In this document: piece after piece, positions 1 through 64,000 of the stretch
Numbering within the stretch: the stretch's first letter is position 1
Layout: the number at the start of each line of letters is the position of its first letter
DNA from: an uncultured Streptomycetaceae bacterium
GTDB taxonomy: Bacteria > Pseudomonadota > Gammaproteobacteria > Burkholderiales > SG8-41
Assembly: GCA_964521405.1 (NCBI GenBank)
Contig: CAZFRR010000176.1
Location: forward strand, 16,285-80,284
Direction: 5' to 3'
Length of the DNA stretch: 64,000 nucleotides
Position numbers and translations under genes: made by a program
Notes under the pieces: model-generated
Seen by the model: the letters and a program-made list of their open reading frames with translations, nothing else
Databases searched by the model: none
Told to the model about the DNA's origin: nothing

Positions 1-647
1 CCGGAAAAAAGCGCGAGATGCAGCCGCGGCGAGAACTGCCCCTCGAACTGGGTAATGGCATCGGACGCGGGCAACCCAAGTTCGGCACGGAATACACGCA
101 GCGGCTGCTCCCAGTGCCATACCATGGCTCGCGGAATACTGAATACCCAGCGGTAGGGTGTGACGCCGAGGCTGCGCACCCACAGCATCCAGGACGCTGC
201 GGGAAACTGCGACGGATCGATGGCCGAGTACATCGTCATCGGCGAGAGCGCGGAAGAAGCCCAGGCGAGCCCCGTCTTGTGCGCGAGTAGCGGCCCAGCG
301 AACGTGAGCGGGTGCGTGACGAGAAGGTCTGCGCCGCTGCAGGCGCGCGCGAGGTCTTCGTAGCTTTCGCGCACGTGCGGCATGAACATCTCCCGCACCA
401 TGATTTCCGGTCCGCGCCAGGGGTCGACCAGCTTTTCCATGATCGCTTCCTTGTCGCCGAAGCGCGTCATGTCGGGACGCATCGGCGCGAACCCGATGCC
501 CGCCGCTTCGACCGCCGCGCGATATTCCTCGAACGTTGCGATCAGCGGCCGGTGGCCGCGGCGCGCGAGCTCGCTCGCCACGGCGACATAAGGATGGAGG
601 TCGCCGAGGGAGCCAAAGGTGGCGAAGACGATTTTTTTGCCGCTCAT
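1..647 (-). CDS. glycosyltransferase, GT1/MGT-like (N-terminal part; gene runs off the window start)
   Basis: Absent from the ORF track because there is no stop in the window. My translation from the ATG at 647: MSGKKIVFATFGSLGDLHPYVAVASELARRGHRPLIATFEEYRAAVEAAGIGFAPMRPD... This is the N-terminal GSxGDxxP loop typical of UDP-glycosyltransferase/MGT-type enzymes. Confidence 0.6.
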   Translation of the reverse strand, partial: MSGKKIVFATFGSLGDLHPYVAVASELARRGHRPLIATFEEYRAAVEAAGIGFAPMRPDMTRFGDKEAIMEKLVDPWRGPEIMVREMFMPHVRESYEDLARACSGADLLVTHPLTFAGPLLAHKTGLAWASSALSPMTMYSAIDPSQFPAASWMLWVRSLGVTPYRWVFSIPRAMVWHWEQPLRVFRAELGLPASDAITQFEGQFSPRLHLALFS

Positions 648-657
648 GGCGGAGAGG

Positions 658-727
658 CGTGATTCGTGAGCCGTGATTCGTGATTCGATAGCGTGGTGGT
701 TTTTCGATTCACGACTCACGATTCACG
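658..727. repeat. inverted arrays of 7-nt tandem repeats (CGTGATT-type arm / GATTCAC-type arm)
   Basis: Left arm cgtgattcgtgagccgtgattcgtgattcg (658-687). Right arm cgattcacgactcacgattcacg (705-727). The arms are imperfectly complementary. The right arm overlaps the oxyR stop codon. Confidence 0.8.
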
Positions 728-1673
728 CTTTTAGAGCGCTCCTGCGGAGCGCGGGTATGCCGGGCTTCCCGCCGCGCCGCCGCAGCTCAAGGATGAACTC
801 GGCGAGCCTGTCGGCGTCCTGCCGGCGCGGGGAGGTGGGGCGCGCCACCAGCGCCAGCGTGCGCGTTGGCGCGGGCGATGCAAACGGGCGGGCGATCAGC
901 TTCGTTCCCTTGAGAATGCCCGCCTTCAGCGTGATCTCGGGCAGCAGGGTCACGCCGAGCCCGCCGTCGACCATCTGAATCAAGGTCGGGAGGCTGGTGG
1001 CTTCCACCCCGGCTTCCCAGGCACCGCGGCGGGGGACGCAGGCGGAGATCACGTGGTCGCGCAGGCAATGGCCTTCTTCCAGCAGCAGGATCTCGCCGGT
1101 GTCGAGCCTGCGCAAGGTGATCTCCTTTTCGCGCGCGGCGGGATCATCCTCGCGCGCCACGAACCAGAATTCGTCCTTGAACAGCTCGCGCACGTAGAGA
1201 TCGCCGGTGTCGTACGGCAGCGCGATCAGCGCGATGTCCAGGCTTCCCGCGCGCAGCCGTTCGATCAGGCGTTCGGTCAGGTCTTCGCGCAGGTGAAGCT
1301 TGAGCCCGGGGTGGGCGCGCCGCAGGGGCGGCAGTACCTCGGGCAACAGGAAGGGCGCGATCGTCGGGATGACCCCCATGCGCAGCGGGCCGGAGAGCGG
1401 TGCGACTGAGCGCTTCGCGACTTCCGCAAGGTCGGTGGCGGCCGCGAGCAAGTCCCTGGCGCGGGCAACCACGTCCTCGCCCACAGCGGTCAGTCGCACG
1501 CTGCGCTGGTTCCGTTCCACCAGCTGCACGCCGAGCACGGACTCGAGCTCCTTGATGCCGGCTGACAGCGTGGATTGGGTGACAAACTGTGCTTCAGCCG
1601 CGGCGCGGAAGTTGAGGCGCCCGGCGAGCTCGACCAGGTAGCTGAGCTGGCGCAGGGAGGGCAGGGCGGGCAT
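723..1673 (-). CDS. oxyR: LysR-family hydrogen peroxide sensor OxyR
   Basis: N-terminal HTH (LRQLSYLVELAGRLNFRAAAEAQFVTQSTLSAGIKELE). Redox Cys pair in EEGHCLRDHVISAC, equivalent to OxyR C199/C208 spacing. Divergent from katG. Start placed at MPALPS because the longer ORF start runs into a heptamer repeat. Confidence 0.85.
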   Translation of the reverse strand: MPALPSLRQLSYLVELAGRLNFRAAAEAQFVTQSTLSAGIKELESVLGVQLVERNQRSVRLTAVGEDVVARARDLLAAATDLAEVAKRSVAPLSGPLRMGVIPTIAPFLLPEVLPPLRRAHPGLKLHLREDLTERLIERLRAGSLDIALIALPYDTGDLYVRELFKDEFWFVAREDDPAAREKEITLRRLDTGEILLLEEGHCLRDHVISACVPRRGAWEAGVEATSLPTLIQMVDGGLGVTLLPEITLKAGILKGTKLIARPFASPAPTRTLALVARPTSPRRQDADRLAEFILELRRRGGKPGIPALRRSALKA

Positions 1674-1688
1674 ACGAAGCTTCGCTTC

Positions 1689-1712
1689 AGGGATGAGGGA
1701 TGAAGGATGACC
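1689..1712. repeat. tandem heptamer (A/G)GGATGA x3
   Basis: agggatg agggatg aaggatg in the oxyR-katG divergent region. Same unit family as 10407-10427, 62902-62936 and 63533-63560. Confidence 0.7.
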
Positions 1713-1741
1713 CCGCACTGCGGCAGGGCCCGTAAACCCGG

Positions 1742-4021
<2,280 letters not shown>

Positions 4022-4028
4022 AGAACCC

Positions 4029-4082
4029 GGAGGCGAGAAGGATCGGAGACGAAAGTCAATTCCTCTTCATCCTTCTTCCTCA
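4029..4082. repeat. short imperfect inverted repeat between convergent katG and the gltD-like gene
   Basis: ggaggcgagaaggatcggagacgaaag pairs with tcctcttcatccttcttcctc. The arms show about 8-nt periodicity. Possible bidirectional terminator-like hairpin, without a T-tract. Confidence 0.45.
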
Positions 4083-4097
4083 ACGGGCGCCCGCGCG

Positions 4098-5723
4098 TCA
4101 GATCTTCTCCGGCACCATCTCGATCGCGCCGCACGGGCACTCGACCGCGCACAGCCCGCAGCCCTTGCAGTAGTCGTAGTTGAACTCGAAGCGCTTGCCC
4201 GGGCCGAGCTTGATCACCGCGTTGTCGGGGCAGATGCCGTAGCAGTTGTCGCACTCGAAGCAGTTGCCGCACGACAGGCAGCGGCGCGCCTCGTAGAGCG
4301 CGTTCGACTCGTCGAGGCTGCCGACGATCTCGTCGAACGTGGACTGGCGCCGCAGGACGTCGAGCGTCGGGCGCATCGTCTTGGGCGCGTCCGAGTAGTA
4401 CCAGGGATTGAGCTTGTCGAAGGTGGCGAGTTCGCGCTTGGCGGGGGCTGCATAACGGGCACCCCGCAGCCAGGCGTCGATGTGGCGCGCCGCCTTCTTG
4501 CCGTGGCCGACGGCGACCGTCACGGTGCGCTCGGACGGCACCATGTCGCCGCCGGCGAAAATGCCCGCGTAGCCGGTCATCATGTCGGGCGCCACCTGGA
4601 CCACCCCGTCCCGCACCTCCAGTCCCGGGACGCCTTTCAGCAGGCCGAGATCCACGTCCTGGCCGAGCGCGAGCACCACGGAGTCGGCTTCCAACGTTTC
4701 GAGCTCCCCGGTGGGCTGGGGGAAGCCCTTGTCGTCGAGGACCATTTTTTCCACGGTGATGCTGGATTCCGCGGCCTCCTTGATGGTGGAGAGCCACTTG
4801 ATCATGACGCCCTCCTGCAGCGCCTCTTCGACCTCGAAATCGTGCGCCGGCATTTTCTCGCGGGTGCGGCGGTAGACGATGATCGACTCGGTGGCGCCCA
4901 ACCGCTTGGCGGTGCGCGCGACGTCGATCGCGGTGTTGCCCCCGCCGTAGACGACGACACGCCGCCCCAGCAGCGGCTGCTCCTCGCCCTCCATGCTGCG
5001 CAGCACCGATACCGCGTCGAGCACCCGCGCGGCGCTCCCGGCCGGAATGTAGGCCCGCTTGCCGATGTGCGCGCCCACCGCGAGAAAAGCGGCGTCGAAG
5101 TGCCCGCTGCGCATGGAGTCCAGGATATTGTCCACCCGGGTGTCGAACTTGAGCCGGACGCCGGTCTCGACGATGCGCTGCACTTCGGCATCGAGCACGT
5201 CGCGGGGCAGGCGGTACTTGGGGATGCCGAAGCGCATCATGCCGCCGGCGAGCGGTCCCGCCTCGTGGATCGTGACCTGGTGGCCGAGGCGCCGCAGGTG
5301 GTAGGCGGCGGAAAGCCCGGAAGGGCCGGCGCCGACGACCAGCACGCGCTTGCCCGATTCATGGGCCGGCGGATCGAACTTCCAGCCGCGCCGGATTGCC
5401 TCGTCGCCGAGGAAGCGCTCCACCGAGTTGATGTTCACGGGGTCGTCCAGGTTGCCGCGGTTGCAGGCGGTCTCGCAGGGGTGATAGCAGACGCGGCCCA
5501 TCACCGCCGGCAGGGGGTTGTCGATCGTCAGCGTGCGCCACGCGGATTCATAGTCGCCGGATTCGGCGTGGTAGAGCCAGCCCTGGATGTTCTCGCCGGC
5601 GGGGCAGGCATGATTGCAGGGCGGCAGCCGGTCGACGTAGACCGGGCGATTGGTTCGCCACGAGCCGGTGAGGTTGGCGAGCGAAGAGCCGACGTCGAGC
5701 GTGATGGCAAAGGGCTTATCCAT
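4098..5723 (-). CDS. GltD-like NAD(P)H-dependent FAD oxidoreductase fused to a C-terminal 2x[4Fe-4S] ferredoxin (PorD-like) domain
   Basis: GltD-type N-terminal Cys cluster (CNHACPAGENIQ...CYHPCETACNRG). Dinucleotide fold VLVVGAGPSGLSAAYHL. C-terminal CLSCGNCFECDNCYGICP and CKGCGLCAVECP motifs. Last gene of the por-like operon. Confidence 0.75.
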   Translation of the reverse strand: MDKPFAITLDVGSSLANLTGSWRTNRPVYVDRLPPCNHACPAGENIQGWLYHAESGDYESAWRTLTIDNPLPAVMGRVCYHPCETACNRGNLDDPVNINSVERFLGDEAIRRGWKFDPPAHESGKRVLVVGAGPSGLSAAYHLRRLGHQVTIHEAGPLAGGMMRFGIPKYRLPRDVLDAEVQRIVETGVRLKFDTRVDNILDSMRSGHFDAAFLAVGAHIGKRAYIPAGSAARVLDAVSVLRSMEGEEQPLLGRRVVVYGGGNTAIDVARTAKRLGATESIIVYRRTREKMPAHDFEVEEALQEGVMIKWLSTIKEAAESSITVEKMVLDDKGFPQPTGELETLEADSVVLALGQDVDLGLLKGVPGLEVRDGVVQVAPDMMTGYAGIFAGGDMVPSERTVTVAVGHGKKAARHIDAWLRGARYAAPAKRELATFDKLNPWYYSDAPKTMRPTLDVLRRQSTFDEIVGSLDESNALYEARRCLSCGNCFECDNCYGICPDNAVIKLGPGKRFEFNYDYCKGCGLCAVECPCGAIEMVPEKI

Positions 5724-5742
5724 GCGACCGCCCCAGCAGCAT

Positions 5743-5856
5743 TACCGCAGAGACGCGGAGGCGCAAAGCGATCGCAAAGCAGGATCGTCCATGAGTGGGA
5801 TGCATATTCATCATTGAGTCTTGCGCTTTCTCTGCGTCTTTGCGCCTTTGCGGTTA
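5743..5856. repeat. inverted repeat with arms made of ~8-nt tandem units (NCGCNNAG), intercistronic in the por-like operon
   Basis: Left arm taccgcagagacgcggaggcgcaaagcgatcgcaaagc. Right arm cttgcgctttctctgcgtctttgcgcctttgcggtta. The right arm contains the stop codon of the upstream beta-subunit gene (5854-5856). Confidence 0.8.
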
Positions 5857-6852
5857 GTGCATTTCATCAATCAGGCCGAAGCGGCGGATGTTGCGGTCGG
5901 CGAGCGCCTGGATGCGCGCGATGGTCTCCACGCGCGAGGGATTGCCGAAGAGATGGGCGAAGCGCTTCTGCGGGCGGAGGTATTCCGCCACGGGCAGCTG
6001 GCGTCGGATTTTCGAGACGCTCGTCACCTCGCCGTGCTCGGCTTCGAACACGGGAAACAGCCCCGTCTCCTTGGCGAGCCGCGAGATACGGATGGTGTCG
6101 TGCGCTTCGTGGCCCCAGCCCAGCGGGCACGGCACGAAGATGTGGATGTAGCGGGCGCCGCGGATTTCCATGGCGCGCCTGACCTTCGCTTCGAGATCGC
6201 GCAGTTCCGCAACGGTGGCCGTCGCGACGTAGGGGATGCCGTGGGCGATGGCGATGAGCGGCAGGTTCTTGCCCTGGCCGAACACATTCCCGGGCTCCGC
6301 GCCCACCGGCATGGTGGTCGCCGTGCGCGCCGAGGGCGGCGTCGCCGAGGAGCGCTGCACCCCGGTGTTCATGTAGGCCTCGTTGTCGTAGCAGATGAAG
6401 AGCACGTCGTCGTTGCGCTCGAACATTCCCGACAGGCATCCGAATCCGATATCGGTGGTGCCGCCGTCGCCGGCTTGCGCGATCACCCGCACGTCGCGGC
6501 GGCCCTTGACCTTGAGCGCCGCGGCGATGCCGGTCGCGACCGCGGCGGTGTTGCCGAACAGGCTGTGGATCCACGGGATCTGCCAGGACGTTTCGGGATA
6601 GGGCGTGGAAAACACTTCCAGGCAGCCGGTGGCGTTGGCGGCGATCAGCTGGTTGCGGGTGGCGTTCATCGCCGCGTCGATCGCGTAGCGCGCGCCGAGC
6701 GCCTCGCCGCAGCCCTGGCACGCGCGGTGGCCCGAATTGAGAGAGTTCGTGCGCTGCATGTTGGCCTGCACCGAGCGCTCGCCGGGCTCGAGCAGCCGGT
6801 TGCCGACCGTGAAGGTGCCGGTCTGGTAGAACTTGATGGGCTGGAACGACAT
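5854..6852 (-). CDS. 2-oxoacid:ferredoxin oxidoreductase beta subunit (TPP-binding)
   Basis: CQGCGEALGARYAI and GDGGTTDIGFGCLSGMFERNDDVLFICYDNEAYMNTG are PorB/KorB-type TPP and Fe-S motifs. Confidence 0.85.
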   Translation of the reverse strand: MSFQPIKFYQTGTFTVGNRLLEPGERSVQANMQRTNSLNSGHRACQGCGEALGARYAIDAAMNATRNQLIAANATGCLEVFSTPYPETSWQIPWIHSLFGNTAAVATGIAAALKVKGRRDVRVIAQAGDGGTTDIGFGCLSGMFERNDDVLFICYDNEAYMNTGVQRSSATPPSARTATTMPVGAEPGNVFGQGKNLPLIAIAHGIPYVATATVAELRDLEAKVRRAMEIRGARYIHIFVPCPLGWGHEAHDTIRISRLAKETGLFPVFEAEHGEVTSVSKIRRQLPVAEYLRPQKRFAHLFGNPSRVETIARIQALADRNIRRFGLIDEMH

Positions 6853-6863
6853 GGCGGCGCTCC

Positions 6864-8117
6864 TCAGCCCACCCGGGCCGCGACCACGCCGACGTCGCGC
6901 AGGATGTTCTCGGCGATGGGGCCGGAGCGCCGCTTCTCCTTCATGCGCTCGAGCTCGCGGTGCACGATGGCCCAGTCGAGATCGAGAAAGGTGAGCGGCT
7001 GCAGCTCGTCCTTCTCGGCCTCGCGGAACAGCTTGTGCAGGGAGCGGCGGGTGATCGGCCGTCCGCCGAGGCCCGCGATCACCGTGTAGCCGTGCAGGTG
7101 CACGCCCGAGAGCGCCATGCGGACGTTGGCCGCAACGATGCCGCCGATGCCGACCGCGAGGCTTTTCTCCAGAACCACGACGCGCTTGGCGTGCTGCAGG
7201 ATCCGGCGCACCTCGGCGAGCGGGAACGGGCGGAACGAGATGATTCCCAGCACCCCGATCCGGTGGCCCTCGCCGCGCATCTCGTCGACGGTGTCCTTGA
7301 TCGTGCCGAGCACCGAGCCGAGCGCCACCACGATGGTCTCGGCGTCCTCGGTGCGGTAGGCGCGCACCAGCCCGCCGCTGTCGCGGCCGAAGATCTGCTG
7401 GAACTCGGCCGCGTGCTGCGGGATCAGCTCTAGCGCCTGCATCTGCTTCGCGTGCGCGAGGTAGCGGACCTCGGTGAAGGCTTCGGGCCCCACCATAGCG
7501 CCGATCGAGACCGGTTCCCTCGGGTCGAGCACCTGCCGCGGCTCATAGGGCGGCAGGTAGGCGTCGACCTGGCCCTGTTCCGGCAGGTCCAGCCGCTCGT
7601 AGGCGTGGGTGAGAATGAAACCGTCCATGCACACCATCACCGGCAGCGACAGCTCCTCGCCCAGGCGGAACGCCTGGATGTGCAGGTCGAGCGCCTCCTG
7701 GTTGTTCTCGGCGAATAGCTGGATCCAGCCGCAGTCGCGTTGCGACATCGAGTCGCTGTGGTCGTTCCAGATGTTGATGGGCGCGCCGATCGCGCGGTTC
7801 GCCACCGTCATGACGATCGGCAGCCCCAGGCCGCCGGCGTTGAACATCGCCTCGACCATGTAGAGCAGCCCCTGGCTCGCCGTGGCGGTGTAGGCGCGCG
7901 CTCCCGCGGCGGAGGCGCCGATCGCGACGCTCATCGCCGCGAACTCGGACTCGACGTTGATGAACTCGCAGGGGCTCAACGTCCCCGCTTTCACCATTTT
8001 CCCGAGCGCCTCCACGATGTGGGTTTGCGGCGAGATCGGGTAGGCGCAGATCACCTCCGGCCGGCACAGCGCCACCGCTTCCGCGACACCGCGCGAGCCT
8101 TCAGTTTGCTTCAACAT
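6864..8117 (-). CDS. 2-oxoacid:ferredoxin oxidoreductase alpha subunit
   Basis: N-terminus GSRGVAEAVALCRPEVICAYPISPQTHIVE and overall PorA/VorA-like layout. Overlaps the gamma gene by 17 nt. Confidence 0.85.
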   Translation of the reverse strand: MLKQTEGSRGVAEAVALCRPEVICAYPISPQTHIVEALGKMVKAGTLSPCEFINVESEFAAMSVAIGASAAGARAYTATASQGLLYMVEAMFNAGGLGLPIVMTVANRAIGAPINIWNDHSDSMSQRDCGWIQLFAENNQEALDLHIQAFRLGEELSLPVMVCMDGFILTHAYERLDLPEQGQVDAYLPPYEPRQVLDPREPVSIGAMVGPEAFTEVRYLAHAKQMQALELIPQHAAEFQQIFGRDSGGLVRAYRTEDAETIVVALGSVLGTIKDTVDEMRGEGHRIGVLGIISFRPFPLAEVRRILQHAKRVVVLEKSLAVGIGGIVAANVRMALSGVHLHGYTVIAGLGGRPITRRSLHKLFREAEKDELQPLTFLDLDWAIVHRELERMKEKRRSGPIAENILRDVGVVAARVG

Positions 8118-8697
8118 GTGCGGCTGCCTCCAACATTTCCTGCCGGACGATGTCGTAAGCCGCCGTGGCGGCGACGATGTTGCCCGCGGCGATCTTGCCC
8201 GGGAACTTGTCGCGGATCGCCGCGGCGACCGAGTCCAGGCTGATGAGCCCGGTCACGGCCGCGAAGCCGCCGAGCAGGCCGGCATTGGGCACCGGGCGCC
8301 CGACGTGCTTCAGCGCGAGCTCGGTGGCGGGCACGGTGCAGAGACGCTCGGGCCGGAAGCCCGAGACGAACTCGCCGATGCCGAGCTCGTCGAAGCTGCG
8401 CGAGGTGTTGATGAGTATGTAGCCATCGCCGCGCTTCAGCCCGCCGAAGACGTCGACCTGGTGGAGGAGCGTGATGTCCTGGATGATGATCGCGTCCGGC
8501 TCCATGATGGGCTCGCGCAGCCGTATCTCCTTGTCGTCGATGCGGCAAAACGCGACCACCGGCGCGCTGGTGCGCTCTGAGCCGAAACTGGGAAAGGCCT
8601 GTGCGTGGCGGCCCTCAAGAAACGCGGCGATGGAAAGCATCTCCGCGCCGGTCACGACGCCCTGGCCACCCCGTCCATGCAGCCGGATCTGAAACAC
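8101..8697 (-). CDS. 2-oxoacid:ferredoxin oxidoreductase gamma subunit
   Basis: MFQIRLHGRGGQGVVTGAEML is the typical PorG start. GTG start at 8697 with GGGAGGAGG upstream. Confidence 0.85.
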   Translation of the reverse strand: MFQIRLHGRGGQGVVTGAEMLSIAAFLEGRHAQAFPSFGSERTSAPVVAFCRIDDKEIRLREPIMEPDAIIIQDITLLHQVDVFGGLKRGDGYILINTSRSFDELGIGEFVSGFRPERLCTVPATELALKHVGRPVPNAGLLGGFAAVTGLISLDSVAAAIRDKFPGKIAAGNIVAATAAYDIVRQEMLEAAAHVEAN

Positions 8698-8750
8698 CCG
8701 CCTCCTCCCGCATCCTCGCGGATGAATGTAATCTGGCCCGGAGGAGGGGA
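8698..8750 (-). promoter_or_regulatory. 5' leader of the por-like operon with a possible SD-sequestering hairpin
   Basis: On the mRNA strand, CCUCCUCC (complement of 8741-8749) can pair with the GGAGGAGG Shine-Dalgarno (complement of 8701-8709). An inner CAUCC-GCGA-GGAUG hairpin sits in the loop. Confidence 0.3.
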
Positions 8751-8798
8751 ATTTGCGCTAGATCAAGGTGTGGAGGCGCGCCGGGCGCGCCCGGGCGG

Positions 8799-10343
8799 TC
8801 ACGCGCCGCGCTGCGCGCCGGGCCGGCCGTCTTCCACCGTCCAGGCGGTGAGCGTTTGCACCGCAGCATCGGGCTCTTTCTCGTTTACGGCGCGCATCCG
8901 CGCGGTGCAGCGCTTGGGGGTAAGTTCCATCGCGGTATAGCCGTGGCGGGTGCCGTTGGCGTAGAGAATGTGAGGGTTCTCCGCCTGCCACGCCTGCGTC
9001 TGCTTTGGCGAAGGGCCTTGGGAAGTGATGGAGCCGCCGCCGAACTCCGTCGCTACCGCCGGCAGCCCCGGCCGGTCGAAATCCACCTTCAGGTTGGCGA
9101 CCCCGAAAGTATGCACGTCACCGCTCAACACCAGCGGGTTGGCGACGCGCTTGTCCTCGATGAACCCGAGCAGCCGCTCGCGCGCCTTCGGGTAGCCGTC
9201 CCAGCCGTCGGTCCAGAAAGACTGGCTTTCGCCCAGGGCGCGATCCACCTGCGCCATCAGGGTCTGCTGCGCGATCACGTTCCAGCGCGTGCCCGCGGCG
9301 GCAAGCCCGTCGTGCAGCCATTGCTCCTGCTTTTCCCCGAGCAGCGTGAGTTTCGGATCGAGCCGCTCCGGGCATTCACCCGCGCGAATGACATTGCTGC
9401 CGCCCCGGCCGGGGCGCGTGCACACCTGGTAGGAGCGGTACTGGCGGTCATCGAGGACGTAGAACGTTGCGAGCCCCCCGAAATTCAACCGCGTGTAGAT
9501 GAGGGCATCGGGGCCGCGCGGCTGCATGTGCGGCGGCAGCGGCAGGTGCTCGTAGTAGGCCTGGTAGGCCGCGGCGCGCCGCTGCAGGAAATCGTCGCGG
9601 GCAGCGAGAAACTGGGAGCGGTCGTTCGCGTAATCGTTCTGCACCTCGTGGTCGTCCCAGGTGGAGATCCAGGGGCATGCCGCGTGCGCCGCCTGCAGAT
9701 CGATGTCGCTCTTATAGAGGGCGTAGCGGTTGCGATACTCATCGAGCGTGACCGGCTCCCCGGCATCGTGCTTGCGAACGTGGTTGCTCCCCCAGGACGA
9801 TTCGTAGATGTAGTCGCCCAGGTGAACCACCAGGTCGAGATCCTCCCGCGCCAGGTGGCGGTAGGCGGTGTAATGGCCCTGCTCGAACTGCTGGCAGGAG
9901 CCGAAGGCGAAGCGCAGCCGCTCCGCCGCGGCGCCCGCGGCGGGTGCGGTGCGGGTCCTGCCGGTCGGGCTCGTGACCCCGCCGGCATGAAAACGATAGA
10001 AATAGTCGTGCGCCGGCGCCAATCCGGCGGCTTCGGCGTGCACCGAATGTGCCCACTGCGGCGTGGCGGTTTCGGTGCCGCGGCGCACGATTTTCCGGAA
10101 GGCTTCGTCGGCGGCGATTTCCCATGCTACTTCGACCCCGGCCTGAGGCATGCCGCCGCCGACATGCGGCTCGGGGGCGAGCCGTGTCCACAGCACGACC
10201 CCTTCCGGCGTGGGGTAGCCCGAAGCGATGCCGAGCGAGAACGGGTTGCGGTCGAACTTCGGCTGCGCGCGGAGGCGGGCAAGCGGCGCCGCGGCGGCCA
10301 GGCCGGCGGCGAGAGTCAGGAACCTGCGGCGGGAGACGGACAT
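8799..10343 (-). CDS. phoD: alkaline phosphatase D family (PhoD), Tat-exported
   Basis: Twin-arginine signal MSVSRRRFLTLAAGLAAAAPLARLRA. Metallophosphatase motifs (GDYIYE, WDDHEV, SGDVH). Confidence 0.85.
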   Translation of the reverse strand: MSVSRRRFLTLAAGLAAAAPLARLRAQPKFDRNPFSLGIASGYPTPEGVVLWTRLAPEPHVGGGMPQAGVEVAWEIAADEAFRKIVRRGTETATPQWAHSVHAEAAGLAPAHDYFYRFHAGGVTSPTGRTRTAPAAGAAAERLRFAFGSCQQFEQGHYTAYRHLAREDLDLVVHLGDYIYESSWGSNHVRKHDAGEPVTLDEYRNRYALYKSDIDLQAAHAACPWISTWDDHEVQNDYANDRSQFLAARDDFLQRRAAAYQAYYEHLPLPPHMQPRGPDALIYTRLNFGGLATFYVLDDRQYRSYQVCTRPGRGGSNVIRAGECPERLDPKLTLLGEKQEQWLHDGLAAAGTRWNVIAQQTLMAQVDRALGESQSFWTDGWDGYPKARERLLGFIEDKRVANPLVLSGDVHTFGVANLKVDFDRPGLPAVATEFGGGSITSQGPSPKQTQAWQAENPHILYANGTRHGYTAMELTPKRCTARMRAVNEKEPDAAVQTLTAWTVEDGRPGAQRGA

Positions 10344-10406
10344 GATGCAACTATAACGCGGACGGGTGACATTGCGCTGACAGGCAAGGAGAAGGAATAA
10401 AATTCA

Positions 10407-10427
10407 GGGATGAGGGATGAGGGATGA
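10407..10427. repeat. tandem heptamer GGGATGA x3
   Basis: gggatga gggatga gggatga, read directly. Confidence 0.8.
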
Positions 10428-10455
10428 CCCGCCTATGATGTCCTTCTTTGTGGTT

Positions 10456-10558
10456 TTCTCTGCGTCTCGGCGGTTCAAATATTTGTAATGGTTTTCTTGG
10501 CGGTCTTGGCGACTTGGCGGTTCGATTCAATTCTTGTTTTTCCTTGTGTCTTGGCGGT
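10456..10558. repeat. three same-orientation copies of the (C)TTGGCGG-type arm ending GGCGGTTCAA / GGCGGTTCGA / GGCGGTGAG, with no complementary partner nearby
   Basis: ttctctgcgtctcggcggttcaa (10456-10477). ttcttggcggtcttggcgacttggcggttcga (10494-10523). ttgtgtcttggcggtgag (10543-10558). They lie in the phoD / DUF2520-gene divergent region. Confidence 0.7.
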
Positions 10559-10576
10559 GAGCAGTTTGGTTAGATT

Positions 10577-11449
10577 GTGAAAACGCTCAACATCATTGGC
10601 TCCGGCAGGGTGGGCCGCGCCTGCGGCCGGTTGTGGGCGCGGGCGCGCGTGTTCGAGATCCAGGACGTGCTGACCCGCTCGCGCGCAAGCGCCGGCGAGG
10701 GCGTGAAATTCATCGGCGCGGGGCGTGCGGTCGGCCAGCTCGAGGAGATGCGCCCAGCCGATGTCTGGATGATCGCCACCCGCGACGACGCGATCGTGCC
10801 GAGCTGCGTGACGCTGGCCGCGTCGGGCAAGATCATCCCGGATGACATCGTTTTTCACGTGAGCGGCGCGACGCCGTCGAGTGATCTCGCCGCGGTGAAG
10901 GAAAAAGGCGCGCTCGTCGCAAGCGTGCATCCGATCAAGACCTTTACCGACGCTGAGGCCGCGGCGCGGACGTTCCGGGGAACCTTCTGCAGCGCCGAGG
11001 GCGACAGCGGGGCGCTGCAAGTGCTCAAGCCCGCGTTCGAGGGAATCGGCGCGACAGTATTCGACATCGATGCCGCACTGAAGCCCGTCTATCACTCGGG
11101 CGGCGTGTTCGCCTGCAACTACCTGGTCGCGCTGATCGAGGCGGCGCTGCGCGCGCACGAGAAAGCCGGGATACCGCGGAGCGCGTCGTTGAAGGCGCTG
11201 GAGCCCATGGTGCGCGAAACGGTGGACGCGATCTTCGACAAAGGACCGGCGCCGGCGCTGACCGGCCCGATCTCCCGCGGGGACGTCGCGACGGTCAGGC
11301 GCCAGTACGCCAAGGTGCGCGACTGGGATCCTGAACTCGGCGCGCTCTACCGCGGCCTGGGCCTGATCGCTGTCGCGCTCGCCGAGTCCGATCATCGCAT
11401 CGATGCTGCGCGCGCGGCGGCACTGCGCGATGCGCTGTCCATCAAGTAA
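10577..11449 (+). CDS. Rossmann-like / DUF2520-type putative oxidoreductase
   Basis: GTG start. MKTLNIIGSGRVGRA is a dinucleotide-binding loop. Length and layout match the Rossmann plus DUF2520 proteins I remember. Confidence 0.55.
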   Translation: MKTLNIIGSGRVGRACGRLWARARVFEIQDVLTRSRASAGEGVKFIGAGRAVGQLEEMRPADVWMIATRDDAIVPSCVTLAASGKIIPDDIVFHVSGATPSSDLAAVKEKGALVASVHPIKTFTDAEAAARTFRGTFCSAEGDSGALQVLKPAFEGIGATVFDIDAALKPVYHSGGVFACNYLVALIEAALRAHEKAGIPRSASLKALEPMVRETVDAIFDKGPAPALTGPISRGDVATVRRQYAKVRDWDPELGALYRGLGLIAVALAESDHRIDAARAAALRDALSIK

Positions 11450-11470
11450 ACTGGTCGCAGCGCTTTCGTC

Positions 11471-11512
11471 GACTCACGAATCACGACTCACGAATCACGA
11501 CTGACGATTCAC
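11471..11512. repeat. tandem heptamers (GACTCAC/GAATCAC) x6
   Basis: gactcac gaatcac gactcac gaatcac gactgac gattcac. Single array ending 8 nt before the radical SAM start codon. Confidence 0.8.
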
Positions 11513-11519
11513 GCCCTCC

Positions 11520-12623
11520 ATGCCTTTGAAGACCCTCTCCGGAAAACACGCCGATCCGCGCAAAGGCCGCGGCGCGGGCATCAACCCTGAGGGCCGCTTC
11601 GAGAAGGTCGAGCGCGAGGCTTTCGACGACGGCTGGAATACCCCGGAAGACGAACTGCCGCCGTTGAAGACCCATGTTACCGAGGAGCGGGTAAAGAGCA
11701 TCATTTCCCGCAACGACTCGCCCGACATTCCTTTCACGCAATCCATCAATCCCTATGCGGGATGCGAACATGGATGCTCATACTGCTACGCTCGTCCTTC
11801 GCACGCCTACCGCAACCTTTCCCCCGGCATCGACTTCGAGACGCGCCTTTTCGCCAAGGTAAACGCCGCCGAGAAGCTCCGCGAGGAATTGTCGAAGCCG
11901 GGATACCGCTGCGAAGTGATCTCGCTCGGCGCCAACACCGACCCCTACCAGCCGGTCGAGCGCGGGCTGAAGATTACCCGCGGCATTCTCGAAGTGTGTG
12001 CGGAGTTCAACCAGCCGGTCAGCATCGTCACCAAGAATGCGCTGGTCGAGCGCGACATCGACATCCTCGCGCCGATGGCGAAGAAGAACCTCGCGGCGGT
12101 GTTCATCTCCTGCAACAACCTCGACCACGATCTCGCGCGCCGGCTGGAGCCGCGCTGCTCCGCTCCAACGCGGCGCTTGCAGGCGATAAGGCGCCTGGCG
12201 GAGGCCGGCATCCCCGCGGGCGTGCTGGTCGCGCCGGTGATCCCGTTTCTCACCGACCACCAGATCGAGCCGGTGCTGGAGGCGGCGTGGGAGCACGGCG
12301 CGCGGCAGACCGGTTACATCCTGATGCGGCTGCCGTGGGAGGTGAAGGATCTCTTCCGGGAATGGCTCGAGCGCCATTATCCTCTCAAGGCGAAGCACGT
12401 GATGAGCCGGGTGCACGAGATGCGCGGCGGGCGCGACAACGACCCCAATTTCGGCAGCCGCATGAAAGGCGAGGGCGAGCTCGCGCGGCTGCTCGCGCAG
12501 CGCTTCAAGCAGGCCTGCGAGCGGCTCGGCTACAATTCGGGAGAGCGCAACCGCTCGCTCGACACCACGCAGTTCCGGGCGCCGGCGCGGGCGGGGCAGC
12601 TGTCGCTGTTCAGTGGCGAGTGA
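11520..12623 (+). CDS. radical SAM protein (PA0069 / SplB-like family)
   Basis: N-terminal KGRGAGINPEGRFE and the CxxxCxxC cluster in NPYAGCEHGCSYCYAR. Confidence 0.75.
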   Translation: MPLKTLSGKHADPRKGRGAGINPEGRFEKVEREAFDDGWNTPEDELPPLKTHVTEERVKSIISRNDSPDIPFTQSINPYAGCEHGCSYCYARPSHAYRNLSPGIDFETRLFAKVNAAEKLREELSKPGYRCEVISLGANTDPYQPVERGLKITRGILEVCAEFNQPVSIVTKNALVERDIDILAPMAKKNLAAVFISCNNLDHDLARRLEPRCSAPTRRLQAIRRLAEAGIPAGVLVAPVIPFLTDHQIEPVLEAAWEHGARQTGYILMRLPWEVKDLFREWLERHYPLKAKHVMSRVHEMRGGRDNDPNFGSRMKGEGELARLLAQRFKQACERLGYNSGERNRSLDTTQFRAPARAGQLSLFSGE

Positions 12624-12647
12624 CGAGTGGCGAGGGGCGAGGGGCGA
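12613..12647. repeat. tandem heptamers (GTGGCGA/GGGGCGA) x5, overlapping the radical SAM stop codon
   Basis: gtggcga gtgacga gtggcga ggggcga ggggcga. The TGA at 12621-12623 lies inside unit 2. Confidence 0.75.
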
Positions 12648-12665
12648 AACGGCGGTGAATGACGC

Positions 12666-13622
12666 ATGAAGAACGAAGTGAAGCTCTACGTTGGTGAATC
12701 GCTCGGGAAATACGGCTTTCCCGACGGGCACCCGTTCGGGACCGACCGCCAGGACGCGTTCTGGAAGGAGGCGGTGAAGCAGGGACTCGACAAGCGCGCC
12801 GCGATTGCCGACCCGCGGATGGCGGCGCAGGAGGAGTTGCACCGCTTCCACACGCCCGAGCACGTGGCCTGGGTGAAGGAAAGATCCGATGAGGGCCACG
12901 GCACCATCGACTACGGCGACACGCCGGCCTGTCCGGGCATTTATGAGGCGGCGGCGACGGTGGCGGGCTCGGCCCTGCATGGCCTCGACACCATCATGAG
13001 CGGCGGCGCGCAGCGCACTTTCCAGCCGATCGGGGGCCTGCACCACGCGCGCCGCGGCACGGCGGCGGGATTCTGCGTGTTCAACGACGTCGGCGTCGTC
13101 ATCGACACGCTGCGCAGCCAGTTCGGGGTGAAGCGCATCGCCTACGTGGACATCGACGTGCATCACGGCGACGGGCTCTACTACCCGTACGAGGAAGACC
13201 CGGATCTCATCTACGCCGACATCCACCAGGACGGGCGCACGCTTTACCCCGGGACCGGCCACGCGCATGAGACCGGCAAGGGCGCGGCGAAGGGCACCAA
13301 GCTCAACATCCCGCTGATGCCGGGGATGGGAGACAAGGAGTTTCTCGCTGCGTGGCCCCAGGTCGAGGCGCACCTGCGCCAGTTCAAGCCGGAATTTTTC
13401 CTGTTCCAGTGCGGCGCCGACAGCCTCGCGGGCGATCCGCTCGCGATGCTCCAGTACACGCCGGCCCCGCACGCGCACGCGGCGAAGCGCTTGTGCGTGC
13501 TGGCCAACGAGATGGCCGGCGGGCGCATCATGGGTTTTGGTGGTGGGGGCTACAACCGTGCCAATCTCGCCGCGGCGTGGTGCGGGGTTCTCGATGAGTT
13601 CATTAAAGGTTCGGAAAGCTGA
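12666..13622 (+). CDS. histone deacetylase-family (AcuC/acetylpolyamine amidohydrolase-like) deacetylase
   Basis: HHARRGTAAGFCVFNDVGV and DIDVHHGDG are active-site motifs. Confidence 0.85.
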   Translation: MKNEVKLYVGESLGKYGFPDGHPFGTDRQDAFWKEAVKQGLDKRAAIADPRMAAQEELHRFHTPEHVAWVKERSDEGHGTIDYGDTPACPGIYEAAATVAGSALHGLDTIMSGGAQRTFQPIGGLHHARRGTAAGFCVFNDVGVVIDTLRSQFGVKRIAYVDIDVHHGDGLYYPYEEDPDLIYADIHQDGRTLYPGTGHAHETGKGAAKGTKLNIPLMPGMGDKEFLAAWPQVEAHLRQFKPEFFLFQCGADSLAGDPLAMLQYTPAPHAHAAKRLCVLANEMAGGRIMGFGGGGYNRANLAAAWCGVLDEFIKGSES

Positions 13623-13687
13623 ACCACGAAGGGCGCCAAGGAAGAATCAAGAACAATATTGAACCGCCAAGACGCCATGACGCCAGG
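13621..13687. repeat. left-type arms (GAACCACGAAGG..., TTGAACCGCCAAGACGCCATGACGCCAGG)
   Basis: Complementary in design to the arms at 15546-15616, about 1.9 kb away on the other side of the low-GC islet. Confidence 0.65.
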
Positions 13688-13703
13688 AAATAAAAAGTCG
13701 GCA

Positions 13704-13782
13704 GATTAACATTGCGCATCACCGGCAGGACAAGGCAAGCGAAGCGCCGCATTCGACTGCCCGGTGCATGCGCGGGTTAGGC
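13704..13782 (-). other. attC-like recombination site following the methyltransferase cassette
   Basis: Minus-strand reading: GCCTAAC-ccgcgcatgcaccgggcag-...-ctgccggtgatgcgcaat-GTTAATC. This gives an RYYYAAC inverse core, an imperfect palindrome with two unpaired bases, and a GTTRRRY-like core. Length 79 bp, starting 20 nt after the stop codon. Confidence 0.5.
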
Positions 13783-13802
13783 AGGCTATTCATTTCTTAA
13801 AC

Positions 13803-14612
13803 CTATAGCTGGGCAAGTAACACGTGGGTGCGCATCGGGTACCTGAGTTCACCGTCTGTCACGTGAGGCTCTAGCGTCGCCCTCACCTGCTTGAAAAACC
13901 CATCGCGCCCACTTTCAGGGAGAAGAGCCACGGCATGCCGAGTAGACGGTGACCCCAGGGTCATTCCGTCAATAAACGATTCGAGGGACGTGAAGTGAGA
14001 CACTCCATCCTCGGTGCGTAGTTGTATCCGAGAGAACCCTGCACGAGTAGCCGCGTCGCGGATATCCTCTGGATTGGAGAACGAGCATGCACGCTTTGCC
14101 GCTGATGCATCAACGCCTTGACTCTCCAGTGCCTGAACCACCGCATAATGTCCCTTGTTGTACTCAAGGGGCCCCCAAATACTTGCCGCTAGCCGACCCG
14201 ACGGCTTGAGAATCCGACGAATCTCAGCGAGGCCGGCGTGACGATCTGGCAAGAATTGGAGGCCCTGAAGGCAAAGACAGAGATCAAACGTGGCGTCTTT
14301 GAGTGGCATTTGGAGCGCACTTGCGCAATGCCATTCCATCGGAGTCCTTGTGCCCCGCGCCAGCCTACGCGCCACTTCAATCACGCCTGAATCGATATCA
14401 ACGCCCACGACTTTTCCAGCCGGACCAACGAATCGTGCGGCCACCCTTGCCCCGATACCGGTGCCACAGGCTACGTCGGCCACGTGCTCTCCCGATTGCG
14501 GAGCTATGAAGCCAACGACAAGCTCCGTCCAGTGAGCGAACATTCCCGGGACCATGTGTCTCTCATATGCCTCTGCAGTCGTCGTGTCGATCGGCTGATT
14601 TTCTTGTGACAT
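13803..14612 (-). CDS. class I SAM-dependent methyltransferase
   Basis: VADVACGTGIGARVAA is motif I. Lower GC than the flanks. RBS ggaggtgg lies upstream. Confidence 0.8.
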   Translation of the reverse strand: MSQENQPIDTTTAEAYERHMVPGMFAHWTELVVGFIAPQSGEHVADVACGTGIGARVAARFVGPAGKVVGVDIDSGVIEVARRLARGTRTPMEWHCASALQMPLKDATFDLCLCLQGLQFLPDRHAGLAEIRRILKPSGRLAASIWGPLEYNKGHYAVVQALESQGVDASAAKRACSFSNPEDIRDAATRAGFSRIQLRTEDGVSHFTSLESFIDGMTLGSPSTRHAVALLPESGRDGFFKQVRATLEPHVTDGELRYPMRTHVLLAQL

Positions 14613-14653
14613 ATTCGCTCCACCTCCTTCCCAGTACGGTGCCGCGGTCGCCT

Positions 14654-14745
14654 GCCTAACGTCTTGGCGTGCGGCGGGCCGGCGCGATGGTCCAAGCTAC
14701 TGCGACGCTAGCGGCCCGTCCGCACCACCTAAAAGATAGAACGCT
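14654..14745 (-). other. attC-like site following the cupin cassette (degenerate inverse core)
   Basis: The minus strand ends in GTTAGGC (complement of 14654-14660). The internal imperfect palindrome pairs ggtgcggacgggccg with cggcccgccgcacgcc, with one unpaired base. The R''-side is poorly conserved. Confidence 0.4.
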
Positions 14746-14766
14746 CACGAATAACCCTACGCAATG

Positions 14767-15057
14767 TCAACCCTTCTGCCGCTTCAATTCGACTTCGACG
14801 AAGGTATAGAGAGCGTTCCCAACATTGAACACATCGTGCTCAACGCCGGCTTTTCGGAAATAGGCTTTTCCGGTTTGCAATTGCATGACGCTCTCGCCCG
14901 CCGGTCCGGTGGCTTTGATCGTTCCCGCGGTCAGGGGGACCACGGCGTAGTCGTAATTGTGGCGGTGATAGCCCGTCGCGTCGCCGGGCCCGAGCCGCCA
15001 TTCCGTGATGCGAACGTCATCGTTCTCCTCGTGGATCAGAGGTTTTACTGTGCTCAT
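14767..15057 (-). CDS. cupin domain protein (96 aa)
   Basis: GYHRHNYDYAVVPLTAG...AGVEHDVFN matches cupin motifs 1 and 2. Small cassette-sized ORF in the low-GC islet. Confidence 0.7.
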   Translation of the reverse strand: MSTVKPLIHEENDDVRITEWRLGPGDATGYHRHNYDYAVVPLTAGTIKATGPAGESVMQLQTGKAYFRKAGVEHDVFNVGNALYTFVEVELKRQKG

Positions 15058-15329
15058 GATGGTCTCCTATTCAAGAACAAAAGCCCGCCGATTTCACGAC
15101 GGGGTGCGGCATGCATCGGAAATGCGGGACAGACATGTGTGATAGAGCGTTCTAACGTTCAATCATAAGCAAAAGTGCTTATTAGCATGGTCGCTTCCAG
15201 TCTTTGTTTCGTCATTCTGCCTTTGAATCATTGCGCTAAAGAACTGTATATTTCTACAGTATCCACGATGAACGGCTATTTATGGGTCAAGCCCCTGATT
15301 CCCTCCGGGATTCTTCAAAAGCATCCCAT

Positions 15330-15505
15330 GCGCCCCGCCTGATCGAGCGTTTTCGCGCGGCGATCCGCTCGCGTCACTACAGCCGGTGCATCGAATGAAC
15401 AAGGGCGGGCGAGGAGTGAAGATCCCGCTCGATTCCAGCGGCGTTGGCCAGCCGCCGGTCGCGCGGGACGTCACCGCGGATTACAGTGAGCGGTCGCCCG
15501 GCTAA
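15330..15505 (+). pseudogene. integron-integrase-like tyrosine recombinase remnant (N-terminal and C-terminal ends only, internal deletion plus frameshift)
   Basis: 15339-15398 encodes LIERFRAAIRSRHYSRCIE*, compared with IntI LDQLRERIRYLHYSLRTE. 15395-15505, in another frame, encodes MNKGGRGVKIPLDSS..., compared with the IntI C-terminus KVGGAGVRSPLD. About 280 codons of the catalytic core are missing. Confidence 0.5.
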
Positions 15506-15545
15506 CGCGATCCAGGCAATCCCGTATATTGAAGCGTAATTCTGT

Positions 15546-15616
15546 TTCTCTCTGCGGCTCGGCGGTTCAATTGTCGTTCTTGAGTTTCTTGGCGGCCTTG
15601 GCGTCTTGGCGGTGAG
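15546..15616. repeat. right-type arms (…CTCGGCGGTTCAA; TTCTTGGCGGCCTTGGCGTCTTGGCGGTGAG)
   Basis: ttctctctgcggctcggcggttcaa (15546-15570) and ttcttggcggccttggcgtcttggcggtgag (15586-15616). The latter is the near reverse complement of 13659-13687. Confidence 0.7.
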
Positions 15617-15624
15617 AGGTTCAG

Positions 15625-17043
15625 CTAACCGAGCAGCCGCTGCACCCGCCGCGCCGCGGCGACGTGCCCGTCCTTGAGGAACCGCTCGTGGTTCTCGTCC
15701 ACCTTGTCAAGGTCGTAGCGGTAGCTCGCCATCATGCCGTAAGACTGCCGCATGCCGCGGGCGGAGGTGTCCGCCAGCCAGTAGATGCGGCTCACCCGCG
15801 CGCCGTTGTGGAGATGGAACTGCGCGACCGGGTCGAGCGGCTGGTTGCCGGATTTTTCCTGCAGGAGGTAGCGGGCGCACAGTTTTTCCAGCAGCTCGCG
15901 CAGCGCGCTCCCGAAGCGGGCGTCGGTCAGCCATTCGGGACGAGCCAGCGCGTCGGCGATCGCGGTGCGGGGATCGGGATGCCCAAGCGCCTGGGCGAAC
16001 TTCGCTGCTTCCGCTTCCGGCAAAACCGCTCGCCCTTCGGCGAGCGCCTGGTCCAGCCACTTGCGAAAGCCGGGAAGCGGCGAGAGAGTTGAGAATATCT
16101 TCAGGCGCGGCAGGTCACGCCGCAGATCCTCGATCACGCGTTTCAGCAGCAGGTTGCCAAGGCTGATGCCGCGGAGCCCCTTCTGCGTGTTGGAGATCGA
16201 GTAGAAGACCGCGGTGTCGGCGGCGCCCGGGTCCTGCAGCGGCGCGCTCTCGTCGAGCAGCAGCTGAACGCTGTCCGGGGTGCCGCTCAACAGCGCGATC
16301 TCGACGAAGATCATCGGCTCGTCGGGCAGTCGCGGATGGAAAAACGCGTAGCAGCGGCGGTCGGTGTCGAGGCGGTTCCTGAGATCGTTCCACGAGGCGA
16401 TCGGGTGCACGGCCTCGTAGGTCATGAGCTTTTCGAGCACGAGCGCCGGCGACTGCCAGGTGATGCGCTTCAACTCGAGAAAGCCCGGGTCGAACCAGCT
16501 CTCGAGCAGCCCGTCGAGCTCGACCCGCAGCACTTCGAGCGCGGGTTCGTGCGGCAGCAGCGCCAGCAGGTCGGCGCGCAGGTCGACGAGAAACTTCACG
16601 CCCTCCGGCAGGAGGTTGAACTGCGCAAAAAACTTCGCGCGCGGCGCATTCAACGCGATGCGCAGCCGGGCCTCCGCCTGGCTCAGTTCGGCGTCGTTAG
16701 CCGCGCCCCGCATCGCCGCGATCGCGCTCTCGAGCGCGTCACGATCGGGTGCAAACGCATGGGTTATCAGGTTGAGGATGGCGGCGCGCTGCGGCAGGTC
16801 GGCGCCGCGGTAGAGCGCCGCGATGCGCCCGGCGCGCGCGCGCGCGGTGACCTCGCTGCCGCGATGGGCCCGGATTTCCTCGAGCAGCGGCTCGATCCGT
16901 TCGATCAGTCGCGCGGCGGCCTGATCGGCGGCGGTTGCCCCGGCTGTGGGGAAAACCGATGTGGCAAGCCGGTGCCACCAGTGGCGCAGCCGCTCTAAGG
17001 CGGTGAGCGGGTTCGGTTTGCTGGCCACGCGGTTCATAGACAT
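15625..17043 (-). CDS. malonyl-CoA decarboxylase family protein
   Basis: FFHPRLPDEPMIFVEIAL, FYSISNTQKGLRGISLGNLLLKRV and FSTLSPLPGFRKWL are MCD-family blocks. Start ambiguous: M at 17043, 17037 or 17097. Confidence 0.8.
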   Translation of the reverse strand: MSMNRVASKPNPLTALERLRHWWHRLATSVFPTAGATAADQAAARLIERIEPLLEEIRAHRGSEVTARARAGRIAALYRGADLPQRAAILNLITHAFAPDRDALESAIAAMRGAANDAELSQAEARLRIALNAPRAKFFAQFNLLPEGVKFLVDLRADLLALLPHEPALEVLRVELDGLLESWFDPGFLELKRITWQSPALVLEKLMTYEAVHPIASWNDLRNRLDTDRRCYAFFHPRLPDEPMIFVEIALLSGTPDSVQLLLDESAPLQDPGAADTAVFYSISNTQKGLRGISLGNLLLKRVIEDLRRDLPRLKIFSTLSPLPGFRKWLDQALAEGRAVLPEAEAAKFAQALGHPDPRTAIADALARPEWLTDARFGSALRELLEKLCARYLLQEKSGNQPLDPVAQFHLHNGARVSRIYWLADTSARGMRQSYGMMASYRYDLDKVDENHERFLKDGHVAAARRVQRLLG

Positions 17044-17208
17044 CTTTCTTCGATATTCCTGCCATGCCGATTCTAGCCAGCCGCCGTGACAGTTCAAAGC
17101 AATTCCCGACTGGATTGATTTGAATCGATGGGCGAGTCGTCAAAAACAGACACCCACCCGCTTCCGGAGTGCTACCTCGGCATCTACCCTATAATGATCG
17201 GACATCCG

Positions 17209-18216
17209 ATGCGGCTCAGCGTTCTCGACCAGTCCCCGATCATCAGCGGTCACACGCCGGCGCAGGCAGTGCACGAGACCATCCGCCTGGTGAAGGCGGC
17301 GGAGGCGCTCGGTTTTCACCGCTACTGGCTGGCCGAGCATCACTCGATTGCCGCGCTGGCCGACCCCTGTCCCGAGATCCTGCTGGCGAGGATAGCGGCC
17401 GAGACCTCGCGCATCCGCGTCGGGACCGGCGGCATCCTGCTGCCGTATTACAGCCCGCTCAAGGTGGCGGAGCAGTTCCGCATGCTCGAGGCGCTCTACC
17501 CGGGCCGCATCGACCTCGGCATCGGGCGCGCGCCGGGCGGCGACCAGGTCACCAACCTCGCGATGGGCGAAGGGCGCTATAGTGGAGCGGAGCACTTCCC
17601 GGAGCAGGTGCAGTATGTCGTCGCCTATCTCGACGGCGCGCTGCCCAAGGAGCACCCGTTCGCCGGCGTGAAGGTCATGCCGGCGGGCCCGACGGCCCCG
17701 GAAGTCTGGCTGCTCGGCTCTTCGGACTACAGCGGGGCGCTCGCGGCACAGCTCGGCCTGCGCTTCGCCTTCGCGAATTTCATCAGCGCCGACGGCGGGG
17801 ATGCCGTGATGCGGGAATACCAGCGCCGCTACCAGCCTTCGCAGCGCGAGCCGCGGCCGCACGCCCTGCTGTGCGTGTTCGTGATTTGCGCTCAAACGGC
17901 GGCCGAGGCCGAGCGGCTTGCCGGCAGCATCGATCTGCGCCGGCTCAACATGGATTACGGCGTCAACGCGCCGGTGCCCACCGAGGAAGAGGCGGCGCAC
18001 TATCCCTATACCGAGGCCGATCGCCGGCGCATCGCCCACAATCGCCGCCGCGTCGTGCTCGGCACGCCCGATTCGGTGCGCGACCGCCTGCTGCAAATGC
18101 AGGAGGCCTTCCAGGCCGACGAGTTGATGGCGATCACCATCACGGGGGACTATGACACCCGCTTGAAGTCCTACGAACTGCTGGCGCGGGCCTTCAACCT
18201 GGGTCAGCCAGTTTGA
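17209..18216 (+). CDS. LLM-class (luciferase-like) flavin-dependent oxidoreductase
   Basis: MRLSVLDQSPIISGHTPAQAVHETIRLVKAAEALGFHRYWLAEHH is a YhbW-like N-terminus. Confidence 0.8.
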   Translation: MRLSVLDQSPIISGHTPAQAVHETIRLVKAAEALGFHRYWLAEHHSIAALADPCPEILLARIAAETSRIRVGTGGILLPYYSPLKVAEQFRMLEALYPGRIDLGIGRAPGGDQVTNLAMGEGRYSGAEHFPEQVQYVVAYLDGALPKEHPFAGVKVMPAGPTAPEVWLLGSSDYSGALAAQLGLRFAFANFISADGGDAVMREYQRRYQPSQREPRPHALLCVFVICAQTAAEAERLAGSIDLRRLNMDYGVNAPVPTEEEAAHYPYTEADRRRIAHNRRRVVLGTPDSVRDRLLQMQEAFQADELMAITITGDYDTRLKSYELLARAFNLGQPV

Positions 18217-18318
18217 GCTTCGTGCGTTAATATGAGGGCGGCGTTACAGCAATCCGGCGCCGGGGTCCCGCTCCCAAGGGGCGGAATTTATTGAAATCAA
18301 TAAGTTGAGGAGTCGAGA

Positions 18319-18666
18319 ATGAAAAAGCTGATCGCAGCGCTGTGTTGTCTGATGCTGGTGGGCTCGCCGCTGGCGCTGGCCCAGGACAAAACCACCAGTA
18401 CCGCGCCGAAGAAGGAACCGACTGAAGCCCAGAAGAAGCAGCAGGAACGCATGAAGTCGTGCAATGCCACCGCCGGAGACAAGAAGCTCGAAGGCGACGC
18501 CCGCAAGAAGTTCATGAGTTCCTGTCTCTCGGGCGATACCGCGGGCCCTTCGGACAAGCAGAAGGCCCAGCAGCAAAAGATGAAAGACTGTAACGTGCAG
18601 GCGGGCAACAAGAAGCTCGAAGGCGATGCCCGCAAGTCGTTCATGAGCTCGTGCCTTAAAGGATAG
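18319..18666 (+). CDS. psiF: PsiF-repeat protein (phosphate starvation-inducible PsiF-like), secreted
   Basis: Signal peptide followed by two repeats, Q(E/Q)(R/K)MK(S/D)CN..AG.KKLEGDARK.FMSSCL. Confidence 0.75.
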   Translation: MKKLIAALCCLMLVGSPLALAQDKTTSTAPKKEPTEAQKKQQERMKSCNATAGDKKLEGDARKKFMSSCLSGDTAGPSDKQKAQQQKMKDCNVQAGNKKLEGDARKSFMSSCLKG

Positions 18667-18719
18667 CAGCGAGGATAGCAGTGGCTAGCGGGGGCGGGCC
18701 GATTGCCCGCCGCCTGGCG

Positions 18720-18760
18720 CAAGGGGCATACTGGGACAACCGGTGTGCCCCTTGTTTTTT
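18720..18760 (+). terminator. intrinsic terminator after psiF
   Basis: caaggggca...(17-nt loop)...tgccccttg followed by tttttt. Confidence 0.6.
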
Positions 18761-18810
18761 GACCTGTCAAAAAACAGGATTGGATTCAGACGGATTTTCA
18801 CGGAGCGGCA

Positions 18811-19569
18811 ATGCGCCCGGTATGGAATAGCCTGATCGCGATGGCCGGCGTGTTAATGGCGGCTGCGGGAGGAATGATGGAAGCCCAGGCGCAGGATACC
18901 TACGAGCCGCAGCGCAAGCGCATGGTGGAAGAGATCGCCGCGCTCGCGCGCGAGACGCGTTCCGAGACCGGGCGGACGGCGCTGTCGGAGCGCGTGATGG
19001 CGGCGATGGCGAAGGTGCCGCGCCACGAGTTCGTGCCCGAAGCCGAGAGGCGCAATGCCTACGCCAATCGGCCGCTGCCGATCGGCCTCGCGCAGACCAT
19101 TTCACAACCCTACATCGTCGCGCTGATGACCGACCTCATGGCGGTGCAGCCCGGCGACCGGGTGCTCGAAATCGGCACCGGCTCCGGCTACCAGGCGGCG
19201 GTGTTGTCGGAGCTCGCCGGCACGGTCTATACCGTGGAGATCGTCGAGCCGCTCGCGCGCGAGGCGCAGGAGCGGCTGAAGCGGCTGGGTTACCGCAACG
19301 TGACGGCGCGAACGGGCGATGGCTATCAAGGCTGGCCCGAGCACGCGCCGTTCGATTCCATCATGGTGACCGCCGCGCCACGCGAGGTGCCGCAACCGTT
19401 GATCGATCAGTTAAAGCCCGGCGGACGGCTGGTGGTGCCGGTAGGCGGCCAGGCCAGCGGACAATCCTTGCTGCTGATCGAGAAGCAGCCGGATGGAAAG
19501 ATCACGCGCCGCAACGTGCTCGCGGTGCGCTTCGTGCCTCTGACTGATAAGTCAGGAAAACAGCAGTGA
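18811..19569 (+). CDS. pcm: protein-L-isoaspartate O-methyltransferase with an N-terminal signal-like extension
   Basis: TISQPYIVALMT and VLEIGTGSGYQAAVLS motifs. N-terminus MRPVWNSLIAMAGVLMAAAGGMMEAQAQ is hydrophobic. Confidence 0.85.
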   Translation: MRPVWNSLIAMAGVLMAAAGGMMEAQAQDTYEPQRKRMVEEIAALARETRSETGRTALSERVMAAMAKVPRHEFVPEAERRNAYANRPLPIGLAQTISQPYIVALMTDLMAVQPGDRVLEIGTGSGYQAAVLSELAGTVYTVEIVEPLAREAQERLKRLGYRNVTARTGDGYQGWPEHAPFDSIMVTAAPREVPQPLIDQLKPGGRLVVPVGGQASGQSLLLIEKQPDGKITRRNVLAVRFVPLTDKSGKQQ

Positions 19570-19571
19570 AT

Positions 19572-19600
19572 AAAAAGAGCGGCCCGAGCCGCTCTTTTTA
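19572..19600. terminator. bidirectional intrinsic terminator between pcm and the convergent OMP gene
   Basis: aaaaAGAGCGGC-ccga-GCCGCTCTtttta, with an A-run and a T-run flanking an 8-bp GC stem. Confidence 0.8.
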
Positions 19601-19613
19601 TCCTGGGGAAACC

Positions 19614-19641
19614 GGTCACCTGTCACGGGTCACCGGTCACG
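19614..19641. repeat. tandem heptamers GGTCACS x4
   Basis: ggtcacc tgtcacg ggtcacc ggtcacg, directly after the terminator. Confidence 0.7.
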
Positions 19642-19647
19642 CTTTAT

Positions 19648-20430
19648 CTAAAAACGGTAGCGCATGCCGAGGCGCAGGCCCTGCACCCGGAGCGGGCTGG
19701 CCGCGTCCTGAAGCAGGTCGTAACTCAAAGCCCAGCTTGGCGTGAGCCAGTGCTGGCCGGTGAAAGCGAGCTGGCGCGGGCCGGAACTTGCGGGATCATG
19801 GAACGGCGTGAAGGTCTCCACATCGCGTCCCACCGCGAGGCCGAAGCTGCTGGTGATGCTGTGCTGATAACTCATCTGCAACTGGTAGCTCGGGGCGAGA
19901 CCGGCGCCGGACTGGTACCAGGGAGCCAGCGTGTAACCGTTGTTGACCGGCGTATCGCCGGTTGCGCCGTAACGCAAGCCGGCATCCGTATCGTACACCC
20001 CGTACTTGAGCCCCACGCTCAAGGCGCGTCCCTGGCTCAACGAGGTGTGCAACTGGCCAGCGAGCGTGTAACGCCGGGGCGCGAACAGGGATTCCTGGGA
20101 AATCCCCGCTTCGAACGAGGAGCCCCAGCCGCCCGGCAGGGAATAGACGACGCCCCCGTACGATTCAGGCATGCGTAGCCCGAGGCGGGGCGCGTCGCGC
20201 GTACCGGCATAGAGCGTGTATTCGGACGTGCCGGACGTGCGCGCGTTCTGCCAGACCTGAATGGCTTCGCTGCCGAAAGCCGTGTAATCAGGGAGCTTCG
20301 CCGCGCCAGCCCGGGGCTGGAGTCCGAGATCCGCTACATAATCTCGCGTCCTCGCAGGCTCGCCGATAGCGGCGCCAGAGACGAAAGCGAGCAGGGTGAT
20401 GAGTGCGAGCTGTTTGAGGGGGTGGCTCAT
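19648..20430 (-). CDS. putative outer-membrane beta-barrel protein
   Basis: Signal peptide MSHPLKQLALITLLAFVSGAAIG. Alternating aromatic and small residues. C-terminal ...GMRYRF. Family not recognised with confidence; it may be YaiO-like. Confidence 0.5.
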   Translation of the reverse strand: MSHPLKQLALITLLAFVSGAAIGEPARTRDYVADLGLQPRAGAAKLPDYTAFGSEAIQVWQNARTSGTSEYTLYAGTRDAPRLGLRMPESYGGVVYSLPGGWGSSFEAGISQESLFAPRRYTLAGQLHTSLSQGRALSVGLKYGVYDTDAGLRYGATGDTPVNNGYTLAPWYQSGAGLAPSYQLQMSYQHSITSSFGLAVGRDVETFTPFHDPASSGPRQLAFTGQHWLTPSWALSYDLLQDAASPLRVQGLRLGMRYRF

Positions 20431-20635
20431 ATGACCTTGGAATAGAGTGTAACTCCCACGACCGCAGCGATCAATTCAGTGTACCAACCCCGCAGTTGAG
20501 GGCGCAACAACTCACGCACATTGGGCTGCGAGGGTGGCTGCACCACGTCCAGGCATGGCGGGAAGGTAATGCACCAATAACTGGCGTCTTATCGGGATGC
20601 CTTTTTCAACCCCTTGAATGAATTATAAAAATAGT

Positions 20636-20651
20636 TGGCACAACGGTTGCT
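20636..20651 (+). promoter_or_regulatory. sigma-54 (-24/-12) promoter candidate
   Basis: TGGCAC-aacgg-TTGCT matches TGGCAC-N5-TTGCW exactly. It lies 60 nt upstream of the ybiB-like ATG. Confidence 0.6.
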
Positions 20652-20710
20652 AGACCACAGGGGAAGGGATTGCCTTCTGCGCTGCGGATGGGCCCTCCCG
20701 GGAGGCCCAG

Positions 20711-21694
20711 ATGAGTCTGACACAGGCGATCAAGTTGCTGTCCGGCGAGATAGCGGGGGAACGTGACTTAAGCGAGCGCGAAGCTTACGAACTGATGTCG
20801 GCAATGCTCGATGGGGGGCTCGGCGAACTCGAGCTGGGCGCGCTGCTCGCATTGCTCGAGCACAAGCCCGTGACGCTGGCCGAGTTGCTGGGTTATTGCG
20901 CTGCGCTGTCGCCGCGTTGCAGCCGCTTGAAGCCGCCGCCAGGTTCCGCGCGGACGGTCCTGTTCGCGTGCTATCACGGCGTGCGCAGCCAGCCGCACCT
21001 GCTGCCGCTGGTCGCGCTCATGCTGCAGCGGCTCGGCGTGCCGGTGCTCGTGCACGGCGTACTCGATGGCGCCGGCGGTGTCGCCGCAGCCTACGTCTTT
21101 CGCGAACTGGGCGTTCTTCCCTGCATGAGCCTTGCCCAGGCGCAATCCCGGTTCGATGAGCACCAGCTCGTTTTTGTTCCGACCGCTGTGCTCTCGCCAG
21201 GGCTTGCCGAACTGCTGGCGTTGAAAGGGCGCCTGGGTTTCGGCGGCTTCATCCAGGCGATCGCCAGGATGCTGGTGCCGTTCGAGGCCGAGACACTGCA
21301 GGTGGCGGGAACCAACGCGGTGATGGACAGCGCGTTGCTGCGCGAGTATCTGGCGGTGAGCGGTTCAAGGGCGTTATTGCTCGAAGGGGTGGAAGGGGAG
21401 GCGTTCGCCGATCCCCGGTGCAGGCCGCGACTCGAGCACGTGACCGCGGATGAGTGCCGGGTGCTGTTCGAAGCGGAAACCGTTACGTTGAAGCAGGCCG
21501 CTGCGCTGCCGTCCGCGAATGACGCGCACACGGTGGCGAACTGGATCCGCCGCGCGATGGCGGGAGAAGTGCCGTTGCCCCCGCCGCTCGTCAACCAGAT
21601 CGCCTGCTGTCTCCACGGCGCGGGCTATACCGATGACATAAACCAGGCCAAGGCGATCGTCGCCGTCGAGACCAGTAGCCTCGCCGCCGCCTGA
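20711..21694 (+). CDS. ybiB: TrpD2/YbiB-family protein (glycosyl transferase family 3 fold, nucleic-acid binding)
   Basis: Collinear with my memory of E. coli YbiB: LELGALL, VLVHGV, FDEHQLVFVP (compare LDEHQPVFMP), QIACCL (compare QMACCL). Confidence 0.75.
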   Translation: MSLTQAIKLLSGEIAGERDLSEREAYELMSAMLDGGLGELELGALLALLEHKPVTLAELLGYCAALSPRCSRLKPPPGSARTVLFACYHGVRSQPHLLPLVALMLQRLGVPVLVHGVLDGAGGVAAAYVFRELGVLPCMSLAQAQSRFDEHQLVFVPTAVLSPGLAELLALKGRLGFGGFIQAIARMLVPFEAETLQVAGTNAVMDSALLREYLAVSGSRALLLEGVEGEAFADPRCRPRLEHVTADECRVLFEAETVTLKQAAALPSANDAHTVANWIRRAMAGEVPLPPPLVNQIACCLHGAGYTDDINQAKAIVAVETSSLAAA

Positions 21695-21857
21695 ACTTTC
21701 CGCGGGCCGGGTTCCTGCTCCGTCCGGGGGCGGCCTGCCCAAACAAGCTGTCCGCAAGACCCTGCTGCCGAGTCGAGTAAGCGGGGCGGGCCTTTGCGGC
21801 TGTGCTAGAATTTTCGCCAGTTGTTACCAAAAAACACTACTACAAAGGAGCGGATCG

Positions 21858-22445
21858 ATGAGCGCGATATTCCAGTCATTGGGGAAAACCATCACTGCCG
21901 GGTTCGTGATTCTGATCGTCATCATCCTCGCGACGGGCGGCGCGGGCGCAAAAGCGGGCGATCATGCCTGGTGGGCATTCGTGTTTCGCTGGCTGCACGT
22001 GATGTCGGGTGTCATGTGGATCGGCCTGCTGTGGTATTTCAATTTCGTGCAGACCCCGTCCATGCCGAAGATTCCCGACGAGCAGAAACCCGCGGTGAGC
22101 AAGGTGATCGCGCCGACGGCGCTGTTCTGGTTTCGCTGGTCCGCGCTGGCTACGGTCGTAACCGGCCTCATCGTCGCTGGCATGGCGGGCTATCTTGGCT
22201 CGGCGCTGATGCTGAACAAGGGCGTGCATGCGATCGGGATCGGCATGTGGCTCGCCCTGATCATGGCGTTCAACGTGTGGTTCATCATCTGGCCCAATCA
22301 GAAAAAGGCCCTGGGCATCGTCCAGGTGTCGGCCGAGGAGAAGGCCGCCGCCGCGAAGCTGGCCGGCATGACTTCGCGCATCAACACCATGCTGTCCATA
22401 CCGATGCTGTTCTGCATGGTTGCGCAACAAAACGCCGGATTGTGA
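21858..22445 (+). CDS. integral membrane protein (possibly related to the membrane domain of PuuD-type urate hydroxylases)
   Basis: Several predicted TM helices. The WLHVMSGVMWIGLLWYFNFVQ block recalls that family, but the functional call is weak. Confidence 0.55.
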   Translation: MSAIFQSLGKTITAGFVILIVIILATGGAGAKAGDHAWWAFVFRWLHVMSGVMWIGLLWYFNFVQTPSMPKIPDEQKPAVSKVIAPTALFWFRWSALATVVTGLIVAGMAGYLGSALMLNKGVHAIGIGMWLALIMAFNVWFIIWPNQKKALGIVQVSAEEKAAAAKLAGMTSRINTMLSIPMLFCMVAQQNAGL

Positions 22446-22471
22446 CCGCCTGATTGCCATCAGCCGTACGT

Positions 22472-22502
22472 AAAAACGCCCGGGGCTCCCGGGCGTTTTT
22501 TT
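22472..22502 (+). terminator. intrinsic terminator
   Basis: aaaaaCGCCCGG-ggctc-CCGGGCGttttttt. Confidence 0.85.
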
Positions 22503-22506
22503 GCGC

Positions 22507-22698
22507 GTTCCAAGTTCCAAGTTCCAGGTTCAAAGTTCCGAGTTCAACGTTCCATGTTCCAAGTTCAAAGTTGAACTTCGTACTCGGATGTCGTCCAACC
22601 TTGAACCTTGAACCTTGAACCTTGAACCTGGAACCTTGAACCTTGAACCTGGAACCTGGAACCTGGAACCTGGAACCCGGAACCCGGAACCCGGAACC
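22507..22698. repeat. large inverted pair of heptamer arrays (GTTCCAA-type x~9 / CTTGAAC-CTGGAAC-CCGGAAC x~14.5)
   Basis: Left arm 22507-22570, unique centre 22571-22596, right arm 22597-22698. The right arm shows block-wise unit changes: ccttgaa, then cctggaa, then cccggaa. Confidence 0.9.
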
Positions 22699-22707
22699 GA
22701 TAGCGCG

Positions 22708-23172
22708 CTAGCGCGCGGGCGGCGCGCGTTCGATCCCGTCCACCTTTGCGCCCGGCTTGATGCCGCGCTTGCCGAACCAGCCCAGATTGACCTCCAGCGC
22801 GTACTTGGCGGGCTTTGCGGCGGGATGGGTATCCTGAGTATGCGGTTTCATGTCCTCGATGTTGATGATTACGCCGCGCTCGTCGAGGAAAGCCACGGAC
22901 AGGGGGATGTAGGTGTTCATCATCCACATGGCGTGTACAGCGGTATTTTCGAAAACGAACAGCATGCCGCGGCTCTCGGGGAGCATCCGGCGGTGCATCA
23001 GGCCCTGCATGCGCGTGGCATCAGTGTGCGCGACTTCCGCCGTCAGCTTGTGCCCGTTGACCGACAGGATGACCTCGGGAAGCTGCTGGGCTTGCGCTGC
23101 GGCGTAAACCGCCAGCGTCAGCGCCGCCACTGTCAGCGGATACCTGATGAACCGCCGGGCAATGCAATTCAT
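22708..23172 (-). CDS. DUF192 domain protein, secreted
   Basis: Signal peptide. RMQGLMHRRMLPESRGMLFVF and YIPLSVAFLDERGVII are DUF192-like blocks. Start set at MNCIARRF. The stop TAG lies in the palindrome GCGCGCTAGCGCGC. Confidence 0.7.
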   Translation of the reverse strand: MNCIARRFIRYPLTVAALTLAVYAAAQAQQLPEVILSVNGHKLTAEVAHTDATRMQGLMHRRMLPESRGMLFVFENTAVHAMWMMNTYIPLSVAFLDERGVIINIEDMKPHTQDTHPAAKPAKYALEVNLGWFGKRGIKPGAKVDGIERAPPAR

Positions 23173-23175
23173 CTC

Positions 23176-23297
23176 GAACCGCCGAGGCGCCGAGAGAAGC
23201 AAATACAAGAATAAGATTCAGGCAAAAAGAGACTCTTCATCATCAGATGTTATTTTTTGCCATTGCTCATGTTTCTCTCGGCGTCTCGGCGGTTCAA
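23176..23297. repeat. inverted repeat with 8-nt-unit arms and GAACCGCC / GGCGGTTC termini
   Basis: gaaccgccgaggcgccgagagaagc (23176-23200) pairs with tttctctcggcgtctcggcggttcaa (23272-23297). The spacer is AT-rich. Confidence 0.85.
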
Positions 23298-23304
23298 TGG
23301 TTCT

Positions 23305-23709
23305 TCACCGCGGCGCGCTGCTCACCAGCCAATCTGCGATCGCATTCAGCAGCTCGGTGACTTCGCCGATTGGCGGCAGCATCTTGATTGCCGCAGCCGG
23401 GTGTCTTGCGCCCAGGTCTTTCAGCAGGAGAGGCAGGTCCTTTTTCAGGTGACCGCCCTGCGCGAGGAACAGCGGCGCGATGGTGATGCGCTGGTGGCCA
23501 TCCCTGACCAGGTGCGCGACGCAGTCGCCGAGCGCCGGTTCCATCAGCTCGAGGAACGCAAGTTCCACGGTGAGATCGGGGCGGCGGCCCGAGACTGTTT
23601 TCTGGAGCGAGCGGAATGGCTCGGCCCATTGTGCGTCGCGAGCGCCGTGCGCAAACAGAACCAGTGCTGAGTGTTGAGTGTTGAGTGTTGAGTTAACAGT
23701 TGCAGACAT
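23305..23709 (-). CDS. CbiX/SirB-type chelatase domain protein
   Basis: VLFAHGARD...ITIAPLFLAQGGHLKKDLP. N-terminal codons (VNSTLNTQHS) are encoded by a heptamer array, so the start is uncertain. Confidence 0.65.
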   Translation of the reverse strand: MSATVNSTLNTQHSALVLFAHGARDAQWAEPFRSLQKTVSGRRPDLTVELAFLELMEPALGDCVAHLVRDGHQRITIAPLFLAQGGHLKKDLPLLLKDLGARHPAAAIKMLPPIGEVTELLNAIADWLVSSAPR

Positions 23710-23760
23710 ATAAGCGCTTGCTCCTCCTTCACTCAAAACTCAACACTCAAAACTCAACAC
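23665..23760. repeat. inverted heptamer arrays (GTGTTGA-type / ACTCAAM-type)
   Basis: Left arm gtgctgagtgttgagtgttgagtgttgagtta. Right arm actcaaaactcaacactcaaaactcaacac. The element spans the dut stop to the cbiX-like start. Confidence 0.85.
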
Positions 23761-24209
23761 TAGCCTTTGCCCGTGCTGCCAAACCCGCTCGCGCCGCGGC
23801 CGCTCGCGCCGAACTCCTCCACCACGTTGAAGCCGACCTGCACCACCGGCACGACCACGAGTTGGGCGAGGCGCTCCATCGGGTTGACGGTGAAGGGGGC
23901 GTTGCCTCGGTTCCAGGTCGATACGAAAATCTGGCCCTGGTAGTCGGAGTCGATCAGCCCGACAAGGTTCCCCAGCACGATGCCGTGCTTGTGGCCCAGG
24001 CCCGAGCGCGGCAGGACCACCGCGGCGAGGCCCGGGTCAGCAAGGTGAATGGCGATGCCCGTGGGAATCAGCTCGGTGTGGCCGGGCGCGAGCATGACGG
24101 GAGCGGCGATGCAGGCGCGCAGATCGAGCCCCGCCGACCCCGGCGTCGCGTACTGCGGCAGCTGGCCGCGCAGGCGCTCGTCGAGAATCCTGACGTCGAT
24201 CACTCTCAT
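23760..24209 (-). CDS. dut: dUTP diphosphatase
   Basis: [31 protein letters not shown] and GFGSTG motifs. Confidence 0.95.
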
Positions 24210-24223
24210 CTGGATGCAAAGCT

Positions 24224-24305
24224 AAAACACGAAGGACACAAAGGACACGAAGGGTTTGTCGATTACTTTATGATTTCCTTTGTGCCCTTGGTGTCCTTTG
24301 TGGTT
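24224..24305. repeat. inverted repeat with 9-nt-unit arms (ACACNAAGG)
   Basis: aaaacacgaaggacacaaaggacacgaaggg pairs with cctttgtgcccttggtgtcctttgtggtt. The right arm runs into the coaBC stop codon. Confidence 0.85.
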
Positions 24306-25513
24306 CAAGATTTTGTTTTTCTTCGTGCGCCGTAGAGCCCGGCGATGTAGGAAATCAGCTGCCGCGCCACGATTTCCTTGGAAGCGCGCGCGAGCTTGTG
24401 CGTGCCCTGGTCGTCGAGGAGCGTCACTTCGTTGTCGTCGGAGCCGATGGCTTCCTGGGCCAGATTGGCGACCATCAGGGGCACTTTCTTCCTGCGCCGC
24501 TTCTCCTCGGCGTAGCGATCGAGATTGCGGCTCTCGGCGGCAAAGCCGACGCAGAACGGCGGGGTGGGTCGAGCCGCCATCCAGGCGAGGATGTCGGGAT
24601 TGGGCACAAGCCTCAATTCGAGCTGCTTGCTGTCGGTCTTCTTGATCTTGTGCCGCCTGGGCTTGTCTACCCGGTAATCGGCGACCGCAGCAACGCCGAT
24701 ATAGATGTCGGCGCGCGCCGCGTTGCGCTTGACCGCATCGAACATCTCGGCGGCTGTCACGATCTGCGTCACTTCTGCGCCCGCCGGGGCGGAGAGGCTC
24801 ACGGGACCCGATATGAGGGTGACCTTGGCGCCGGCATCCAGCGCCGCGCGCGCGATCGCGTAACCCATCTTGCCCGAGCTGCGGTTAGTGATGCCGCGCA
24901 CGGCATCGATAGGCTCGAAGGTCGGCCCGGCGGTGATCAGCACTCGAGTGCCGGCAAGCAGCTTGGGCGCCAGCAGCCCGGCAACCGACTCGGCGATCTC
25001 GTACGCTTCGAGCATGCGCCCCATGCCGACTTCGCCGCATGCCTGGTCGCCGCTCACGGGCCCCAGTACCGACACGCCGTCGCGCAGCAATCGGTCGATA
25101 TTGCGTCGCGTCGCGGGGCTCTGCCACATCTGGCGGTTCATGGCGGGCGCGACGATCAGCGGGCACTCGCGCGCCAGGCATAGCGTCGAGAGCAGGTCGT
25201 CCGCCAACCCATTCGCCAGCTTGGCGATGAAATCGGCCGTGGCGGGCGCGACGACGATCGCATCCTTGCCGCGCGACACCTCGATATGCGCCATGTTGTC
25301 CGGGATGCTGGCGTCCCACATGTCGGTGTAGACCGGTTTTCCGGACAAAGCCTGGAAAGTTGCAGGGGTAACCATGCCCTGAGCCGCCTCGGTCATGACT
25401 ACCTGGACGTCGATACCGAGGCGCTGCAGGTCGCGCGTCAGCTGCGCCGCCTTGTACGCGGCGATGCCCCCGGTGACACCGAGGACGACAGATTTTCTTG
25501 AATTTTCAGCCAT
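24305..25513 (-). CDS. coaBC: bifunctional phosphopantothenoylcysteine decarboxylase / phosphopantothenate-cysteine ligase
   Basis: VVLGVTGGIAAYKA and PAMNRQMW, followed by the C-terminal CoaB domain. Start at MAENSRK. Confidence 0.95.
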   Translation of the reverse strand: MAENSRKSVVLGVTGGIAAYKAAQLTRDLQRLGIDVQVVMTEAAQGMVTPATFQALSGKPVYTDMWDASIPDNMAHIEVSRGKDAIVVAPATADFIAKLANGLADDLLSTLCLARECPLIVAPAMNRQMWQSPATRRNIDRLLRDGVSVLGPVSGDQACGEVGMGRMLEAYEIAESVAGLLAPKLLAGTRVLITAGPTFEPIDAVRGITNRSSGKMGYAIARAALDAGAKVTLISGPVSLSAPAGAEVTQIVTAAEMFDAVKRNAARADIYIGVAAVADYRVDKPRRHKIKKTDSKQLELRLVPNPDILAWMAARPTPPFCVGFAAESRNLDRYAEEKRRRKKVPLMVANLAQEAIGSDDNEVTLLDDQGTHKLARASKEIVARQLISYIAGLYGARRKTKS

Positions 25514-25560
25514 GTAGCGCTTCATCTTCAAGTGGGGGTAAGAGTGTAACCGCAAACGGC

Positions 25561-25595
25561 GTGAATCGTAAATCGTTAATCGTTAATCGTGAATC
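25561..25595. repeat. tandem heptamers GTNAATC x5
   Basis: gtgaatc gtaaatc gttaatc gttaatc gtgaatc. Confidence 0.8.
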
Positions 25596-25627
25596 AAATT
25601 TCGCCCCAGGTAAACGCGGTTTGCGCC

Positions 25628-25653
25628 TGACTCGTTAGAGGACTAACGAGTCA
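25628..25653. repeat. perfect 11-bp palindrome TGACTCGTTAG-agga-CTAACGAGTCA
   Basis: Read directly. It lies 20 nt upstream of the radC start in the coaBC/radC divergent region. Confidence 0.85.
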
Positions 25654-25672
25654 CTATTTATGAATAACGCTT

Positions 25673-26347
25673 ATGGCTATCACTGACTGGCCGCTCGATG
25701 ACCGCCCGCGCGAGAAGCTGATCGCGAAGGGCGCTGAAGCGCTGTCCGACGCGGAACTGGTGTCTATTTTTTTTCGCACCGGCGTCAAGGGCAGGAGCGC
25801 CGTGGATCTCGCTCGCGAAGCGCTCGTCCGCTTCGGTTCGCTCTCCGGGCTGTTCGCGGCGGACTCGGGAGCGCTAACCGCCGTTTCAGGGCTGGGGACG
25901 GCAAAATACGCGCAACTGCAGGCGGTGCTGGAGATGGCGCGCCGCGCGCTGCGCGAGAAGCTCGAGGTGAGCTCGGCGCTCGGTTCTCCGCAGGCGGTTC
26001 GCGACTTTCTGCGATTGAAGCTGCAGGACCGCCCGCACGAAGTTTTCGTTGCCGTCTTTCTCAATGCCCAGAACCGGGTGCTGGCGGTGGAGGAGCTGTT
26101 CCGCGGGACGCTGACCCAGACCAGCGTCTACCCGCGCGAGGTGGTGAAACGCGCGCTCGCCCACAACGCGGCCGCACTGATCTTCGCTCACAACCACCCC
26201 TCGGGTATCGCGGAGCCGAGCCGTTCCGACGAGGCGCTCACCCAGGCGCTCAAGCAGGCGTTATCGCTGGTGGACGTCAAGGTGCTCGACCATTTCGTGA
26301 TTGGGGCGGGGGCGGCGATGTCGTTTGCCGAGCGCGGACTGCTCTAG
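25673..26347 (+). CDS. radC: RadC-family JAB/MPN domain protein
   Basis: [18 protein letters not shown] and [15 protein letters not shown] (JAMM motif). Confidence 0.9.
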
Positions 26348-26483
26348 GCAACAAGCACATCTGGCGCATTGCCGCTGGCATAACGCAGGTGTTGTATTTG
26401 GCTTGATTGGACTAAGATTGGAACTGCAACGCCGATGGTGGTGTATATCCGGCTACATCAGACTGGATCAAGGAGGGTCTATC

Positions 26484-26936
26484 ATGCACTACAAGCACAT
26501 CATGTTGCCCGTTGACGGATCAGAGTTGTCGCGTAAGGCGGAAAAGGAGTGCGTCGCCTTCGCCAAGTCCACTGGCGCGAAAGTGACCGCGATCCACGTG
26601 ATATCGCACTTTTACTTGCACTTTAAGCCATATGAAATACCCAAGAACGTGCCCGCCAAGATCGAAACAGAGCACGAGGAGGAAACCAGGGAAGCCGCAC
26701 AGAAGATAACCTCCGCGCTCGTGTCGCGCTTCAAAGCGGAGGGCGTTGACTGCGATGGTCTGGTCGTCGTCGGCGACCATCCTTACGAGGAGATCATCAG
26801 CCACGCCGAAAAGCGCAACTGCGATCTGATCATGATGGCTTCGCATGGCCGCAGGGGCCTCGATGCCGTGCTGCTCGGCAGCGAAACGGTGAAGGTGCTC
26901 ACGCATACCAAGATTCCGGTGCTGGTTGTGAGGTAG
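26484..26936 (+). CDS. universal stress protein (UspA family)
   Basis: HIMLPVDGSELS...MMASHGRRGLDAVLLGSETVKVLTHTKIPVLVV. RBS aaggaggg. Noticeably lower GC than the neighbours. Confidence 0.85.
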   Translation: MHYKHIMLPVDGSELSRKAEKECVAFAKSTGAKVTAIHVISHFYLHFKPYEIPKNVPAKIETEHEEETREAAQKITSALVSRFKAEGVDCDGLVVVGDHPYEEIISHAEKRNCDLIMMASHGRRGLDAVLLGSETVKVLTHTKIPVLVVR

Positions 26937-27095
26937 GCCGGGAATCGTGAGCCTGCTTCAGGGGCGCTGCGACATCGTTCGTCGAAAGCGGGTTTCTTAT
27001 CACTCGTCGCGCCCTGCGGAGCCGCCGGACTAGGGCTTGAGGCGTCGGCGAAAACCCTGTAGAATCCGCGCCTTTCCTGAATTCCGGAGCTGTCC

Positions 27096-27332
27096 ATGTC
27101 ACGCGTATGCCAGGTCACCGGCAAGAAGCCGATGCTGGGAAACAATGTGTCCCACGCCAACAACAAGACGCGGCGGCGCTTTCTGCCGAACCTGCACTAC
27201 CGCCGCCTCTGGGTCGAGAGCGAGAATCGCTGGGTCAGCTTGCGCCTGTCCCAGGCCGGGCTGCGCACCATCGACCGCAAGGGAATCGACGTCGTGCTGG
27301 CCGAGATGCGGGCCCGCGGCGAGAACGTTTAG
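27096..27332 (+). CDS. rpmB: 50S ribosomal protein L28
   Basis: [33 protein letters not shown]. Confidence 0.95.
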
Positions 27333-27359
27333 GGAAAACCTGAGACAGGGGGTTACGCC

Positions 27360-27515
27360 ATGCGCGAAAAAATCAAGCTCGAGTCGAGCGCCGGAACCGG
27401 CCACTTCTACACCACGACCAAGAACAAGCGCACCAAGCCCGACAAGATGGAATTGATGAAATTCGACCCGGTGGCGCGCAAGCACGTCATCTACAAAGAG
27501 ACGAAGATCAAATAA
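27360..27515 (+). CDS. rpmG: 50S ribosomal protein L33
   Basis: Not in the ORF track (51 aa). My translation: [51 protein letters not shown]. Confidence 0.9.
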
Positions 27516-27585
27516 TCAAGCGGCAGCGCAGGCCGTTGGAGCGGACGCAAGCGCCGCTCAACGGCGAAGAGACTTTCGAAAGCTA

Positions 27586-27614
27586 AAAAGCCCGCCGTCA
27601 GGCGGGCTTTTTTA
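27586..27614 (+). terminator. intrinsic terminator after rpmG
   Basis: aaaaaGCCCGCC-gtca-GGCGGGCtttttt. Confidence 0.85.
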
Positions 27615-27619
27615 TTCAA

Positions 27620-27656
27620 CTCGAAACTCGAAACTTGGAACCTGGAACCTGGAACC
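27620..27656. repeat. tandem heptamers (CTCGAAA x2, CTTGGAA, CCTGGAA x2)
   Basis: Single array between the rpmG terminator and the convergent desaturase stop. Confidence 0.75.
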
Positions 27657-27660
27657 GCGG

Positions 27661-28824
27661 TTACGCGTAACAGCGTAACCGGCGCGAGAACTCCTGCAGC
27701 GGGATGATGCCGCTGGCTTCCGCGCGCGCGCACCAGTCTTCGAGCTGGCGCACGAGCTGTTCCTTGGAGACGTTCGAGCGCTGCCAGAGCGAGGCCAGAT
27801 CCTGGCGCATGCTGCAAATGGTGGCGAGCACCTTGCTCTTGTCGAGCGCCTTGTCGACCCTGGCGCGCTCGCTGGCCGGCAGCGCGTCGGCGCCGAAGTG
27901 CAACGTGCGCCTCACTGCCGCCCAGTCGACGCTCACCGCGCGCGACCTGAGATTCTGGATCTCGTCGGCGCAGGTCTGGCGCAGCGAATGCGCGTACTTG
28001 GCGATCACCTCGTAACGATGGGTGATCACGGCCTGCACGGTGGCGAGGTCGCACTGCGTCTTGGCGGGATCGAGCCTCACTTCGGGCGCGACTTTCTTGA
28101 CCTGGGCCAGCCCCAGCGTTTCCAGAACGCGGATATAGAGCCAGCCGAGGTCAAACTCGAACCAGCGGTTGGAAAAGCGCGCCGAGCTCGGGTAGGCGTG
28201 GTGATTGTTGTGCAGTTCTTCACCGCCGACCACGATGCCCCACGGCACGACGTTGGTGCTCGCATCCTCCGGCTGGAAGGTGCGGTAGCCCCAGTAGTGC
28301 CCGATCCCGTTGATCACGCCCGCGGCAAAGAACGGTATCCACGCCATCTGTATGGCCCAGATGCTGATGCCGACGAAGCCGAACAGGGTGAAGTTGATGA
28401 CTAACATGGTGCCGATGCCGATCCGGTCGTGGATCGAGTAGACGTTATGCTCGAGCCAGTCATCCGGCGTGCCGCGGCCGTATTTGTCCTTCGTTTCCTG
28501 GTTGCGCGCTTCTCTGCGATAGAGCTCGGCGCCTTCCCACAATACCTTGTTGATGCCTTCGATCTGCGGGCTGTGCGGATCTTCCGCGGTCTCGCACCGG
28601 GCGTGGTGCTTGCGGTGGATCGCGGTCCAGTTCTTCGTAACCATGCCGGTGGTGAGCCACAACCAGAAACGGAAGAAGTGACTGACAACCGGATGGAGAT
28701 CAAGCGCGCGGTGCGCCTGGCAGCGATGTAGAAAGATGGTGACGGCGGCAATGGTGATGTGGGTGACGACGAGCGCGTACGCCACGTAACCCCACCACGG
28801 TAGATCCCAGACCCCTGTAAGCAA
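27661..28824 (-). CDS. membrane acyl-CoA (delta-9 type) fatty acid desaturase
   Basis: Three His boxes: HRCQAHRA, HRKHHARCE and HNNHHAYP. TM helices at the N-terminus. Confidence 0.85.
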   Translation of the reverse strand: MLTGVWDLPWWGYVAYALVVTHITIAAVTIFLHRCQAHRALDLHPVVSHFFRFWLWLTTGMVTKNWTAIHRKHHARCETAEDPHSPQIEGINKVLWEGAELYRREARNQETKDKYGRGTPDDWLEHNVYSIHDRIGIGTMLVINFTLFGFVGISIWAIQMAWIPFFAAGVINGIGHYWGYRTFQPEDASTNVVPWGIVVGGEELHNNHHAYPSSARFSNRWFEFDLGWLYIRVLETLGLAQVKKVAPEVRLDPAKTQCDLATVQAVITHRYEVIAKYAHSLRQTCADEIQNLRSRAVSVDWAAVRRTLHFGADALPASERARVDKALDKSKVLATICSMRQDLASLWQRSNVSKEQLVRQLEDWCARAEASGIIPLQEFSRRLRCYA

Positions 28825-29084
28825 ATGGCCTCCTCGAGAGGGAGAGTTGTAGTAATTAATATGCCGCCAGTCTACCGAATATCAACCATGCGGCATAGCA
28901 TCTAATGCTCTTGAAACGTATAGTTCAATGATTAGTTGGGTAAATTTAAAAATTACTTCATCCCGGATTGTGAAATTCAATGAAAATCGGTCACTCGATC
29001 ACAGCCGCGGCGCCGCTGGCTGATGCCATTCCAGCTTCCTGACAGGAATCGGGAATTTGGAGCGCGACATGAATTGGAAGAGAA

Positions 29085-30359
29085 CTAGGGTGCGCGAGCT
29101 GCGTCCATCACCCGCACCACAGGCTGAGGATAGGGAATCTCGATCCCTTGTGCCTGAAATGAGCGCCAGATGTCGGTGTAGAGGTCGGATCGCAGGCGGC
29201 CCTGTCCCTGCTCCGGGTCATCGATCCATGCGCCAAGCTCGAGCTCGATGCCGTTGTCGGTGAATTGCCGGATGACGACATCGGGTGCTGGCTCGCGCAG
29301 GACACGTGGATGGCGTACGGCGGCGTCCTGCATGAGGCGCATCGCCGCCTCGGGATCCGCGCGGTAGCTCACTTGCAGCTGCACTGCGACACGCACCTTG
29401 CGGTCGGAGTAGGTAAGGTTCACGACGGGGGAGATGACCAGGGTCTCGTTCGGAATCAACGTTTCGGTGCCGTCGAGGCCGCGCAACACCACGTAGCGCG
29501 CCGTCATCTTGGCGATCCGCCCGGAATGCCGGTCGATGGTGACCACATCGCCGAGGCTGACCGAGCGGTCCAGCAGGATGATGAATCCGCTCACGTAGTT
29601 GCTGGCGATCTTCTGCAAGCCGAAACCCAGGCCGACGCCAACCGCGCCGCCGAATATCGAGAGCACAGTGAGATCTATGCCCACCGCGGGCAGCGCGATC
29701 AGGATGGCCGCCAGCACCAGCAGCGCCTGCGCCAGCTTCGAGAACATCACGCGCAGGTTGACGTCGAGCGTTTCCGCGCGCATGAAGCGGGACTCGAGGG
29801 TGCGGCCCAGCCACAGCGCGAGCAACAGGGTGATGCTGACCGAGAGCACCGCCTGCAGGATCAGCAGCAGGGAGAACCGCTGCTTGCCAATCTTGAAGGC
29901 GGCATCGTCGAGGAAATCGAGAATCGACGGCGCCAGCCCCGTGATGTAGGCCGCGAAACCGAGCCAGATTATCCATACGATGAGGCGCTCGTAGGTGCGT
30001 ACCGATGCACCGGGCGAGAATACACGGCGCAGCGCATACACCACCATGCGAGTAATGGCGAGCGCGGTCAGCAGCGGCACCGCGACGTTGAGCAGATTGA
30101 CCGGATACCAGTGCTGCAGCACGGCTCGTCCAGCCAGCACGACGAGCAAAGCGGTCAACGGAAACTGCAGCCGTTGCAGCCCGCCCGCAGTGAAAGTGAG
30201 AGTCTGCTCCTTGTCCGCAAGCCGCGGACGTATCAGGCGGCTGGCCCACCACGCGACAGCCAGGGCCGTTGCCACCACGACCATCTGCCACAGCACGTGC
30301 ACGGAGTGCAGGTCGCGCCAGAGGTCGAGCAGCAGGGTGTAGGCTTCGCTGGATTTCAC
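29085..30359 (-). CDS. mechanosensitive ion channel family protein (MscS-like)
   Basis: Multiple N-terminal TM helices, then ASNYVSGFIILLDRSVSLGDVVTI, the MscS pore/beta-domain signature. Confidence 0.8.
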   Translation of the reverse strand: MKSSEAYTLLLDLWRDLHSVHVLWQMVVVATALAVAWWASRLIRPRLADKEQTLTFTAGGLQRLQFPLTALLVVLAGRAVLQHWYPVNLLNVAVPLLTALAITRMVVYALRRVFSPGASVRTYERLIVWIIWLGFAAYITGLAPSILDFLDDAAFKIGKQRFSLLLILQAVLSVSITLLLALWLGRTLESRFMRAETLDVNLRVMFSKLAQALLVLAAILIALPAVGIDLTVLSIFGGAVGVGLGFGLQKIASNYVSGFIILLDRSVSLGDVVTIDRHSGRIAKMTARYVVLRGLDGTETLIPNETLVISPVVNLTYSDRKVRVAVQLQVSYRADPEAAMRLMQDAAVRHPRVLREPAPDVVIRQFTDNGIELELGAWIDDPEQGQGRLRSDLYTDIWRSFQAQGIEIPYPQPVVRVMDAARAP

Positions 30360-30444
30360 GGGGGAAGGATCAAGTAGAGCGGGCGAAAAGGAGCCGTAAA
30401 AATTCTAACACGAGCAACGCGCGCGGCCGTTCCCTGCCCGCGCG

Positions 30445-31704
30445 TCAACGCGGGGCGTATTCCAGCACCGCCGCGAAAAATCCGTCGGTGCCGTGGCGGT
30501 GCGGAAACAGCCTGAGAAACGGCCCGGTATCGAGCGCGATGCGCGCTTCGCGCAGGATGACCGCGCAGTCGAGTTGCCGGAAGTCTACGCGCCCCGCCAG
30601 GAATGCCGCGACGATGTCCTCGTTCTCCTCGGCGAGCAGGCTGCAGGTCGCGTAGACGAGCCGCCCGCCGGGCTTCAGCAGCTTCGCCGCCGAGCGCAGG
30701 ATCGCGACCTGTTTGCGCCTCAACTCCTCGACCGATTGCGGCGACTGGCGCCACTTGAGGTCGGGATTGCGGCGCAGCGTGCCGAGCCCGCTGCACGGCG
30801 CATCCACCAGCACGCGGTCGATCTTTCCCTGGAGCCGCTTCACGCGGATGTCGTTCTCTTTGCTGATCGTATGCGGGAAGAGGTTGGACAACCCCGATCG
30901 CTTGAGCCTGGGCTTCAAGCGGTTCAACCGCGCCGCCGAGACGTCGAAGGCGTAAATGCGGCCCTGGGAATGCATCAGCGCCCCGAGCATGAGGCTCTTG
31001 CCGCCCGCGCCGGCGCAGAAATCCACGATGAGGTCGTGGCGCCGCGGCGCGACGAGGTGGCACAGGAGCTGGCTGCCCTCGTCCTGGACTTCTATCGCGC
31101 CTGACAGGAACAGCGGATGGCGGTTGATCGAGGGCCGGCCTTTGATGCGCAGGCCGGCCGGTGAGTAGGGCGTGAATCCGGCTTCGATGCCGCTCGCAGC
31201 AAGCTCGCGCTGCACCGCCTCGCGATCGGCGCGCAGCGTATTCACCCGCAGATCCATCGGCGCCGGCTCGTTCAGGCCGCGGGCGATTGCGAGCAGCTCC
31301 GGTTCGGAATAATGGCGCGAGAGCCGTTCCGCGACCCAATCTGGCAGTTCGGCGCGCACCGGCAGAGACAGTCCTTCGAGCGGTTCCGCCTTGATCTTTG
31401 CGAGCCAGGATTGCTCGTTCGGATGGGTCGCGCTGGCAAGCTCGCGGATGCTGACTCCGGCGATGCGCGCCAAATACGCGAGCAGCTGGTGCCGCGGCGC
31501 GCCGTCCGGCACGAGGTGGTCCACGGTGCGCTTGCGGCGCAGCACGCCGTAGACCGTGTCGGCCACCAGCGCCCGGTCGAGCCCGCCCAGCGCGCGCTGT
31601 TCGCGGAAGAAGTCATGCAGGACCGAGTCGGCGGGGCGGTCGAATTTCAGCGCGAGCTCGAGCGCTTGGGCGGCGGCTTCGAGTTGCGTGCGGGTGATAG
31701 ACAT
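30445..31704 (-). CDS. rsmB: RsmB/NOL1/NOP2/Sun-family rRNA cytosine-C5 methyltransferase
   Basis: NusB-like N-terminal domain. DFCAGAGGKS and DAPCSGLGTLRRNPDLKW motifs. Start at MSITRT, because the ORF-track start lies in heptamer repeats. Confidence 0.8.
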   Translation of the reverse strand: MSITRTQLEAAAQALELALKFDRPADSVLHDFFREQRALGGLDRALVADTVYGVLRRKRTVDHLVPDGAPRHQLLAYLARIAGVSIRELASATHPNEQSWLAKIKAEPLEGLSLPVRAELPDWVAERLSRHYSEPELLAIARGLNEPAPMDLRVNTLRADREAVQRELAASGIEAGFTPYSPAGLRIKGRPSINRHPLFLSGAIEVQDEGSQLLCHLVAPRRHDLIVDFCAGAGGKSLMLGALMHSQGRIYAFDVSAARLNRLKPRLKRSGLSNLFPHTISKENDIRVKRLQGKIDRVLVDAPCSGLGTLRRNPDLKWRQSPQSVEELRRKQVAILRSAAKLLKPGGRLVYATCSLLAEENEDIVAAFLAGRVDFRQLDCAVILREARIALDTGPFLRLFPHRHGTDGFFAAVLEYAPR

Positions 31705-31705
31705 T

Positions 31706-31803
31706 GTTCCGAGTTCCGAGTTCAATGTTCCGAGTTCAAAGCTCAAAGCTCAACCGGGAACTCCGACTTCGGAACCCGGAACCCGGAACCCGGAACCCGG
31801 AAC
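31706..31803. repeat. inverted heptamer arrays (GTTCCGA/GTTCAAW-type / CCGGAAC x4)
   Basis: Left arm 31706-31754, right arm 31770-31803. The element exactly fills the gap between the upstream stop (31804) and the rsmB start (31704). Confidence 0.9.
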
Positions 31804-32817
31804 TCATTCTTCGCTGATGCGGATCTCGCTCACCACCTGCTCGCCGGAGAACCTGCCTTCGCGGTCGAAGTGGCGGATGAGGACGGGCAGGTAGCGGTAC
31901 TCCGTGGCGAGCCAGATCTGGATGCTTTCCATTCCTTGTTTCGGCAGTTGCTTCACTGGCAGCGCGCGCAACGTCCCGATCGGGGTCTCGATGCTCTCCT
32001 CGGGCGTGACCTCGATTTCATAGATATCGAAGCGTGAACCGGTCGTCACCGGCACCCGGAAGCGGCCGGGCAGGGGCGGCATCACAGTGTGATGGTAGAT
32101 CAGGCTCATCAGGTCCTGGGTGCCCTCCGGCAGGGGCGCTTGCCGCGGTTCCCGCGCCAGGCCGTAGGCGAGGCTGCCCGCGCTCCAGTCAAAGCGCGCC
32201 TGTGCGGCCTCGGTCTGGCCGCGCCGGGTGCGGCTCATCAGGAAGGAATCGGGCCGCAATCCTTCGCGCGTGATCCGGCCCTGGCTCAGGTAACGCAGGC
32301 GCTGCGGCCGGAACAACTCGACGACGCCGCTGGTCTCGGCATCGCTCGTAATCCGGTAGACGCTGTTTTCGACCTCCCACGACTGCACGACCCTGCCCAC
32401 GGGGGAACGGTCCTCGCCGTAGACCAGCGTGTAGGTGATGCGCCCCCTGCGCGGCAGGCTGTGCGCAATCGGGGCGGTGGACTCCACGGCGAGCGCGATC
32501 TTCTGCGGGGGCTCCGGCGCGACGGGTTCATCCGCCGCGATTTCCGCTGGTGCGACATCGGGGAGGGCTTCCGGCAAGACGAGGGGGCTGGCTGCCGCGA
32601 GCACCGGGATCGGCGGCGCGGGTGCGGCACGCTGCGGATTCTGCACTCTTGGCCGGGGCGCCGTTGGCCTGATTTCCGGAGCAGGCGAGAGCCGCGCGAT
32701 GAGCGGCCGCGCCGCGCGCTCCGGTTGCGGGATCAGCAGCCATTCTCCGGAAATGACCAGCCCGTGCAGCGCTACGGACACGAGAGCAGCGAGTAACAGG
32801 CGGGCGCGTGTCGTCAC
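31804..32817 (-). CDS. membrane-anchored Pro-rich / DUF3108-like protein
   Basis: N-terminal TM helix, a TonB-like proline-rich linker, and a C-terminal region paralogous to the next gene (…IWLATEYRYLPVLIRHFDREG compared with …IWLAPEHRFLPVKLLVLEEDG). Confidence 0.55.
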   Translation of the reverse strand: MTTRARLLLAALVSVALHGLVISGEWLLIPQPERAARPLIARLSPAPEIRPTAPRPRVQNPQRAAPAPPIPVLAAASPLVLPEALPDVAPAEIAADEPVAPEPPQKIALAVESTAPIAHSLPRRGRITYTLVYGEDRSPVGRVVQSWEVENSVYRITSDAETSGVVELFRPQRLRYLSQGRITREGLRPDSFLMSRTRRGQTEAAQARFDWSAGSLAYGLAREPRQAPLPEGTQDLMSLIYHHTVMPPLPGRFRVPVTTGSRFDIYEIEVTPEESIETPIGTLRALPVKQLPKQGMESIQIWLATEYRYLPVLIRHFDREGRFSGEQVVSEIRISEE

Positions 32818-33524
32818 TTGATCTCGAGCCGGGTGATGACCTGCTCGTAGCGCGCACCGTCTTCTTCCAGCACCAGCAGTTTCACCGGCAGGAAACGGTG
32901 CTCGGGCGCAAGCCAGATTTCAGTGCCGCTCTCGTCGGGCTGGTGCTGCTTCACGAGGTGGAGCGTCTTCATGCGGCCGAGCGGGGTGTCGATCTCCACC
33001 TCCGGGCTGACCGTGTAGACGTAGTGGCCGAGCTTGCGGCCATTGGTCATGGCGAGTTGCAGGTGGTTGCGCTGGTCGAATGCATGGAACATGAACTGGT
33101 ACAGGAACGAGAGCCGGTCCTGGGCGTCCCGGGGCAGCGCCACTACGTCCGTTTTGCCGCCGTGCACGAGCGTCAGCCGGCTCGCTTTCCAGTCGAACTC
33201 GCCACGCACCTGCCGCGGGTCGGACTCACCGCGCTTGCCCTCGAATTGCAGGGGACGCAGGCCCGAAGCCGTGATCTGCCCGTTGCTGACGAAACGCAGC
33301 GGTTGCCGCTCGATGAGCGCCAGCAGTCCCACGGCCCGGCTCTCGCTGACGATGCGATAGGCGCCGTCCTTCGACTCGAAGGTCTCGTGCATGACGGCAA
33401 CGGGGACACCGTTGCGAGACATGTCGTAACTCGCCGTGATTGCTTGCGGGGCCGAAGGCGCGGCGGCCGCGCAGGCAAGCGCAGGTATGAGCCATGCCAC
33501 CGCCAATGCGGATGCTGGCCTCAT
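32814..33524 (-). CDS. DUF3108 domain protein, secreted
   Basis: Signal peptide MRPASALAVAWLIPALACAAA, then beta-rich DUF3108-like blocks. Start chosen at that Met. Confidence 0.6.
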   Translation of the reverse strand: MRPASALAVAWLIPALACAAAAPSAPQAITASYDMSRNGVPVAVMHETFESKDGAYRIVSESRAVGLLALIERQPLRFVSNGQITASGLRPLQFEGKRGESDPRQVRGEFDWKASRLTLVHGGKTDVVALPRDAQDRLSFLYQFMFHAFDQRNHLQLAMTNGRKLGHYVYTVSPEVEIDTPLGRMKTLHLVKQHQPDESGTEIWLAPEHRFLPVKLLVLEEDGARYEQVITRLEIK

Positions 33525-33528
33525 GGTC

Positions 33529-34179
33529 TCAGCTCGCTTCGGGCGCCGGCGAGGTGAGGGCACCCCCCGCCGCGCGTGCCGCAGCCACCGCCACTGTGCC
33601 ATCCGCGCCAAGACGCAGCCGCCCTTCGCAGAACCAGCGCACGGCTTGCGGGTAAATCTTGTGTTCCTCGGCCAGCACTCGCGCTGCCAGCCGTTCCTCG
33701 GTGTCCGCGGGCAGCACCGGCACCGCCGCCTGCACGATGATCGGCCCGCTATCCACCGCCGGGGCAACGAAGTGCACGGTGCAGCCGTGCAGGCGCGCGC
33801 CGGCCGCGAGGGCCCGCCGGTGCGTGTCGAGCCCGGTGAACGCCGGCAGCAGCGAGGGATGGATGTTCATCAGCCGCCCGTGGTAGCGCTCGATGAAGGG
33901 CGCCGTGAGTATGCGCATGAAGCCCGCGAGCGCGACGAGATCGGGCCGGTGCCGGTCGATCTCCGCCGCGAGCGCGGCGTCGAATGCCGCGCGGTCGGGA
34001 AACGAACGGTGGTTGACCACGGCGGTAGCCACGCCGCGCGCCTGCGCAGTAACGAGACCACGCGCCTGCGGGTTGTTGCTGATCACAGCGGCGATCCGCG
34101 CCGGCAAGCCGGCGTCCAGGAGCGCTTCCATGTTGCTGCCGCGCCCGGAGATCAGGATGACGAGGGTCTTGTCAGCCAT
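33529..34179 (-). CDS. purN: phosphoribosylglycinamide formyltransferase
   Basis: LVILISGRGSNMEALL, MNIHPSLLPAF and GCTVHFV motifs. Confidence 0.9.
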   Translation of the reverse strand: MADKTLVILISGRGSNMEALLDAGLPARIAAVISNNPQARGLVTAQARGVATAVVNHRSFPDRAAFDAALAAEIDRHRPDLVALAGFMRILTAPFIERYHGRLMNIHPSLLPAFTGLDTHRRALAAGARLHGCTVHFVAPAVDSGPIIVQAAVPVLPADTEERLAARVLAEEHKIYPQAVRWFCEGRLRLGADGTVAVAAARAAGGALTSPAPEAS

Positions 34180-34192
34180 GCTCGACGTATCA

Positions 34193-34279
34193 ATGTTGAA
34201 TTTTGAGTGTTGAGTGTTGAATTGGAAAAGACCGGGGCCAGAGGTGCCTTTGCAATTCAACATTCAACATTCAACATTC
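34193..34279. repeat. inverted heptamer arrays (GTGTTGA-type / ATTCAAC x3)
   Basis: atgttgaattttgagtgttgagtgttgaatt pairs with aattcaacattcaacattcaacattc, in the purM-purN intercistronic gap. Confidence 0.85.
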
Positions 34280-34285
34280 GTCTAT

Positions 34286-35335
34286 TCAGACGATCATCAC
34301 CTGCGGGCCGTTCCTGCGGCGCCGCACGATTTTGCCGATGCGCCAGGCGGTCTCGCCGGCCGCTTTCAGCAGTTTTATCGACCTGGCTGCGTCGGCTTCC
34401 CGGACCACCACTACCATGCCGATGCCGCAATTGAAGACCCGGTAGAGTTCCGCGTCCGTAACGTTGCCCTCATCCTTGAGCCAGCGAAACAGCGACGGCA
34501 TCTTCCAGGCTGCGCGCTCGATGCGCGCCGCCAGCCGGTCGGACAGGATGCGCGGCACGTTGTCCACGAGGCCCCCGCCGGTGATGTGGGCGAGGCCCTT
34601 GATGGCGACCGCGCGGGAGAGCTTCAGCACCGGCTTCACGTAGATGCGCGTCGGCTCCAGGATCGCGTCGGCGAGCGTCCCGCCATGGAACTTCCTCGCC
34701 AGGTCCACGTTCCTGACTGCGAGGATCTTGCGGATCAGCGAGTAGCCGTTCGAATGCGCGCCACTGGAGGCAAGGCCCAGCACGGCATCGCCCTCGCGGA
34801 TGCTCGAGCCATCGATGATGCGGCTTTTCTCGACGATGCCGACAGCGAAACCGGCGAGATCGTATTCGCCGCTCGGGTACATGCCGGGCATTTCGGCGGT
34901 CTCGCCGCCTAGCAGCGCGCAGCTGGCCTGCTCGCAACCGCGGGCGATGCCCTTGACGACCTCGGTGGCGGTCGCGACGTCGAGCTTGCCGCACGCGTAA
35001 TAGTCGAGAAAGAACAGCGGTTCGGCGCCGAGCGTCAGGATATCGTTCACGCTCATCGCCACCAGGTCGATGCCGATGGTGGCGTGGCGGCCGAGTTCGA
35101 ATGCGAGCTTCAGCTTGGTGCCCACGCCATCGGTGCCGGACACCAGCACCGGCTCGCGGTATTTCCCCGCCGCGATCGCGTAGAGCGCCCCGAAGCCGCC
35201 GATGCCGGCGAGCACGCCCTTCGTCAGCGTTTTTTTCGCGAACGGCTTGATGTTCTCGACCAGCCGGTCGCCGGCGTCGATGTCCACACCGGCGTCCCGG
35301 TAGGTCAGCGGTCGAGGGGCGGCGGGCTTTTTCAA
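34286..35335 (-). CDS. purM: phosphoribosylformylglycinamidine cyclo-ligase (AIR synthetase)
   Basis: [21 protein letters not shown] and [11 protein letters not shown]. Confidence 0.95.
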
Positions 35336-35454
35336 GCGGTAATTCCGAGAGGGGGGCGATCGCGGCGTTTTGGGCTAAGATAGGCGCACGAAAAGGCTGC
35401 CGTCCCGCCCCTCTGCGTTCCCTGCGTTGTCCAAGGCAAGCGGATTTTACCGTA

Positions 35455-36144
35455 ATGAAACAGCTCGCGCTCGACTTCGCCAGCCAGCCGCTGCCCACGC
35501 TCGATAATTTCATCGCGGGAAGGAACGGCGAATTGCTCGCCAACCTGAGGCGGCTTGCCGCGCGCCAGGCGCAGGAGCGTTTTTTCTACGTCTGGGGACG
35601 GCCTGCCAGCGGCCGCAGCCACCTGCTGAAGGGCACGGTGGCCGGACTGCAGCGCACGGGGGCGGCCGCGGTTTTCATATCGTGCGCGGCGGAAACCCGG
35701 CTCGCCGAGGGTCTCGAGCGCATGGACTGCGTCGCGCTCGACGACGTGGACCGGCTCGATGAAGCAGGGCAGATCGCGGCATTCAGCCTCTACAACGCCC
35801 TGCGCGAGCGTAGCGGCGCGTTGCTGGCCTGTGGCTCCGCGCCGCCGGTGCAGTTGAAGCTCCGCGAGGACCTGGTGACCCGGCTCGCCTGGGGCCTGGT
35901 TTACCAGGTGCACGCGTTGACGGACAACGAGAAGGCGCAGGCGCTCGCCGATCACGCGGCGGGCCGCGGCTTCCGGCTGCTGCCCGAGGTGTGCGACTAC
36001 CTGCTGACGCGGGCCAGCCGCGACCTGCCCTCGCTGCTGGCGACGCTGGATGCGCTCGATCGCTACTCGCTCGAGACCAAGCGCGCTGTCACTGTGCCGC
36101 TCGCCCGCGAGCTGCTGCAGGCGGTGGAACGACGGGATCGGTGA
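35455..36144 (+). CDS. hda: DnaA regulatory inactivator Hda
   Basis: MKQLALDF...LDNFIAGRN...FYVWGRPASGRSHLL (Walker A-like). Typical position divergent from purM. Confidence 0.85.
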   Translation: MKQLALDFASQPLPTLDNFIAGRNGELLANLRRLAARQAQERFFYVWGRPASGRSHLLKGTVAGLQRTGAAAVFISCAAETRLAEGLERMDCVALDDVDRLDEAGQIAAFSLYNALRERSGALLACGSAPPVQLKLREDLVTRLAWGLVYQVHALTDNEKAQALADHAAGRGFRLLPEVCDYLLTRASRDLPSLLATLDALDRYSLETKRAVTVPLARELLQAVERRDR

Positions 36145-36145
36145 T

Positions 36146-36180
36146 GCGGGATACGGGATTGAGGATTGAGTGTTGAGCGA
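36146..36180. repeat. five heptamers whose unit drifts stepwise (GCGGGAT, ACGGGAT, TGAGGAT, TGAGTGT, TGAGCGA)
   Basis: Read directly. The array bridges the hda stop and the TTG start of the HAD gene. Confidence 0.6.
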
Positions 36181-36835
36181 ACGACTGGTCCTGTTTGATC
36201 TCGATAACACGCTGCTCTCGGGGGACAGCGATTTCGAGTGGGCGCAGTTCCTGATCGAGCAGAAAGTGCTCGACCGCGAGGTCTACGAGGCGCGCAACCA
36301 GGCGTTCTACGACCAGTACAAGGCGGGCAAGCTGGACATCCACGCATTTCTCGATTTCCAGCTGAAACCGCTGTCGCGACACCCACGCGCGCAGCTCGAT
36401 GCCTGGCATCGCGAGTTCATGGAAAGCAGGATCCGGCCGCTGATCCGAGGCAAGGCGCGCGCGCTCGTCGAGAGCCACCGCGGCGACCTGTGCGTCGTGA
36501 TCACCGCCACCAACAGTTTCGTCACCACGCCGATCGCGCGCGAGTTCGGGGTCGCGAACCTGATTGCGACCGAGCCGGAGAGCCGCGGTGACGGCTTCAC
36601 GGGAGGCGTGTCCGGCATTCCGTGCTTCCGCGAGGGCAAGGTCGCGCGGCTCGACGCCTGGCTGGCGGATCGTGGCCTGGCGCTAGACTCGTTTTCCGAA
36701 TCGCGCTTCTACAGCGACTCCCTCAACGATCTGCCGCTGCTCGAGCGGGTCACTCATCCCGTTGCCGTTGACCCCGATCCGACATTGCGCGAGCATGCCG
36801 GGCGCAAGGGCTGGCCGGTCATCAGCCTCGACTAA
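36170..36835 (+). CDS. HAD-IB family hydrolase (SerB-like)
   Basis: LVLFDLDNTLL (motif I), ITATNSF (motif II) and a YSDSLNDLPLL-type motif III/IV. TTG start. Confidence 0.75.
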   Translation: MLSERLVLFDLDNTLLSGDSDFEWAQFLIEQKVLDREVYEARNQAFYDQYKAGKLDIHAFLDFQLKPLSRHPRAQLDAWHREFMESRIRPLIRGKARALVESHRGDLCVVITATNSFVTTPIAREFGVANLIATEPESRGDGFTGGVSGIPCFREGKVARLDAWLADRGLALDSFSESRFYSDSLNDLPLLERVTHPVAVDPDPTLREHAGRKGWPVISLD

Positions 36836-36838
36836 CAT

Positions 36839-36950
36839 GTTCCGAGTTCAATGTTCCGAGTTCAATGTTCCGAGTTCAATGTCCAAATTTCCCGCGTAAA
36901 CCTCAAACCTTAACCCTAAACCCGGAACCCGGAACTCGGAACCTTAAACC
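36839..36950. repeat. inverted heptamer arrays (GTTCCGA GTTCAAT x3 / AACCYNA-ACCCGGA-type x7)
   Basis: The left arm is a 14-nt unit repeated 3 times (36839-36885). The right arm is 36899-36950 and ends at the pcnB start. Confidence 0.85.
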
Positions 36951-38318
36951 GTGATAACGCGCTTCCTAGGCAAGATGTTTTCCGGCCGCCTGTTCGGGCC
37001 GGTGCAGCCTAAGATCATCCCGGCGGACGTGCACGGCATCAACCGCAACGCGATCAGTCCCTGCGCGCTGCGCACGACGCAGGCGCTCCAGCGCGAGGGC
37101 CACGCCGCGTTCGTGGTCGGCGGCGCGGTGAGAGACCTGATCCTCGGCGGCAAGCCCAAGGATTTCGATATCGCGACCGACGCCACGCCGGAGCAGGTGC
37201 GGCAGATTTTCCGCCGCTCGCGGATCATCGGGCGCAGGTTCCGCCTGGTGCACGTGCTGTGCGGGCCGGAGATGGTGGAGGTGTCCACCTTCCGCGGCGC
37301 CCATACGCCGGACGAGAGCGACGGGGGCGTCGCTGACGAGCACGGCCGGATACTCCGCGACAACGTATTCGGGAACCAGGAGCAGGATGCCACCCGCCGC
37401 GATTTCACCCTCAACGCGCTGTTCTACGACCCGACCACGCAGGAAGTCTGGGACTATCACGGCGGCGTGGCCGACCTGAAAAAGCGGCGGTTGCGCTTGA
37501 TCGGCGACCCGGAGCGGCGCTATCGGGAAGACCCGATCCGCATGCTGCGCGCGGTGCGGTTCGCGTCGAGCCGCGGGATCGAGATCGACGCGGCGACCCG
37601 CCGGCCGATACACAGGCTCGCCGGGCTGCTTGCTCACGTGCCGCCGTCGCGGCTGCTCGACGAGATGCTGAAGCTGCTGCTTTGCGGCCACGCCGCGGAA
37701 GCCGTGGCGCAATTGCGCAAGGAAGGCCTGCACCACGGCGTACTGCCATTGCTCGATGTGGCCATAGGCAGGGCGGCCGGCGAGCGGTTCGTGATGGCCG
37801 CGCTTGCCAGCACCGACGAACGCGTCCGCGCCGGCAAGACGGTGATGCCGGGCTTTCTGTTCGCGTCGCTGCTGTGGCCCGAGGTCCAGGCCGAGTGGAA
37901 GGTGCTGGAAGAGAAGAACATGCCGCCGGTCCCGGCGCTGTACCAGGCGATGGACCACGTGATGAAGGCCCAGGCGGGGAAGCTGCCGATTCCGCACCGC
38001 TACGGCGCCGACATGAGGGAGATCTGGGCGATGCAGCCGCGGTTTCTCCAGCGGGCCGGCAAGCGCCCGTACCGGCTACTCGAACATCCGCGCTTTCGCG
38101 CCAGTTACGATTTCCTGCTGCTGCGCTGCGAGAGCGGCGACGCCGATCGCCTGCTCGGCGAGTGGTGGGGGCGATTCCAGCGAGCCGGTGAAGACGAGCG
38201 CGGCCAGATGCTGGTGAGCGACAGCGAGCCGCGTGGCCGCCGGCGGCGCCGGCGGCGCAAACCGCGCGGGCCGGGGGGCGGGCCGGACCATGGCGGGGAA
38301 ACAAGCCCCGCGAGCTGA
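36951..38318 (+). CDS. pcnB: poly(A) polymerase I
   Basis: VVGGAVRDLILGGKPKDFDIATDATPEQVRQIFRRSRIIGRRFRLVHV. Arg-rich C-terminus. Start uncertain: GTG 36951 or ATG 36975. Confidence 0.9.
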   Translation: MITRFLGKMFSGRLFGPVQPKIIPADVHGINRNAISPCALRTTQALQREGHAAFVVGGAVRDLILGGKPKDFDIATDATPEQVRQIFRRSRIIGRRFRLVHVLCGPEMVEVSTFRGAHTPDESDGGVADEHGRILRDNVFGNQEQDATRRDFTLNALFYDPTTQEVWDYHGGVADLKKRRLRLIGDPERRYREDPIRMLRAVRFASSRGIEIDAATRRPIHRLAGLLAHVPPSRLLDEMLKLLLCGHAAEAVAQLRKEGLHHGVLPLLDVAIGRAAGERFVMAALASTDERVRAGKTVMPGFLFASLLWPEVQAEWKVLEEKNMPPVPALYQAMDHVMKAQAGKLPIPHRYGADMREIWAMQPRFLQRAGKRPYRLLEHPRFRASYDFLLLRCESGDADRLLGEWWGRFQRAGEDERGQMLVSDSEPRGRRRRRRRKPRGPGGGPDHGGETSPAS

Positions 38319-38385
38319 AGGCTGAAGGCAGAAGGCAAAAGGAAGGTTGTGGCACCAGTCACGAGTCACGAGTCGCGAGTCACGG
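38314..38385. repeat. two unrelated heptamer arrays side by side (GCWGAAG x4-5, then GTCACGA x4)
   Basis: gctgaag gctgaag gcagaag gcaaaag gaaggtt (38314-38348, containing the pcnB TGA). gtcacga gtcacga gtcgcga gtcacgg (38358-38385, inside the first folK codons). The two arrays are not complementary to each other. Confidence 0.8.
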
Positions 38386-38882
38386 CCTTCATTGCCCTGG
38401 GATCGAATCTTGGCGGTTCGGCAGTGCAGATACGCTCGGCGCTGCGCGCGCTGGAAAAGCTGCCGGACACACGCCTCGTGCGCGAGTCTTCTTTCTACCG
38501 CAACCCGCCGGAGGGCGGGCTCGACCAGCCGGCGTTCGTGAACGCGGTGGCGGAAATCGAGACACGCCTTGCCCCGCGCGCGCTGCTCGACCGGCTGCTC
38601 GAGATCGAGCGCGCCCACGGCCGGGTGCGGGACTATCCCAACGCGCCGCGCACGCTCGATCTGGATATCGCCCTCTACGGGGATAGCGTGATCCAGGAGC
38701 CCGGGCTCACGGTCCCTCATCCGCGGATGAGGGAGCGTGCTTTCGTGCTGGTGCCGCTCGCAGAAATCGCGCCCGATGCCGTGGTGCCGGGCAAGGGGCG
38801 CGTCGCCGATCTTGCCGGCAGGCTCGACGCCTCCGGCCTGGTTAAGCTTGAAAATCAGGAAACCGCAGATAAACGCAGATAG
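38349..38882 (+). CDS. folK: 2-amino-4-hydroxy-6-hydroxymethyldihydropteridine diphosphokinase
   Basis: FIALGSNLG, RTLDLDIALYGD and LTVPHPRMRERAFVLVPLAEI. GTG start. Both ends of the ORF are repeat-encoded. Confidence 0.85.
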   Translation: MAPVTSHESRVTAFIALGSNLGGSAVQIRSALRALEKLPDTRLVRESSFYRNPPEGGLDQPAFVNAVAEIETRLAPRALLDRLLEIERAHGRVRDYPNAPRTLDLDIALYGDSVIQEPGLTVPHPRMRERAFVLVPLAEIAPDAVVPGKGRVADLAGRLDASGLVKLENQETADKRR

Positions 38883-39003
38883 ACGCTGATCAAAAAACCA
38901 GAATGGCCTTTTATTTTCTATTTTTCTCTGTGAACACGATATTCTCTGTGTCAATGGTTTTCGGGTTGGAACCTATCCGCGTTTATCTGCGTTTATCTGC
39001 GGC
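38858..39003. repeat. inverted repeat with 10-nt-unit arms (CGCAGATARA) and AACCGC / GCGG termini
   Basis: ggaaaccgcagataaacgcagatagacgctgatc pairs with atccgcgtttatctgcgtttatctgcgg. The left arm supplies the last 7 codons and the TAG of folK. The spacer carries a TTCTCTGTG x2 motif like the arms at 39819-39847. Confidence 0.85.
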
Positions 39004-39021
39004 TAATTCATAAATCTTGGC

Positions 39022-39672
39022 ATGAGTGCGAAGCTGCCGGAGAAGTACCGCTACATCGTGATCGAGGGCCCGATCGGCGCGGGCAAGACCAGCCTCGCCC
39101 GCCTGCTGAGCCGGCACTCGGGCGGGGAGGCGCTGCTGGAGGATCCGGACGCGAACCCGTTTCTCCCCGGCTTCTACCAGGACCGCGCGCGCTACGCGCT
39201 GCCGACGCAGCTCTATTTCCTGTTCCAGCGCGCGACGCAATTGCGCGCGCTGTCCCAGCCGGACTTGTTTGCCGGCAACACCATTGCCGACTTCATGATC
39301 GAGAAGGATTCTCTGTTCGCGCGGCTCACGCTCTCCGACGACGAGTACGCGCTTTACCGCCAGGTCTACGCGCAGTTGAAGCCGCAGGCGCCCGCGCCGG
39401 ATCTCGTCGTCTATCTGCAGGCCTCGCCCGAGACGCTGATCGAACGCGTGCGCCGCCGCGGTGTTGCTTACGAGCGCGCCATTCCCGACGAGTATCTGGT
39501 GCGGCTCGCGGAAATCTATGCGCGGTTCTTCTACCAGTACGACGCGGCGCCGGTGCTGACCGTCAATTCCGATAATCTAAATTTTGTTGATCAGCCTGGT
39601 GATTTTGATTTATTGTTGACCCGTATAGCGGGCCTGCGCGGCCCGCGTGAGTTTTTCAGTATGGGCAGTTAA
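39022..39672 (+). CDS. deoxynucleoside kinase family protein
   Basis: P-loop IVIEGPIGAGKTSLARLL and an ERVRRRG-type LID motif. Confidence 0.8.
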   Translation: MSAKLPEKYRYIVIEGPIGAGKTSLARLLSRHSGGEALLEDPDANPFLPGFYQDRARYALPTQLYFLFQRATQLRALSQPDLFAGNTIADFMIEKDSLFARLTLSDDEYALYRQVYAQLKPQAPAPDLVVYLQASPETLIERVRRRGVAYERAIPDEYLVRLAEIYARFFYQYDAAPVLTVNSDNLNFVDQPGDFDLLLTRIAGLRGPREFFSMGS

Positions 39673-39674
39673 AT

Positions 39675-39847
39675 CAGCCACAGAGAACACAGAGGTCACA
39701 GAGAAGGAGTTCATGAACCGTCAGGGCGCGGGCGTGACAGCATCATGGTATATCCTTATGGATTGAGGCGCGGGCATTTGCTCGTCCTGGGCTGTTTCGT
39801 TTTTTTCTGTAAATGTTTTTCTCCGTGATCTCTGTGTTCTCTGTGGC
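39675..39847. repeat. inverted repeat with 9-nt-unit arms (CACAGAGRN)
   Basis: cagccacagagaacacagaggtcacagagaagg pairs with ttctccgtgatctctgtgttctctgtggc, with a spacer of about 110 nt. Confidence 0.85.
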
Positions 39848-39861
39848 AAAAGGGTATTGAC

Positions 39862-40653
39862 ATGCGCATCACGCTCACCACGCTGCAGAAAATGGCGCAG
39901 GAAGGCTCTAGAATCGCGATGCTGACCTGCTACGACGCGAGCTTCGCCGCCGTGCTCGAGGAGGCCGGCGTGGATTCGCTGCTGGTCGGGGATTCGCTCG
40001 GCAACGTGCTGCAGGGGCACGAGTCCACGCTGCCGGTGACACTGCGCGACATGGTCTATCACACCCAGTGCGTCGCGCGCGGTTCCAAGCGCGCCTTCAT
40101 CGTCGGCGATATGTCGTTCGGCAGCTTCCAGGTGTCGCCGGAGGAGACTTTGCGCAACGCCGCGGAGTTGATGGCCGCCGGCGCCCACATGGTGAAGATC
40201 GAGGGCGGCCGGCCGATGCTCGAAACCATCGAGTTTCTCACCGACCGCGGCATCCCGGTGTGCGGGCACTTGGGATTGACGCCGCAGTCGGTGCACGCGC
40301 TTGGCGGCTACCGGGTGCAGGGCAGGGGCGAGGATGCCGGGCAGCAGTTGTTGAGGGAGGCGAAGCAGCTCGAGCAGGCCGGCGCCGGCATGATCGTGCT
40401 GGAAGCGATACCCGCTACTCTGGCGCGTGAAGTCACCGCGGCCATCACGGTACCCACCATCGGCATTGGCGCCGGCGTGGATTGCTCGGGGCAGGTGCTG
40501 GTGCTGCACGACATGCTTGACGTCTATCCCGGCAAGAAAGCCAAGTTCGTGAAGAACTACATGCGCCCGACCGGCTCGATCCAGGGTGCGGTCGAGCTCT
40601 ACGTCAAGGAAGTGAAGGCCAGGACCTTCCCGGGACCGGAGCACAGCTTCTAG
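39862..40653 (+). CDS. panB: 3-methyl-2-oxobutanoate hydroxymethyltransferase
   Basis: [24 protein letters not shown] and VKIEGG motifs. Confidence 0.95.
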
Positions 40654-40668
40654 TAAGCTGTGCTCCGG
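40636..40668. repeat. perfect 14-bp hairpin with the panB stop codon in its loop
   Basis: CCGGAGCACAGCTT-ctagt-AAGCTGTGCTCCGG. The 5' arm is the last panB codons (PEHSF). The 3' arm is their inverted copy. Confidence 0.9.
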
Positions 40669-40809
40669 GTTCCAAGTTCCGGGTTCCAGGTTCCGAGTTT
40701 AAAGTTCAACAGCGGCACCCTCAAATTAGAGTCCGTTCCAATCTTGCTTGAACCTTGAACCTTGAACCTTGAACCTTGAACCTTGAACCTTGAACCTTGA
40801 ACCTTGAAC
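40669..40809. repeat. inverted heptamer arrays (GTTCCNN x6 / CTTGAAC x9 perfect)
   Basis: Left arm 40669-40710. Right arm 40747-40809, nine exact CTTGAAC units. Located between panB and panC. Confidence 0.9.
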
Positions 40810-40826
40810 GTGGAATAACCTCGACC

Positions 40827-41663
40827 ATGGATGTGATTCACTCCGCCGCCGATCTTCGGGCGCGCCTGCAGCGCGAGCCGAACAACGTGTTCGTGCCGAC
40901 CATGGGGAACCTGCACGAAGGGCACATCCAGTTGATCGACATCGCCAAGCCGCGCGCGGCCTGCACCGTCGTGAGCATTTTCGTGAACCGCCTGCAGTTC
41001 GGCCCGCGCGAGGACTTCGACCGTTATCCCCGCACGCTGGAAAACGATGGCGCGCGGCTGAAGGCGGCGGGCGTGGACGTCGTGTTCGCGCCTGACGAGA
41101 AGGAGATCTACCCCGAGCCGCAGACCTTCGTGGTCGAACCCTCGGACCTGCAGTACATCCTGGAAGGCGCGCACCGGCCGGGGCACTTCCGCGGCGTCGC
41201 CACGGTGGTGCTGAAGCTCTTCAACCTGGTGATGCCGCACTCGGCGATCTTCGGCAAGAAGGACTACCAGCAATATCTCGTGCTGCGTGACATGGTGAAG
41301 CAGTTCGCGCTGCCCATCGAGATCATCCCCGCCGAGACCGTTCGCGCCCCGGACGGCCTGGCGTTGTCCTCGCGCAATAACTATCTGTCGCCGGCAGAGC
41401 GCAAGGAAGCGCCGCGGCTGTATGGCGTGCTGAAGAAAGTCCGGGACGAACTGGGGAGCGGGGCGCGCGATTTCCAGCGCCTCGACCAGAAGGCGATGAC
41501 CGAACTCGCGCGCAACGGCTGGCAGCCGGATTACGTCACCGTGCGCCGGCAGGCCGACCTGCGGCAGCCCACCGAGCGTGACCACGATCTCGTCATCGTG
41601 GCCGCCGCGCGGCTGGGCCGCACGCGGTTGATTGACAACGTCGAAGTGAATCTGCAGCGTTAG
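40827..41663 (+). CDS. panC: pantoate--beta-alanine ligase
   Basis: VPTMGNLHEGHIQLI, FVNRLQFGPREDFDRYPRT and FGKKDYQQ. Confidence 0.95.
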   Translation: MDVIHSAADLRARLQREPNNVFVPTMGNLHEGHIQLIDIAKPRAACTVVSIFVNRLQFGPREDFDRYPRTLENDGARLKAAGVDVVFAPDEKEIYPEPQTFVVEPSDLQYILEGAHRPGHFRGVATVVLKLFNLVMPHSAIFGKKDYQQYLVLRDMVKQFALPIEIIPAETVRAPDGLALSSRNNYLSPAERKEAPRLYGVLKKVRDELGSGARDFQRLDQKAMTELARNGWQPDYVTVRRQADLRQPTERDHDLVIVAAARLGRTRLIDNVEVNLQR

Positions 41664-41675
41664 CTGCAGATTCAC
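41646..41675. repeat. perfect 13-bp hairpin straddling the panC stop codon
   Basis: GTGAATCTGCAGC-gtta-GCTGCAGATTCAC. The 5' arm is the last panC codons (VNLQR). Confidence 0.9.
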
Positions 41676-41676
41676 T

Positions 41677-41876
41677 GTTCCGAGTTCCGAGTTCCGAGTT
41701 CCGAGTTCCGAGTTCCGAGTTCCGAGTTCCGAGTTCCGAGTTCCGAGTTCCGAGTTCCGGGTTCCAGGTTCAAAGTTCCAAGTGCGGAACTTCGAATTCC
41801 ACGTACGTCCAACCTTGAACCTTGAACCTTGAACCTTGAACCTTGAACTTGGAACCCGGAACCCGGAACCCGGAAC
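41677..41876. repeat. largest inverted heptamer array pair (GTTCCGA x11 perfect plus 4 variants / CTTGAAC-CCGGAAC-type x~9)
   Basis: Eleven exact GTTCCGA units at 41677-41753, then gttccgg, gttccag, gttcaaa, gttccaa. Centre 41782-41808. Right arm 41809-41876. The element abuts tRNA-Leu. Confidence 0.95.
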
Positions 41877-41884
41877 GGTAATGC

Positions 41885-41971
41885 TGGTGCCGGGAGCGAG
41901 AGTCGAACTCGCACGCCTTTGGGGGCGCGGGATTTTGAGTCCCGTGCGTCTACCAATTCCGCCATCCCGGC
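41885..41971 (-). tRNA. tRNA-Leu (anticodon CAA)
   Basis: Reverse complement: GCCGGGATGGCGGAATTGGTAGACGCACGGGACTCAAAATCCCGCGCCCCCAAAGGCGTGCGAGTTCGACTCTCGCTCCCGGCACCA. 7-bp acceptor stem, anticodon loop CT-CAA-AA, long variable arm, T-loop GTTCGACTC, encoded CCA. Confidence 0.9.
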
Positions 41972-42087
41972 AGGAGTGGGGGCAAATTATCCCGCATTCC
42001 TGTATCGAGAACAATGAATTGAAGCGTCGCTGCGCGCCGTCCTCTCGCTTCACGAATCTCGATGCACGCTTCTCCTATAATCGGGCG

Positions 42088-43119
42088 ATGCGTCTCGATG
42101 ACTTTGATTACGAGCTGCCGGAGGAACTGATCGCCCAGTTTCCCGCCGGCGTGCGCGGCGCGGATCGCCTGCTGCACCTCGATGGCGGGACTGGGGCGAT
42201 CGCCGACCTCCGGTTCGGCGATCTCGCCGGGCTCGTTGCGCCGGGCGATGTCGTCGTATTGAACGACACGCGCGTGATCAAGGCGCGGCTCCTGGGCAGG
42301 AAGCAAAGCGGCGGCCGGGTCGAAGTGATGGTCGAACGCGTGCTCGGGGCCAATGAAGTGCTGGCGCAAATCGGCGCCAACCATCCCACGCGCACCGGCA
42401 CCACGCTCTATCTGGCCGATGCGCTCGAAGCGACGGTGCTCGCGCGCGAGCGCGAGTTTTTCCGGCTGCGCTTCGAGGGGTGCGAGGATGTACACGCGCT
42501 GCTCGAGCGCCACGGCAGCGTGCCGCTGCCCCTGTACATCGCGCGCGGCGCCGCGGACAGCGACAGGGAGCGCTACCAGACGGTCTACGCGCGTGAGCGC
42601 GGCGCGGTCGCCGCGCCGACCGCGGGCCTGCATTTCGACCAGGCGATGCTGGACGCGCTGCAGGGCAAGGGCGTGGCGCTTGCCTACGTTACGCTGCATG
42701 TCGGCGCCGGCACGTTCCAGCCGGTGCGCGTGCAGGACCTCGCTCAGCACGAAATGCACGGCGAGTGGTATCACGTGCCGCAGGCTACGGTGGATGCGAT
42801 CAACCAGACGCGGGAGAGAGGCGGGCGCGTGCTGGCGGTGGGGACGACAACGCTGCGCGCGCTGGAAAGCGCGGCGGCCGGCGGGGCGCTGGAGGCCGGG
42901 CGTGACGAAACGCGGCTCTTCGTCCTCCCCGGCTATCGCTTCCGCGTGGTCGAGCGCCTCATCACCAACTTCCACCTGCCCCGGTCGACGCTGCTGATGC
43001 TGGTGTCGGCCTTTGGCGGCAGGGATAATGTCCGCCGCGCCTACCGGCACGCGATCGGCGAGCGCTATCGCTTCTACAGTTACGGCGACGCGATGCTGAT
43101 TGAACGTGCAGAAAATTAA
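42088..43119 (+). CDS. queA: S-adenosylmethionine:tRNA ribosyltransferase-isomerase
   Basis: MRLDDFDYELPEELIAQFP, AAPTAGLHF and VGTTTLRALES. Confidence 0.95.
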   Translation: MRLDDFDYELPEELIAQFPAGVRGADRLLHLDGGTGAIADLRFGDLAGLVAPGDVVVLNDTRVIKARLLGRKQSGGRVEVMVERVLGANEVLAQIGANHPTRTGTTLYLADALEATVLAREREFFRLRFEGCEDVHALLERHGSVPLPLYIARGAADSDRERYQTVYARERGAVAAPTAGLHFDQAMLDALQGKGVALAYVTLHVGAGTFQPVRVQDLAQHEMHGEWYHVPQATVDAINQTRERGGRVLAVGTTTLRALESAAAGGALEAGRDETRLFVLPGYRFRVVERLITNFHLPRSTLLMLVSAFGGRDNVRRAYRHAIGERYRFYSYGDAMLIERAEN

Positions 43120-43266
43120 CCGCCAAGACGCCGAGAAAGACAAACACAGCATTTCAACCGCCGAGGCGCCGAGAGAAACGGAGACAAGGTATTTCTTTTT
43201 GTTTTGGTTTTCTCTATCTCGGCGTCTCGGCGGTTAATTATTGCATTTGCCTTTCTTGGCGGTTGA
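43116..43266. repeat. nested pair of inverted repeats (outer TTAACCGCCAAGACGCC.../...CTTGGCGGTTGA; inner TCAACCGCCGAGGCGCCGAGAG.../...CTCGGCGTCTCGGCGGTTAA)
   Basis: Outer arms 43116-43141 and 43250-43266. Inner arms 43154-43189 and 43208-43237. The queA TAA lies in the outer left arm. Confidence 0.85.
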
Positions 43267-43271
43267 CTTGA

Positions 43272-44402
<1,131 letters not shown>

Positions 44403-44414
44403 AAACGAAACTGC

Positions 44415-44532
44415 AATAGACAGGATTAACAGGATTAACAAGATTAGCAAGATTCAATCAAAGCCCTCCAAAGGCATTTCTGTTTTCGATCTAATCTTGT
44501 CAATCCTGTGAATCTTGTAAATCCTGTCTATT
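44415..44532. repeat. AT-richer inverted repeat with 9-nt-unit arms (CARGATTAR)
   Basis: aatagacaggattaacaggattaacaagattagcaagattcaatc pairs with gatctaatcttgtcaatcctgtgaatcttgtaaatcctgtctatt. Confidence 0.85.
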
Positions 44533-44615
44533 ACTTATCTTATTGATGTTGAGGCGAAAGCAGGACAAATCGTGTTAATATTCAACGTTTTTCCTGACTT
44601 CGGAGACGAGAAAGT

Positions 44616-44954
44616 ATGTCCGCTATGTTGATCAACCCAGCCTGGGCCCAGGCCCCCGGTGGCGGCGTGGCCGGCGGCGGCTACGAGAGCATGATCTTGA
44701 TCGTGCTGATGTTCGGGGTGCTTTACTTCCTGATGATCCGGCCGCAGATGAAGCGCGCGAAGGAGCACAAGACGCTGATCGACGCCCTGCAAAAGGGCGA
44801 CGAAGTGGTTGCCTTGGGCGGTGTCCTCGGCCGTATCAGCAAAATCAACGAAAACTACGTGTCGCTTGAGATCGCCAACGGCGTCGAGATCCAGGTGCAG
44901 CGCCCGTCGGTGCAGTTGGTGCTGCCGAAGGGCACCATCAAGAACATCCAGTGA
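44616..44954 (+). CDS. yajC: preprotein translocase subunit YajC
   Basis: LIVLMFGVLYFLMIRPQMKRAKEHK is the YajC signature. Confidence 0.9.
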   Translation: MSAMLINPAWAQAPGGGVAGGGYESMILIVLMFGVLYFLMIRPQMKRAKEHKTLIDALQKGDEVVALGGVLGRISKINENYVSLEIANGVEIQVQRPSVQLVLPKGTIKNIQ

Positions 44955-45048
44955 CTCGTCAATCGTAAATCGTAAATCGTGAATCGGTAGAGTTGATGGC
45001 AGGCAGCGCAGGTTTTTCGATTAACGATTCACCATTTACGATTCACGA
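44954..45048. repeat. inverted heptamer arrays (AATCGTR x4 / CGATTMA-type x4)
   Basis: aatcgta aatcgta aatcgtg aatcggt pairs with cgattaa cgattca ccattta cgattca, in the yajC-secD gap. Confidence 0.85.
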
Positions 45049-45054
45049 CCCTCG

Positions 45055-46920
45055 ATGAACCGCTACTCCCTCTGGCAATACATTCTCATCGCTACCGCGG
45101 TGGTGTTCGGCTTCATCTACACCCTGCCCAACCTCTTCGGCGAGGTCCCGGCGGTGCAGGTTTCGCCGCTGCGGCCGGCGTTGAAGGCCGACACCGCCCT
45201 CATGGGCCGCATCGAGGAGACGCTCAAAAAGGGCGGTATCGCCGCCAACGGCGTGTTCATCGACTCGACCAGCGTCAAGGTCCGCCTGGCCGACACCGAT
45301 ACCCAGTTGAAGACCAAGGATCTGCTGCAGGCGCAACTGGGAGATGACTACGTCGTCGCGCTGAACCTGCTGTCCAATAGCCCGCGCTGGCTGGCTTCGA
45401 TCGGCGCGCTGCCGATGTACCTGGGTCTCGATCTCCGCGGCGGCGTGCATTTCCTGTTGCAGGTGGACATGAAGGCGGCCATTACCAAGAAAATGGAGGC
45501 CTACGGCAACGATATCCGCAACGGGCTGCGCGACAAGCGCATCCAGTACACCGGCGTCTCGCGCGATGGCCAGTCGGTCACGGTGCGGTTTCGCGACAAG
45601 GCGATGCGCGACAAGGGGCTGGCGGAAATCCAGCGCACCATCACCGATCTCGAGTTGAGGGAAGTGGATGACTCAGGCGGCGAATTCCGCATCGTCGGCT
45701 CGCTGAAACCCGAGGCGCAGAAAAAAACCCAGGACTTCGCGATCCAGCAGAACATCACCACGCTGCGCAACCGCGTCAACGAGCTGGGCGTGGCGGAGCC
45801 CATCATCCAGCAGCAGGGAAGCGACCGCGTGGTGGTGCAGCTCCCGGGCGTGCAGGACACCGCCAAGGCGAAGGACATCCTCGGCCGCACGGCGACGCTG
45901 GAAGTGCGGCTGGTGGATGACGACGCCACCAACAACCCGGCGGCGATCCAGGCCGCGATGTCGGGCCAGCTGCCGTTCGGGGACGAGCTCTACCTCGAGC
46001 GCGACGGCCGCCCGATCCTGGTGAAGCGGCAGATCGTGCTGACCGGCGACCGCATCAACGACGCCCAGCCGGGCTTCGACAACCAGACGGGCGAGCCGGC
46101 GGTGCACATCAGTCTCGACGGCACCGGCGCGCGCATCTTCCACCAGGTCACCCGCGAGAATGTCAACAAGCGCATGGCGATCCTGCTCTTCGAGAAGGGC
46201 AAGGGCGAAGTGGTGACCGCCCCGGTGATCCGCTCCGAGATACCGGGCGGCCGGGTGCAGATCAGCGGGCGGATGACGACGCAGGAGGCGCGCGACGTCT
46301 CCCTGCTGCTGCGCGCCGGCGCGCTCGCCGCGCCGATGGAAATCATCGAGGAGCGCACGGTGGGGCCGTCGCTCGGGGCGGAGAACATCCGCATCGGCTT
46401 CCAGTCCATGTGGATGGGATTTCTGGCCATAGCCCTGTTCATGATCGCTTACTACGCGCTGTTCGGCGCGATTTCAATCATCGCGCTGTCGGCGAACCTG
46501 CTGTTCCTGATCGCGCTCCTGTCCATGCTGCAGGCGACGCTGACGCTGCCGGGGATCGCGGCGATCGCGCTGGCGCTCGGCATGGCGATCGACGCCAACG
46601 TGCTGATCAACGAGCGCGTGCGCGAGGAGCTGCGCAACGGCAATTCGCCGCAGGCGGCGATTCACGCCGGCTACGAGCGGGCATGGGCGACGATTCTCGA
46701 CTCCAACGTGACCACGCTAATCGCGGGCATTGCGCTATTGGCGTTCGGCTCGGGACCCGTGAGGGGCTTTGCCGTGGTGCACTGCCTCGGCATACTGACT
46801 TCGATGTTCAGCGCGGTGATGGTCTCGCGCGGAATCGTCAACCTCTATTACGGCAGCCGCCGCCGGCTCGACAAGGTTTCCATCGGCCAGGTGTGGCGGC
46901 CAAATGCAGGAAAGACGTGA
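45055..46920 (+). CDS. secD: protein translocase subunit SecD
   Basis: MNRYSLWQYILI..., LGLDLRGGVHFLLQVD and C-terminal TM bundle motifs. Confidence 0.95.
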   Translation: MNRYSLWQYILIATAVVFGFIYTLPNLFGEVPAVQVSPLRPALKADTALMGRIEETLKKGGIAANGVFIDSTSVKVRLADTDTQLKTKDLLQAQLGDDYVVALNLLSNSPRWLASIGALPMYLGLDLRGGVHFLLQVDMKAAITKKMEAYGNDIRNGLRDKRIQYTGVSRDGQSVTVRFRDKAMRDKGLAEIQRTITDLELREVDDSGGEFRIVGSLKPEAQKKTQDFAIQQNITTLRNRVNELGVAEPIIQQQGSDRVVVQLPGVQDTAKAKDILGRTATLEVRLVDDDATNNPAAIQAAMSGQLPFGDELYLERDGRPILVKRQIVLTGDRINDAQPGFDNQTGEPAVHISLDGTGARIFHQVTRENVNKRMAILLFEKGKGEVVTAPVIRSEIPGGRVQISGRMTTQEARDVSLLLRAGALAAPMEIIEERTVGPSLGAENIRIGFQSMWMGFLAIALFMIAYYALFGAISIIALSANLLFLIALLSMLQATLTLPGIAAIALALGMAIDANVLINERVREELRNGNSPQAAIHAGYERAWATILDSNVTTLIAGIALLAFGSGPVRGFAVVHCLGILTSMFSAVMVSRGIVNLYYGSRRRLDKVSIGQVWRPNAGKT

Positions 46921-47074
46921 TTGAACCGCCAAGACGCCAAGACGCCATGACAACAATGCGAAAACATTCGATTCGATTTCATCCGGAATGCCTTGGCGCA
47001 AGGCGGCGCGGGACGACGCGCATCGCTTTCAATTCATTCCGGATTGCCTTGGCGTCTTGGCGTCTTGGCGGTTA
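46921..47074. repeat. inverted repeat with 8-nt-unit arms (CGCCAAGA x2-3) and TTGAACCGCC / GGCGGTTA termini
   Basis: ttgaaccgccaagacgccaagacgccat (starting the base after the secD TGA) pairs with gccttggcgtcttggcgtcttggcggtta. The spacer holds a partial extra right arm (tccggaatgccttggcg compared with tccggattgccttggcg). Confidence 0.9.
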
Positions 47075-47088
47075 GATAGGGTTTTATC

Positions 47089-48036
47089 ATGGAATTTTTC
47101 AGAATCAAGCGCGACATCCCGTTCATGCGCTACGCGCTGATCTTCAACGTGATCTCGCTCATCACGTTCCTGGTCGCGGTAGGCGCGCTCGCGACGCGCG
47201 GCCTGCACCTCGGCGTGGATTTCACCGGCGGCACGGTGATGGAGCTTTCCTACCAGCAGCCGCCGGACCTCAACCAGATCCGCGAGCGCATGGTGAAGGT
47301 CGGGTTCGCGGACCCGAGCGTGCAGAACTTCGGCACCTCGCGCGACGTGCTGGTCCGGCTGCCGGTCAAGGAGGGCCTGACCAGCGCCAAGCTGTCGGAA
47401 CTGGTCATGCAGGAATTGAAGCAGCTGGACGCCACCGCGGAGCTGCGGCGGGTCGAGTTCGTCGGCCCGCAGGTCGGCAAGGAACTGCTCGAGAACGGCG
47501 CGCTCGCGCTGCTGTTCGTCTCCATCGGCATCGTGCTCTACCTGTGGCTGCGCTTCGAGTGGAAATTCGGGGTCTCGGCAATCATCGCCAACCTGCACGA
47601 CATCGTGATCATTCTCGGCGTGTTCTCGATCTTCCAGTGGGAGTTCTCGCTGCCGGTGCTCGCGGCGGTGCTCGCGATCCTCGGCTACTCGGTGAACGAG
47701 TCGGTGGTTGTGATGGACCGGGTGCGCGAGAATTTCCGCAGCCGCCGCTTCCGCACCGCTTCCGTGCCGCAGGTGATCGACAACGCGATCACCGCGACCC
47801 TGTCGCGCACCATCATCACCCATTTCTGCACCCAGCTGATGGTGTGCTCGATGCTGATTTTCGGCGGCGAGACGCTGCATTATTTCGCGCTGGCGCTGAC
47901 CATCGGCATCTGCTTCGGCATCTATTCCTCGGTGCTGGTGGGCAGCCCGCTCCTGATGTGGCTCGGCCTGCGGCGCGAGGACCTGGCGCGGCCCGACGTC
48001 GAGAAGAAGGCCGGCGAGTCCGGCGCGGTGGTCTAA
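47089..48036 (+). CDS. secF: protein translocase subunit SecF
   Basis: GVDFTGGTVMEL, DIVIILGVFS and SVVVMDRVRENF. Confidence 0.95.
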   Translation: MEFFRIKRDIPFMRYALIFNVISLITFLVAVGALATRGLHLGVDFTGGTVMELSYQQPPDLNQIRERMVKVGFADPSVQNFGTSRDVLVRLPVKEGLTSAKLSELVMQELKQLDATAELRRVEFVGPQVGKELLENGALALLFVSIGIVLYLWLRFEWKFGVSAIIANLHDIVIILGVFSIFQWEFSLPVLAAVLAILGYSVNESVVVMDRVRENFRSRRFRTASVPQVIDNAITATLSRTIITHFCTQLMVCSMLIFGGETLHYFALALTIGICFGIYSSVLVGSPLLMWLGLRREDLARPDVEKKAGESGAVV

Positions 48037-48076
48037 TCTGCGGTTCCATTCAGGCTGTTCTTAGGGAAGCGCGCTC

Positions 48077-48721
48077 GTGGAGTTTTTCGCCGCTTTCGCT
48101 GACCTCGTTCTCCACCTCGACCGCCACCTGCAGTGGCTGGTCGAAAACTACGGCGCATGGATCTACGCGATCCTGTTCCTGATCATCTTCTGCGAAACCG
48201 GGCTGGTGGTGACGCCGTTCCTGCCGGGGGACTCGCTGCTGTTCGTGGCCGGCACGCTCGCCGCGGCCGGCGACATGTACGTGCACGGACTCTTCGCCGC
48301 GCTCGCCTGCGCTTCCTTCCTGGGCGACAACACCAACTACTGGATCGGGCGCTACGCCGGGCCGCGGGTATTCTCGCGCGAGGGCTCGCGGTTGCTGAAC
48401 CCGGCCCACCTCGAGCGCACGCAGCGCTTTTACGATAAATACGGCGCGAACACGATATTCTTCGCGCGCTTCATGCCGATCGTCCGCACCTTTGCGCCCT
48501 TCGTCGCGGGCATCGGGCGCATGCGGTATTCCCGCTTCCTGTTCTACAGCTTCTCGGGCAGCATCGCCTGGGTCGGCTCGCTGACTTATGCCGGCTACTA
48601 CTTCGGCACCGTGCCGGTGGTCAAGCAGAACCTCACGCTGGTGATCGTGGTTATCGTCCTGATCTCGATCCTGCCCGGTATCATCGAATACTTCCGCCAC
48701 CGCAACAGCCGGAAGGCGTGA
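48077..48721 (+). CDS. DedA-family (VTT domain) membrane protein
   Basis: LFLIIFCETGLVVTPFLPGDSLLF and GRF(M)PIVRTFAPFVAG motifs. GTG start. Confidence 0.8.
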   Translation: MEFFAAFADLVLHLDRHLQWLVENYGAWIYAILFLIIFCETGLVVTPFLPGDSLLFVAGTLAAAGDMYVHGLFAALACASFLGDNTNYWIGRYAGPRVFSREGSRLLNPAHLERTQRFYDKYGANTIFFARFMPIVRTFAPFVAGIGRMRYSRFLFYSFSGSIAWVGSLTYAGYYFGTVPVVKQNLTLVIVVIVLISILPGIIEYFRHRNSRKA

Positions 48722-48838
48722 CTCGTCTCTCGTTTTTCGTTACTCGTCCGATGCGATGAAGCCCGGCCCGTTGTTCCTGCCGAGGAACCATTCAAGAGTC
48801 ACCGGCAGCCAGTCACGAGCAACGAGCAACGAGTCACC
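48719..48838. repeat. inverted heptamer arrays (NNCTCGT-type x4 / ACGAGNN-type x4)
   Basis: tgactcgtctctcgtttttcgttactcgtcc pairs with agtcacgagcaacgagcaacgagtcacc. The left arm begins on the dedA TGA. Confidence 0.85.
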
Positions 48839-48849
48839 TCTTATCCAGG

Positions 48850-49911
48850 CTATTCCGGCTTGAGGCCTGCGTCGCTGATCACCTTGCGCCAGCGTGCGGT
48901 TTCCTCCCGGATGAGCCGGGCGAAAGCCTCGGGAGTGAGCGCGCCGGGTTCGAAGGCCTGCTCGGCCAGCGCCTCGCGCAGTTCGGCAGAACCCAGAACG
49001 GAATTCAGCTCGCGGTTGAGCCGCGCGATCACCGTGCCGGGCGTGCGCGCCGGAACGAACACGCCTACCCATAGCGAGGTCTGATAGCCCGGAAACCCCG
49101 ATTCCGCGATGGTCGGCGTCTGGGGGAGCGCGGATAACCGTTGCGGGCTGGTGACGCCGATCGCGCGCAGCTTGCCGGCTCTTACGTGCGGCAACGAGGC
49201 CGCGATGGTGCTGATATTCAACTGGATGCGGCCCGCCAGCAGGTCGATCAACGCGAGGTTGGATCCCTTGTAGGGCACGTGCACCATGTCGATCCCGGCC
49301 GCCTTCTTGAGGAGTTCGCCCGAGAGATGCCCGACGCTGAAGTTGCCGACGGAGGCATAGAGCAGTTTGCCGGGATTGGCGCGGGCGTAGGCGACGAACT
49401 CCCTGACGTTGGATGCCGGCAGCGCGGGATTCACGGTCAGGAAATAGGGCGAGTCACCCAGCAGCGCGACCGGCGAGAAATCCCTGACCGGGTCGTAGCC
49501 CAGCTTGGGGTTCAGGATGTGGGCAAGGGCGTGGGTCGTCGTCGTGCCGAGCCCCCACGTATAGCCGTCGGGCGCGGCGCGTGCCACCGTTTCCACGCCG
49601 ATCGTGCCGCTCGCGCCGGACCGGTTGTCGACCACGATGGGCTGGCCGAGGCGCTCGCCCGCCCGCAGCGCGACGAGCCGCGCCACGACGTCGGTGGTCG
49701 TTCCCGGCGGAAAAGGGACGACGAAGCGGACCGGCCGTGATGGAAACGCCGGCTCTGCGGCATGCACCGCGCCCAACATCCACAACTGAACCGCCAAGAC
49801 GCCAAGCCCGCCAAGGAAAGCAGAATAGAACCGGATTGAAAAGACTCCACACGTTCTCAAGCCTTCTGCATTGTCGCTACTGGCTGAAATAGTGTAATTC
49901 ACGAAAATCAT
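48850..49911 (-). CDS. Bug/TctC-family tripartite tricarboxylate transporter substrate-binding protein (start uncertain)
   Basis: RPVRFVVPFPPGTTTDVVARL..VVDNRSGASGTIG are Bug-family blocks. The only plausible signal peptide (SIRFYSAFLGGLGVLAVQLWMLGAVHA) is encoded by the repeat arm at 49787-49821. Confidence 0.75.
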   Translation of the reverse strand: MIFVNYTISASSDNAEGLRTCGVFSIRFYSAFLGGLGVLAVQLWMLGAVHAAEPAFPSRPVRFVVPFPPGTTTDVVARLVALRAGERLGQPIVVDNRSGASGTIGVETVARAAPDGYTWGLGTTTTHALAHILNPKLGYDPVRDFSPVALLGDSPYFLTVNPALPASNVREFVAYARANPGKLLYASVGNFSVGHLSGELLKKAAGIDMVHVPYKGSNLALIDLLAGRIQLNISTIAASLPHVRAGKLRAIGVTSPQRLSALPQTPTIAESGFPGYQTSLWVGVFVPARTPGTVIARLNRELNSVLGSAELREALAEQAFEPGALTPEAFARLIREETARWRKVISDAGLKPE

Positions 49912-49949
49912 TTTGAATTCTTGGTGGTCTTGGCGGCCTTGGCGGTTGA
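49787..49949. repeat. inverted repeat with 8-nt-unit arms (TGAACCGCCAAGACGCCAAGCCCGCCAAGG / TTCTTGGTGGTCTTGGCGGCCTTGGCGGTTGA)
   Basis: Left arm 49787-49821, right arm 49918-49949. The spacer is AT-rich and contains the ATG at 49911. Confidence 0.85.
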
Positions 49950-49950
49950 T

Positions 49951-51090
49951 TTAGCGGCGCAGCGCGCGGTCGAGACCGAGCAGCAGCTCCTCGAAATCGT
50001 CGAGCGAATTGTAGCGCGGCGCCGCGGCGAGATGCGGCGTGACGATCGCGTTGCGGAAACCGAGCAGCGGGTCATCGGCGCGTCCCGGCGCGTCGTAATG
50101 GGGATCGAGGCCGAAGCCGCCGAGCCGGCCAGAGCGCAGCGCCTCGAGCAAGGCCTCGCGCTCCACCAGCGGCGGGCGCGAGATGTTGATGAGGATCGCG
50201 CCCGGCCTGATGAGCCCGAGTTCGCGCCGGCCGATGATGCCGCGCGTGGCGTCGCTGAACGGCAGGTGCAGGCTCACGAAGTCGCTCGTTGCCAGCAGCT
50301 CGTCAAGCGGAGCGTAGGCCGCGCCGAAACGCGTCTCCTCCAGCTTCGCGAGCTGGCGGCGCTGGGTGTAGACGATGCGCATGCCGAACGCTGCGGCGCG
50401 AAGCGCCACCTCGCGCCCGATCTCGCCGAAGCCGACGATGCCGATTTGTCTGCCGAACAGGTTGCGCGTGCCGGTGATGCGCGCCCAGTTCGCGTTGGCC
50501 GTGTGCTCGCGGTCGTACTTTGTGGGGGAAAAACCTGCCGCCTGCAGCTGCTCGACGCTGATGAGGCCCGCCGTCTCGTGGATCTTGCGCGCCAGGGCCA
50601 GCATCAGCCCGAACGCGTGCTCCGCGCAGGAAATGTTGGCGCGGCGCCGCAGGGTGAGAACCCGGATGCCGGCCCGGCGGCAGGCGGCGGCATCGATGCC
50701 CGACAGCACGGTACCGTATTTCTGAACGATGCGCAGCGTCTTGCCCGCGGCGGCGATCTCCTGTCTTCCGATGGTGAGCGATTCCGTGACCACGGCGGTG
50801 GCGCCGGGCAGAGCAGTGAGCAGCCCGGCCTGGTCCGTGACCAGACGCACCTCGGCGGGGTAGAGGCGCTTCAACCGCGCCCGCAGGCGAGCGCACCAGC
50901 CGGCGAAATCCGGCTCCTCGTGCGCGAAGAAGTGGGAAAACGCCGCCAGCCGCGCAGCGGGTGTCGCGGGGTCCAGGATCACCTGGATCAGGCGGGGGAA
51001 GGGGTCGTCTTCGACGACGACCACTGGTCGTCGCCCGTTGTTCGTTTCTCGTTTCTCGTTTCTCGCAAGCGGTTTCTTGCTTCTGTTCAT
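49951..51090 (-). CDS. D-isomer-specific 2-hydroxyacid dehydrogenase family protein
   Basis: NAD fold IGIVGFGEIGREVA, plus RGIIG..ILINISRPPLVEREALLEAL and DPH (catalytic His region). The N-terminal 15 codons are repeat-encoded. Confidence 0.8.
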   Translation of the reverse strand: MNRSKKPLARNEKRETNNGRRPVVVVEDDPFPRLIQVILDPATPAARLAAFSHFFAHEEPDFAGWCARLRARLKRLYPAEVRLVTDQAGLLTALPGATAVVTESLTIGRQEIAAAGKTLRIVQKYGTVLSGIDAAACRRAGIRVLTLRRRANISCAEHAFGLMLALARKIHETAGLISVEQLQAAGFSPTKYDREHTANANWARITGTRNLFGRQIGIVGFGEIGREVALRAAAFGMRIVYTQRRQLAKLEETRFGAAYAPLDELLATSDFVSLHLPFSDATRGIIGRRELGLIRPGAILINISRPPLVEREALLEALRSGRLGGFGLDPHYDAPGRADDPLLGFRNAIVTPHLAAAPRYNSLDDFEELLLGLDRALRR

Positions 51091-51156
51091 CGCGCTTGCC
51101 TTTAAGCGTTCCTGGTCACGAGCAACGAGTAACGAGAAACGAGCAACGAGTCACGC
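51036..51156. repeat. inverted heptamer arrays (CGTTKYT x4 / ACGAGNA x5) enclosing a start codon
   Basis: Left arm 51036-51066 lies inside the 5' end of the dehydrogenase ORF. Right arm 51116-51154 overlaps the stop of the AhpD-like gene. The ATG at 51090 sits in the spacer. Confidence 0.85.
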
Positions 51157-51681
51157 CTTATCAGGCTGAATGTCGAGCGCCCTCAGCAATCGCGCTTGCA
51201 TGTTGTAGGCGCCGGTCAACACCGTCAGTTCCAGTATTTCGCGCTCGCTGTAGTGCTGGCGCATCGCGTCGAATACGGCGTCCGCAACGGCGACGTCCTG
51301 CGTCATGGCATCGACGTATGCCAGCAGCGCGCTCTCCTTGTCGCCGTAGACGCCGGACTTGCGCCAGTCGCGCAGGGCTTCGACCTCGCGCGGCGCGATG
51401 CCGGCCGGGCCCGCGTACTGCGCTTCGTGGACTTTCCACACGTAGTCGCAGCCGGTCAAGGCGGCGACCCGCATGATGACGAGCTCCCGCGTCCGGTCGC
51501 CGAGGCCGGTCTGGAAACGCACCGCGTTGTTGTAATCGAACCACGCCGAGGCGAGGGTGGGCGTGTGGAGGAGCGCCTTGTAGAAAACATGCAGCTGGCC
51601 CCCGCGCGCACCGCGGATTTTCTTTGCGATCGCGGCGATCTCGGGCGTGGCGTTTTCGTCGATGAGGGAGATGCGGGCCAT
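51151..51681 (-). CDS. carboxymuconolactone decarboxylase / AhpD-like family protein
   Basis: Size and helix-rich CMD-like sequence, with RELVIMRVAALTGCDYVWKVH (CxxW/H-type region). Confidence 0.7.
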   Translation of the reverse strand: MARISLIDENATPEIAAIAKKIRGARGGQLHVFYKALLHTPTLASAWFDYNNAVRFQTGLGDRTRELVIMRVAALTGCDYVWKVHEAQYAGPAGIAPREVEALRDWRKSGVYGDKESALLAYVDAMTQDVAVADAVFDAMRQHYSEREILELTVLTGAYNMQARLLRALDIQPDKA

Positions 51682-51695
51682 ATGCTTGATGAGGC

Positions 51696-51785
51696 GTGAC
51701 TCGTGACTCGTTACTCGTTCTTCGTTATTCGTGTCTGGCGACTCGTGGGTGGATACCAGGAACGAGAAACGAGCAACGAGTCACG
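51696..51785. repeat. inverted heptamer arrays (GTKACTC-type x7 / ACGAGNA x4)
   Basis: gtgactc gtgactc gttactc gttcttc gttattc gtgtctg gcgactc pairs with ggaacgagaaacgagcaacgagtcacg. Confidence 0.85.
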
Positions 51786-51804
51786 GCGCGGTGGATCGGG
51801 ACGC

Positions 51805-53208
<1,404 letters not shown>

Positions 53209-53313
53209 TTACCACGCGGACCTTATCCGATTCATGGCCGCCATGTTCGGCTACAATCGCGTCACCCGGCCGGCGCGTTTCATGCGCGGACCCCGGAGTG
53301 AAAGAGGCTCATC

Positions 53314-54312
53314 ATGAAGCGGCAAATTCGGTGCGGGTGGCTCGCGCGAACCGTCCTGGTGTGCTGCATCTCGGCACTGGGTGCGGCGCAAGCGCCCGCT
53401 CAAACGTGGAGACCGGACAAGAACGTCGAGCTCATCATTCCGGGCGGCGCAGGGGGTGGCCAGGACCGCACCGCTCGCATCATGCAAAAAATCATGCTGG
53501 ACGGCCTCGTGCCCACCACCGTCACGGTAGTCAACCGGCCCGGCGGCGGCAGCAATCTTGCCTACATCCACTTGAACCAGTTCGCGGGGGACGGGCATTA
53601 CCTCGCGTCGGCGACGGCGACGCTCCTGACCAACTACCTACTGGGCACGAGCCCGCTCAATTACACGCATTTCACCCCCGTCAGCGTCCTCTACGGCGAG
53701 TACATCGGCTTCGCGGTGAGGGCCGACGGCCCGTTCAAGAGCGGCAGGGACATCATCGAGCGGATGAAGTCCGCGCCGGATTCAGTGTCGTTTGCTTTCG
53801 GCACCAGCGCCGGCAACGCCAACCACATCGGCATTGCATTGGTGTTGAAAGCGGCCGGTGTCGACCCCGCCCGGATGAAGACGGTGATCTTCAAGGCCTC
53901 GATCGAGGCCGCCAGCGCGCTGATGGGCGGGCACGTGGACGTGGTGGCGACGCCGATGTCCACCTATCTGCCGGTGCTGGGCACCGGCAAGCTGCGGATC
54001 GTCGCGATCGCCGCGCCGCAGCGCGTCGGCGGCAAGTTCGCCGACGTCCCGACCTGGAAGGAGCAAGACTATGACGCGGTGATGCCGAGCTTCCGCATGT
54101 TCATCGGCGCCAAGGGTCTCGACGCGCGGCAATTGCGCTACTGGGACGGCGTATTTGCCAAGCTCGCCGCCAGCGAGGAATGGAAGAAGGAGCTGGCCGC
54201 CAACGAGTGGCAAGGCTCGTACCTGAACAGCGCCGACAGCCTGCGTTACCTCGATGTCCAGGCGCAGTCCTACCGCAAGGTGCTGGCCGAGCTCGGGTTG
54301 GTAAAAAAATGA
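53314..54312 (+). CDS. Bug/TctC-family substrate-binding protein
   Basis: Signal peptide, then ELIIPGGAGGGQDRTAR..VVNRPGGGSNL. Confidence 0.85.
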   Translation: MKRQIRCGWLARTVLVCCISALGAAQAPAQTWRPDKNVELIIPGGAGGGQDRTARIMQKIMLDGLVPTTVTVVNRPGGGSNLAYIHLNQFAGDGHYLASATATLLTNYLLGTSPLNYTHFTPVSVLYGEYIGFAVRADGPFKSGRDIIERMKSAPDSVSFAFGTSAGNANHIGIALVLKAAGVDPARMKTVIFKASIEAASALMGGHVDVVATPMSTYLPVLGTGKLRIVAIAAPQRVGGKFADVPTWKEQDYDAVMPSFRMFIGAKGLDARQLRYWDGVFAKLAASEEWKKELAANEWQGSYLNSADSLRYLDVQAQSYRKVLAELGLVKK

Positions 54313-54346
54313 CCGCGCCCAATTTTAAGCCTGATTACGTCGGTCG

Positions 54347-54484
54347 TTAACCGCGGAGGCGCAGAGACGCAGAGGTAACGCATCGAAAATCGATGAAACG
54401 ACGACTCAACGGATTGGGGAATCACAGAAGTTTTGAAAGTTGTAGAAATTTATGTTCTCCGCGTCTCAGCGCCTCCGCGGTTCA
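54347..54484. repeat. inverted repeat with 8-nt-unit arms (CGCRGAGR) and TTAACCGCGG / CCGCGGTTCA termini
   Basis: ttaaccgcggaggcgcagagacgcagaggtaacgc pairs with ttctccgcgtctcagcgcctccgcggttca. Confidence 0.85.
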
Positions 54485-54501
54485 TTTTTCAGGTTAAGGG
54501 C

Positions 54502-55200
54502 TCAAGTGGTATGGCGCTTGAGCAGATCGGTGTACTGCCGCGCGCCGCGAGCGATGATGTTGGTGGTGCGGACGTTCAGCCAGCGCACGCCGTTCGACAG
54601 CAGCCACGGCATGCGCTGCTCCCAGTTGGTGAGAACGTTGAGGCCGGCGGTCTTGCCGCCCTTGACGACCCGCGCGATCGCTTTTTCGAGCATCGCGGTG
54701 ACTTCCGGGTGTTCCGGCTGGCCCGGGAAACCCATGGCCAGCGCCACGTCGTTGACTCCGATGTTGATCACGTCGACGCCGGGCACCGCGGCGATCTCGT
54801 CTATCCTCTCGATTGCAGCCGGCGTCTCGACCATGATGATGACGATCTTGTCGGCGTGGTCCTTGGGCCGCGCGTAGCGAACGATGTCGACCATCCTGCG
54901 CGCGGTCGCCCCGTCCTCGACGTGCGGCACCATGATGCCGTCCACGCCGCAGTCGAAATAGCGCGTGATCAGCCCCGCGTCGTTCAACCACGGGCGCGCC
55001 ACCGAGGCGATGCCCGCCAGCCGCGCCGCGCGCGTCATCTCCTCGATACGCTCGAAATCGTAGCTCATGCGCTCGGCGTCTATCCACACCACGTCCAGGC
55101 CAAGCCCGCCCAGGAACTCGACCAGGCGCGGCGAGGTGAAATCCGGATTGAACATCGTGACCACCTGGCCGGCGGCCAGCTTCTGCTTGATCCTGTTCAT
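54502..55200 (-). CDS. HpcH/HpaI-family aldolase / citrate-lyase-beta-like protein
   Basis: LGLDVVWIDAE(R) and MVETPAAIERIDEIAAVPGVDVINIGVNDV are family blocks. Start at MNRIKQKL. Confidence 0.8.
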   Translation of the reverse strand: MNRIKQKLAAGQVVTMFNPDFTSPRLVEFLGGLGLDVVWIDAERMSYDFERIEEMTRAARLAGIASVARPWLNDAGLITRYFDCGVDGIMVPHVEDGATARRMVDIVRYARPKDHADKIVIIMVETPAAIERIDEIAAVPGVDVINIGVNDVALAMGFPGQPEHPEVTAMLEKAIARVVKGGKTAGLNVLTNWEQRMPWLLSNGVRWLNVRTTNIIARGARQYTDLLKRHTT

Positions 55201-55312
55201 TGTCGCTCCCGGTTCATTTGCGGCATTATAGGCAGCTCCGGCCCGGCGCATCGTCACCGACCAGAGTACGGACTCCGGGAATCGTCCAAATCAACACAAG
55301 GGAAAATGCCTC

Positions 55313-56656
55313 ATGACCGCCGCGAAAACGCTTGCCGAATTCGCCGTCAATCTGAAATACGAAGCCATCCCGCCGGAAGTCATCGAGCGCGCCAAGGACT
55401 GCATCATCGACACGGTCGGCGCCTGCGCCTTCGGCTCCCAGATGCCGTGGACGCAAATCGTCATCGAGCACGGCAAGCGCAACAGCGCGCCCGGTGAATG
55501 CAGCGTGTTCGGCACGCCCGTCAAGCTGCGCGCGCCGTTTGCCTGCCTCGCCAACGGCGCATCGGCGCACGCCTTCGAGCTCGATGCCCTGTGCGAGCCG
55601 AGCGTCGGCATCCATCCCGGCGCCGCGTTGTGCGTGCCGGGACTCGCCCCCTCGCAGGGCCGCAAGGGCAACGGGCGCGCGCTGCTCTCCGCCGTCGTCG
55701 CCGGCTACGAGGTGCTGTATCGCATCGGCGACGCGGCGAACCAGTCGATCGAGAAGGTCGGTTTCCATTCGCCGGGGGTGATCGGCGCGTTCGGCACCGC
55801 GGTGGTGATCGGCCGGCTGTTCGAGATCAGCGCGGAGAAGATGGCGCATGCGCTCGGCATCGCAGGCTCGCTCGGCTCCGGGCTGATGGAGTTTTCGAGG
55901 ACGGGCGGTATGGTGAAGCGCCTGCATCTCGGCCGCTCGGCGGAAAGCGGTTTCATGGCGGCGGTGCTGGCGCGAGACGGCTACACCGGTCCCGCGGGCG
56001 TATTCGAGGGCAAGTACGGCTTCCTCAACACGTTCTGCCGCAACGCGGAGCCGGCGCGCCTGACGCAGGAGCTCGGCACGACGTGGCACGTGATGAAGAC
56101 CAAGATCAAGCGCTATTCCTGCCACGCGACCTCACAGGTCCCGGTAACGCTCGCGCTCGACCTCAAGGCGCAGCACCAGCTCGCCGGTGACGACGTCGCG
56201 GGCATCACCATTGCCGCCAACGAGAAAACGGTGAGCCATCACGCCATCAACGAGCCGCAGGACATGACGATGGCGCAGTACAGCACGCCGTTCAACGTCG
56301 CGCTCGCGCTCTACCTGGACCCGATGGACCCGCGGTCGTTTTCCGAGAAGAGCCTTGCCGACCCGAAGATCCGCGCGCTGGCGAAGGGCGCCAAGGTCGA
56401 GCTCTACCCGGGCGCATCGAGCCCTGTGGCGCAGGATTGCCGGGTCACTTTCAAGTTGAAGAACGGCAAGGAAGTGACCGCGCAGGGCAACAATTTCAAG
56501 GGCACGCCGACGATGCCGCTCTCGCGCGACGAGCTGCGCGAGAAATTCCTCAAGCTCACCGCGCACAAGGACCGCGCGAAGGCGGACCGGCTGTTCTCGC
56601 AGCTTGCGGACGCGGAGAAGGTGGCGGACTTCAGCACCCTCGATTTCGCGCTCTAA
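55313..56656 (+). CDS. MmgE/PrpD-family protein (copy A)
   Basis: LAEFAVNLKYEAIPPEVIERAKDCIIDTVG.., HAFELD and KRYSCHA are PrpD-fold blocks. Confidence 0.85.
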   Translation: MTAAKTLAEFAVNLKYEAIPPEVIERAKDCIIDTVGACAFGSQMPWTQIVIEHGKRNSAPGECSVFGTPVKLRAPFACLANGASAHAFELDALCEPSVGIHPGAALCVPGLAPSQGRKGNGRALLSAVVAGYEVLYRIGDAANQSIEKVGFHSPGVIGAFGTAVVIGRLFEISAEKMAHALGIAGSLGSGLMEFSRTGGMVKRLHLGRSAESGFMAAVLARDGYTGPAGVFEGKYGFLNTFCRNAEPARLTQELGTTWHVMKTKIKRYSCHATSQVPVTLALDLKAQHQLAGDDVAGITIAANEKTVSHHAINEPQDMTMAQYSTPFNVALALYLDPMDPRSFSEKSLADPKIRALAKGAKVELYPGASSPVAQDCRVTFKLKNGKEVTAQGNNFKGTPTMPLSRDELREKFLKLTAHKDRAKADRLFSQLADAEKVADFSTLDFAL

Positions 56657-56689
56657 GCATTACTCCTGTAACAACCCCGGAGGCGGGCC

Positions 56690-57295
56690 ATGGCAAACAA
56701 GGAAACGATAGGCGGCGTCAGCGTTTATCTCCCGACGGGAGAATTAGCGACGGGCGCAGCGCACCTCGCGCCACGACTGAAGACGCTACGTGGCGCCCGC
56801 GTCGGCATACTCGACAACTGCAAAGAATTTGCCGACATCGTGCTGCGCGGCGTAGCCGAGGTCCTCGAGCGCGAATACGGCGCGCAGGTGAAATTCTGGC
56901 GCAAATCCTACCTGGGGATTCCTTCGCCTTTCGCGCAAGTGATGGCAAAGGAGTGCGACGCCGTCATCAACGGCGTCGGCCACTGAGGGTCCTCGACACC
57001 CTGGACCGCGCGTGACGCGGTCAACCTCGAGAACCTCGGAACCCCGACTGTAACTGTCATCAGCACCGCCTTCGCCGCGCTCGGGCAGGTGACCGGCGAG
57101 GGTGCGGGACACGCGAGCCTGCCCATCGTCGTCGTGCCGCACCCGGTCGGCGATCGTGACGAAAACCTCATCCGGCAGAGGGGCGCGGACATCGCGCGAG
57201 AGTGCGTGCGCGTGCTCACGACACCGGTCGAGGAGCTGTCACGCGAGTTCAAGGACAAGCGGCATCCGCTTCCTCGCGCCGTCATGCCCCGCTGA
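56690..57295 (+). CDS. candidate selenoprotein, UxxC-family variant (U-G-S-S), 201 codons with TGA at codon 99 (copy A)
   Basis: Track ORFs 56690-56986 and 57089-57295 are in the same frame and are separated only by the TGA at 56984-56986. Both halves align with copy B: LDN.KE.ADI upstream, U-G-S-x-T...D.V..E..G.P...AF...PHPV downstream. Confidence 0.6.
57004..57022 (+). promoter_or_regulatory. candidate bacterial SECIS hairpin (copy A)
   Basis: GACCGCG-cguga-CGCGGUC, a perfect 7-bp stem starting 17 nt after the TGA, with G and U in the apical loop. Confidence 0.45.
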
Positions 57296-57305
57296 ACGAG
57301 CGCCG

Positions 57306-58358
57306 ATGAAGCCTGAAATGACCCCGATTGCGGAGACCGACGAGTCCTACGACCGCATCAACGATGCCTTCTACGAGCGCGGCTGGACCGACGGCCTGCC
57401 TATTGTGCCGCCGACCGAGGCGCGGGTGCGGGCGATGCTGGCCGGCATGCCGGGGCGCGACGCGGACGACCTGGTGAGCGTGGTGCCGCCCAAGATGGGT
57501 CACGCGACGATGCGCCAGATCGCGATCAACGCCGTGATGGCGGGCTGCCGTCCGGAATACCTGCCGGTAGTGGTCGCTGCGCTGCAGGCGGTTTCCGAGC
57601 CCGCCTACGGGCTTTCCCACCGGCAGACGACGACGCACGCGGGCGCGCCGCTCATCATCGTCAACGGCCCGATCGCGAAGCGCCTGAAGATCAACGGCGG
57701 GCGCGGGTTATTCGGGCCGGGCTGGCGGGCCAACGCGACCATCGGCCGGGCGCTGCGGCTGGTCCTCGTCAACGTCGGCGGCGCGGGGCCGGACGTGGAC
57801 GCGTCGCAAACCGGCCATCCCGGCAAGTACACCTATTGCATCGCCGAGTTCGAGGATGCCAACCCCTGGGAGCCGCTGCACGTCGAGCGCGGCTTCCGGC
57901 GCGAGCAGAGCGTCGTCACCGTGGTGAACACGGAAGCGCCGCATAGCATGACGGAAAACGTGCAGACTGACCCGGTCGAAATCATGCGCACGTTCGCGTC
58001 CTCAATGGCGACGCTGGGCGTGAATAATCTCTATTCGCAGGGCCACCCGGTGCTGGTGCTGGGCCTCGAGCATGTGCACCATCTCTCGGCAGCGGGCTGG
58101 AGCAAGATGGACGTGAAGCGCGCGCTGTTCGAGATGGCCCGGCAGCCCTGGGGGCTCATGAAGAACCGCGGCAAGTCGAAGGGGCCGCGCTTCCCGGAAT
58201 TCGTCGACCAGAACGACGACAACTCCATGGTCCCGATCCTGTGGGAAGCGAAGGACCTCATATTGATCGTGGGCGGCGGCGCCGGCGGCAAGTCGATGTT
58301 CCTGCCGACGGCCGGCGGGCAGAGCCTGAGCGTGTCGAAGGCAATCGAAGAAAGATGA
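57306..58358 (+). CDS. conserved protein of unknown function, partner of the TGA gene (copy A, 350 aa)
   Basis: Paralog of 61884-62903. Shared blocks: W(T/S)DG.P.V.PTE.RVR.MLAG, MAGC(R/K)PEYLPV, IVNGP, FGPG(W/F)RAN..IGRA.RL.L.N.GG. The stop overlaps the next start (ATGA). Confidence 0.8.
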   Translation: MKPEMTPIAETDESYDRINDAFYERGWTDGLPIVPPTEARVRAMLAGMPGRDADDLVSVVPPKMGHATMRQIAINAVMAGCRPEYLPVVVAALQAVSEPAYGLSHRQTTTHAGAPLIIVNGPIAKRLKINGGRGLFGPGWRANATIGRALRLVLVNVGGAGPDVDASQTGHPGKYTYCIAEFEDANPWEPLHVERGFRREQSVVTVVNTEAPHSMTENVQTDPVEIMRTFASSMATLGVNNLYSQGHPVLVLGLEHVHHLSAAGWSKMDVKRALFEMARQPWGLMKNRGKSKGPRFPEFVDQNDDNSMVPILWEAKDLILIVGGGAGGKSMFLPTAGGQSLSVSKAIEER

Positions 58359-59383
58359 CGAACCTGGAGAATGGAACGACGAGGTGGAAGCGTGTGGGGC
58401 GCGTCGCATGCGTGCGGCTGGCGATCGCCGTGGCGCTTTGCGCGGTCGTGCCGGCGCCCGCCTTCGCGCAGTCCGGCTGGAAACCGGAAAGTACCGTGGA
58501 GCTGATCGTGCCGTCGGGGCCCGGCGGCGGCACCGATCACACGGCGCGGGTCGTGCAGCAGGTCCTGCAACAGAAGCAACTGGTGAGCGTGCCGGTGGCG
58601 GTGGTCAACAAGACCGGCGGCGGCGGAACGCTGGCGCTGTCCTACCTCAACCAGTTCCGGGGCAATGCGCACTACCTGCACCTGGCATCGGCGGTGCTGC
58701 TGACGAGCCACATCGTCGGCCGCACGCCCATCAACTACACGGATCTCACGCCGGTTGCGCTGCTGCAGAGCGAATACGTGGTGCTGGCGGTCAAAGCCGA
58801 TTCATCGCTCAAGAACGCCCATGACCTGGTGGCGCGCCTGAAGCAGGATCCCGCCGCGCTGAGTATTTCCGTGGGCACCAGCTTCGGCGGCGCCAACCAT
58901 TCCGCGATCGCCGCCGTGGCGCGTAGCGCAGGCATCGATTCCCGCAAGCTCAAGACGGTGGTATTCAAGTCATCGTCGGAAGCGGCGCTCGCCGCGCTCG
59001 GCGGGCACGTGGACGTTGTGTCAGCGAGCGCGTCCCAGGTGCTCACCCACGTCCGGTCGGGCGCTCTGCGTCTCATCGGCGTGACGTCACCGGCGAGGCT
59101 GAAAGGGGACCTCGCCACGGTGCCGACGCTGAAGGAGCAGGGCATCAACGTCGAGGTCAACAACTTCCGCATGCTGGTCGGACCGAAGGACCTCACCACG
59201 CCGCAGCTCGCCTATTGGGACCAGGTTCTCGCGAAGATGGTGCAGGCCGAGGAATGGAAGAAGGACCTCGAACGGGATGTGGTCGAGGACACCTACCTGA
59301 ACAGCCGCGACATCCGCAAGTATCTCGACTCCGAATACGCCGAGCTGAAGAGCCTGCTGATCGAGATGGGGCTCGCCAGGTAG
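58355..59383 (+). CDS. Bug/TctC-family substrate-binding protein
   Basis: Signal peptide ...VVPAPAFAQ, then ELIVPSGPGGGTDHTAR..VVNKTGGGGTLA. Confidence 0.85.
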   Translation: MTNLENGTTRWKRVGRVACVRLAIAVALCAVVPAPAFAQSGWKPESTVELIVPSGPGGGTDHTARVVQQVLQQKQLVSVPVAVVNKTGGGGTLALSYLNQFRGNAHYLHLASAVLLTSHIVGRTPINYTDLTPVALLQSEYVVLAVKADSSLKNAHDLVARLKQDPAALSISVGTSFGGANHSAIAAVARSAGIDSRKLKTVVFKSSSEAALAALGGHVDVVSASASQVLTHVRSGALRLIGVTSPARLKGDLATVPTLKEQGINVEVNNFRMLVGPKDLTTPQLAYWDQVLAKMVQAEEWKKDLERDVVEDTYLNSRDIRKYLDSEYAELKSLLIEMGLAR

Positions 59384-59425
59384 CGTAGCGGCGCGGATTG
59401 CCCGCGCCCCGATAAATCATCCGGG

Positions 59426-60823
59426 ATGGACATGAAAACCAACGATGCCAGGGAGCCGCTCGCCGCTCATGTCGCGGCGTTCGTGACGAAAACGCGCCAT
59501 GCCGGCCTGCCTGCCGAGACGGCGCGCGTCGTGAAGAAGCACATGCTCGATACGCTTGCGTGCGGCCTCGCCGGCGTGCCCGCGGAGGGCAGCGACATCG
59601 TGCGGCGCTACATCGAGCGCCTGGGATGCAGTGGCAGCGCGACCGTGTTCGGCACGGCGCAGCAGGCGGCCCCGCGGTTCGCGGCCCTGGCCAACGCCAC
59701 CGCGATGCACGCCGACGACTTCGACGACACTTACCATCCGACGCGATTTCACCCCACGGCCCCCGTGCTGTCCGCCGTGTGTGCCGTGGGCGAGGAAAAC
59801 GGCGCTTCCGGTGCCGAGGTGCTGGCGGCAGTCGCGGTCGGCACCGAGGTCTCCCTGAAACTCAGTCACACCATCGACCAGCAGCATTACCTGCGCGGCT
59901 TCCACATGACCAGCACCTGCGGTGTGTTCGGCGCCACAGCGGGCGTATGCAACCTGCTCCGGCTGTCCACTGATGCCACAACACGCGCCATCGGTATCGC
60001 CGGCAGCCACTCCGCCGGAGTGCGCGAGAACTTCGGCACGATGGTGAAGCCCTTGCACTCGGGGCGCGCCGCTGAGAACGCCGTGTTTGCGGCCTCACTC
60101 GCGGCAATGGATTTCACGGCGTCGCCGACGATCCTCGAGGGCGACCGCGGCTATTTCATGACGGGCGCCGGGGGCTACAATGCCGACGAGCTGGTCGGCA
60201 AACTCGGCAACCCGTGGAACTACGTTGCCAGGGGCGTGGCGATCAAGCCGTATCCCTGCGGCAACCTCCAGCAGCCGGCCATGGACAAGTTGCGGGATCT
60301 CGTCGTGGAACACGACATCAAGCCGGGGCAGGTCGAGCGCCTCGCGGTGAAGAGCCACCGCCTGATGCCGCTCAACCTCACTTACCACCGGCCGGTGACG
60401 GGGCTGGAAGGCAAGTTCAGCATGGAATTCAGCCTCGCCTCGATCCTCGTGCTACGGCGCGCCGGCCTCGCCGAGTACAGCGATGCGGTCGTGAACCGCC
60501 CCGACATCCAGGATGCGATAGGCAGGATCGACTACACCGTGTTCAGCGACGAGGAAGCCGAGGCGAAGGGCTACACGCTGCTCACCACCTTCCTCGACAT
60601 CAAGTTGAAGGACGGGCGGACCCTTTCCGCGCGGGTGGACGCGGCCAAGGGCAGTGCCACGCTTCCCATGAGCGAGGAAGACGTCGCGCGCAAGTTCCGC
60701 GAGTGCGCGGAGTTCGCAGGCTTGCCCGGCGGGAGGGCCGGGAAGATCATCGATCTCGTTCTCAAGCTCGAGGATGTGCGCGACATACGCGACCTGACGC
60801 GGCTCATCGGGACGGCACACTGA
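59426..60823 (+). CDS. MmgE/PrpD-family protein (copy B)
   Basis: LAAHVAAFVTKTRHAGLPAETARVVKKHMLDTLACG.., HADDFDD and IKPYPCG are PrpD-fold blocks. Confidence 0.85.
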   Translation: MDMKTNDAREPLAAHVAAFVTKTRHAGLPAETARVVKKHMLDTLACGLAGVPAEGSDIVRRYIERLGCSGSATVFGTAQQAAPRFAALANATAMHADDFDDTYHPTRFHPTAPVLSAVCAVGEENGASGAEVLAAVAVGTEVSLKLSHTIDQQHYLRGFHMTSTCGVFGATAGVCNLLRLSTDATTRAIGIAGSHSAGVRENFGTMVKPLHSGRAAENAVFAASLAAMDFTASPTILEGDRGYFMTGAGGYNADELVGKLGNPWNYVARGVAIKPYPCGNLQQPAMDKLRDLVVEHDIKPGQVERLAVKSHRLMPLNLTYHRPVTGLEGKFSMEFSLASILVLRRAGLAEYSDAVVNRPDIQDAIGRIDYTVFSDEEAEAKGYTLLTTFLDIKLKDGRTLSARVDAAKGSATLPMSEEDVARKFRECAEFAGLPGGRAGKIIDLVLKLEDVRDIRDLTRLIGTAH

Positions 60824-60881
60824 GCCTGCAATGCGGGGGCCGGATCGACAGCGTGCCCAGGCGCCAGCAGAGGAAAGAAAA

Positions 60882-61868
60882 ATGAACGCGAGCTTCAAAT
60901 TCAAGTCAGCCGCCCGCATCGTTTTCATGGCGTTTGCCTGCTGCGGCGTGTCCGGCGTGCAGGCGCAGGCGTATCCGTCCAAAATCGTGCGACTGGTTCT
61001 GCCGTTCCCGCCGGGTGGCGGCACGGACGTGGTTGGTCGCCTGCTGGCGCAGAAGCTCGGCCAGGCGCTGGGCCAGCAGGTTATCGTGGACAATCGCGCG
61101 GGCGCCGGCGGGCGCATTGGCGCCGAGCTGGTCGCGAGATCAGCGCCGGACGGATACACGCTGCTCCTCGCCGGCAGCAGCGTCATGGCAACGGCGCCGG
61201 CGCTGTATGCGAAGCTGCCGTTCGACATGCCGAAGGACTTCGCCCCGATATCGCTGGTGGCATACACTGCATACGTGCTGGTCGTGCATCCGTCCGTACC
61301 CGCGAGAATGGTGAAGGAACTGATCGCGCTCGCGAAATCGCGGCCCGGCCGGCTCACGTTCGCGTCGTCGGGCGCCGGCGGAGCGGCGCATCTTTCGGGG
61401 GAGCTGTTCAGCGCGATGGCCGGCGTGAAAATGATCCACGTGCCGTACAAGGGGAGCTCTCCGGGAACGCTGTCGGTGATCGCCGGCGAGACCGACCTGA
61501 TGTTCAGCAATACCGTAGCGGCACTGCCTTCGGTGAAGAGCGGCCGGCTGCGGACGCTAGGCGTCACCGCTCTACGGCGCTCCACGATCATGCCCGATGT
61601 GCCGACGGTGGCCGAATCGGGGCTTCCGGGGTTCGAGGTGCAGCAGAACTACGGTTTGCTGGCGCCGGCGGGCACGCCGCGGGAAATCGTGATCCGGCTG
61701 AACCAGGAGGTTGGTAAGGTGATGCGGACGGAGGACGCGAGGAGCAGGCTCCTCGTGGACGGCTCGGAGGCCAAGTTCAGCACTCCCGAGGAACTGGAGA
61801 AGATGATCACGGCCGAGATCGCAAAGTGGTCGAAGGTCATCAAGCAGGCGGGCATCAAGGAAGAGTGA
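60882..61868 (+). CDS. Bug/TctC-family substrate-binding protein
   Basis: Signal peptide MNASFKFKSAARIVFMAFACCGVSGVQA, then VRLVLPFPPGGGTDVVGRL..VVDNRAGAGGRIG. Confidence 0.85.
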   Translation: MNASFKFKSAARIVFMAFACCGVSGVQAQAYPSKIVRLVLPFPPGGGTDVVGRLLAQKLGQALGQQVIVDNRAGAGGRIGAELVARSAPDGYTLLLAGSSVMATAPALYAKLPFDMPKDFAPISLVAYTAYVLVVHPSVPARMVKELIALAKSRPGRLTFASSGAGGAAHLSGELFSAMAGVKMIHVPYKGSSPGTLSVIAGETDLMFSNTVAALPSVKSGRLRTLGVTALRRSTIMPDVPTVAESGLPGFEVQQNYGLLAPAGTPREIVIRLNQEVGKVMRTEDARSRLLVDGSEAKFSTPEELEKMITAEIAKWSKVIKQAGIKEE

Positions 61869-61883
61869 GGTGGAGGAGGCGAT

Positions 61884-62903
61884 TTGAGCGCTGTGGTTGA
61901 TCCATTCGAGTTTTTCCTGGAAAAGGAGTGGTCGGACGGGTATCCGGTCGTCACGCCGACCGAAGAGCGCGTCCGCTGGATGCTGGCCGGGACGCGGCGT
62001 GACCCGGACGAGCTGGTGGGCCTGATACCGCCGGCGATGGAGCCGGCGACGGTTCGCACCGTCGCCATCCACGCGCTGATGGCAGGCTGCAAGCCGGAAT
62101 ACCTGCCGGTCGCGCTGGGCGCGGTGAAGCACATCATTCGCGAGGAATTCAATATGGGCGGCGTGCAGTGCACAATGCACGGCGTTGCGCCGCTGATGAT
62201 CGTGAACGGCCCCTATGCGCAGACCATCGGGCTGCACGGCGGCGCCGGCTGCTTCGGTCCGGGGTTTCGCGCCAATACCAGCATCGGCCGCGCGATCCGG
62301 CTGATGCTGCTCAATCTCGGCGGCGGCATATCGGGACGCGCCTCGGCGACCGTGTTCAGCTCGCCGTTCCGCTATACCGCCTGCATTACCGAAAACATGG
62401 CATCGAGCCCATGGGAGAGCCTCGCGGTGTCGCGAGGCTATTCGCCGCACGACAACGTGATCACGTTCGCGATGGCGGAGAACCCGCGCCTGCACTTCGA
62501 CGACGTCAGCACCGAGCCCGAGCGGCTGCTGCGGGGGATCGGTGACGCCATGACGGCGCCCGGCTCGTGGAACATGTGGTTCGTTTCGGACATGGTCGTC
62601 GCGATGAGCCCGCAACACGCGAAGTTGTGCGCGGACGCCGGCATGAGCCGCGCCGACGTGGTCGGGCGCCTGAGCCAGCTCGCCGTGCGCCGGCAATCCG
62701 GGGTGAAGTACGGCGGCAACTGGCGGCCCGAGCGCGCACGAGCGATGGGCATCGACCCCGACGACGAGAATGCCCTCATCAAGGCCGTCAAGGACCCGGG
62801 GCGGCTGCATCTCATCGTCGCGGGCGGCAACGGCCCGATCACCGCCGTGTGCCACGGCTGGAACGAGACCAGCCGTGCAGTGCACGGCACCTACGAGGTA
62901 TGA
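61884..62903 (+). CDS. conserved protein of unknown function, partner of the TGA gene (copy B, 339 aa)
   Basis: Paralog of 57306-58358 (see the shared blocks there). TTG start at 61884 or GTG at 61893. Confidence 0.8.
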   Translation: MSAVVDPFEFFLEKEWSDGYPVVTPTEERVRWMLAGTRRDPDELVGLIPPAMEPATVRTVAIHALMAGCKPEYLPVALGAVKHIIREEFNMGGVQCTMHGVAPLMIVNGPYAQTIGLHGGAGCFGPGFRANTSIGRAIRLMLLNLGGGISGRASATVFSSPFRYTACITENMASSPWESLAVSRGYSPHDNVITFAMAENPRLHFDDVSTEPERLLRGIGDAMTAPGSWNMWFVSDMVVAMSPQHAKLCADAGMSRADVVGRLSQLAVRRQSGVKYGGNWRPERARAMGIDPDDENALIKAVKDPGRLHLIVAGGNGPITAVCHGWNETSRAVHGTYEV

Positions 62904-62984
62904 GGGCGGAGGGATGAGGGATGCGCGATGCGGGTTTCTCTCATCTCGTATCCCGGATCTCGTATCCCGTATCACGATTCACGC
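62902..62984. repeat. inverted heptamer arrays (GAGGGAT-type x5 / GTATCCC-type x6)
   Basis: gagggcg gagggat gagggat gcgcgat gcgggtt pairs with tcatctc gtatccc ggatctc gtatccc gtatcac gattcac. The element starts on the upstream TGA. Confidence 0.8.
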
Positions 62985-62997
62985 TTTTTATTAGGAA

Positions 62998-63534
62998 ATG
63001 AACATGACGAATGACCTGGGCTTCATCGACCCCACCGCGGGCGGCAACAAGGCGAGGATCCCGCTGGCGCCGCGGCCGATGGACCTCGCCGGCAAGGTGG
63101 TGGGCCTCCTCGATAACACCAAGGAGCAGGCCGATATTATTTTCGAAACCGTCGCGGACGTCCTGCGCAGCCGCTACGGAGTGGCTAAAGTGATCATCCG
63201 GCGCAAGGAGGCCTTCTCCCGGCCCGCGACCGAAGCGCTGCTGAACGAGATGGCGAAGGAGGTGCAGGTGGCCGCCGCCGCCCTCGGCGGGTGAGGGTCC
63301 TGCACGTTGTGCAGTGTGCACGACACGGTGGAGTTCGAGAAACGCGGCATACCCGCCACGATGTTTCTCACGCAGGCGTTCAAGAACGCGGCGGTCTATC
63401 AATTCCGCGGCAAGGGCATGGACGGGCACCCGTTCATCGAGCTGCCGCATCCGGTGAGCAACCTCACGCCCGGCGAGATGCGCGCGCTCACGCTGAAATA
63501 CGTCGAGCAGATGGTCAGGCAGCTGACTGCGTGA
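62998..63534 (+). CDS. candidate selenoprotein with U-G-S-C motif, 178 codons with TGA at codon 99 (copy B)
   Basis: Track ORFs 62998-63294 and 63307-63534 share a frame. The junction reads ...AAALGG-TGA-GSCTLCSVHDTVEFEKRGIPATMFLTQAF...LPHPVSN. U-x-x-C resembles a CxxC redox motif. Confidence 0.65.
63300..63321 (+). promoter_or_regulatory. candidate SECIS region (copy B): two alternative hairpins
   Basis: CUGCAC-guu-GUGCAG (63300-63314) or GUGCA-gug-UGCAC (63309-63321). They lie 6-15 nt after the TGA, and the apical loops contain G and U. Confidence 0.4.
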
Positions 63535-63560
63535 GGGGCGAGGGATGAGGGATTAGTGAC
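63533..63560. repeat. tandem heptamers (GAGGGGC, GAGGGAT x2, TAGTGAC)
   Basis: Starts inside the TGA stop of the preceding gene. Confidence 0.7.
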
Positions 63561-63565
63561 GAAGG

Positions 63566-64000
63566 ATGGGAAAGCCGACATCAGTCCGTGCAGTAGCAAA
63601 ACCGTCGAACCGGTTTTATTTAGTTTTGCACTCCACGGCGATCGTTGCTCTCGCCGCGCTTCCAATCCCGATGACGAGTCCGAGTGCGGTGGCGCAAAAC
63701 TACCCTTCGCGGCCGCTGCGGGTGGTGGTGCCGTTCGCGCCGGGCGGTGCGGTGGATCTCGTCGCGCGGACCGTCGCGCCGAAGCTCTCCGAGGCGCTGG
63801 GCCAGCCGGTGGTGGTGGACAACCGCGGCGGCGCCGGGGGCACGATAGGCACCGATATCGTCGCGAAGGCGCGGCCGGACGGTCACACGCTGCTCGTAGC
63901 CAGCATGGGCGTTGCGGTCAACGCGGTGCTCTATCCGAAGCTGCCGTACGACACGCTGAAGGACCTCGCGCCGGTCACCTCGCTGGGCGAGCAGCCCAAC
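63566..64000 (+). CDS. Bug/TctC-family substrate-binding protein (5' part; runs off the window end)
   Basis: Not in the ORF track (no stop). My translation: MGKPTSVRAVAKPSNRFYLVLHSTAIVALAALPIPMTSPSAVAQNYPSRPLRVVVPFAPGGAVDLVARTVAPKLSEALGQPVVVDNRGGAGGTIG... Confidence 0.75.
   Translation, partial: MGKPTSVRAVAKPSNRFYLVLHSTAIVALAALPIPMTSPSAVAQNYPSRPLRVVVPFAPGGAVDLVARTVAPKLSEALGQPVVVDNRGGAGGTIGTDIVAKARPDGHTLLVASMGVAVNAVLYPKLPYDTLKDLAPVTSLGEQPN

What the first reader, a model, noticed from the sequence alone, without database searches (positions are those of the whole stretch)
55313..64000. Duplicated four-family gene set (MmgE/PrpD + Bug binding protein + TGA-interrupted UxxC/S gene + unknown 340-aa protein): candidate uncharacterised carboxylate-processing redox system
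Two adjacent sets contain the same four families in shuffled order.

- Set A: PrpD-like 55313-56656, TGA gene 56690-57295, unknown 57306-58358, Bug 58355-59383 (ATGA start/stop overlap).
- Set B: PrpD-like 59426-60823, Bug 60882-61868, unknown paralog 61884-62903, TGA gene 62998-63534, then another Bug from 63566.
- An HpcH/HpaI-type aldolase (54502-55200, minus strand) and a further Bug gene (53314-54312) lie directly upstream.

The small TGA gene and the 340-aa protein stay adjacent in both sets even though their order is inverted, which argues that they work together. The PrpD fold covers dehydratases, decarboxylases and isomerases of di- and tricarboxylates, and Bug proteins bind carboxylates. 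My inference is uptake plus conversion of an unknown carboxylate, with a selenol/thiol redox step carried out by the UxxC protein and its partner. The partner has a conserved Cys in MAGC(R/K)PEYLPV. I know of no characterised pathway with this composition.
Basis: partly seen in the sequence, partly recalled or inferred. Interest (0 to 1): 0.85.

Follow-up and report, generated by a model that had tools for sequence, protein, structure and literature searches.

The report
Orphan selenoprotein UGSC with obligate partner
The two stop-codon-interrupted genes are real selenocysteine proteins of the named but functionally unknown UGSC family, each paired with an uncatalogued 340-residue protein that nearly always accompanies or is fused to UGSC across bacteria and archaea, so the pair is probably one selenium-dependent redox enzyme of unknown substrate.

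Summary
In detail: all genes lie at the stated coordinates and belong to the stated families.

The small TGA genes are not new. They match Pfam PF24696 and NCBIfam NF041046, the 'UGSC family (seleno)protein'. This family has been known from metagenomes since 2007-2008 and is still uncharacterised.
- The TGA is conserved in 79 of 80 homologs.
- A hairpin with compensatory base changes follows it (a SECIS element).

The 340-aa partner has no Pfam, NCBIfam or PDB relative, and its confident AlphaFold model has no credible fold match.

The pair is a near-obligate two-gene module.
- A UGSC gene is adjacent in about 70 of 80 partner-seeded loci from many phyla.
- None of the 88 UGSC-seeded metagenome contigs long enough to judge lacks the partner.
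- 48 of the 150 best partner clusters are fused to UGSC.

Other fusions and operon neighbours are thiol-redox modules: thioredoxin reductase, Prx-like domains and the FTR catalytic chain.

The PrpD-like and Bug genes are not conserved parts of the module. They accompany it only in some Betaproteobacteria.

The two sets represent two ancient clades with fixed, opposite gene orders. They are not a local shuffle.

Best reading: a two-subunit Sec/Cys reductase embedded in organic-acid catabolic operons. The substrate is unknown.

The parts
53314..54312 (+). Bug/TctC-type periplasmic carboxylate-binding protein (context gene)
   Evidence: Pfam PF03401, E 6e-22. It is 45% identical to Bug A.
54502..55200 (-). 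HpcH/HpaI-family aldolase (context gene). The ORF could extend to 55257.
   Evidence: Pfam PF03328, E 4e-22. The NCBIfam HpaI and GarL models score far below their cut-offs.
55313..56656 (+). MmgE/PrpD-family protein A. It is not a 2-methylcitrate dehydratase ortholog.
   Evidence: Pfam PF03972 plus PF19305. The PrpD equivalog scores 37 bits against a cut-off of 950. The nearest solved structures are cis-aconitate decarboxylase and IDS epimerase, E about 1e-30.
56690..57295 (+). UGSC-family selenoprotein A. Sec codon at 56984-56986, motif U-G-S-S-T-P-W with no resolving Cys. It belongs to the 'W' clade, in which UGSC lies upstream of the partner.
   Evidence: Pfam PF24696, E 2e-42. NCBIfam NF041046 scores 103 bits against a cut-off of 125. 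Translation. Clade and gene order.
57004..57022 (+). Candidate SECIS hairpin of UGSC A: a 7-bp stem with loop CGUGA, starting 20 nt after the UGA.
   Evidence: Fold of -26.2 kcal/mol, z -2.35. The same hairpin, with a bulge, is present in ortholog L061.
57306..58358 (+). Partner protein A (350 aa), from an uncatalogued family. Conserved residues include MAGC, the GPGxRAN/IGRA motifs, Cys and Glu.
   Evidence: No Pfam or NCBIfam hit. 39% identical to partner B. 73% identical to the partner in L061.
58355..59383 (+). Bug/TctC binding protein A. Its start overlaps the partner A stop (ATGA).
   Evidence: Pfam PF03401, E 3e-26. Overlap seen.
59426..60823 (+). MmgE/PrpD-family protein B
   Evidence: Pfam PF03972 plus PF19305. 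The nearest solved structure is IDS epimerase, E 3e-60.
60882..61868 (+). Bug/TctC binding protein B
   Evidence: Pfam PF03401, E 8e-73.
61884..62903 (+). Partner protein B (339 aa). Near-invariant family residues are D18, C69, N131, R136, C167, E170 and W177.
   Evidence: No Pfam or NCBIfam hit. 5902 homologs, all named 'hypothetical protein'. AlphaFold pLDDT 95.4 with no credible PDB fold match. Conservation.
62998..63534 (+). UGSC-family selenoprotein B. Sec codon at 63292-63294, motif U-G-S-C-T-L-C. It belongs to the 'C' clade, in which the partner lies upstream.
   Evidence: Pfam PF24696, E 6e-47. NCBIfam NF041046 scores 131 bits against a cut-off of 125. Weak hit to GrdB TIGR01917. Clade and gene order.
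63306..63324 (+). SECIS hairpin of UGSC B: stem at columns 15-21/27-33 after the UGA, loop AGUGU.
   Evidence: Across 71 homologs the five inner pairs are paired in 100% of sequences. One pair is swapped CG to GC in 18 sequences. Loop G23 and U24 are invariant. No shuffle out of 500 reached the observed covariation score.
63566..64000 (+). Third Bug/TctC gene, cut off by the window end.
   Evidence: Pfam PF03401, E 2e-21. Translation.

Best explanation
Each set contains one copy of a widespread two-component enzyme, which in many other organisms is a single fused protein.

**The small subunit (UGSC).** This is a selenocysteine protein with a Rossmann/flavodoxin-like alpha/beta fold. In the model of the natural fusion the Sec-equivalent residue lies directly after a beta-strand and just before a helix, in a U-G-S-C(-T-x-C/W) motif. 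The family is a remote relative of the Sec-bearing region of the 'selenoprotein B' components of glycine, sarcosine, betaine and D-proline reductases.

**The 340-aa partner.** I take this to be the substrate-binding catalytic subunit. Its fold has no detectable known relative. It has an almost invariant Cys (MAGC), an invariant Glu, an invariant Arg/Asn cluster and a usually conserved second Cys.

**Proposed cycle (inferred, not shown).**
1. The partner's Cys reacts with the substrate.
2. The oxidised or covalently loaded Cys is resolved by the selenolate of UGSC.
3. The resulting Se-S bond is passed to the neighbouring Cys of the UxxC motif.
4. A thioredoxin-reductase-type system re-reduces it with NAD(P)H.

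**In this window.** Two ancient, divergent versions (clade W = set A, clade C = set B) sit in one co-directional, tightly spaced gene string. That string also holds PrpD-like enzymes (IDS-epimerase/cis-aconitate-decarboxylase-like) and Bug binding proteins. Each pair therefore probably reduces a different imported organic acid or its PrpD-made derivative. That link is lineage-specific and is the weakest step of the argument.
For: **The Sec genes are real.**
- The Pfam/NCBIfam UGSC match spans the TGA.
- TGA is conserved in 79 of 80 homologs. The one haloarchaeal homolog has Cys instead.
- A SECIS hairpin shows compensatory changes.
- In Paracoccus ferrooxidans, selB lies about 3 kb from the pair.

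**The pair is one unit.**
- A UGSC gene is adjacent on the same strand in about 70 of 80 partner-seeded loci. These come from Beta-, Alpha- and Gammaproteobacteria, Chloroflexota, Methylomirabilota, Acidimicrobiia, Myxococcota and a haloarchaeon.
- Among 119 UGSC-seeded metagenome loci, the partner lies within 400 bp in 85 and within 558 bp in 3 more. No contig with room on both sides lacks it.
- 48 of the 150 best partner representatives are fused to UGSC.
- The AlphaFold model of a natural fusion has pLDDT 92.7 and pTM 0.93 despite a disordered linker.

**The chemistry is redox.**
- 13 of 24 diverse UGSC proteins weakly hit GrdB. Others hit GrdF, GrdH or PrdB. Apart from two single weak hits in one member each, no other family is hit.
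- The partner is fused to a TrxR-like domain, with a Sec-UGSC gene immediately upstream.
- The partner is fused to AhpC/TSA-Redoxin domains and to the ferredoxin:thioredoxin reductase catalytic chain.
- A trxB gene sits in the operon in Variovorax SRS16 and in Roseovarius THAF8.

**The partner looks like a catalytic core.** Over 154 domains, E170 is conserved in 154, R136 in 153, N131 in 151, C69 in 149 and C167 in 134.

**The setting is catabolic.** Neighbours include LysR regulators, TTT/TRAP/ABC binding proteins, CoA-transferase III, enoyl-CoA hydratase, acyl-CoA dehydrogenase, SDR, FMN-dependent dehydrogenase, aconitase X and PrpD-like genes. Several paralogous pairs can occur per locus: L006, L011, L055 and this window.
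Against: - No substrate, product or cofactor is identified.
- No neighbour outside the pair is universal.
- A trxB-like gene lies near the pair in only 4 of about 200 loci.
- Model coordinates could not be inspected, so proximity between Sec and the partner Cys is not shown.
- C69 is replaced in 5 of 154 domains and C167 in 20 of 154.
- Set A's UGSC lacks the resolving Cys (UGSS), so the relay as written cannot hold unchanged for set A.
- Selenocysteine machinery is not in this window, and the source genome could not be searched.
- The roles could be reversed: Sec as the substrate-attacking nucleophile, as proposed for the glycine and D-proline reductases. The data do not separate the two.
Confidence: 0.55

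Rival explanations
1. An aerobic analog of the Stickland reductases. The UGSC Sec is itself the nucleophile that reductively cleaves a C-N (or C-O/C-S) bond alpha to a carboxylate, as proposed for the glycine and D-proline reductases. The partner would be the analog of PrdA/GrdE, binding and activating the substrate, possibly through a group derived from the invariant Gly-Cys. The PrpD-like enzyme (IDS-epimerase-like) would prepare an N-substituted or hydroxy polycarboxylate.
For: - UGSC proteins hit almost only the GrdB/GrdF/GrdH/PrdB models.
- The aligned stretches (UGSC residues 77-176 against TIGR01917 positions 328-420, and 81-121 against the GrdH model positions 329-369) include the UGSC Sec (residue 99).
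- Clade C carries U-x-x-C-x-x-C. From memory, this is the GrdB motif.
- G68-C69 is invariant in the partner.
- PrpD B is closest to IDS epimerase, which acts on a secondary-amine polycarboxylate.
- Opine/peptide-type binding proteins occur among the neighbours.
Against: - The partner shows no similarity to any Pfam family. That includes the GrdE/PrdA family: 0 of 69 members hit it even at E up to 10.
- In the model, C69 lies between two helices, not in the strand-turn typical of self-processing sites.
- The partner is also fused to generic thiol-redox domains.
- The UGSC scores against GrdB are about 19 bits against a cut-off of 602.
Confidence: 0.2
2. A general antioxidant or repair oxidoreductase, for example a peroxide, sulfoxide or disulfide reductase. 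Its position next to PrpD and Bug genes here would be incidental.
For: - Partner fusions to AhpC/TSA-Redoxin domains.
- UGSC is among the most abundant selenoproteins in surface-water metagenomes (PMC2398784).
- No neighbour is universally conserved.
Against: - Up to three divergent pairs per locus, and tandem partner genes (L004, L008, L006, L055). This pattern argues for substrate diversification.
- The pair recurrently sits behind LysR regulators together with solute-binding proteins and CoA-transferase or dehydratase genes in cultured hosts.
- The invariant Arg/Asn cluster suggests a small anionic substrate.
Confidence: 0.15
3. A non-redox Cys-based enzyme, such as an isomerase, racemase or lyase that uses C69 and C167. 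UGSC would only keep the catalytic cysteines reduced, or would regulate the enzyme.
For: - Two conserved cysteines plus an invariant Glu in the partner.
- Epimerase-like PrpD genes in the context.
- UGSC-less architectures exist: 93 of 150 partner representatives are called alone, although most of those probably have a separate UGSC gene.
Against: - No informative contig has UGSC without the partner, and most partner-seeded loci carry an adjacent UGSC gene.
- Sec is retained in 79 of 80 homologs, which is costly for a mere protective role.
- TrxR fusions imply continuous electron flow.
- C167 is dispensable in 20 of 154 domains.
Confidence: 0.08
4. The TGA genes are pseudogenes or assembly errors, and the set is a decaying recent duplication.
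For: None beyond the presence of an in-frame stop codon.
Against: - TGA is conserved across phyla, followed by a covarying hairpin.
- The Pfam model spans the stop.
- The paralogs are 26-40% identical.
- Each has closer orthologs elsewhere: 87-94% for the partner of set B and 73% for the partner of set A.
Confidence: 0.01

Closest known systems
UGSC family (seleno)protein (Pfam PF24696; NCBIfam NF041046). Called the 'UGSC-containing protein' by Zhang and Gladyshev (2007-2008).
   Same: - Both TGA genes match the family models.
- They have Sec at the family's position and a SECIS hairpin.
- Cys forms occur in organisms such as haloarchaea.
- Sec forms far outnumber Cys forms, as in the GOS survey: 255 against 21.
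   Different: - Set A has UGSS instead of UGSC and falls below NCBIfam's equivalog cut-off (103 bits against 125).
- The family has no assigned function.
- The literature calls it 'Trx-like'. The AlphaFold model's structural matches are Rossmann/flavodoxin-like domains, not thioredoxin.
Selenoprotein B components of the glycine, sarcosine, betaine and D-proline reductases (GrdB, GrdF, GrdH, PrdB)
   Same: - A Sec in a U-x-x-C(-x-x-C) context within an alpha/beta domain.
- Consistent weak HMM hits whose aligned stretches include the Sec residue.
- A second, separately encoded subunit is required.
- A link to the thioredoxin system.
   Different: - Scores are far below the family cut-offs.
- UGSC has about 175 aa, against about 430 for GrdB and about 240 for PrdB (GrdB length from the NCBIfam model; PrdB from memory).
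- The partner is unrelated in sequence to GrdE/PrdA.
- No GrdA, GrdC or GrdD genes were noticed in the annotated regions examined; this was not tested systematically.
- Most hosts come from lineages that I take to be largely aerobic or facultative, based on general knowledge rather than a test here.
Thioredoxin-coupled Cys reductases that occur fused to their redox partners (for example methionine sulfoxide reductase-Trx fusions, AhpF/AhpC)
   Same: - A catalytic subunit with one key Cys and an optional second Cys.
- Modular fusion to Trx-fold, TrxR-like or FTR-like domains.
- An NAD(P)H-to-disulfide relay can be inferred.
   Different: - No sequence or fold similarity of the partner to any of them.
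- The relay module is a dedicated Sec protein with a non-thioredoxin fold.
MmgE/PrpD family (2-methylcitrate dehydratase, cis-aconitate decarboxylase, iminodisuccinate epimerase)
   Same: Both domains are present in both window copies. The closest solved structures are CAD/Irg1 and IDS epimerase.
   Different: They are not orthologs of PrpD itself (37-52 bits against a cut-off of 950). Their specificity is unknown. They are linked to the UGSC pair only in some Betaproteobacteria.

Membership tests
UGSC family (PF24696 / NF041046) | Match to the family HMM above the curated cut-off | tested here: met
   Pfam: 145 and 160 bits against a cut-off of 25 for A and B. NCBIfam: B scores 131, above 125. 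A scores 103, below 125. A therefore passes only the Pfam test.
UGSC family (PF24696 / NF041046) | U/C-G-S-C motif | tested here: met
   B has U-G-S-C. A has U-G-S-S, with the second Cys missing. The same is true of its ortholog in L061. The motif is therefore met for B and only partly met for A.
UGSC family (PF24696 / NF041046) | In-frame UGA decoded as Sec, with a SECIS hairpin downstream | tested here: met
   TGA in 79 of 80 homologs. The hairpin is 100% paired in its five inner pairs across 71 sequences, with compensatory swaps. Actual decoding as Sec cannot be tested here.
Glycine/sarcosine/betaine/D-proline reductase selenoprotein B (TIGR01917, TIGR01918, TIGR04483) | Match to the family HMMs at the curated cut-off | tested here: not met
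   Best score is 19 bits against a cut-off of 602. 13 of 24 UGSC proteins hit only weakly, best E 3e-4. This indicates remote homology, not membership.
Glycine/sarcosine/betaine/D-proline reductase selenoprotein B (TIGR01917, TIGR01918, TIGR04483) | Companion pyruvoyl proprotein (GrdE/PrdA) and, for the glycine reductase, GrdA/GrdC/GrdD | tested here: not met
   The partner has no Pfam hit at all, so none to the GrdE/PrdA family. The annotated neighbourhoods that I read list no such genes.
Thioredoxin-fold oxidoreductases (the literature describes UGSC as 'Trx-like') | Thioredoxin fold with CxxC/UxxC at a helix N-terminus | tested here: inconclusive
   In the model the Sec-equivalent residue lies just before a helix. 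However, the Foldseek matches are flavodoxin/Rossmann-like domains such as lumazine synthase, PTS IIB and NQO1. None is a thioredoxin, and all have E above 1e-3.
MmgE/PrpD family | N- and C-terminal MmgE/PrpD domains | tested here: met
   PF03972 at E about 1e-62 and PF19305 at E 1e-21 to 1e-24, for both copies.
2-methylcitrate dehydratase PrpD (equivalog) | Score above the equivalog cut-off | tested here: not met
   37 and 52 bits against a cut-off of 950.
Bug / TctC tripartite tricarboxylate transporter binding proteins | TctC domain | tested here: met
   PF03401 matches all four copies. No TctA/TctB membrane components were looked for.
Any catalogued family for the 340-aa partner | Significant match in Pfam-A, NCBIfam, PDB sequences or PDB folds | tested here: not met
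   - Pfam: 0 of 69 members match, even at E up to 10.
- NCBIfam: none.
- PDB profile search: best E 0.09, to GAPDH.
- Foldseek: best E 7e-3 with TM at most 0.30.

The most novel reading that the evidence does not exclude
UGSC plus its partner is a large, unrecognised class of selenoenzyme: more than 6000 partner clusters at 50% identity. Its catalytic subunit has a new fold. It would carry out thiol/selenol-driven reductive chemistry on organic acids in mostly aerobic heterotrophs (soil and groundwater Burkholderiales, Chloroflexota including Dehalococcoidia, Methylomirabilota, marine Alpha- and Gammaproteobacteria, haloarchaea). Functionally this would be an 'aerobic Stickland-type' reductase family whose paralogs have diversified by substrate.
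Probability: 0.35. Interest if true: 0.85.

Novelty: new variant of a known kind. Interest (0 to 1): 0.62.

Why it matters
UGSC has been listed among the most abundant prokaryotic selenoproteins in aquatic metagenomes since 2007-2008. A 2026 review still describes it as uncharacterised.

This analysis adds several concrete handles:
- UGSC is nearly always accompanied by, or fused to, one specific protein of unknown fold.
- Thioredoxin-reductase-type modules feed the pair.
- Two clades with fixed gene order exist.
- The pair is present in culturable bacteria and archaea, often on plasmids or chromids behind LysR regulators. Examples are Paracoccus versutus and P. ferrooxidans, Variovorax sp. 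SRS16, Roseovarius sp. THAF8, Vibrio europaeus, Sporomusa termitida and Natrinema.

Together these turn an orphan family into an experimentally approachable enzyme. They also flag a very large protein family that is missing from Pfam and NCBIfam.

Tried and rejected
1. **GAPDH-like Cys/His catalytic domain.** A PDB profile search gave a weak GAPDH hit (E 0.09) that placed MAGC near the GAPDH active-site Cys and QxTxH near its His. I rejected this. The His is present in only 56 of 154 domains, and Foldseek finds no GAPDH-like match.
2. **SelD/PurM-like, class I fumarase or Toblerone fold for the partner.** These are the best Foldseek hits, but with E at least 7e-3, probability at most 0.47 and TM at most 0.30. 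They are not credible.
3. **PrpD or aconitase X as an obligate third component.** PrpD is found only in L001, L007, L011, L058 and L064. AcnX is found only beside the fused genes of Vibrio and Sporomusa.
4. **A dedicated trxB as a regular neighbour.** It appears in only 4 of about 200 loci.
5. **Correlation between loss of the UGSC resolving Cys and the state of partner C69/C167.** There is no signal; nearly all pairs are UGSC plus C/C/E.
6. **Locating the source genome or a longer contig by exact protein look-up.** Nothing is on record.
7. **Protein-seeded scan of metagenomes with the UGSC alignment.** I replaced it with a DNA motif scan.
8. **Reading the 2008 'Unknown_1' fusion alignment.** It is held only as an image. 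Its identity with the partner family is therefore likely but unverified.
9. **Sec machinery in the window.** There is no tRNA-Sec, no Rfam hit other than tRNA-Leu, and no selB-like ORF.

Full report
**1. The observation**

- Translating 56690-57295 and 62998-63534 in one frame gives single in-frame TGA codons at 56984-56986 (GH-U-GSSTPW) and 63292-63294 (GG-U-GSCTLC).
- Both PrpD-like genes carry the MmgE/PrpD N- and C-terminal domains.
- The four Bug genes match the TctC family.
- The minus-strand gene is an HpcH/HpaI aldolase.
- The partner A stop overlaps the Bug A start in ATGA.

The two sets are very divergent. Identities are PrpD 26%, UGSC 38%, partner 39-40% and Bug 26%. This is not a recent duplication.

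**2. What the TGA genes are**

They belong to a named family: Pfam PF24696 'UGSC' (E 2e-42 and 6e-47) and NCBIfam NF041046 'UGSC family (seleno)protein'. On NCBIfam, set B scores 131 bits, above the cut-off of 125. Set A scores 103, below it.

The literature knows this family only from sequence.
- It was first mentioned as a selenoprotein of unknown function (PMC1976440).
[quoted passage not shown] A 'UGSC/Unknown_1' fusion was noted there (PMC2398784).
- It is still listed as uncharacterised in reviews from 2022 and 2026.

The Sec reading is strongly supported.
- In 80 UGSC homologs found next to partner genes in GTDB species genomes, the aligned codon is TGA in 79. It is Cys only in the haloarchaeon Natrialba.
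- Fourteen nucleotides after the UGA lies a hairpin. Its five inner base pairs are paired in all 71 aligned sequences.
- One pair is swapped CG to GC in 18 sequences, and another changes GC to AU in 3.
- The loop G and U are invariant.
- No shuffle out of 500 reaches the observed covariation, and slid registers collapse.
- Set A has a different, later hairpin (57004-57022; -26 kcal/mol, z -2.35), shared with its ortholog in L061.

No Sec machinery is present in the window. The source genome could not be retrieved. In Paracoccus ferrooxidans, selB lies about 3 kb from a Sec-UGSC/partner pair.

**3. The 340-aa partner**

It has no hit in Pfam or NCBIfam. None of 69 diverse members hits any Pfam family consistently, even at E up to 10.

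The family is nevertheless very large.
- 5902 hits among the scored candidates, all named 'hypothetical protein'.
- 6135 clusters at 50% identity with E at most 1e-3.

A PDB sequence-profile search gives nothing better than E 0.09. AlphaFold models are confident: pLDDT 95.4 and pTM 0.93 for window partner B. Foldseek against the PDB nevertheless finds no match with E at most 1e-3 and no TM above 0.30.

Conservation over 154 domains:

| Residue (partner B numbering) | Conserved in |
|---|---|
| E170 | 154 |
| R136 | 153 |
| G109 | 153 |
| W177 | 152 |
| N131 | 151 |
| D18 | 146 |
| C167 | 134 |

**4. The two genes form one unit**

*Partner-seeded test.* Eighty loci were fetched from one genome per species. 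They cover Beta-, Alpha- and Gammaproteobacteria, Chloroflexota/Dehalococcoidia, Methylomirabilota, Acidimicrobiia, Myxococcota, Binatia and a haloarchaeon.
- About 70 have a UGSC gene directly adjacent on the same strand.
- Several of the loci without one are contigs that end at the partner gene.

*Reciprocal, UGSC-seeded test.* A DNA motif covering the Sec codon and hairpin retrieved 120 metagenome contigs, of which 119 carry UGSC. The outcome:
- 85 have the partner within 400 bp.
- 3 have it within 445-558 bp.
- 31 are too short on at least one side to judge.
- None with more than 1.2 kb on both sides lacks it.

*Fusions.* Among the 150 best partner representatives:
- 45 have UGSC sequence fused upstream. 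This is either a full-length Cys form or the post-TGA fragment left by gene callers.
- 3 have the pre-TGA part fused downstream.
- 9 are tandem partner domains.
- Sequences are shown.

*Structure.* A natural fusion folds with pLDDT 92.7 and pTM 0.93 despite a disordered linker. That implies a defined interface between the two domains.

*Clades.* Gene order is a clade character.
- Loci with the order partner then UGSC have U-G-S-C-T-x-C in 98 of 105 cases.
- Loci with the order UGSC then partner have U-G-S-C-T-x-W in 56 of 62 cases.
- Set A (UGSSTPW, UGSC first) and set B (UGSCTLC, partner first) are one member of each clade. This explains the 'inverted order'.

**5. What kind of chemistry**

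UGSC proteins hit, weakly but almost exclusively, the selenoprotein B models of the glycine, sarcosine, betaine and D-proline reductases. 13 of 24 hit TIGR01917, and others hit GrdF, GrdH, PrdB or TIGR01918. The aligned stretches include the Sec residue.

The model of the UGSC domain is an alpha/beta domain in which the Sec-equivalent residue lies just after a strand and just before a helix. Its nearest structural neighbours are flavodoxin/Rossmann-like rather than thioredoxin, though none is significant.

The partner also occurs fused to other thiol-redox modules.
- A thioredoxin-reductase-like Pyr_redox_2 domain (P0206). On its contigs a Sec-UGSC gene lies immediately upstream, so the contig encodes TrxR-like, UGSC and partner modules together.
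- AhpC/TSA-Redoxin domains (P0211, P0233).
- The catalytic chain of ferredoxin:thioredoxin reductase (P0176).

In cultured bacteria a trxB gene sits in the same operon.
- Variovorax sp. SRS16: LysR, trxB, Bug, SDR, partner, UGSC in its Cys form.
- Roseovarius sp. THAF8: LysR, partner, UGSC, trxB.

Such a dedicated reductase is rare overall, in 4 of about 200 loci. Housekeeping systems would have to serve elsewhere.

I therefore read the pair as a Sec/Cys-based reductase whose oxidised form is recycled by a thioredoxin-type system. Two points remain inferred and unresolved:
- whether Sec attacks the substrate, as proposed for the glycine and D-proline reductases;
- or whether Sec resolves an intermediate on the partner's Cys69.

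**6. Context, and the 'four-family' claim**

Outside the pair, no neighbour family is universal. Recurrent neighbours are typical of organic-acid catabolism:
- SDR, CoA-transferase III, luciferase-like oxidoreductase, NHL-repeat protein, enoyl-CoA hydratase;
- FMN-dependent 2-hydroxyacid dehydrogenase, Zn-ADH, acyl-CoA dehydrogenase, ThDP enzymes, family-5 binding proteins;
- LysR regulators, TRAP/TTT transporters and aconitase X in annotated records.

PrpD-like genes occur near the pair only in betaproteobacterial loci: L001, L007, L011, L058 and L064. Among close orthologs of set B with enough flank, only 2 of 7 have one.

The window's PrpD-like proteins are nearest to cis-aconitate decarboxylase and IDS epimerase, not to PrpD.

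The conserved unit is therefore the two-gene pair. PrpD, Bug and the aldolase are a lineage-specific and plausible but unproven functional context. Multiple pairs per locus (L006, L011, L055, this window) and tandem partner genes (L004, L008) point to diversification by substrate.

**7. Verdict**

- The inference that the two genes work together is strongly supported.
- The redox idea is supported indirectly.
- The four-family system is not supported.

The TGA gene family is already named, but its function and its partner are not described in the literature and family databases searched here. The partner is a very large family absent from Pfam and NCBIfam, with no detectable structural relative.

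I rate this a new variant of a known kind: a thioredoxin-coupled Sec/Cys reductase that is a remote relative of the selenoprotein B components. Interest is moderate to high, because a long-standing orphan selenoprotein becomes experimentally approachable.

Noticed in passing
window 22507-22698, 40664-40809, 41677-41876, 31706-31805, 36837-36943, 10406-10427, 62943-62973 and others: Intergenic regions throughout the window carry tandem arrays of 7-nt units. Examples are GTTCCAA x9 followed by AACCTGG x14.6, and GTTCCGA x15 followed by AACCTTG x6.6 next to tRNA-Leu. They often come as two neighbouring arrays of roughly reverse-complementary heptamers. One such array (ATCCCGT x4.4) lies between partner B and UGSC B, and GAGGGATGAGGGAT copies lie either side of the UGSC B gene (at about 62910 and 63540).
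   Followed up: no
P0211, P0233, P0225: In fusions of a thioredoxin-fold domain to the partner, the linker carries a conserved P-G-C-G-[SA]-[KR] motif about 40 residues before the partner domain. It resembles the U-G-S-C motif of UGSC and, from memory, the G-C/U-G-C-K loop of selenophosphate synthetase. P0225 has this motif while its partner C69 is replaced by Ala.
   Followed up: partly
L202 4435-7088 and L203 487-3140: A Sec-UGSC gene (called as 99 aa plus 78 aa fragments) is directly followed by a partner-thioredoxin-reductase fusion of 695 aa. A single contig therefore encodes TrxR-like, UGSC and partner modules together.
   Followed up: yes
L004 4854-6963; L008 3132-6277 and 10170-10697: Two (L004) or three (L008) tandem partner genes occur with a single UGSC gene. 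In L008 the UGSC gene is about 4 kb away. One selenoprotein may serve several partner paralogs.
   Followed up: no
L206 4052-9339 (Vibrio europaeus plasmid); L207 2947-9546 (Sporomusa termitida plasmid): Fused UGSC-partner proteins (561 and 574 aa) lie next to aconitase X plus its DUF126 small subunit. In Vibrio an enolase-family gene is also adjacent. In Sporomusa there are a FAD-dependent oxidoreductase and an MFS transporter. This is a different dehydratase family in the place that PrpD-like genes occupy in the window.
   Followed up: partly
L208 6378-8035 and 11350-13125 (Paracoccus ferrooxidans pFER4): selB lies about 3 kb from a Sec-UGSC/partner pair on a 1.46-Mb replicon. DsrE, TusA and cysteine desulfurase genes lie just upstream.
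   Followed up: no
window 49951-53205, minus strand: Directly upstream of the locus are a D-2-hydroxyacid dehydrogenase (49951-51090), a carboxymuconolactone-decarboxylase/AhpD-like protein (51151-51681) and adenylosuccinate lyase (51805-53205). A further Bug gene lies at 48853-49749 on the minus strand. In Natrinema an adenylosuccinate-lyase-family gene also lies next to the pair.
   Followed up: no
window 63598-63617: A terminator-like hairpin followed by a T-rich run lies 30 nt inside the third Bug ORF as called from 63566. Either the true start is later or the hairpin is not a terminator.
   Followed up: no
window 56690-57295 (C-terminal tail, residues about 178-201): UGSC A ends in a tail (TTPVEELSREFKDKRHPLPRAVMPR). 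It aligns with similar C-terminal tails in several other UGSC homologs, and set A's ortholog in L061 reads through in frame as a fusion (538 aa). Set A therefore looks like a split version of a fused gene; the UGSC stop and the partner start are only 10 nt apart.
   Followed up: partly

What the first reader, a model, noticed from the sequence alone, without database searches (positions are those of the whole stretch)
56690..57295. In-frame TGA at codon 99 with conserved downstream reading frame and a perfect hairpin: candidate selenoprotein, U-G-S-S variant
The ORF ends ...AVINGVGH-TGA, and the same frame then stays open for 102 more codons: GSSTPWTARDAVNLENLGTPTVTVISTAF...VVPHPVGD...

This downstream segment aligns with the segment downstream of the TGA in the paralog at 62998-63534 (G-S-x-T, D.V..E..G.P, AF, PHPV). 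Selection has therefore kept the frame across the TGA in two diverged copies.

A perfect 7-bp stem (57004-57022) starts 17 nt after the TGA, which is where bacterial SECIS elements lie.

Here the residue three positions after U is Ser, not Cys. This copy would therefore lack the resolving Cys present in copy B.
Basis: partly seen in the sequence, partly recalled or inferred. Interest (0 to 1): 0.8.

Follow-up and report, generated by a model that had tools for sequence, protein, structure and literature searches.

The report
Selenoprotein gene, UGSS variant of UGSC
The in-frame TGA at 56984 is almost certainly a selenocysteine codon in a real 200-residue protein of the known but uncharacterised UGSC family, in a subgroup that lacks the usual partner cysteine, is cut in two in every database record I saw, and always sits beside one unnamed partner gene.

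Summary
Window 56690-57295 (+) is one gene: 98 codons, TGA (56984-56986), 102 more codons, stop.

- **Family.** It matches Pfam UGSC (PF24696, 145 bits) but falls below NCBI's naming cutoff (103 against 125 bits).
- **Orthologs.** 48 species-level genomes, mostly Burkholderiales MAGs, carry the ortholog. All have TGA at this column, never TAA or TAG. Downstream protein identity is 73%. Relatives in Xanthobacteraceae have TGC or TGT (Cys) there.
- **SECIS.** The hairpin at 57004-57022 coincides with six codons whose synonymous sites are frozen (heterozygosity 0.007 against a gene median of 0.465). Cys-form genes lack both the hairpin and the freeze.
- **Motif.** Ser at +3 is universal in this clade. 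Sec forms also have Ala where every Cys form has a second Cys (position 129).
- **Partner.** A 350-aa gene with no Pfam or NCBIfam match (57306-58358) follows immediately in every locus long enough to show it. Proteins that fuse the UGSC and partner domains exist in both orders.
- **Gaps.** The Sec machinery could not be checked, because only 64 kb is available. The function is unknown.

Verdict: a new variant of a known kind, of moderate interest.

The parts
56690..56983 (+). UGSS selenoprotein gene, codons 1-98 (ends ...CDAVINGVGH)
   Evidence: Database proteins from relatives stop exactly here.
56984..56986 (+). UGA read as selenocysteine (residue 99)
   Evidence: TGA in 49 of 49 Sec-form orthologs and TGC/TGT in Cys-form relatives. 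Ordinary terminal stops in these genes use TGA, TAG and TAA.
56987..57295 (+). Codons 100-201 plus the stop. GSSTPWTARDA... is the best-conserved part of the protein.
   Evidence: The first in-frame start codon after the UGA is 35 codons downstream (read).
57004..57022 (+). SECIS-like hairpin: 7-bp stem and CGUGA loop. In most orthologs it is a 5-bp core, a bulged A and 3 further pairs.
   Evidence: It is the global minimum of synonymous variation in the gene. It is absent from Cys-form genes.
57306..58358 (+). Partner gene A: 350 aa, no Pfam, NCBIfam or PDB match. Conserved Cys81 and Cys178.
   Evidence: Immediately downstream of the UGSS gene in every locus long enough to show it. Fusion proteins with the UGSC domain exist.
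55313..56656 (+). MmgE/PrpD-family gene upstream in the same orientation
   Evidence: It recurs beside the Cys-form gene pairs and in about a fifth of the Sec-form loci.
58241..59383 (+). TctC (Bug) solute-binding protein gene. The true start is probably after 58358.
   Evidence: TctC genes are frequent near the gene pair in other loci.
59426..60823 (+). Second MmgE/PrpD-family gene
60831..61868 (+). TctC gene
61884..62903 (+). Partner gene B, 39% identical to partner A
62998..63534 (+). Copy B: a canonical UGSC selenoprotein gene with UGA at 63292-63294 and a hairpin at 63306-63324
   Evidence: One search gives 131.3 bits, above the 125 cutoff. One search shows the hairpin GUUGUGCA-GUG-UGCACGAC.

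Best explanation
Window 56690-57295 is a single gene for a protein of about 200 residues in which UGA-99 is decoded as selenocysteine.

**Decoding (inferred from the known bacterial pathway).** The hairpin at 57004-57022 lies inside the coding sequence, and its apical loop starts 24 nt after the UGA. It would act as the SECIS that recruits SelB carrying Sec-tRNA(Sec).

**The protein.** It belongs to the UGSC family (Pfam PF24696). A model of a 49%-identical Cys homolog shows a flavodoxin-like (beta-alpha)5 fold. The Sec column sits just after strand 3 and just ahead of helix 3, which is a typical place for a reactive nucleophile.

**The clade.** Here the motif is U-G-S-S. The +3 cysteine of the canonical U-G-S-C is replaced by Ser. 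The Sec forms also lack the second cysteine (position 129) that every Cys-form relative has. The Sec therefore has no obvious partner cysteine near it in its own chain.

**Proposed function (inferred).** The protein works as one subunit of a two-protein enzyme with the product of the next gene (57306-58358). That partner supplies the rest of the active site, probably including the thiol that pairs with the selenol (Cys81 or Cys178). This resembles the way the Sec subunits PrdB and GrdB work with a separate catalytic subunit. The recurrent MmgE/PrpD and TctC neighbours suggest a di- or tricarboxylate substrate.

The confidence given here applies mainly to the selenocysteine decoding (about 0.9). 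The two-subunit working model is about 0.5.
For: **Sec decoding**
- 49 of 49 Sec-form genes have TGA at the column, never TAA or TAG. Their terminal stops are TGA 32, TAG 9, TAA 6, so the genetic code is standard.
- 118 full-length relatives and L046 have Cys at the column.
- The segment after the UGA is more conserved than the segment before it (73% against 57% amino-acid identity). Its differences concentrate at third codon positions.
- There is no in-frame start codon for 35 codons after the UGA (read).

**SECIS**
- Codons +7 to +12 are ACC GCG CGT GAC GCG GYC in essentially all 46 aligned genes. Flanking invariant residues use 2-4 codons each.
- The 6-codon window over the hairpin has synonymous heterozygosity 0.007. 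The gene median is 0.465, and the next lowest non-overlapping window is 0.152.
- The only stem changes are C to U, which keep G-U pairs.
- Cys-form genes have no hairpin, vary synonymously at these codons and encode S-V-I instead of T-A-R.
- Other paralog types carry a hairpin at the same place with a GU-containing loop. They show one compensatory C-G to G-C change and two changes that pass through wobble pairs.

**Family**
- Pfam PF24696 scores 145 bits.
- The only secondary NCBIfam hits that recur are the GrdB/GrdH/GrdF/PrdB selenoprotein-B models, in up to 10 of 38 members. They always align over the region that holds the Sec column.

**Fold**
- The AF2 model has pLDDT 88. Its PDB matches are flavodoxin-like domains.

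**Partner**
- It is adjacent in every locus long enough to show it, at 62-93% identity.
- It is also adjacent in Cys-form genomes and lies close by in the two Chloroflexi loci.
- UGSC-partner fusion proteins were confirmed in 6 of 6 tested. Partner-UGSC fusions end exactly at the Sec column.
- One protein fuses the partner domain to a thioredoxin-reductase-like domain.
- Partner Cys81 is conserved in 153 of 157 diverse domains and Cys178 in 139 of 159.
Against: - No tRNA-Sec and no selA, selB or selD signature lies in the 64-kb window or in the 54 related loci. This is uninformative rather than negative, because the rest of the genome is unseen.
- No Rfam SECIS family matches.
- The gene scores below NCBIfam's UGSC cutoff.
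- The lower stem predicted for the window copy is not supported across orthologs.
- The link to GrdB rests on weak scores (E of 5e-4 to 0.1), and no GrdB or PrdB structure was available for comparison.
- The partner model is only moderate (pLDDT 75) and has no structural relative.
- Partner Cys81 is Ala in 6 of 26 close orthologs.
- The Ala129/Cys129 split separates only two clades, so it may reflect a single evolutionary event.
- No experiment exists for any member of the family.
Confidence: 0.88

Rival explanations
1. UGA-99 is bypassed without selenocysteine. A near-cognate tRNA would insert Trp, Cys or Arg, and the hairpin would act only as a read-through stimulator.
For: The Sec machinery was not found in the sequence available. 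Rfam SECIS models do not match.
Against: - The homologous column is Cys in 118 relatives. This is the classical Sec/Cys pairing.
- A second gene of the same family in the window passes NCBI's selenoprotein model and has its own UGA and hairpin.
- The family is an established selenoprotein family (PMC2398784).
- The hairpin's distance from the UGA and its GU-containing apical loop fit the bacterial SECIS pattern as I recall it from the literature.
Confidence: 0.05
2. The gene is a pseudogene, or really ends at codon 98, and the open frame downstream is an accident of high GC content.
For: Gene callers and databases treat it this way: about 25 fragment proteins end at ...INGVGH, and JGI splits it into two ORFs. 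Long open frames are common in 64% GC DNA.
Against: - 47 of 49 orthologs keep exactly 102 downstream codons.
- The downstream part is the more conserved half and shows a third-position excess of differences.
- The stop is always TGA.
- Cys-form relatives are full length.
Confidence: 0.02
3. Two separate polypeptides are made: the 98-residue N-terminal part, and a C-terminal part produced by re-initiation after the UGA.
For: JGI calls a second ORF of 81 residues in the downstream half.
Against: - The 34 codons directly after the UGA contain no start codon, yet they are the most conserved stretch of the protein.
- In the model the Sec column lies in the middle of a single (beta-alpha)5 domain, between strand 3 and helix 3.
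- Cys forms are single chains.
Confidence: 0.03

Closest known systems
UGSC-containing protein / UGSC family (seleno)protein (Pfam PF24696, NCBIfam NF041046; Zhang & Gladyshev, PMC1976440 and PMC2398784)
   Same: - The same domain (145 bits on Pfam).
- Sec or Cys at the same column, after a G-x-G-x turn.
- A hairpin just downstream of the UGA.
- Function unknown.
- The published 'UGSC/Unknown_1 fusion' probably refers to the partner domain found here. I could not read that figure.
   Different: - The motif is U-G-S-S, not U-G-S-C (UxxC in all published tables).
- It scores below NCBI's cutoff (103 against 125 bits), so the annotation pipeline does not recode the UGA.
- The hairpin has a different sequence and lies 6 nt further downstream than in copy B.
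- The predicted fold is flavodoxin-like, not the thioredoxin-like fold suggested in 2008.
Selenoprotein B subunits of the glycine/betaine/sarcosine/D-proline reductases (GrdB, GrdH, GrdF, PrdB; TIGR01917, TIGR01918)
   Same: - Weak but consistent profile similarity over about 100 residues around the Sec column.
- A small Sec-bearing unit that works with a separately encoded catalytic subunit.
- In PrdB the Sec acts as a nucleophile on the substrate (PMC11229817).
   Different: - Scores are far below family cutoffs (14-19 bits against 602).
- The partner here shows no similarity to the pyruvoyl proenzymes PrdA or GrdE.
- The hosts are Burkholderiales MAGs, not amino-acid-fermenting clostridia.
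- No GrdA-like or PrdC-like genes were seen nearby.
UxxS / CxxS single-nucleophile redox motifs (for example ArsC form 1, listed as UxxS in PMC2398784)
   Same: Sec is followed by Ser at +3, so any selenenyl intermediate must be resolved by a thiol from elsewhere.
   Different: The fold and family are unrelated. The resemblance is in the motif only.

Membership tests
UGSC family (Pfam PF24696) | Score above the Pfam gathering threshold over the whole domain | tested here: met
   145.4 bits against a cutoff of 25, covering profile positions 2-171 of 172 (with U written as C).
UGSC family (seleno)protein (NCBIfam NF041046, equivalog) | Score at or above the curated cutoff of 125 bits | tested here: not met
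   103.4 bits for this gene. The best score among the 38 clade members scanned was 114.3. Copy B reaches 131.3.
UGSC family | Sec or Cys at the first position of the motif | tested here: met
   TGA in 49 of 49 Sec forms and Cys in 118 of 118 Cys forms.
UGSC family | Cys at +3 (U-G-S-C, published as UxxC) | tested here: not met
   Ser in 46 of 46 Sec forms and 117 of 118 Cys forms of this clade.
Bacterial selenoprotein genes | In-frame UGA with the coding frame conserved across it and Cys-containing homologs at that column | tested here: met
Bacterial selenoprotein genes | SECIS stem-loop shortly after the UGA. As I recall the bSECISearch model: apical loop 16-37 nt from the UGA, with a G among the first loop bases. 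| tested here: met
   The loop CGUGA starts 24 nt after the UGA. Synonymous sites are frozen over the hairpin only. No Rfam SECIS model matches. The numerical criteria come from memory, not from a predictor run.
Bacterial selenoprotein genes | selA, selB, selC (tRNA-Sec) and selD in the same genome | not testable with these tools
   None was found in the 64-kb window (plus Pfam scans 15, 51, 81) or in the 54 related loci. Whole genomes could not be read.
Bacterial selenoprotein genes | Selenium actually incorporated into the protein | not testable with these tools
   This needs 75Se labelling or mass spectrometry.
GrdB/PrdB selenoprotein B family (TIGR01917/TIGR01918) | Score above the family cutoff and the full-length architecture of about 430 or 240 residues | tested here: not met
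   14-19 bits against 602. Only the C-terminal ~100 positions of the profile align.
GrdB/PrdB selenoprotein B family | Adjacent pyruvoyl proenzyme (GrdE or PrdA) | tested here: not met
   The adjacent partner has no Pfam, NCBIfam or PDB match at all.
Thioredoxin-fold UxxC oxidoreductases | Thioredoxin-like fold | tested here: not met
   The model of Cys homolog P0001 (pLDDT 88) is a (beta-alpha)5 sandwich. Its PDB matches are flavodoxin-like domains, lumazine synthase and CheY.

The most novel reading that the evidence does not exclude
The UGSS protein and the unnamed partner together form a previously unrecognised two-subunit selenoenzyme. It would be widespread in soil and freshwater Burkholderiales.

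In this reading a lone selenocysteine, with no cysteine of its own chain near it, acts as a substrate-attacking nucleophile in the manner of PrdB or GrdB. It would not be one half of a UxxC redox pair. The partner's conserved Cys81/Cys178, Asp29, Arg148 and Glu181 would complete the active site. The substrate would be a carboxylate delivered by the neighbouring TctC and MmgE/PrpD genes.

The exact swap of Sec99+Ala129 for Cys99+Cys129 would then show that selenium removes the need for a resolving cysteine.
Probability: 0.3. Interest if true: 0.65.

Novelty: new variant of a known kind. Interest (0 to 1): 0.45.

Why it matters
- **Annotation gap.** A selenoprotein subfamily present in at least 48 species-level genomes is cut at the UGA in every database record I saw. 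It scores just under NCBI's family cutoff, so the annotation pipeline does not recode the UGA. Lowering the cutoff, or adding a sub-model, would repair the annotation.
- **A testable hypothesis for an old unknown.** The UGSC family has been among the most abundant environmental selenoprotein families since 2008, and no function is known. The strict pairing with a partner domain gives a concrete two-component hypothesis. The partner family has 5381 clusters at 50% identity, no Pfam or NCBIfam model, and fusions to the UGSC domain in both orders.
- **A natural Sec/Cys comparison.** Sec forms carry Ala at position 129 and Cys forms carry Cys. This bears on whether selenium removes the need for a resolving cysteine.
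- **RNA shaping protein.** The T-A-R residues of the Sec forms are encoded by the hairpin itself, so this is a clear case of an RNA element dictating protein sequence.

Tried and rejected
- **Rfam.** The whole window at gathering thresholds, and both UGA regions at E up to 10, gave no SECIS family.
- **PDB by sequence.** Nothing matched the UGSS protein, the clade profile or the partner.
- **PDB by fold, partner model.** No match better than E=0.37 and TM 0.22.
- **PDB by fold, UGSS homolog.** Only generic flavodoxin-like matches, and no GrdB or PrdB structure to compare with.
- **Sec machinery.** I ran ARAGORN and my own rough motif patterns for SelA, SelB and SelD on the window and on 54 loci, and found nothing. 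This is uninformative for a 64-kb sample.
- **Source genome.** An exact-protein look-up of the neighbouring PrpD gene found nothing on record.
- **Window protein with U written as C.** I modelled the 49%-identical Cys homolog P0001 instead, and no model coordinates were available to measure distances.
- **Lower stem.** The longer lower stem that RNAfold draws for the window copy pairs in only 37-70% of orthologs at its variable positions, so I do not count it as part of the element.
- **Cys172 and Cys89 as resolving residues.** From the model's topology they lie far from the Sec: at the far end of helix 5 and just before strand 3, the opposite end of that strand from the Sec. This is inferred from secondary structure only.
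- **GOS Figure S1A.** It is held only as an image, so the identity of 'Unknown_1' with the partner domain remains an inference.
- **Spurious ORFs.** The + strand ORFs at 54433-55497 and 51703-53301 are not genes (GC3 0.58-0.63). The real genes lie on the minus strand.

Full report
**1. The observation**

- An ATG at 56690, preceded by GGAGG, opens a frame that reaches TGA at 56984-56986, which is codon 99.
- The same frame continues for 102 codons to a TGA stop at 57293-57295.
- A 7-bp stem with a 5-nt loop (GACCGCG-CGUGA-CGCGGUC) lies at 57004-57022, 17 nt after the TGA.
- The second copy at 62998-63534 has a TGA at codon 99 as well. It aligns with this gene both before the TGA (E=4e-14) and after it (E=7e-11).

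**2. Family**

With the TGA written as Cys, the protein matches Pfam PF24696 'UGSC family' at 145 bits. It matches NCBIfam NF041046 'UGSC family (seleno)protein' at 103.4 bits, below that model's cutoff of 125. Copy B scores 131.3 and passes. The sub-threshold score probably explains why this subgroup goes unrecognised in annotation.

**3. Relatives**

A protein search returned about 25 fragments that all end at ...INGVGH, exactly at the stop. It also returned two full-length proteins with Cys at that column.

A scan of one genome per species found 53 loci, nearly all in Burkholderiales or Betaproteobacteria MAGs. In 48 of them the ortholog reads ...GVGH-TGA-GSSTPWTARDA... and continues to ...PLPxAVMPR.
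- The codon is TGA in all 49 genes including the window, never TAA or TAG.
- Their true stops are TGA 32, TAG 9 and TAA 6, so the genetic code is standard.
- 47 of 49 have exactly 102 codons between the two stops.
- One Xanthobacteraceae locus (L046) has TGC at the column.

A profile search then found more than 2000 family members. The top 120 are almost all 198-residue Cys forms with the motif C-G-S-S, and every one that carries a name is called 'hypothetical protein'.

**4. Selection across the TGA**

The part after the TGA is more conserved than the part before it (72.6% against 57.3% mean pairwise identity). Pairwise differences per site at codon positions 1/2/3 are 0.205/0.19/0.517, the signature of purifying selection on a translated sequence. 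The first in-frame start codon after the TGA is 35 codons downstream, beyond the most conserved stretch. A separately initiated second protein cannot explain this.

**5. The hairpin is conserved as RNA**

In 46 aligned Sec-form genes, codons +7 to +12 are ACC (45 of 46), GCG (44/44), CGT (46/46), GAC (46/46), GCG (46/46) and GCC (38/38). Invariant residues on either side use two to four codons each.
- A sliding 6-codon window of synonymous heterozygosity has its global minimum exactly there: 0.007 against a median of 0.465. The next lowest non-overlapping window is 0.152.
- The only stem substitutions are C to U, which keep a G-U pair.
- In most orthologs residue +12 is Ala rather than Val. 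The hairpin is then a 5-bp core, a bulged A and three more pairs. The window's perfect 7-bp stem is a variant of this.
- The longer lower stem that RNAfold draws for the window copy is not maintained across orthologs.

Cys-form genes provide the control. Their DNA has no such hairpin, varies synonymously at the same codons, and encodes S-V-I where Sec forms encode T-A-R. The RNA element appears to dictate three residues of the Sec-form protein.

Other paralog types in the window and the loci have a hairpin at the same place, each with a GU-containing apical loop.
- Canonical UGSC: GUUGUGCA-GUG-UGCACGAC.
- A U-G-A-C type: GUCGGGCA-GUC-UGCUCGAC.
- Chloroflexi: GUCGUGGA-GUG-UCCACGAC.
- Between them there is one fully compensatory C-G to G-C change and two changes that pass through wobble pairs.

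From what I recall of the bacterial SECIS model, the expected features are an apical loop 16-37 nt after the UGA, a G early in the loop, and SelB recognising a GU in the loop. All of these hairpins fit, but I could not run a SECIS predictor. Rfam's SECIS families do not match.

**6. The missing cysteines**

Ser at +3 is found in 46 of 46 Sec forms and 117 of 118 Cys forms. It is therefore a property of the whole clade.

A second difference is sharper. Position 129 is Cys in 118 of 118 Cys forms and Ala in 46 of 46 Sec forms. In an AlphaFold model of the Cys homolog P0001 (49% identical, pLDDT 88), the fold is a (beta-alpha)5 sandwich.
- The Sec column comes just after strand 3, just ahead of helix 3.
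- Position 129 lies at the start of helix 4 after the neighbouring strand, so it probably sits next to the Sec column. This is inferred from topology, because no coordinates were available.
- Cys172 is invariant in Sec forms, and Cys89 is present in 45 of 46. By the same reasoning both lie far from the active edge.

The split at position 129 separates two clades, so it may reflect one evolutionary event.

PDB matches to the model are generic flavodoxin-like domains. This does not fit the thioredoxin-like fold proposed in 2008.

**7. The partner**

The next gene (57306-58358, 350 aa, 10 nt after the stop) has no Pfam, NCBIfam or PDB sequence match. Its model (pLDDT 75) has no structural relative.
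- A gene of this family follows the UGSS gene immediately in every locus long enough to show it, at 62-93% identity.
- It also follows the Cys-form genes and lies close to the UGSC genes of the two Chloroflexi loci.
- A 39%-identical paralog (61884-62903) precedes copy B.
- The family is large: at least 8000 clusters at 90% identity and 5381 at 50%.

Among its diverse members, several architectures point to a shared functional unit.
- Proteins of about 530-565 residues carry a complete UGSC domain fused in front of the partner domain (6 of 6 tested).
- Proteins of about 415-450 residues carry only the part of the UGSC domain that follows the Sec column. This is what results when a gene caller restarts after a UGA.
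- Four proteins of about 460 residues carry the partner domain followed by the first half of a UGSC domain. Each ends exactly at the G-x-G-D (or A-x-A-D) turn just before the Sec column.
- One protein fuses the partner to a thioredoxin-reductase-like domain.

Across 157 or more diverse partner domains, the conserved residues include Cys81 (153/157), Cys178 (139/159), Asp29, Asn143, Arg148 and Glu181. This is an enzyme-like pattern. The published 'UGSC/Unknown_1 fusion' is probably this domain, but the figure is held only as an image.

**8. Context**

The region 55313-63534 reads PrpD, UGSS, partner A, TctC, PrpD, TctC, partner B, UGSC, all on the + strand. A terminator-like hairpin lies at 63598-63617. 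An HpcH/HpaI aldolase gene runs divergently at 54502-55257.

Cys-form loci read PrpD, UGSC, partner, PrpD. TctC genes are frequent near the Sec-form pairs, and PrpD occurs in about a fifth of them. This hints at a carboxylate substrate but proves nothing.

**9. Relation to GrdB and PrdB**

The only other NCBIfam models that members of the clade touch repeatedly are the selenoprotein-B models of the glycine, betaine, sarcosine and proline reductases, in up to 10 of 38 members. The hits always fall over the region that holds the Sec column, with E-values from 5e-4 to 0.1. This supports a distant relationship and a working analogy, in which a small Sec subunit serves a separate catalytic subunit (PMC11229817). 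It does not establish membership.

**10. What is missing**

No tRNA-Sec and no matches to my rough sel-gene motif patterns are in the window or the related loci. The remainder of the genome could not be examined. No member of the family has been studied experimentally. The eight papers that mention it list it as a UxxC selenoprotein of unknown function, and none mentions a U-G-S-S form.

**11. Verdict**

My confidence that UGA-99 encodes selenocysteine is about 0.9. My confidence in the two-subunit working model is about 0.5, and the 0.88 I give for the best explanation rests mainly on the first.

The gene belongs to a known selenoprotein family, so this is not a new kind of system. It is a distinct and unannotated variant of that family:
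- a U-G-S-S motif;
- a hairpin with its own sequence and position;
- no cysteine of its own chain near the Sec.

The obligatory partner domain, which no family library describes, it shares with the rest of the family.

Noticed in passing
window 62998-63534 (UGA 63292-63294, hairpin 63306-63324): A second selenoprotein gene of the canonical U-G-S-C type. It passes NCBIfam's cutoff, has an 8-bp hairpin with a GUG loop 11 nt after the UGA, and is preceded rather than followed by its partner paralog (61884-62903).
   Followed up: partly
L006 8045 and L008 1046: A third paralog type, reading ...GVGD-TGA-GACSSGS (U-G-A-C). It has its own hairpin GUCGGGCA-GUC-UGCUCGAC and a partner-like gene next to it.
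   Followed up: partly
proteins P0270, P0282, P0283, P0288, P0305, P0392: Proteins of about 710-740 residues match the partner domain in two or three stretches. They look like tandem duplications of the partner domain. P0270, the one scanned, has no Pfam match.
   Followed up: no
protein P0411: The partner domain (residues 27-352) is fused to a thioredoxin-reductase-like pyridine nucleotide-disulphide oxidoreductase domain (387-677). This hints that the partner receives reducing equivalents. It is a single example.
   Followed up: partly
fusion proteins P0278, P0294, P0296, P0345, P0390: Some UGSC-partner fusions have neither Cys nor Sec at the motif column (for example EIGGS, DIGAA, WSGVY). 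The UGSC domain can therefore persist without its nucleophile.
   Followed up: no
alignment A2, partner residue 81: Cys81 is conserved in 97% of diverse partner domains, yet it is Ala in 6 of 26 close orthologs linked to UGSS genes. Cys178 is invariant in those 26.
   Followed up: no
window 54433-55497 (+) and 51703-53301 (+): These long + strand ORFs are not genes (GC3 0.58-0.63, no family match). The real genes are on the minus strand: an HpcH/HpaI aldolase at 54502-55257 and an adenylosuccinate-lyase-like gene at 51805-53205.
   Followed up: yes
window 48850-49911, 53314-54312, ~58400-59383, 60831-61868, ~63650-64000: Four TctC (Bug-family) solute-binding genes, confirmed by Pfam, lie within 16 kb. 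A fifth apparent one at ~63650-64000 was read by eye only. This density is typical of Burkholderiales and is repeated in most related loci.
   Followed up: partly
L047 6001-6596 and L051 6001-6276: L047 has a frameshift in the N-terminal half of the UGSS gene, on a 1.18-Mb contig whose naming suggests a long-read assembly, so it may be a sequencing error. L051 carries a shortened copy that joins the N-terminal part to ...LPFVVAPHPVGD and lacks the Sec region.
   Followed up: no
record titles (for example L021, L025, L007, L044): Several MAG records are labelled 'Bordetella parapertussis', 'Streptomycetaceae' or 'Chitinophaga pinensis'. They carry the same Burkholderiales-type gene pair at 66-75% identity, so the organism labels look unreliable.
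   Followed up: no
L011 5027-5122: ARAGORN reports a 96-nt 'tRNA-???' with a two-base anticodon, inside a TctC-like gene. It is probably a false positive, but its length is in the tRNA-Sec range.
   Followed up: no
L054 9393-10004: JGI gene calls split the Sec-form gene into two ORFs (100 and 81 residues). Both hit PF24696, which illustrates the annotation artefact directly.
   Followed up: yes

What the first reader, a model, noticed from the sequence alone, without database searches (positions are those of the whole stretch)
62998..63534. Second TGA-interrupted gene with a U-G-S-C (UxxC) motif at the same codon position
This gene has 98 codons, then a TGA (63292-63294), then GSCTLCSVHDTVEFEKRGIPATMFLTQAF...ELPHPVSNLTPGEM... 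in the same frame for 79 more codons. The TGA is codon 99, exactly as in copy A, even though the flanking residues have diverged.

U-G-S-C looks like a thioredoxin-style CxxC redox centre with Sec in the attacking position, and a second Cys follows (C-T-L-C).

Two alternative small hairpins with G/U-containing loops lie 6-15 nt downstream of the TGA.
Basis: partly seen in the sequence, partly recalled or inferred. Interest (0 to 1): 0.8.

Follow-up and report, generated by a model that had tools for sequence, protein, structure and literature searches.

The report
Known UGSC-family selenoprotein gene
This is a genuine selenoprotein gene whose in-frame TGA encodes selenocysteine, but it belongs to the already catalogued "UGSC" family; that family's biochemical function is still unknown, and it always sits next to an uncharacterised partner gene.

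Summary
Window 62998-63534 is one reading frame interrupted by a single TGA at 63292-63294.

**Family.** With Cys in place of Sec, the product scores above the curated cut-offs of NCBIfam NF041046 "UGSC family (seleno)protein" and Pfam PF24696.

**TGA is read through.**
- The TGA is present in 82 of 82 orthologous genes (65-98% identical).
- The three codons after it (G-S-C) never change the amino acid but vary synonymously, so they are translated.
- More distant relatives have Cys at this position.

**SECIS.** An 8-bp hairpin with a GUG loop starts 11 nt after the UGA (63306-63324).
- It coincides with the only stretch of the gene that has no synonymous variation.
- All eight of its base pairs covary between paralog classes.

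**Fold and relatives.** A confident model of a Cys homolog is flavodoxin-like, not thioredoxin-like. The only recurrent distant relatives are GrdB/PrdB-type selenoprotein B, with which copy B shares the UxxCxxC motif.

**Partner gene.** An unannotated ~340-aa gene (61884-62903) lies within 6 kb in 66 of 67 loci and is fused to UGSC in some organisms.

**Verdict.** This is a correct call of an already known family. Its function is unknown, so interest is modest.

The parts
62998..63534 (+). UGSC-family selenoprotein gene, copy B. It is one ORF with an in-frame UGA. The likelier start is ATG 63004; the stop is TGA 63532-63534.
   Evidence: Translation. NF041046 scores 131.3 bits against a cut-off of 125, and PF24696 scores 160.5 bits. 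GC3 is 0.90 before and 0.89 after the TGA. The start argument rests.
63292..63294 (+). UGA selenocysteine codon. It is residue 99 counted from 62998, or 97 counted from 63004.
   Evidence: TGA is present in 82 of 82 orthologous genes. It aligns to Cys in full-length distant homologs. TGA is the ordinary stop for 31 of 51 genes in the window.
63292..63312 (+). U-G-S-C-T-L-C motif (UxxCxxC): Sec99, Cys102, Cys105.
   Evidence: Translation. The motif is invariant in 82 orthologs. GrdB has the same motif spacing (PMC13188914).
63306..63324 (+). SECIS candidate. It has an 8-bp stem (63306-63313 pairing with 63317-63324) and a GUG triloop (63314-63316), and lies 11 nt after the UGA.
   Evidence: The seven codons 63304-63324 show no synonymous variation in 80 distinct genes, whereas all 92 other conserved degenerate columns vary. 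All 8 pairs covary between paralog classes while the GUG loop is kept.
63445..63453 (+). Conserved P-H-P motif of the family.
   Evidence: Family alignment A2; coordinates.
61884..62903 (+). Partner gene B. It encodes an uncharacterised 339-aa protein with an invariant MAGC motif (Cys69) and a second nearly invariant Cys167.
   Evidence: The partner ends within 400 nt upstream of UGSC in 48 of 67 loci and lies within 6 kb in 66 of 67. It is fused to a UGSC domain in P0309, P0321, P0364 and P0389. It has no Pfam, NCBIfam or PDB relative and more than 5900 unnamed homologs.
56690..57295 (+). UGSC-family selenoprotein gene, copy A, with motif U-G-S-S. The UGA is at 56984-56986 and the SECIS candidate is at 57004-57022.
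   Evidence: PF24696 145 bits; NF041046 103 bits, below its cut-off. TGA is present in 79 of 79 A-type genes. The hairpin is shown.
57306..58358 (+). Partner gene A, a 350-aa paralog of 61884-62903.
   Evidence: A partner gene lies directly downstream of A-type UGSC in 39 of 40 loci. Paralogy is shown.
55313..56656 (+). MmgE/PrpD-family gene of the cluster. A second copy lies at 59426-60823.
   Evidence: Pfam. In relatives it lies directly upstream of the partner-UGSC pair.
63566..64000 (+). TctC/Bug-type solute-binding protein gene that runs off the window. Other copies lie at 58241-59383 and 60831-61868.
   Evidence: Translation, Pfam on the paralogs and synteny.

Best explanation
Window 62998 (more likely 63004) to 63534 is a single gene for a ~177-residue selenoprotein of the known UGSC family.

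**Supported by comparative sequence evidence (translation itself was not assayed):**
- The UGA at 63292-63294 is translated, not used as a stop.
- It is followed 11 nt later by an 8-bp hairpin with a GUG triloop (63306-63324). This hairpin is under nucleotide-level selection and covaries between paralogs, as expected of a bacterial SECIS that recruits SelB and Sec-tRNA.

**Inferred from a confident model of a Cys homolog:**
- The protein is a flavodoxin-like alpha/beta domain.
- Sec sits at the end of strand 3 and the start of helix 3, inside a U-x-x-C-x-x-C motif.

**Inferred from recurrent weak profile matches and the shared motif:**
- It is a free-standing distant relative of the Sec-bearing C-terminal module of selenoprotein B of the glycine, sarcosine, betaine and D-proline reductases.

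**Inferred from near-obligate adjacency and fusion:**
- It works as a complex with the product of the neighbouring gene 61884-62903, an uncharacterised protein with two conserved cysteines.

**Proposed chemistry, by analogy and untested:**
- The selenolate acts as the nucleophile or redox centre on a substrate held by the partner.
- The cycle ends in a selenenylsulfide with Cys102 (or Cys105), which a thiol or electron donor re-reduces.
- The substrate is probably an organic carboxylate handled by the co-encoded TctC binding proteins, MmgE/PrpD and HpcH-type enzymes.
For: **Family membership.**
- NF041046 scores 131.3 bits (cut-off 125) and PF24696 scores 160.5 bits.
- The family is described in PMC2398784, PMC1976440, PMC9312934 and PMC13188914.

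**Read-through of the TGA.**
- TGA is present in 82 of 82 orthologs.
- Public gene calls split the gene into 96-105-aa pieces ending ...GG and 72/75-aa pieces starting just after the TGA.
- Codons G100, S101 and C102 use 4, 4 and 2 synonymous codons with no amino-acid change in 80 genes, although no start codon lies between them and the TGA.
- Cys occupies the site in 55 of 64 full-length distant homologs.
- TGA is the usual stop codon in the window.

**SECIS.**
- Zero synonymous variation is confined to 63304-63324. The invariant third positions run from the first to the last base of the stem.
- All 8 pairs change on both sides between five paralog classes, and the GUG loop is kept.

**Fold.**
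- The model has pLDDT 92.3 and pTM 0.86.
- Foldseek returns only flavodoxin-like and Rossmann-like hits.

**Relation to selenoprotein B.**
- Of 68 family members, 31 hit TIGR01917, 18 hit GrdF, 17 hit TIGR01918, 11 hit GrdH and 3 hit PrdB. No other family recurs more than twice.
- Copy B residues 77-176 match profile positions 328-420 of 431.
- GrdB carries a UxxCxxC motif.

**Partner gene.**
- Adjacency holds in 66 of 67 B-type and 39 of 40 A-type loci.
- Fusion proteins exist.
- The pairing is kept in Paracoccus, on an Acidovorax plasmid and in the archaeon Natrinema.
Against: - No selA, selB, selD or tRNA-Sec gene lies in the 64-kb window (the AIRS protein at 34289-35335 is PurM). The rest of the genome could not be examined.
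- The matches to GrdB-type models are far below family cut-offs (19 bits against 602). No residue-level alignment to a real GrdB or PrdB was seen, so the claim that Sec aligns to Sec rests on offset arithmetic and on motif identity.
- No GrdE/PrdA-type pyruvoyl proprotein, GrdA or GrdC is encoded nearby.
- The structure is of a 39%-identical Cys homolog, not of the window protein.
- The partner's fold is unknown, because the fusion model reached only pLDDT 53.
- The second Cys is absent in copy A and in the U-G-T-S class, so a U-x-x-C selenenylsulfide cannot be the mechanism for the whole family.
- No experiment on any member of the family was found in the literature searched.
Confidence: 0.85

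Rival explanations
1. The protein is a thioredoxin-fold thiol/selenol:disulfide oxidoreductase. On this view it is a generic redox protein whose U-x-x-C works like the C-x-x-C of thioredoxin, as the first reader suggested and as the early literature assumed ('likely Trx-like fold').
For: - The motif is U-x-x-C, with Sec at the start of a helix that follows a strand.
- PMC2398784 lists the family among Trx-like-fold selenoproteins.
- Cys forms carry CGSC.
Against: - The confident model is a five-stranded parallel alpha/beta domain, and none of the top 50 PDB matches has a thioredoxin fold.
- No thioredoxin, peroxiredoxin or glutaredoxin family appears among the 25 most frequent weak Pfam or NCBIfam hits of 68 members.
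- The resolving Cys is missing in copy A and in the U-G-T-S class.
- A dedicated partner gene is nearly always adjacent.
Confidence: 0.1
2. These are two separate products. On this view 62998-63294 is a stand-alone 98-aa protein ending at a real stop, and 63307-63534 is translated independently from its TTG or GTG start. Alternatively, the gene is a pseudogene broken by a nonsense mutation.
For: - Gene callers split it this way in thousands of public records.
- A purine-rich GGGUGAGGG stretch lies upstream of the TTG at 63307.
- No Sec machinery is visible in the window.
Against: - The codons between the TGA and the TTG (G-S-C-T) are protein-conserved with synonymous variation in 80 genes, so they are translated.
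- There is never a frame shift or indel at the junction in 82 + 79 genes.
- Cys-form homologs and fusions are single polypeptides.
- The purine-rich stretch consists of Gly codons whose third positions vary.
- A nonsense mutation would not be kept at 65% protein identity across phyla.
Confidence: 0.02
3. The UGA is recoded to a standard amino acid (Cys, Trp or Gly), through near-cognate read-through or an altered genetic code, and not to selenocysteine.
For: - Cys is the residue found at this site in the non-UGA homologs.
- The presence of Sec machinery could not be verified for this genome.
Against: - TGA ends 31 of 51 genes in the window, including this one, so the code is standard.
- A conserved, covarying hairpin at the canonical 11-nt spacing is what SelB-dependent decoding needs and what simple read-through does not need.
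- The family is an established selenoprotein family found in Sec-utilising genomes (PMC5029168).
Confidence: 0.03

Closest known systems
UGSC family (seleno)protein (NCBIfam NF041046, Pfam PF24696; the 'UGSC-containing protein' of Zhang & Gladyshev)
   Same: - Copy B matches the whole model above the curated cut-offs.
- The U-G-S-C motif sits at the family's Sec/Cys column.
- The length is about 175 aa.
- Both Sec and Cys forms exist.
- A fusion or neighbour domain is present. The GOS paper's 'Unknown_1' is probably the partner family seen here, though this could not be verified because that figure is held only as an image.
   Different: Copy B does not differ in any substantive way. Copy A (U-G-S-S) falls below the NCBIfam equivalog cut-off (103 bits against 125) but passes Pfam.
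Selenoprotein B of the glycine, sarcosine, betaine and D-proline reductases (GrdB, GrdF, GrdH, PrdB; TIGR01917, TIGR01918, TIGR04483)
   Same: - Weak profile matches to these models recur in 31 of 68 family members, and they are the only recurrent matches apart from the UGSC model itself.
- The match covers the C-terminal, Sec-bearing part of the GrdB model.
- The motif is UxxCxxC, as in GrdB.
- Both work with a second, separately encoded protein.
   Different: - Scores are far below the family cut-offs.
- UGSC is only about 175 aa and lacks the roughly 250-300-residue N-terminal part of GrdB.
- No GrdE/PrdA pyruvoyl proprotein, GrdA, GrdC or PrdC lies nearby.
- The hosts include Burkholderiales, Paracoccus and haloarchaea (lineages that are, from general knowledge, mostly aerobic or facultative), not Stickland-fermenting clostridia.
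- The gene context points to organic-acid catabolism rather than amino-acid fermentation.
Thioredoxin-fold UxxC/CxxU selenoproteins (Trx-like, Prx-like, DsbA-like, SelW-like)
   Same: They share a Sec in a U-x-x-C motif at the N-terminus of a helix, and Cys-containing homologs are common.
   Different: The predicted fold is flavodoxin-like with an all-parallel sheet, and there is no sequence relation to Trx-fold families.
Bacterial SECIS elements, of which E. coli fdhF and fdnG are the prototypes (from established knowledge)
   Same: It is a hairpin lying inside the coding sequence immediately 3' of the UGA. The 11-nt spacer in copy B matches the spacing required in E. coli. G and U are exposed in the apical loop.
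   Different: The loop is a GUG triloop on a perfect 8-bp stem, with no bulged U. The spacer is 13 nt in the U-G-T-S class and 17 nt in copy A. No Rfam family matches it.

Membership tests
UGSC family (seleno)protein (NF041046 / PF24696) | The whole-protein score is above the curated cut-off of the family model. | tested here: met
   Copy B scores 131.3 bits against 125 for NF041046 and 160.5 against 25 for PF24696. Copy A scores 103.4 (below the cut-off) and 145.4 (above the cut-off).
UGSC family (seleno)protein (NF041046 / PF24696) | Sec or Cys lies in the U/C-G-S-C motif at the family's conserved column. | tested here: met
   The window's N-terminal fragment ends one column before, and its C-terminal fragment starts one column after, the Cys column of GDCGSC in alignment A2. 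The motif is U-G-S-C-T-L-C.
Bacterial selenoprotein gene | The in-frame UGA is conserved among orthologs and replaced by Cys codons in other homologs. | tested here: met
   TGA is present in 82 of 82 genes. Cys is at the site in 55 of 64 full-length distant homologs.
Bacterial selenoprotein gene | A SECIS hairpin lies immediately downstream of the UGA and is under selection as RNA. | tested here: met
   Synonymous variation is zero only across 63304-63324. All 8 pairs covary between paralog classes. Binding to SelB was not tested.
Bacterial selenoprotein gene | The genome encodes selA, selB, selC (tRNA-Sec) and selD. | not testable with these tools
   None of these lies in the 64-kb window.
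Glycine/sarcosine/betaine/D-proline reductase selenoprotein B (TIGR01917/TIGR01918/TIGR04483) | The score is above the family cut-off over the full ~430-aa (GrdB) or ~240-aa (PrdB) model. | tested here: not met
   TIGR01917 scores 19.2 bits against a cut-off of 602.2, and only profile positions 328-420 are matched. UGSC is a distant relative of one module, not a member of the family.
Glycine/sarcosine/betaine/D-proline reductase selenoprotein B (TIGR01917/TIGR01918/TIGR04483) | A UxxCxxC (GrdB) or UxxC (PrdB) selenocysteine motif is present. | tested here: met
   Copy B carries U99-G-S-C102-T-L-C105. The motifs are as given in PMC13188914 and PMC2398784.
Glycine/sarcosine/betaine/D-proline reductase selenoprotein B (TIGR01917/TIGR01918/TIGR04483) | The gene is co-encoded with a pyruvoyl proprotein (GrdE/PrdA, PF09338) and with GrdA/GrdC or PrdC. 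| tested here: not met
   The neighbours are MmgE/PrpD, TctC, HpcH/HpaI and the unannotated partner. None hits PF09338.
Thioredoxin-fold oxidoreductases | The thioredoxin fold, a mixed sheet with beta-alpha-beta and beta-beta-alpha units. | tested here: not met
   The model of Cys homolog P0270 (pLDDT 92.3) has five parallel beta-alpha units. The top 50 Foldseek PDB hits are flavodoxin-like or Rossmann-like, and none has a Trx fold. The test was made on a homolog, not on the window protein itself.

The most novel reading that the evidence does not exclude
UGSC and its unannotated ~340-aa partner form a previously unrecognised two-component Sec/Cys-dependent enzyme. It would be evolutionarily related to the 'protein B' module of the Stickland reductases, but it is used by Proteobacteria, Nitrospinota and even haloarchaea.

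It would catalyse a reductive (or nucleophilic) C-N, C-O or C-S bond cleavage on an imported organic carboxylate. One of the partner's conserved cysteines (the invariant MAGC cysteine or Cys167) would serve either as a second catalytic thiol or as the precursor of a pyruvoyl group, as the processed Cys does in GrdE and PrdA.
Probability: 0.25. Interest if true: 0.65.

Novelty: already known. Interest (0 to 1): 0.3.

Why it matters
As a selenoprotein call, this result is a confirmation. The UGSC family has curated NCBIfam and Pfam models, and it ranked among the most abundant selenoprotein families in aquatic metagenomes (255 Sec forms against 21 Cys forms in the GOS data).

Its value is practical.
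- Gene callers still cut these genes into two 'hypothetical proteins' in thousands of records. Examples include a conjugative IncP plasmid of Acidovorax sp. T1 and Paracoccus versutus pTAV4.
- About twenty years after its discovery, the family still has no known function.

The side results make that function testable in cultured strains:
- the fold is flavodoxin-like, not thioredoxin-like;
- there is a recurrent distant link to GrdB/PrdB;
- a partner gene with no annotation is almost always adjacent;
- the SECIS is well defined.

Tried and rejected
1. **Full-length protein in the restricted tools.** I used the 79-aa C-terminal piece for the search and a Cys homolog (P0270) for the structure.
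2. **Structure of a natural UGSC-partner fusion.** P0321 with a 5-row alignment gave pLDDT 53. The partner domain was unusable, and Foldseek gave only weak flavodoxin-like hits for the UGSC part. This spent one of the two structure jobs, so the partner's fold stays unknown.
3. **PDB searches by sequence and by profile.** Neither UGSC nor the partner has a significant match.
4. **Rfam.** Nothing relevant at the gathering threshold or at E<=10.
5. **Single-sequence MFE folds around the UGA.** These were not significant on their own (z -0.9 and -1.5). The SECIS argument therefore rests on comparative data.
6. **Metagenome scan with the diverse alignment A2.** I used copy A instead.
7. **MAFFT on the 19-nt hairpins.** It misaligned them, so pairs were counted by position in a script.
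8. **Candidate SelD at 34289-35335.** Its sequence shows it is PurM.
9. **Candidate third in-frame TGA at 1407 (+).** It is an antisense-frame artefact inside the LysR gene.
10. **'Terminator-like' site at 63598-63617.** It lies inside the downstream TctC coding sequence.
11. **Lyase_1 gene at 51808-53205.** It is housekeeping purB, not part of the cluster.
12. **GOS 'Unknown_1' domain.** I could not verify that it is the partner family, because the figure is held only as an image.
Full report
**1. The observation**

Window 62998-63534 (+) translates to 98 codons, a TGA at 63292-63294, and then 79 more codons (GSCTLCSVHDTVEFEKRGIPATMFLTQAF...ELPHPVSNLTPGEM...) up to the stop at 63532-63534. 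Third-position G+C is 0.90 before the TGA and 0.89 after it, in the same frame.

Copy A (56690-57295) has the same layout, with its TGA at 56984-56986 followed by GSSTPW.

The two copies are 39% identical. In the pairwise alignment A is 3 residues ahead at the N-terminus and then has 3 residues of gaps. The TGAs are therefore homologous, but the shared number 'codon 99' is a coincidence.

The likelier start of copy B is ATG 63004. AGGA lies 8 nt upstream, and most database N-terminal fragments are 96-97 aa.

**2. It is a known family**

With Cys substituted for the stop, copy B matches both curated family models.
- NCBIfam NF041046 'UGSC family (seleno)protein': 131.3 bits, cut-off 125.
- Pfam PF24696 'UGSC family': 160.5 bits.

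Copy A passes Pfam (145 bits) but not the NCBIfam equivalog cut-off (103 bits).

The literature describes the 'UGSC-containing protein' as follows:
- It is a selenoprotein of unknown function (PMC1976440).
- It was among the most abundant selenoprotein families in the Global Ocean Sampling data, with 255 Sec forms and 21 Cys forms and the motif UxxC.
- It was said to have a 'likely Trx-like fold' and to be sometimes fused to a domain called Unknown_1 (PMC2398784).
- Reviews from 2022 and 2026 still list it as uncharacterised.

NCBI's pipeline already names Cys forms 'UGSC family (seleno)protein' on plasmids of Natrinema, Halalkalicoccus, Arthrobacter and Roseovarius.

**3. The UGA is translated**

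- All 82 B-type genes found in 80 public genome loci plus the window have TGA at this site, followed by GSCTLCSVHD. These loci are 65-98% identical and are labelled Burkholderiales/Betaproteobacteria, Nitrospinota and Chloroflexota, among others.
- All 79 A-type genes have it too (78 from metagenome loci plus window copy A).
- In the protein database, nearly all of the 120 best hits to copy B are N-terminal pieces that stop at ...GG just before the TGA, mostly 96-105 aa long. The best hits to the C-terminal half are 72- or 75-aa pieces beginning at the TTG or GTG just after it. This is what gene callers produce at a Sec codon.
- In a codon alignment of 80 distinct genes, the three codons right after the TGA (Gly, Ser, Cys) use 4, 4 and 2 synonymous codons and never change the amino acid. 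No start codon lies between the TGA and these codons, so they can only be read by ribosomes that pass the TGA. This rules out two independent products.
- More distant full-length homologs (155-245 aa) carry Cys in that column in 55 of 64 cases, mostly as CGSC. Others are CGAC, CGGC and CGTS.
- TGA is the normal stop for 31 of 51 genes in the window, so the genetic code is standard.

**4. The SECIS**

Single-sequence folding is not significant. The comparative signal, by contrast, is sharp.

*Synonymous-site evidence.* Seven consecutive codons, T-L-C-S-V-H-D (63304-63324, ACGTTGTGCAGTGTGCACGAC), show no synonymous variation in 80 genes. Each of the other 92 conserved degenerate columns varies, with normalised entropy averaging about 0.69 and never below 0.23.

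The invariant third positions run from 63306 to 63324. These are the first and last bases of an 8-bp hairpin, GUUGUGCA-GUG-UGCACGAC. The flanking synonymous sites 63303 and 63327 vary.

*Covariation evidence.* The same architecture recurs with different stems in the other paralog classes:

| Class or source | Hairpin |
|---|---|
| U-G-T-S class | CCAUCAGC-GUG-GCUGAUGG |
| L078 | GUCGUGGA-GUG-UCCGCGAC |
| Paracoccus versutus | GUCGUGGA-GUG-UCCAUGAC |
| L008 | GUCGGGCA-GUC-UGCUCGAC |
| Copy A | GACCGCG-CGUGA-CGCGGUC |

All eight pair positions show two-sided changes between classes. Within the A class, the variants seen in the core stem are C-to-U changes opposite G.

*Spacing.* The spacer after the UGA is 11 nt in copy B. 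From established knowledge, this is the distance the E. coli fdhF element requires. It is 13 nt in the U-G-T-S class and 17 nt in copy A.

Rfam has no matching family.

**5. Fold and distant relatives**

The window protein itself could not be submitted, because the tools refuse a stop codon or a substituted residue. I therefore modelled the full-length Cys form P0270, which is 39% identical to the window fragments in alignment A2, using a 68-row alignment.

The model has pLDDT 92.3 and pTM 0.86. It shows five parallel beta-alpha units, with the Cys that replaces Sec lying between strand 3 (residues 88-94) and helix 3 (97-112).

Foldseek against the PDB returns only generic flavodoxin-like and Rossmann-like domains: NQO1/2, azoreductases, lumazine synthase and flavodiiron proteins, with TM-scores of 0.35-0.46. 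No thioredoxin-fold protein is in the top 50. The 'Trx-like' label therefore holds for the motif but not for the fold.

Each of the 68 family members was scanned separately against NCBIfam. Only the selenoprotein B models of the Stickland reductases recur:

| Model | Members hitting (of 68) |
|---|---|
| TIGR01917 (GrdB) | 31 (best E 2.6e-5) |
| GrdF | 18 |
| TIGR01918 | 17 |
| GrdH | 11 |
| PrdB | 3 |

No other family, apart from the UGSC model itself, is hit more than twice.

For copy B, the match covers residues 77-176 against profile positions 328-420 of 431. That is the C-terminal part of the model. Copy B's U-G-S-C-T-L-C also has the UxxCxxC spacing reported for GrdB (PMC13188914).

The scores are far below the family cut-offs, and I saw no residue-level alignment. 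I therefore call UGSC a distant relative of that module and not a member of the family.

**6. The partner gene and context**

The gene upstream of copy B (61884-62903, 339 aa) and the gene downstream of copy A (57306-58358, 350 aa) are paralogs.
- They have no Pfam, NCBIfam or PDB relative.
- They have more than 5900 database homologs. None of the 120 best hits carries a name other than 'hypothetical protein', and none has a Pfam domain.
- A member of this family ends within 400 nt upstream of B-type UGSC in 48 of 67 loci with enough sequence, and lies within 6 kb in 66 of 67.
- It lies directly downstream of A-type UGSC in 39 of 40 loci.
- The same pairing is seen in Paracoccus versutus, on an Acidovorax IncP plasmid and in the archaeon Natrinema zhouii.
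- The two are fused into single 485-574-aa proteins in P0309, P0321, P0364 and P0389.
- The partner has an invariant ...A-x-M-A-G-C-x-P... motif (Cys69) and a nearly invariant Cys167.

Other frequent neighbours are MmgE/PrpD-family proteins, TctC/Bug solute-binding proteins and an HpcH/HpaI aldolase.

In close relatives, the first PrpD gene is followed directly by partner B and UGSC B. The window carries an extra module, UGSC A - partner A - TctC - PrpD - TctC, inserted between them.

**7. How it probably works**

*Supported by comparative sequence evidence:* there is one gene, its UGA is decoded, and an RNA hairpin under selection lies at SECIS spacing.

*Inferred:*
- SelB-dependent insertion of Sec.
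- A flavodoxin-like domain that presents the selenolate at a helix N-terminus.
- Action in a complex with the partner protein.

*By analogy with D-proline and glycine reductase* (PMC10298544), where Sec attacks a substrate carbon and a Cys thiolate then resolves the selenoether into a selenenylsulfide:
- I propose a nucleophilic or redox cycle that ends in a Sec99-Cys102 (or Cys105) selenenylsulfide.
- It would act on an organic carboxylate supplied by the co-encoded transport and catabolic genes.

This last step is untested. It cannot apply unchanged to copy A, which lacks the second Cys.

**8. What is missing**

- No selA, selB, selD or tRNA-Sec lies in the window. The AIRS-domain protein at 34289-35335 is PurM. 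The rest of the genome was out of reach.
- The partner's fold is unknown, because the fusion model reached only pLDDT 53.
- No other in-frame TGA gene was found in the window.

**9. Verdict**

The gene belongs to an already described and routinely annotated family, so its novelty is low.

Residual interest lies in four points: the family's unknown function, the unannotated and nearly obligate partner, the non-thioredoxin fold, and the distant link to Stickland selenoprotein B. All four can be tested in cultured strains.

Noticed in passing
window 57306-58358 and 61884-62903: This is a large, unannotated protein family of about 340 aa. It has more than 5900 homologs; none of the 120 best carries a name other than 'hypothetical protein', and none has a Pfam, NCBIfam or PDB relative. 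It is almost always adjacent to UGSC genes and is fused to them in some organisms. It has an invariant MAGC cysteine and a second conserved Cys.
   Followed up: partly
window 56690-57295: Copy A is U-G-S-S, so it lacks the resolving Cys of the UxxC motif. Its TGA is nevertheless conserved in 79 of 79 A-type genes, and it has its own hairpin (57004-57022, core CCGCG-CGUGA-CGCGG) 17 nt after the UGA. It scores below the NCBIfam UGSC equivalog cut-off.
   Followed up: partly
window 1688-1708, 10405-10425, 62902-62929, 63533-63553: Tandem GAGGGAT heptamers occur at four intergenic sites, giving 9 matches against 0.34 expected by chance. Two of the sites flank copy B directly after stop codons. This looks like a small REP-like intergenic repeat.
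   Followed up: partly
window 62902-62988: A long imperfect hairpin (-38.1 kcal/mol, z -2.6) lies between the partner gene and UGSC copy B. It is built from the GAGGGAT repeats and their near-complements, and it is followed by CGCUUUUUAUU just before the ribosome-binding site. It may be a terminator, an attenuator or an mRNA-stabilising element.
   Followed up: no
window 56690-61868 compared with L001, L004, L006, L012, L164: In close relatives the first MmgE/PrpD gene is followed directly by partner B and UGSC B. The window has an extra five-gene module (UGSC A, partner A, TctC, PrpD, TctC) inserted between them.
   Followed up: partly
L083:5001-5560 (Acidovorax sp. T1 plasmid p2-T1, NZ_CP021650.1) and L081:6001-6540 (Paracoccus versutus pTAV4, NZ_CP035287.1): Sec-type UGSC genes occur in cultured strains, each with the same GUG-loop hairpin and with the partner gene downstream. 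One is on a conjugative IncP plasmid, where it is annotated only as a 97-aa hypothetical protein. The other has no gene listed under the match in PLSDB's incomplete gene table for that record.
   Followed up: partly
window 13600-15600: This is a 2-kb island of lower G+C (54-59% against 64% overall) without the usual high-GC3 codon signal. It holds a methyltransferase-like ORF (13803-14612, -) and a small cupin-like ORF (14767-15057, -), and is probably acquired DNA.
   Followed up: no
window 26347-28824: ORF 27664-28824 (-) combines a fatty-acid desaturase domain with an ISL3 transposase fragment. The 1.3 kb upstream of it has no clean ORF. This looks like an insertion-sequence remnant disrupting a gene.
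   Followed up: no
window 51154-51681 (-): This CMD/AhpD-like protein weakly matches NCBIfam 'YciW-related (seleno)protein' (57 bits against a cut-off of 310). It appears to be a Cys-form relative of another family that contains selenoproteins.
   Followed up: no
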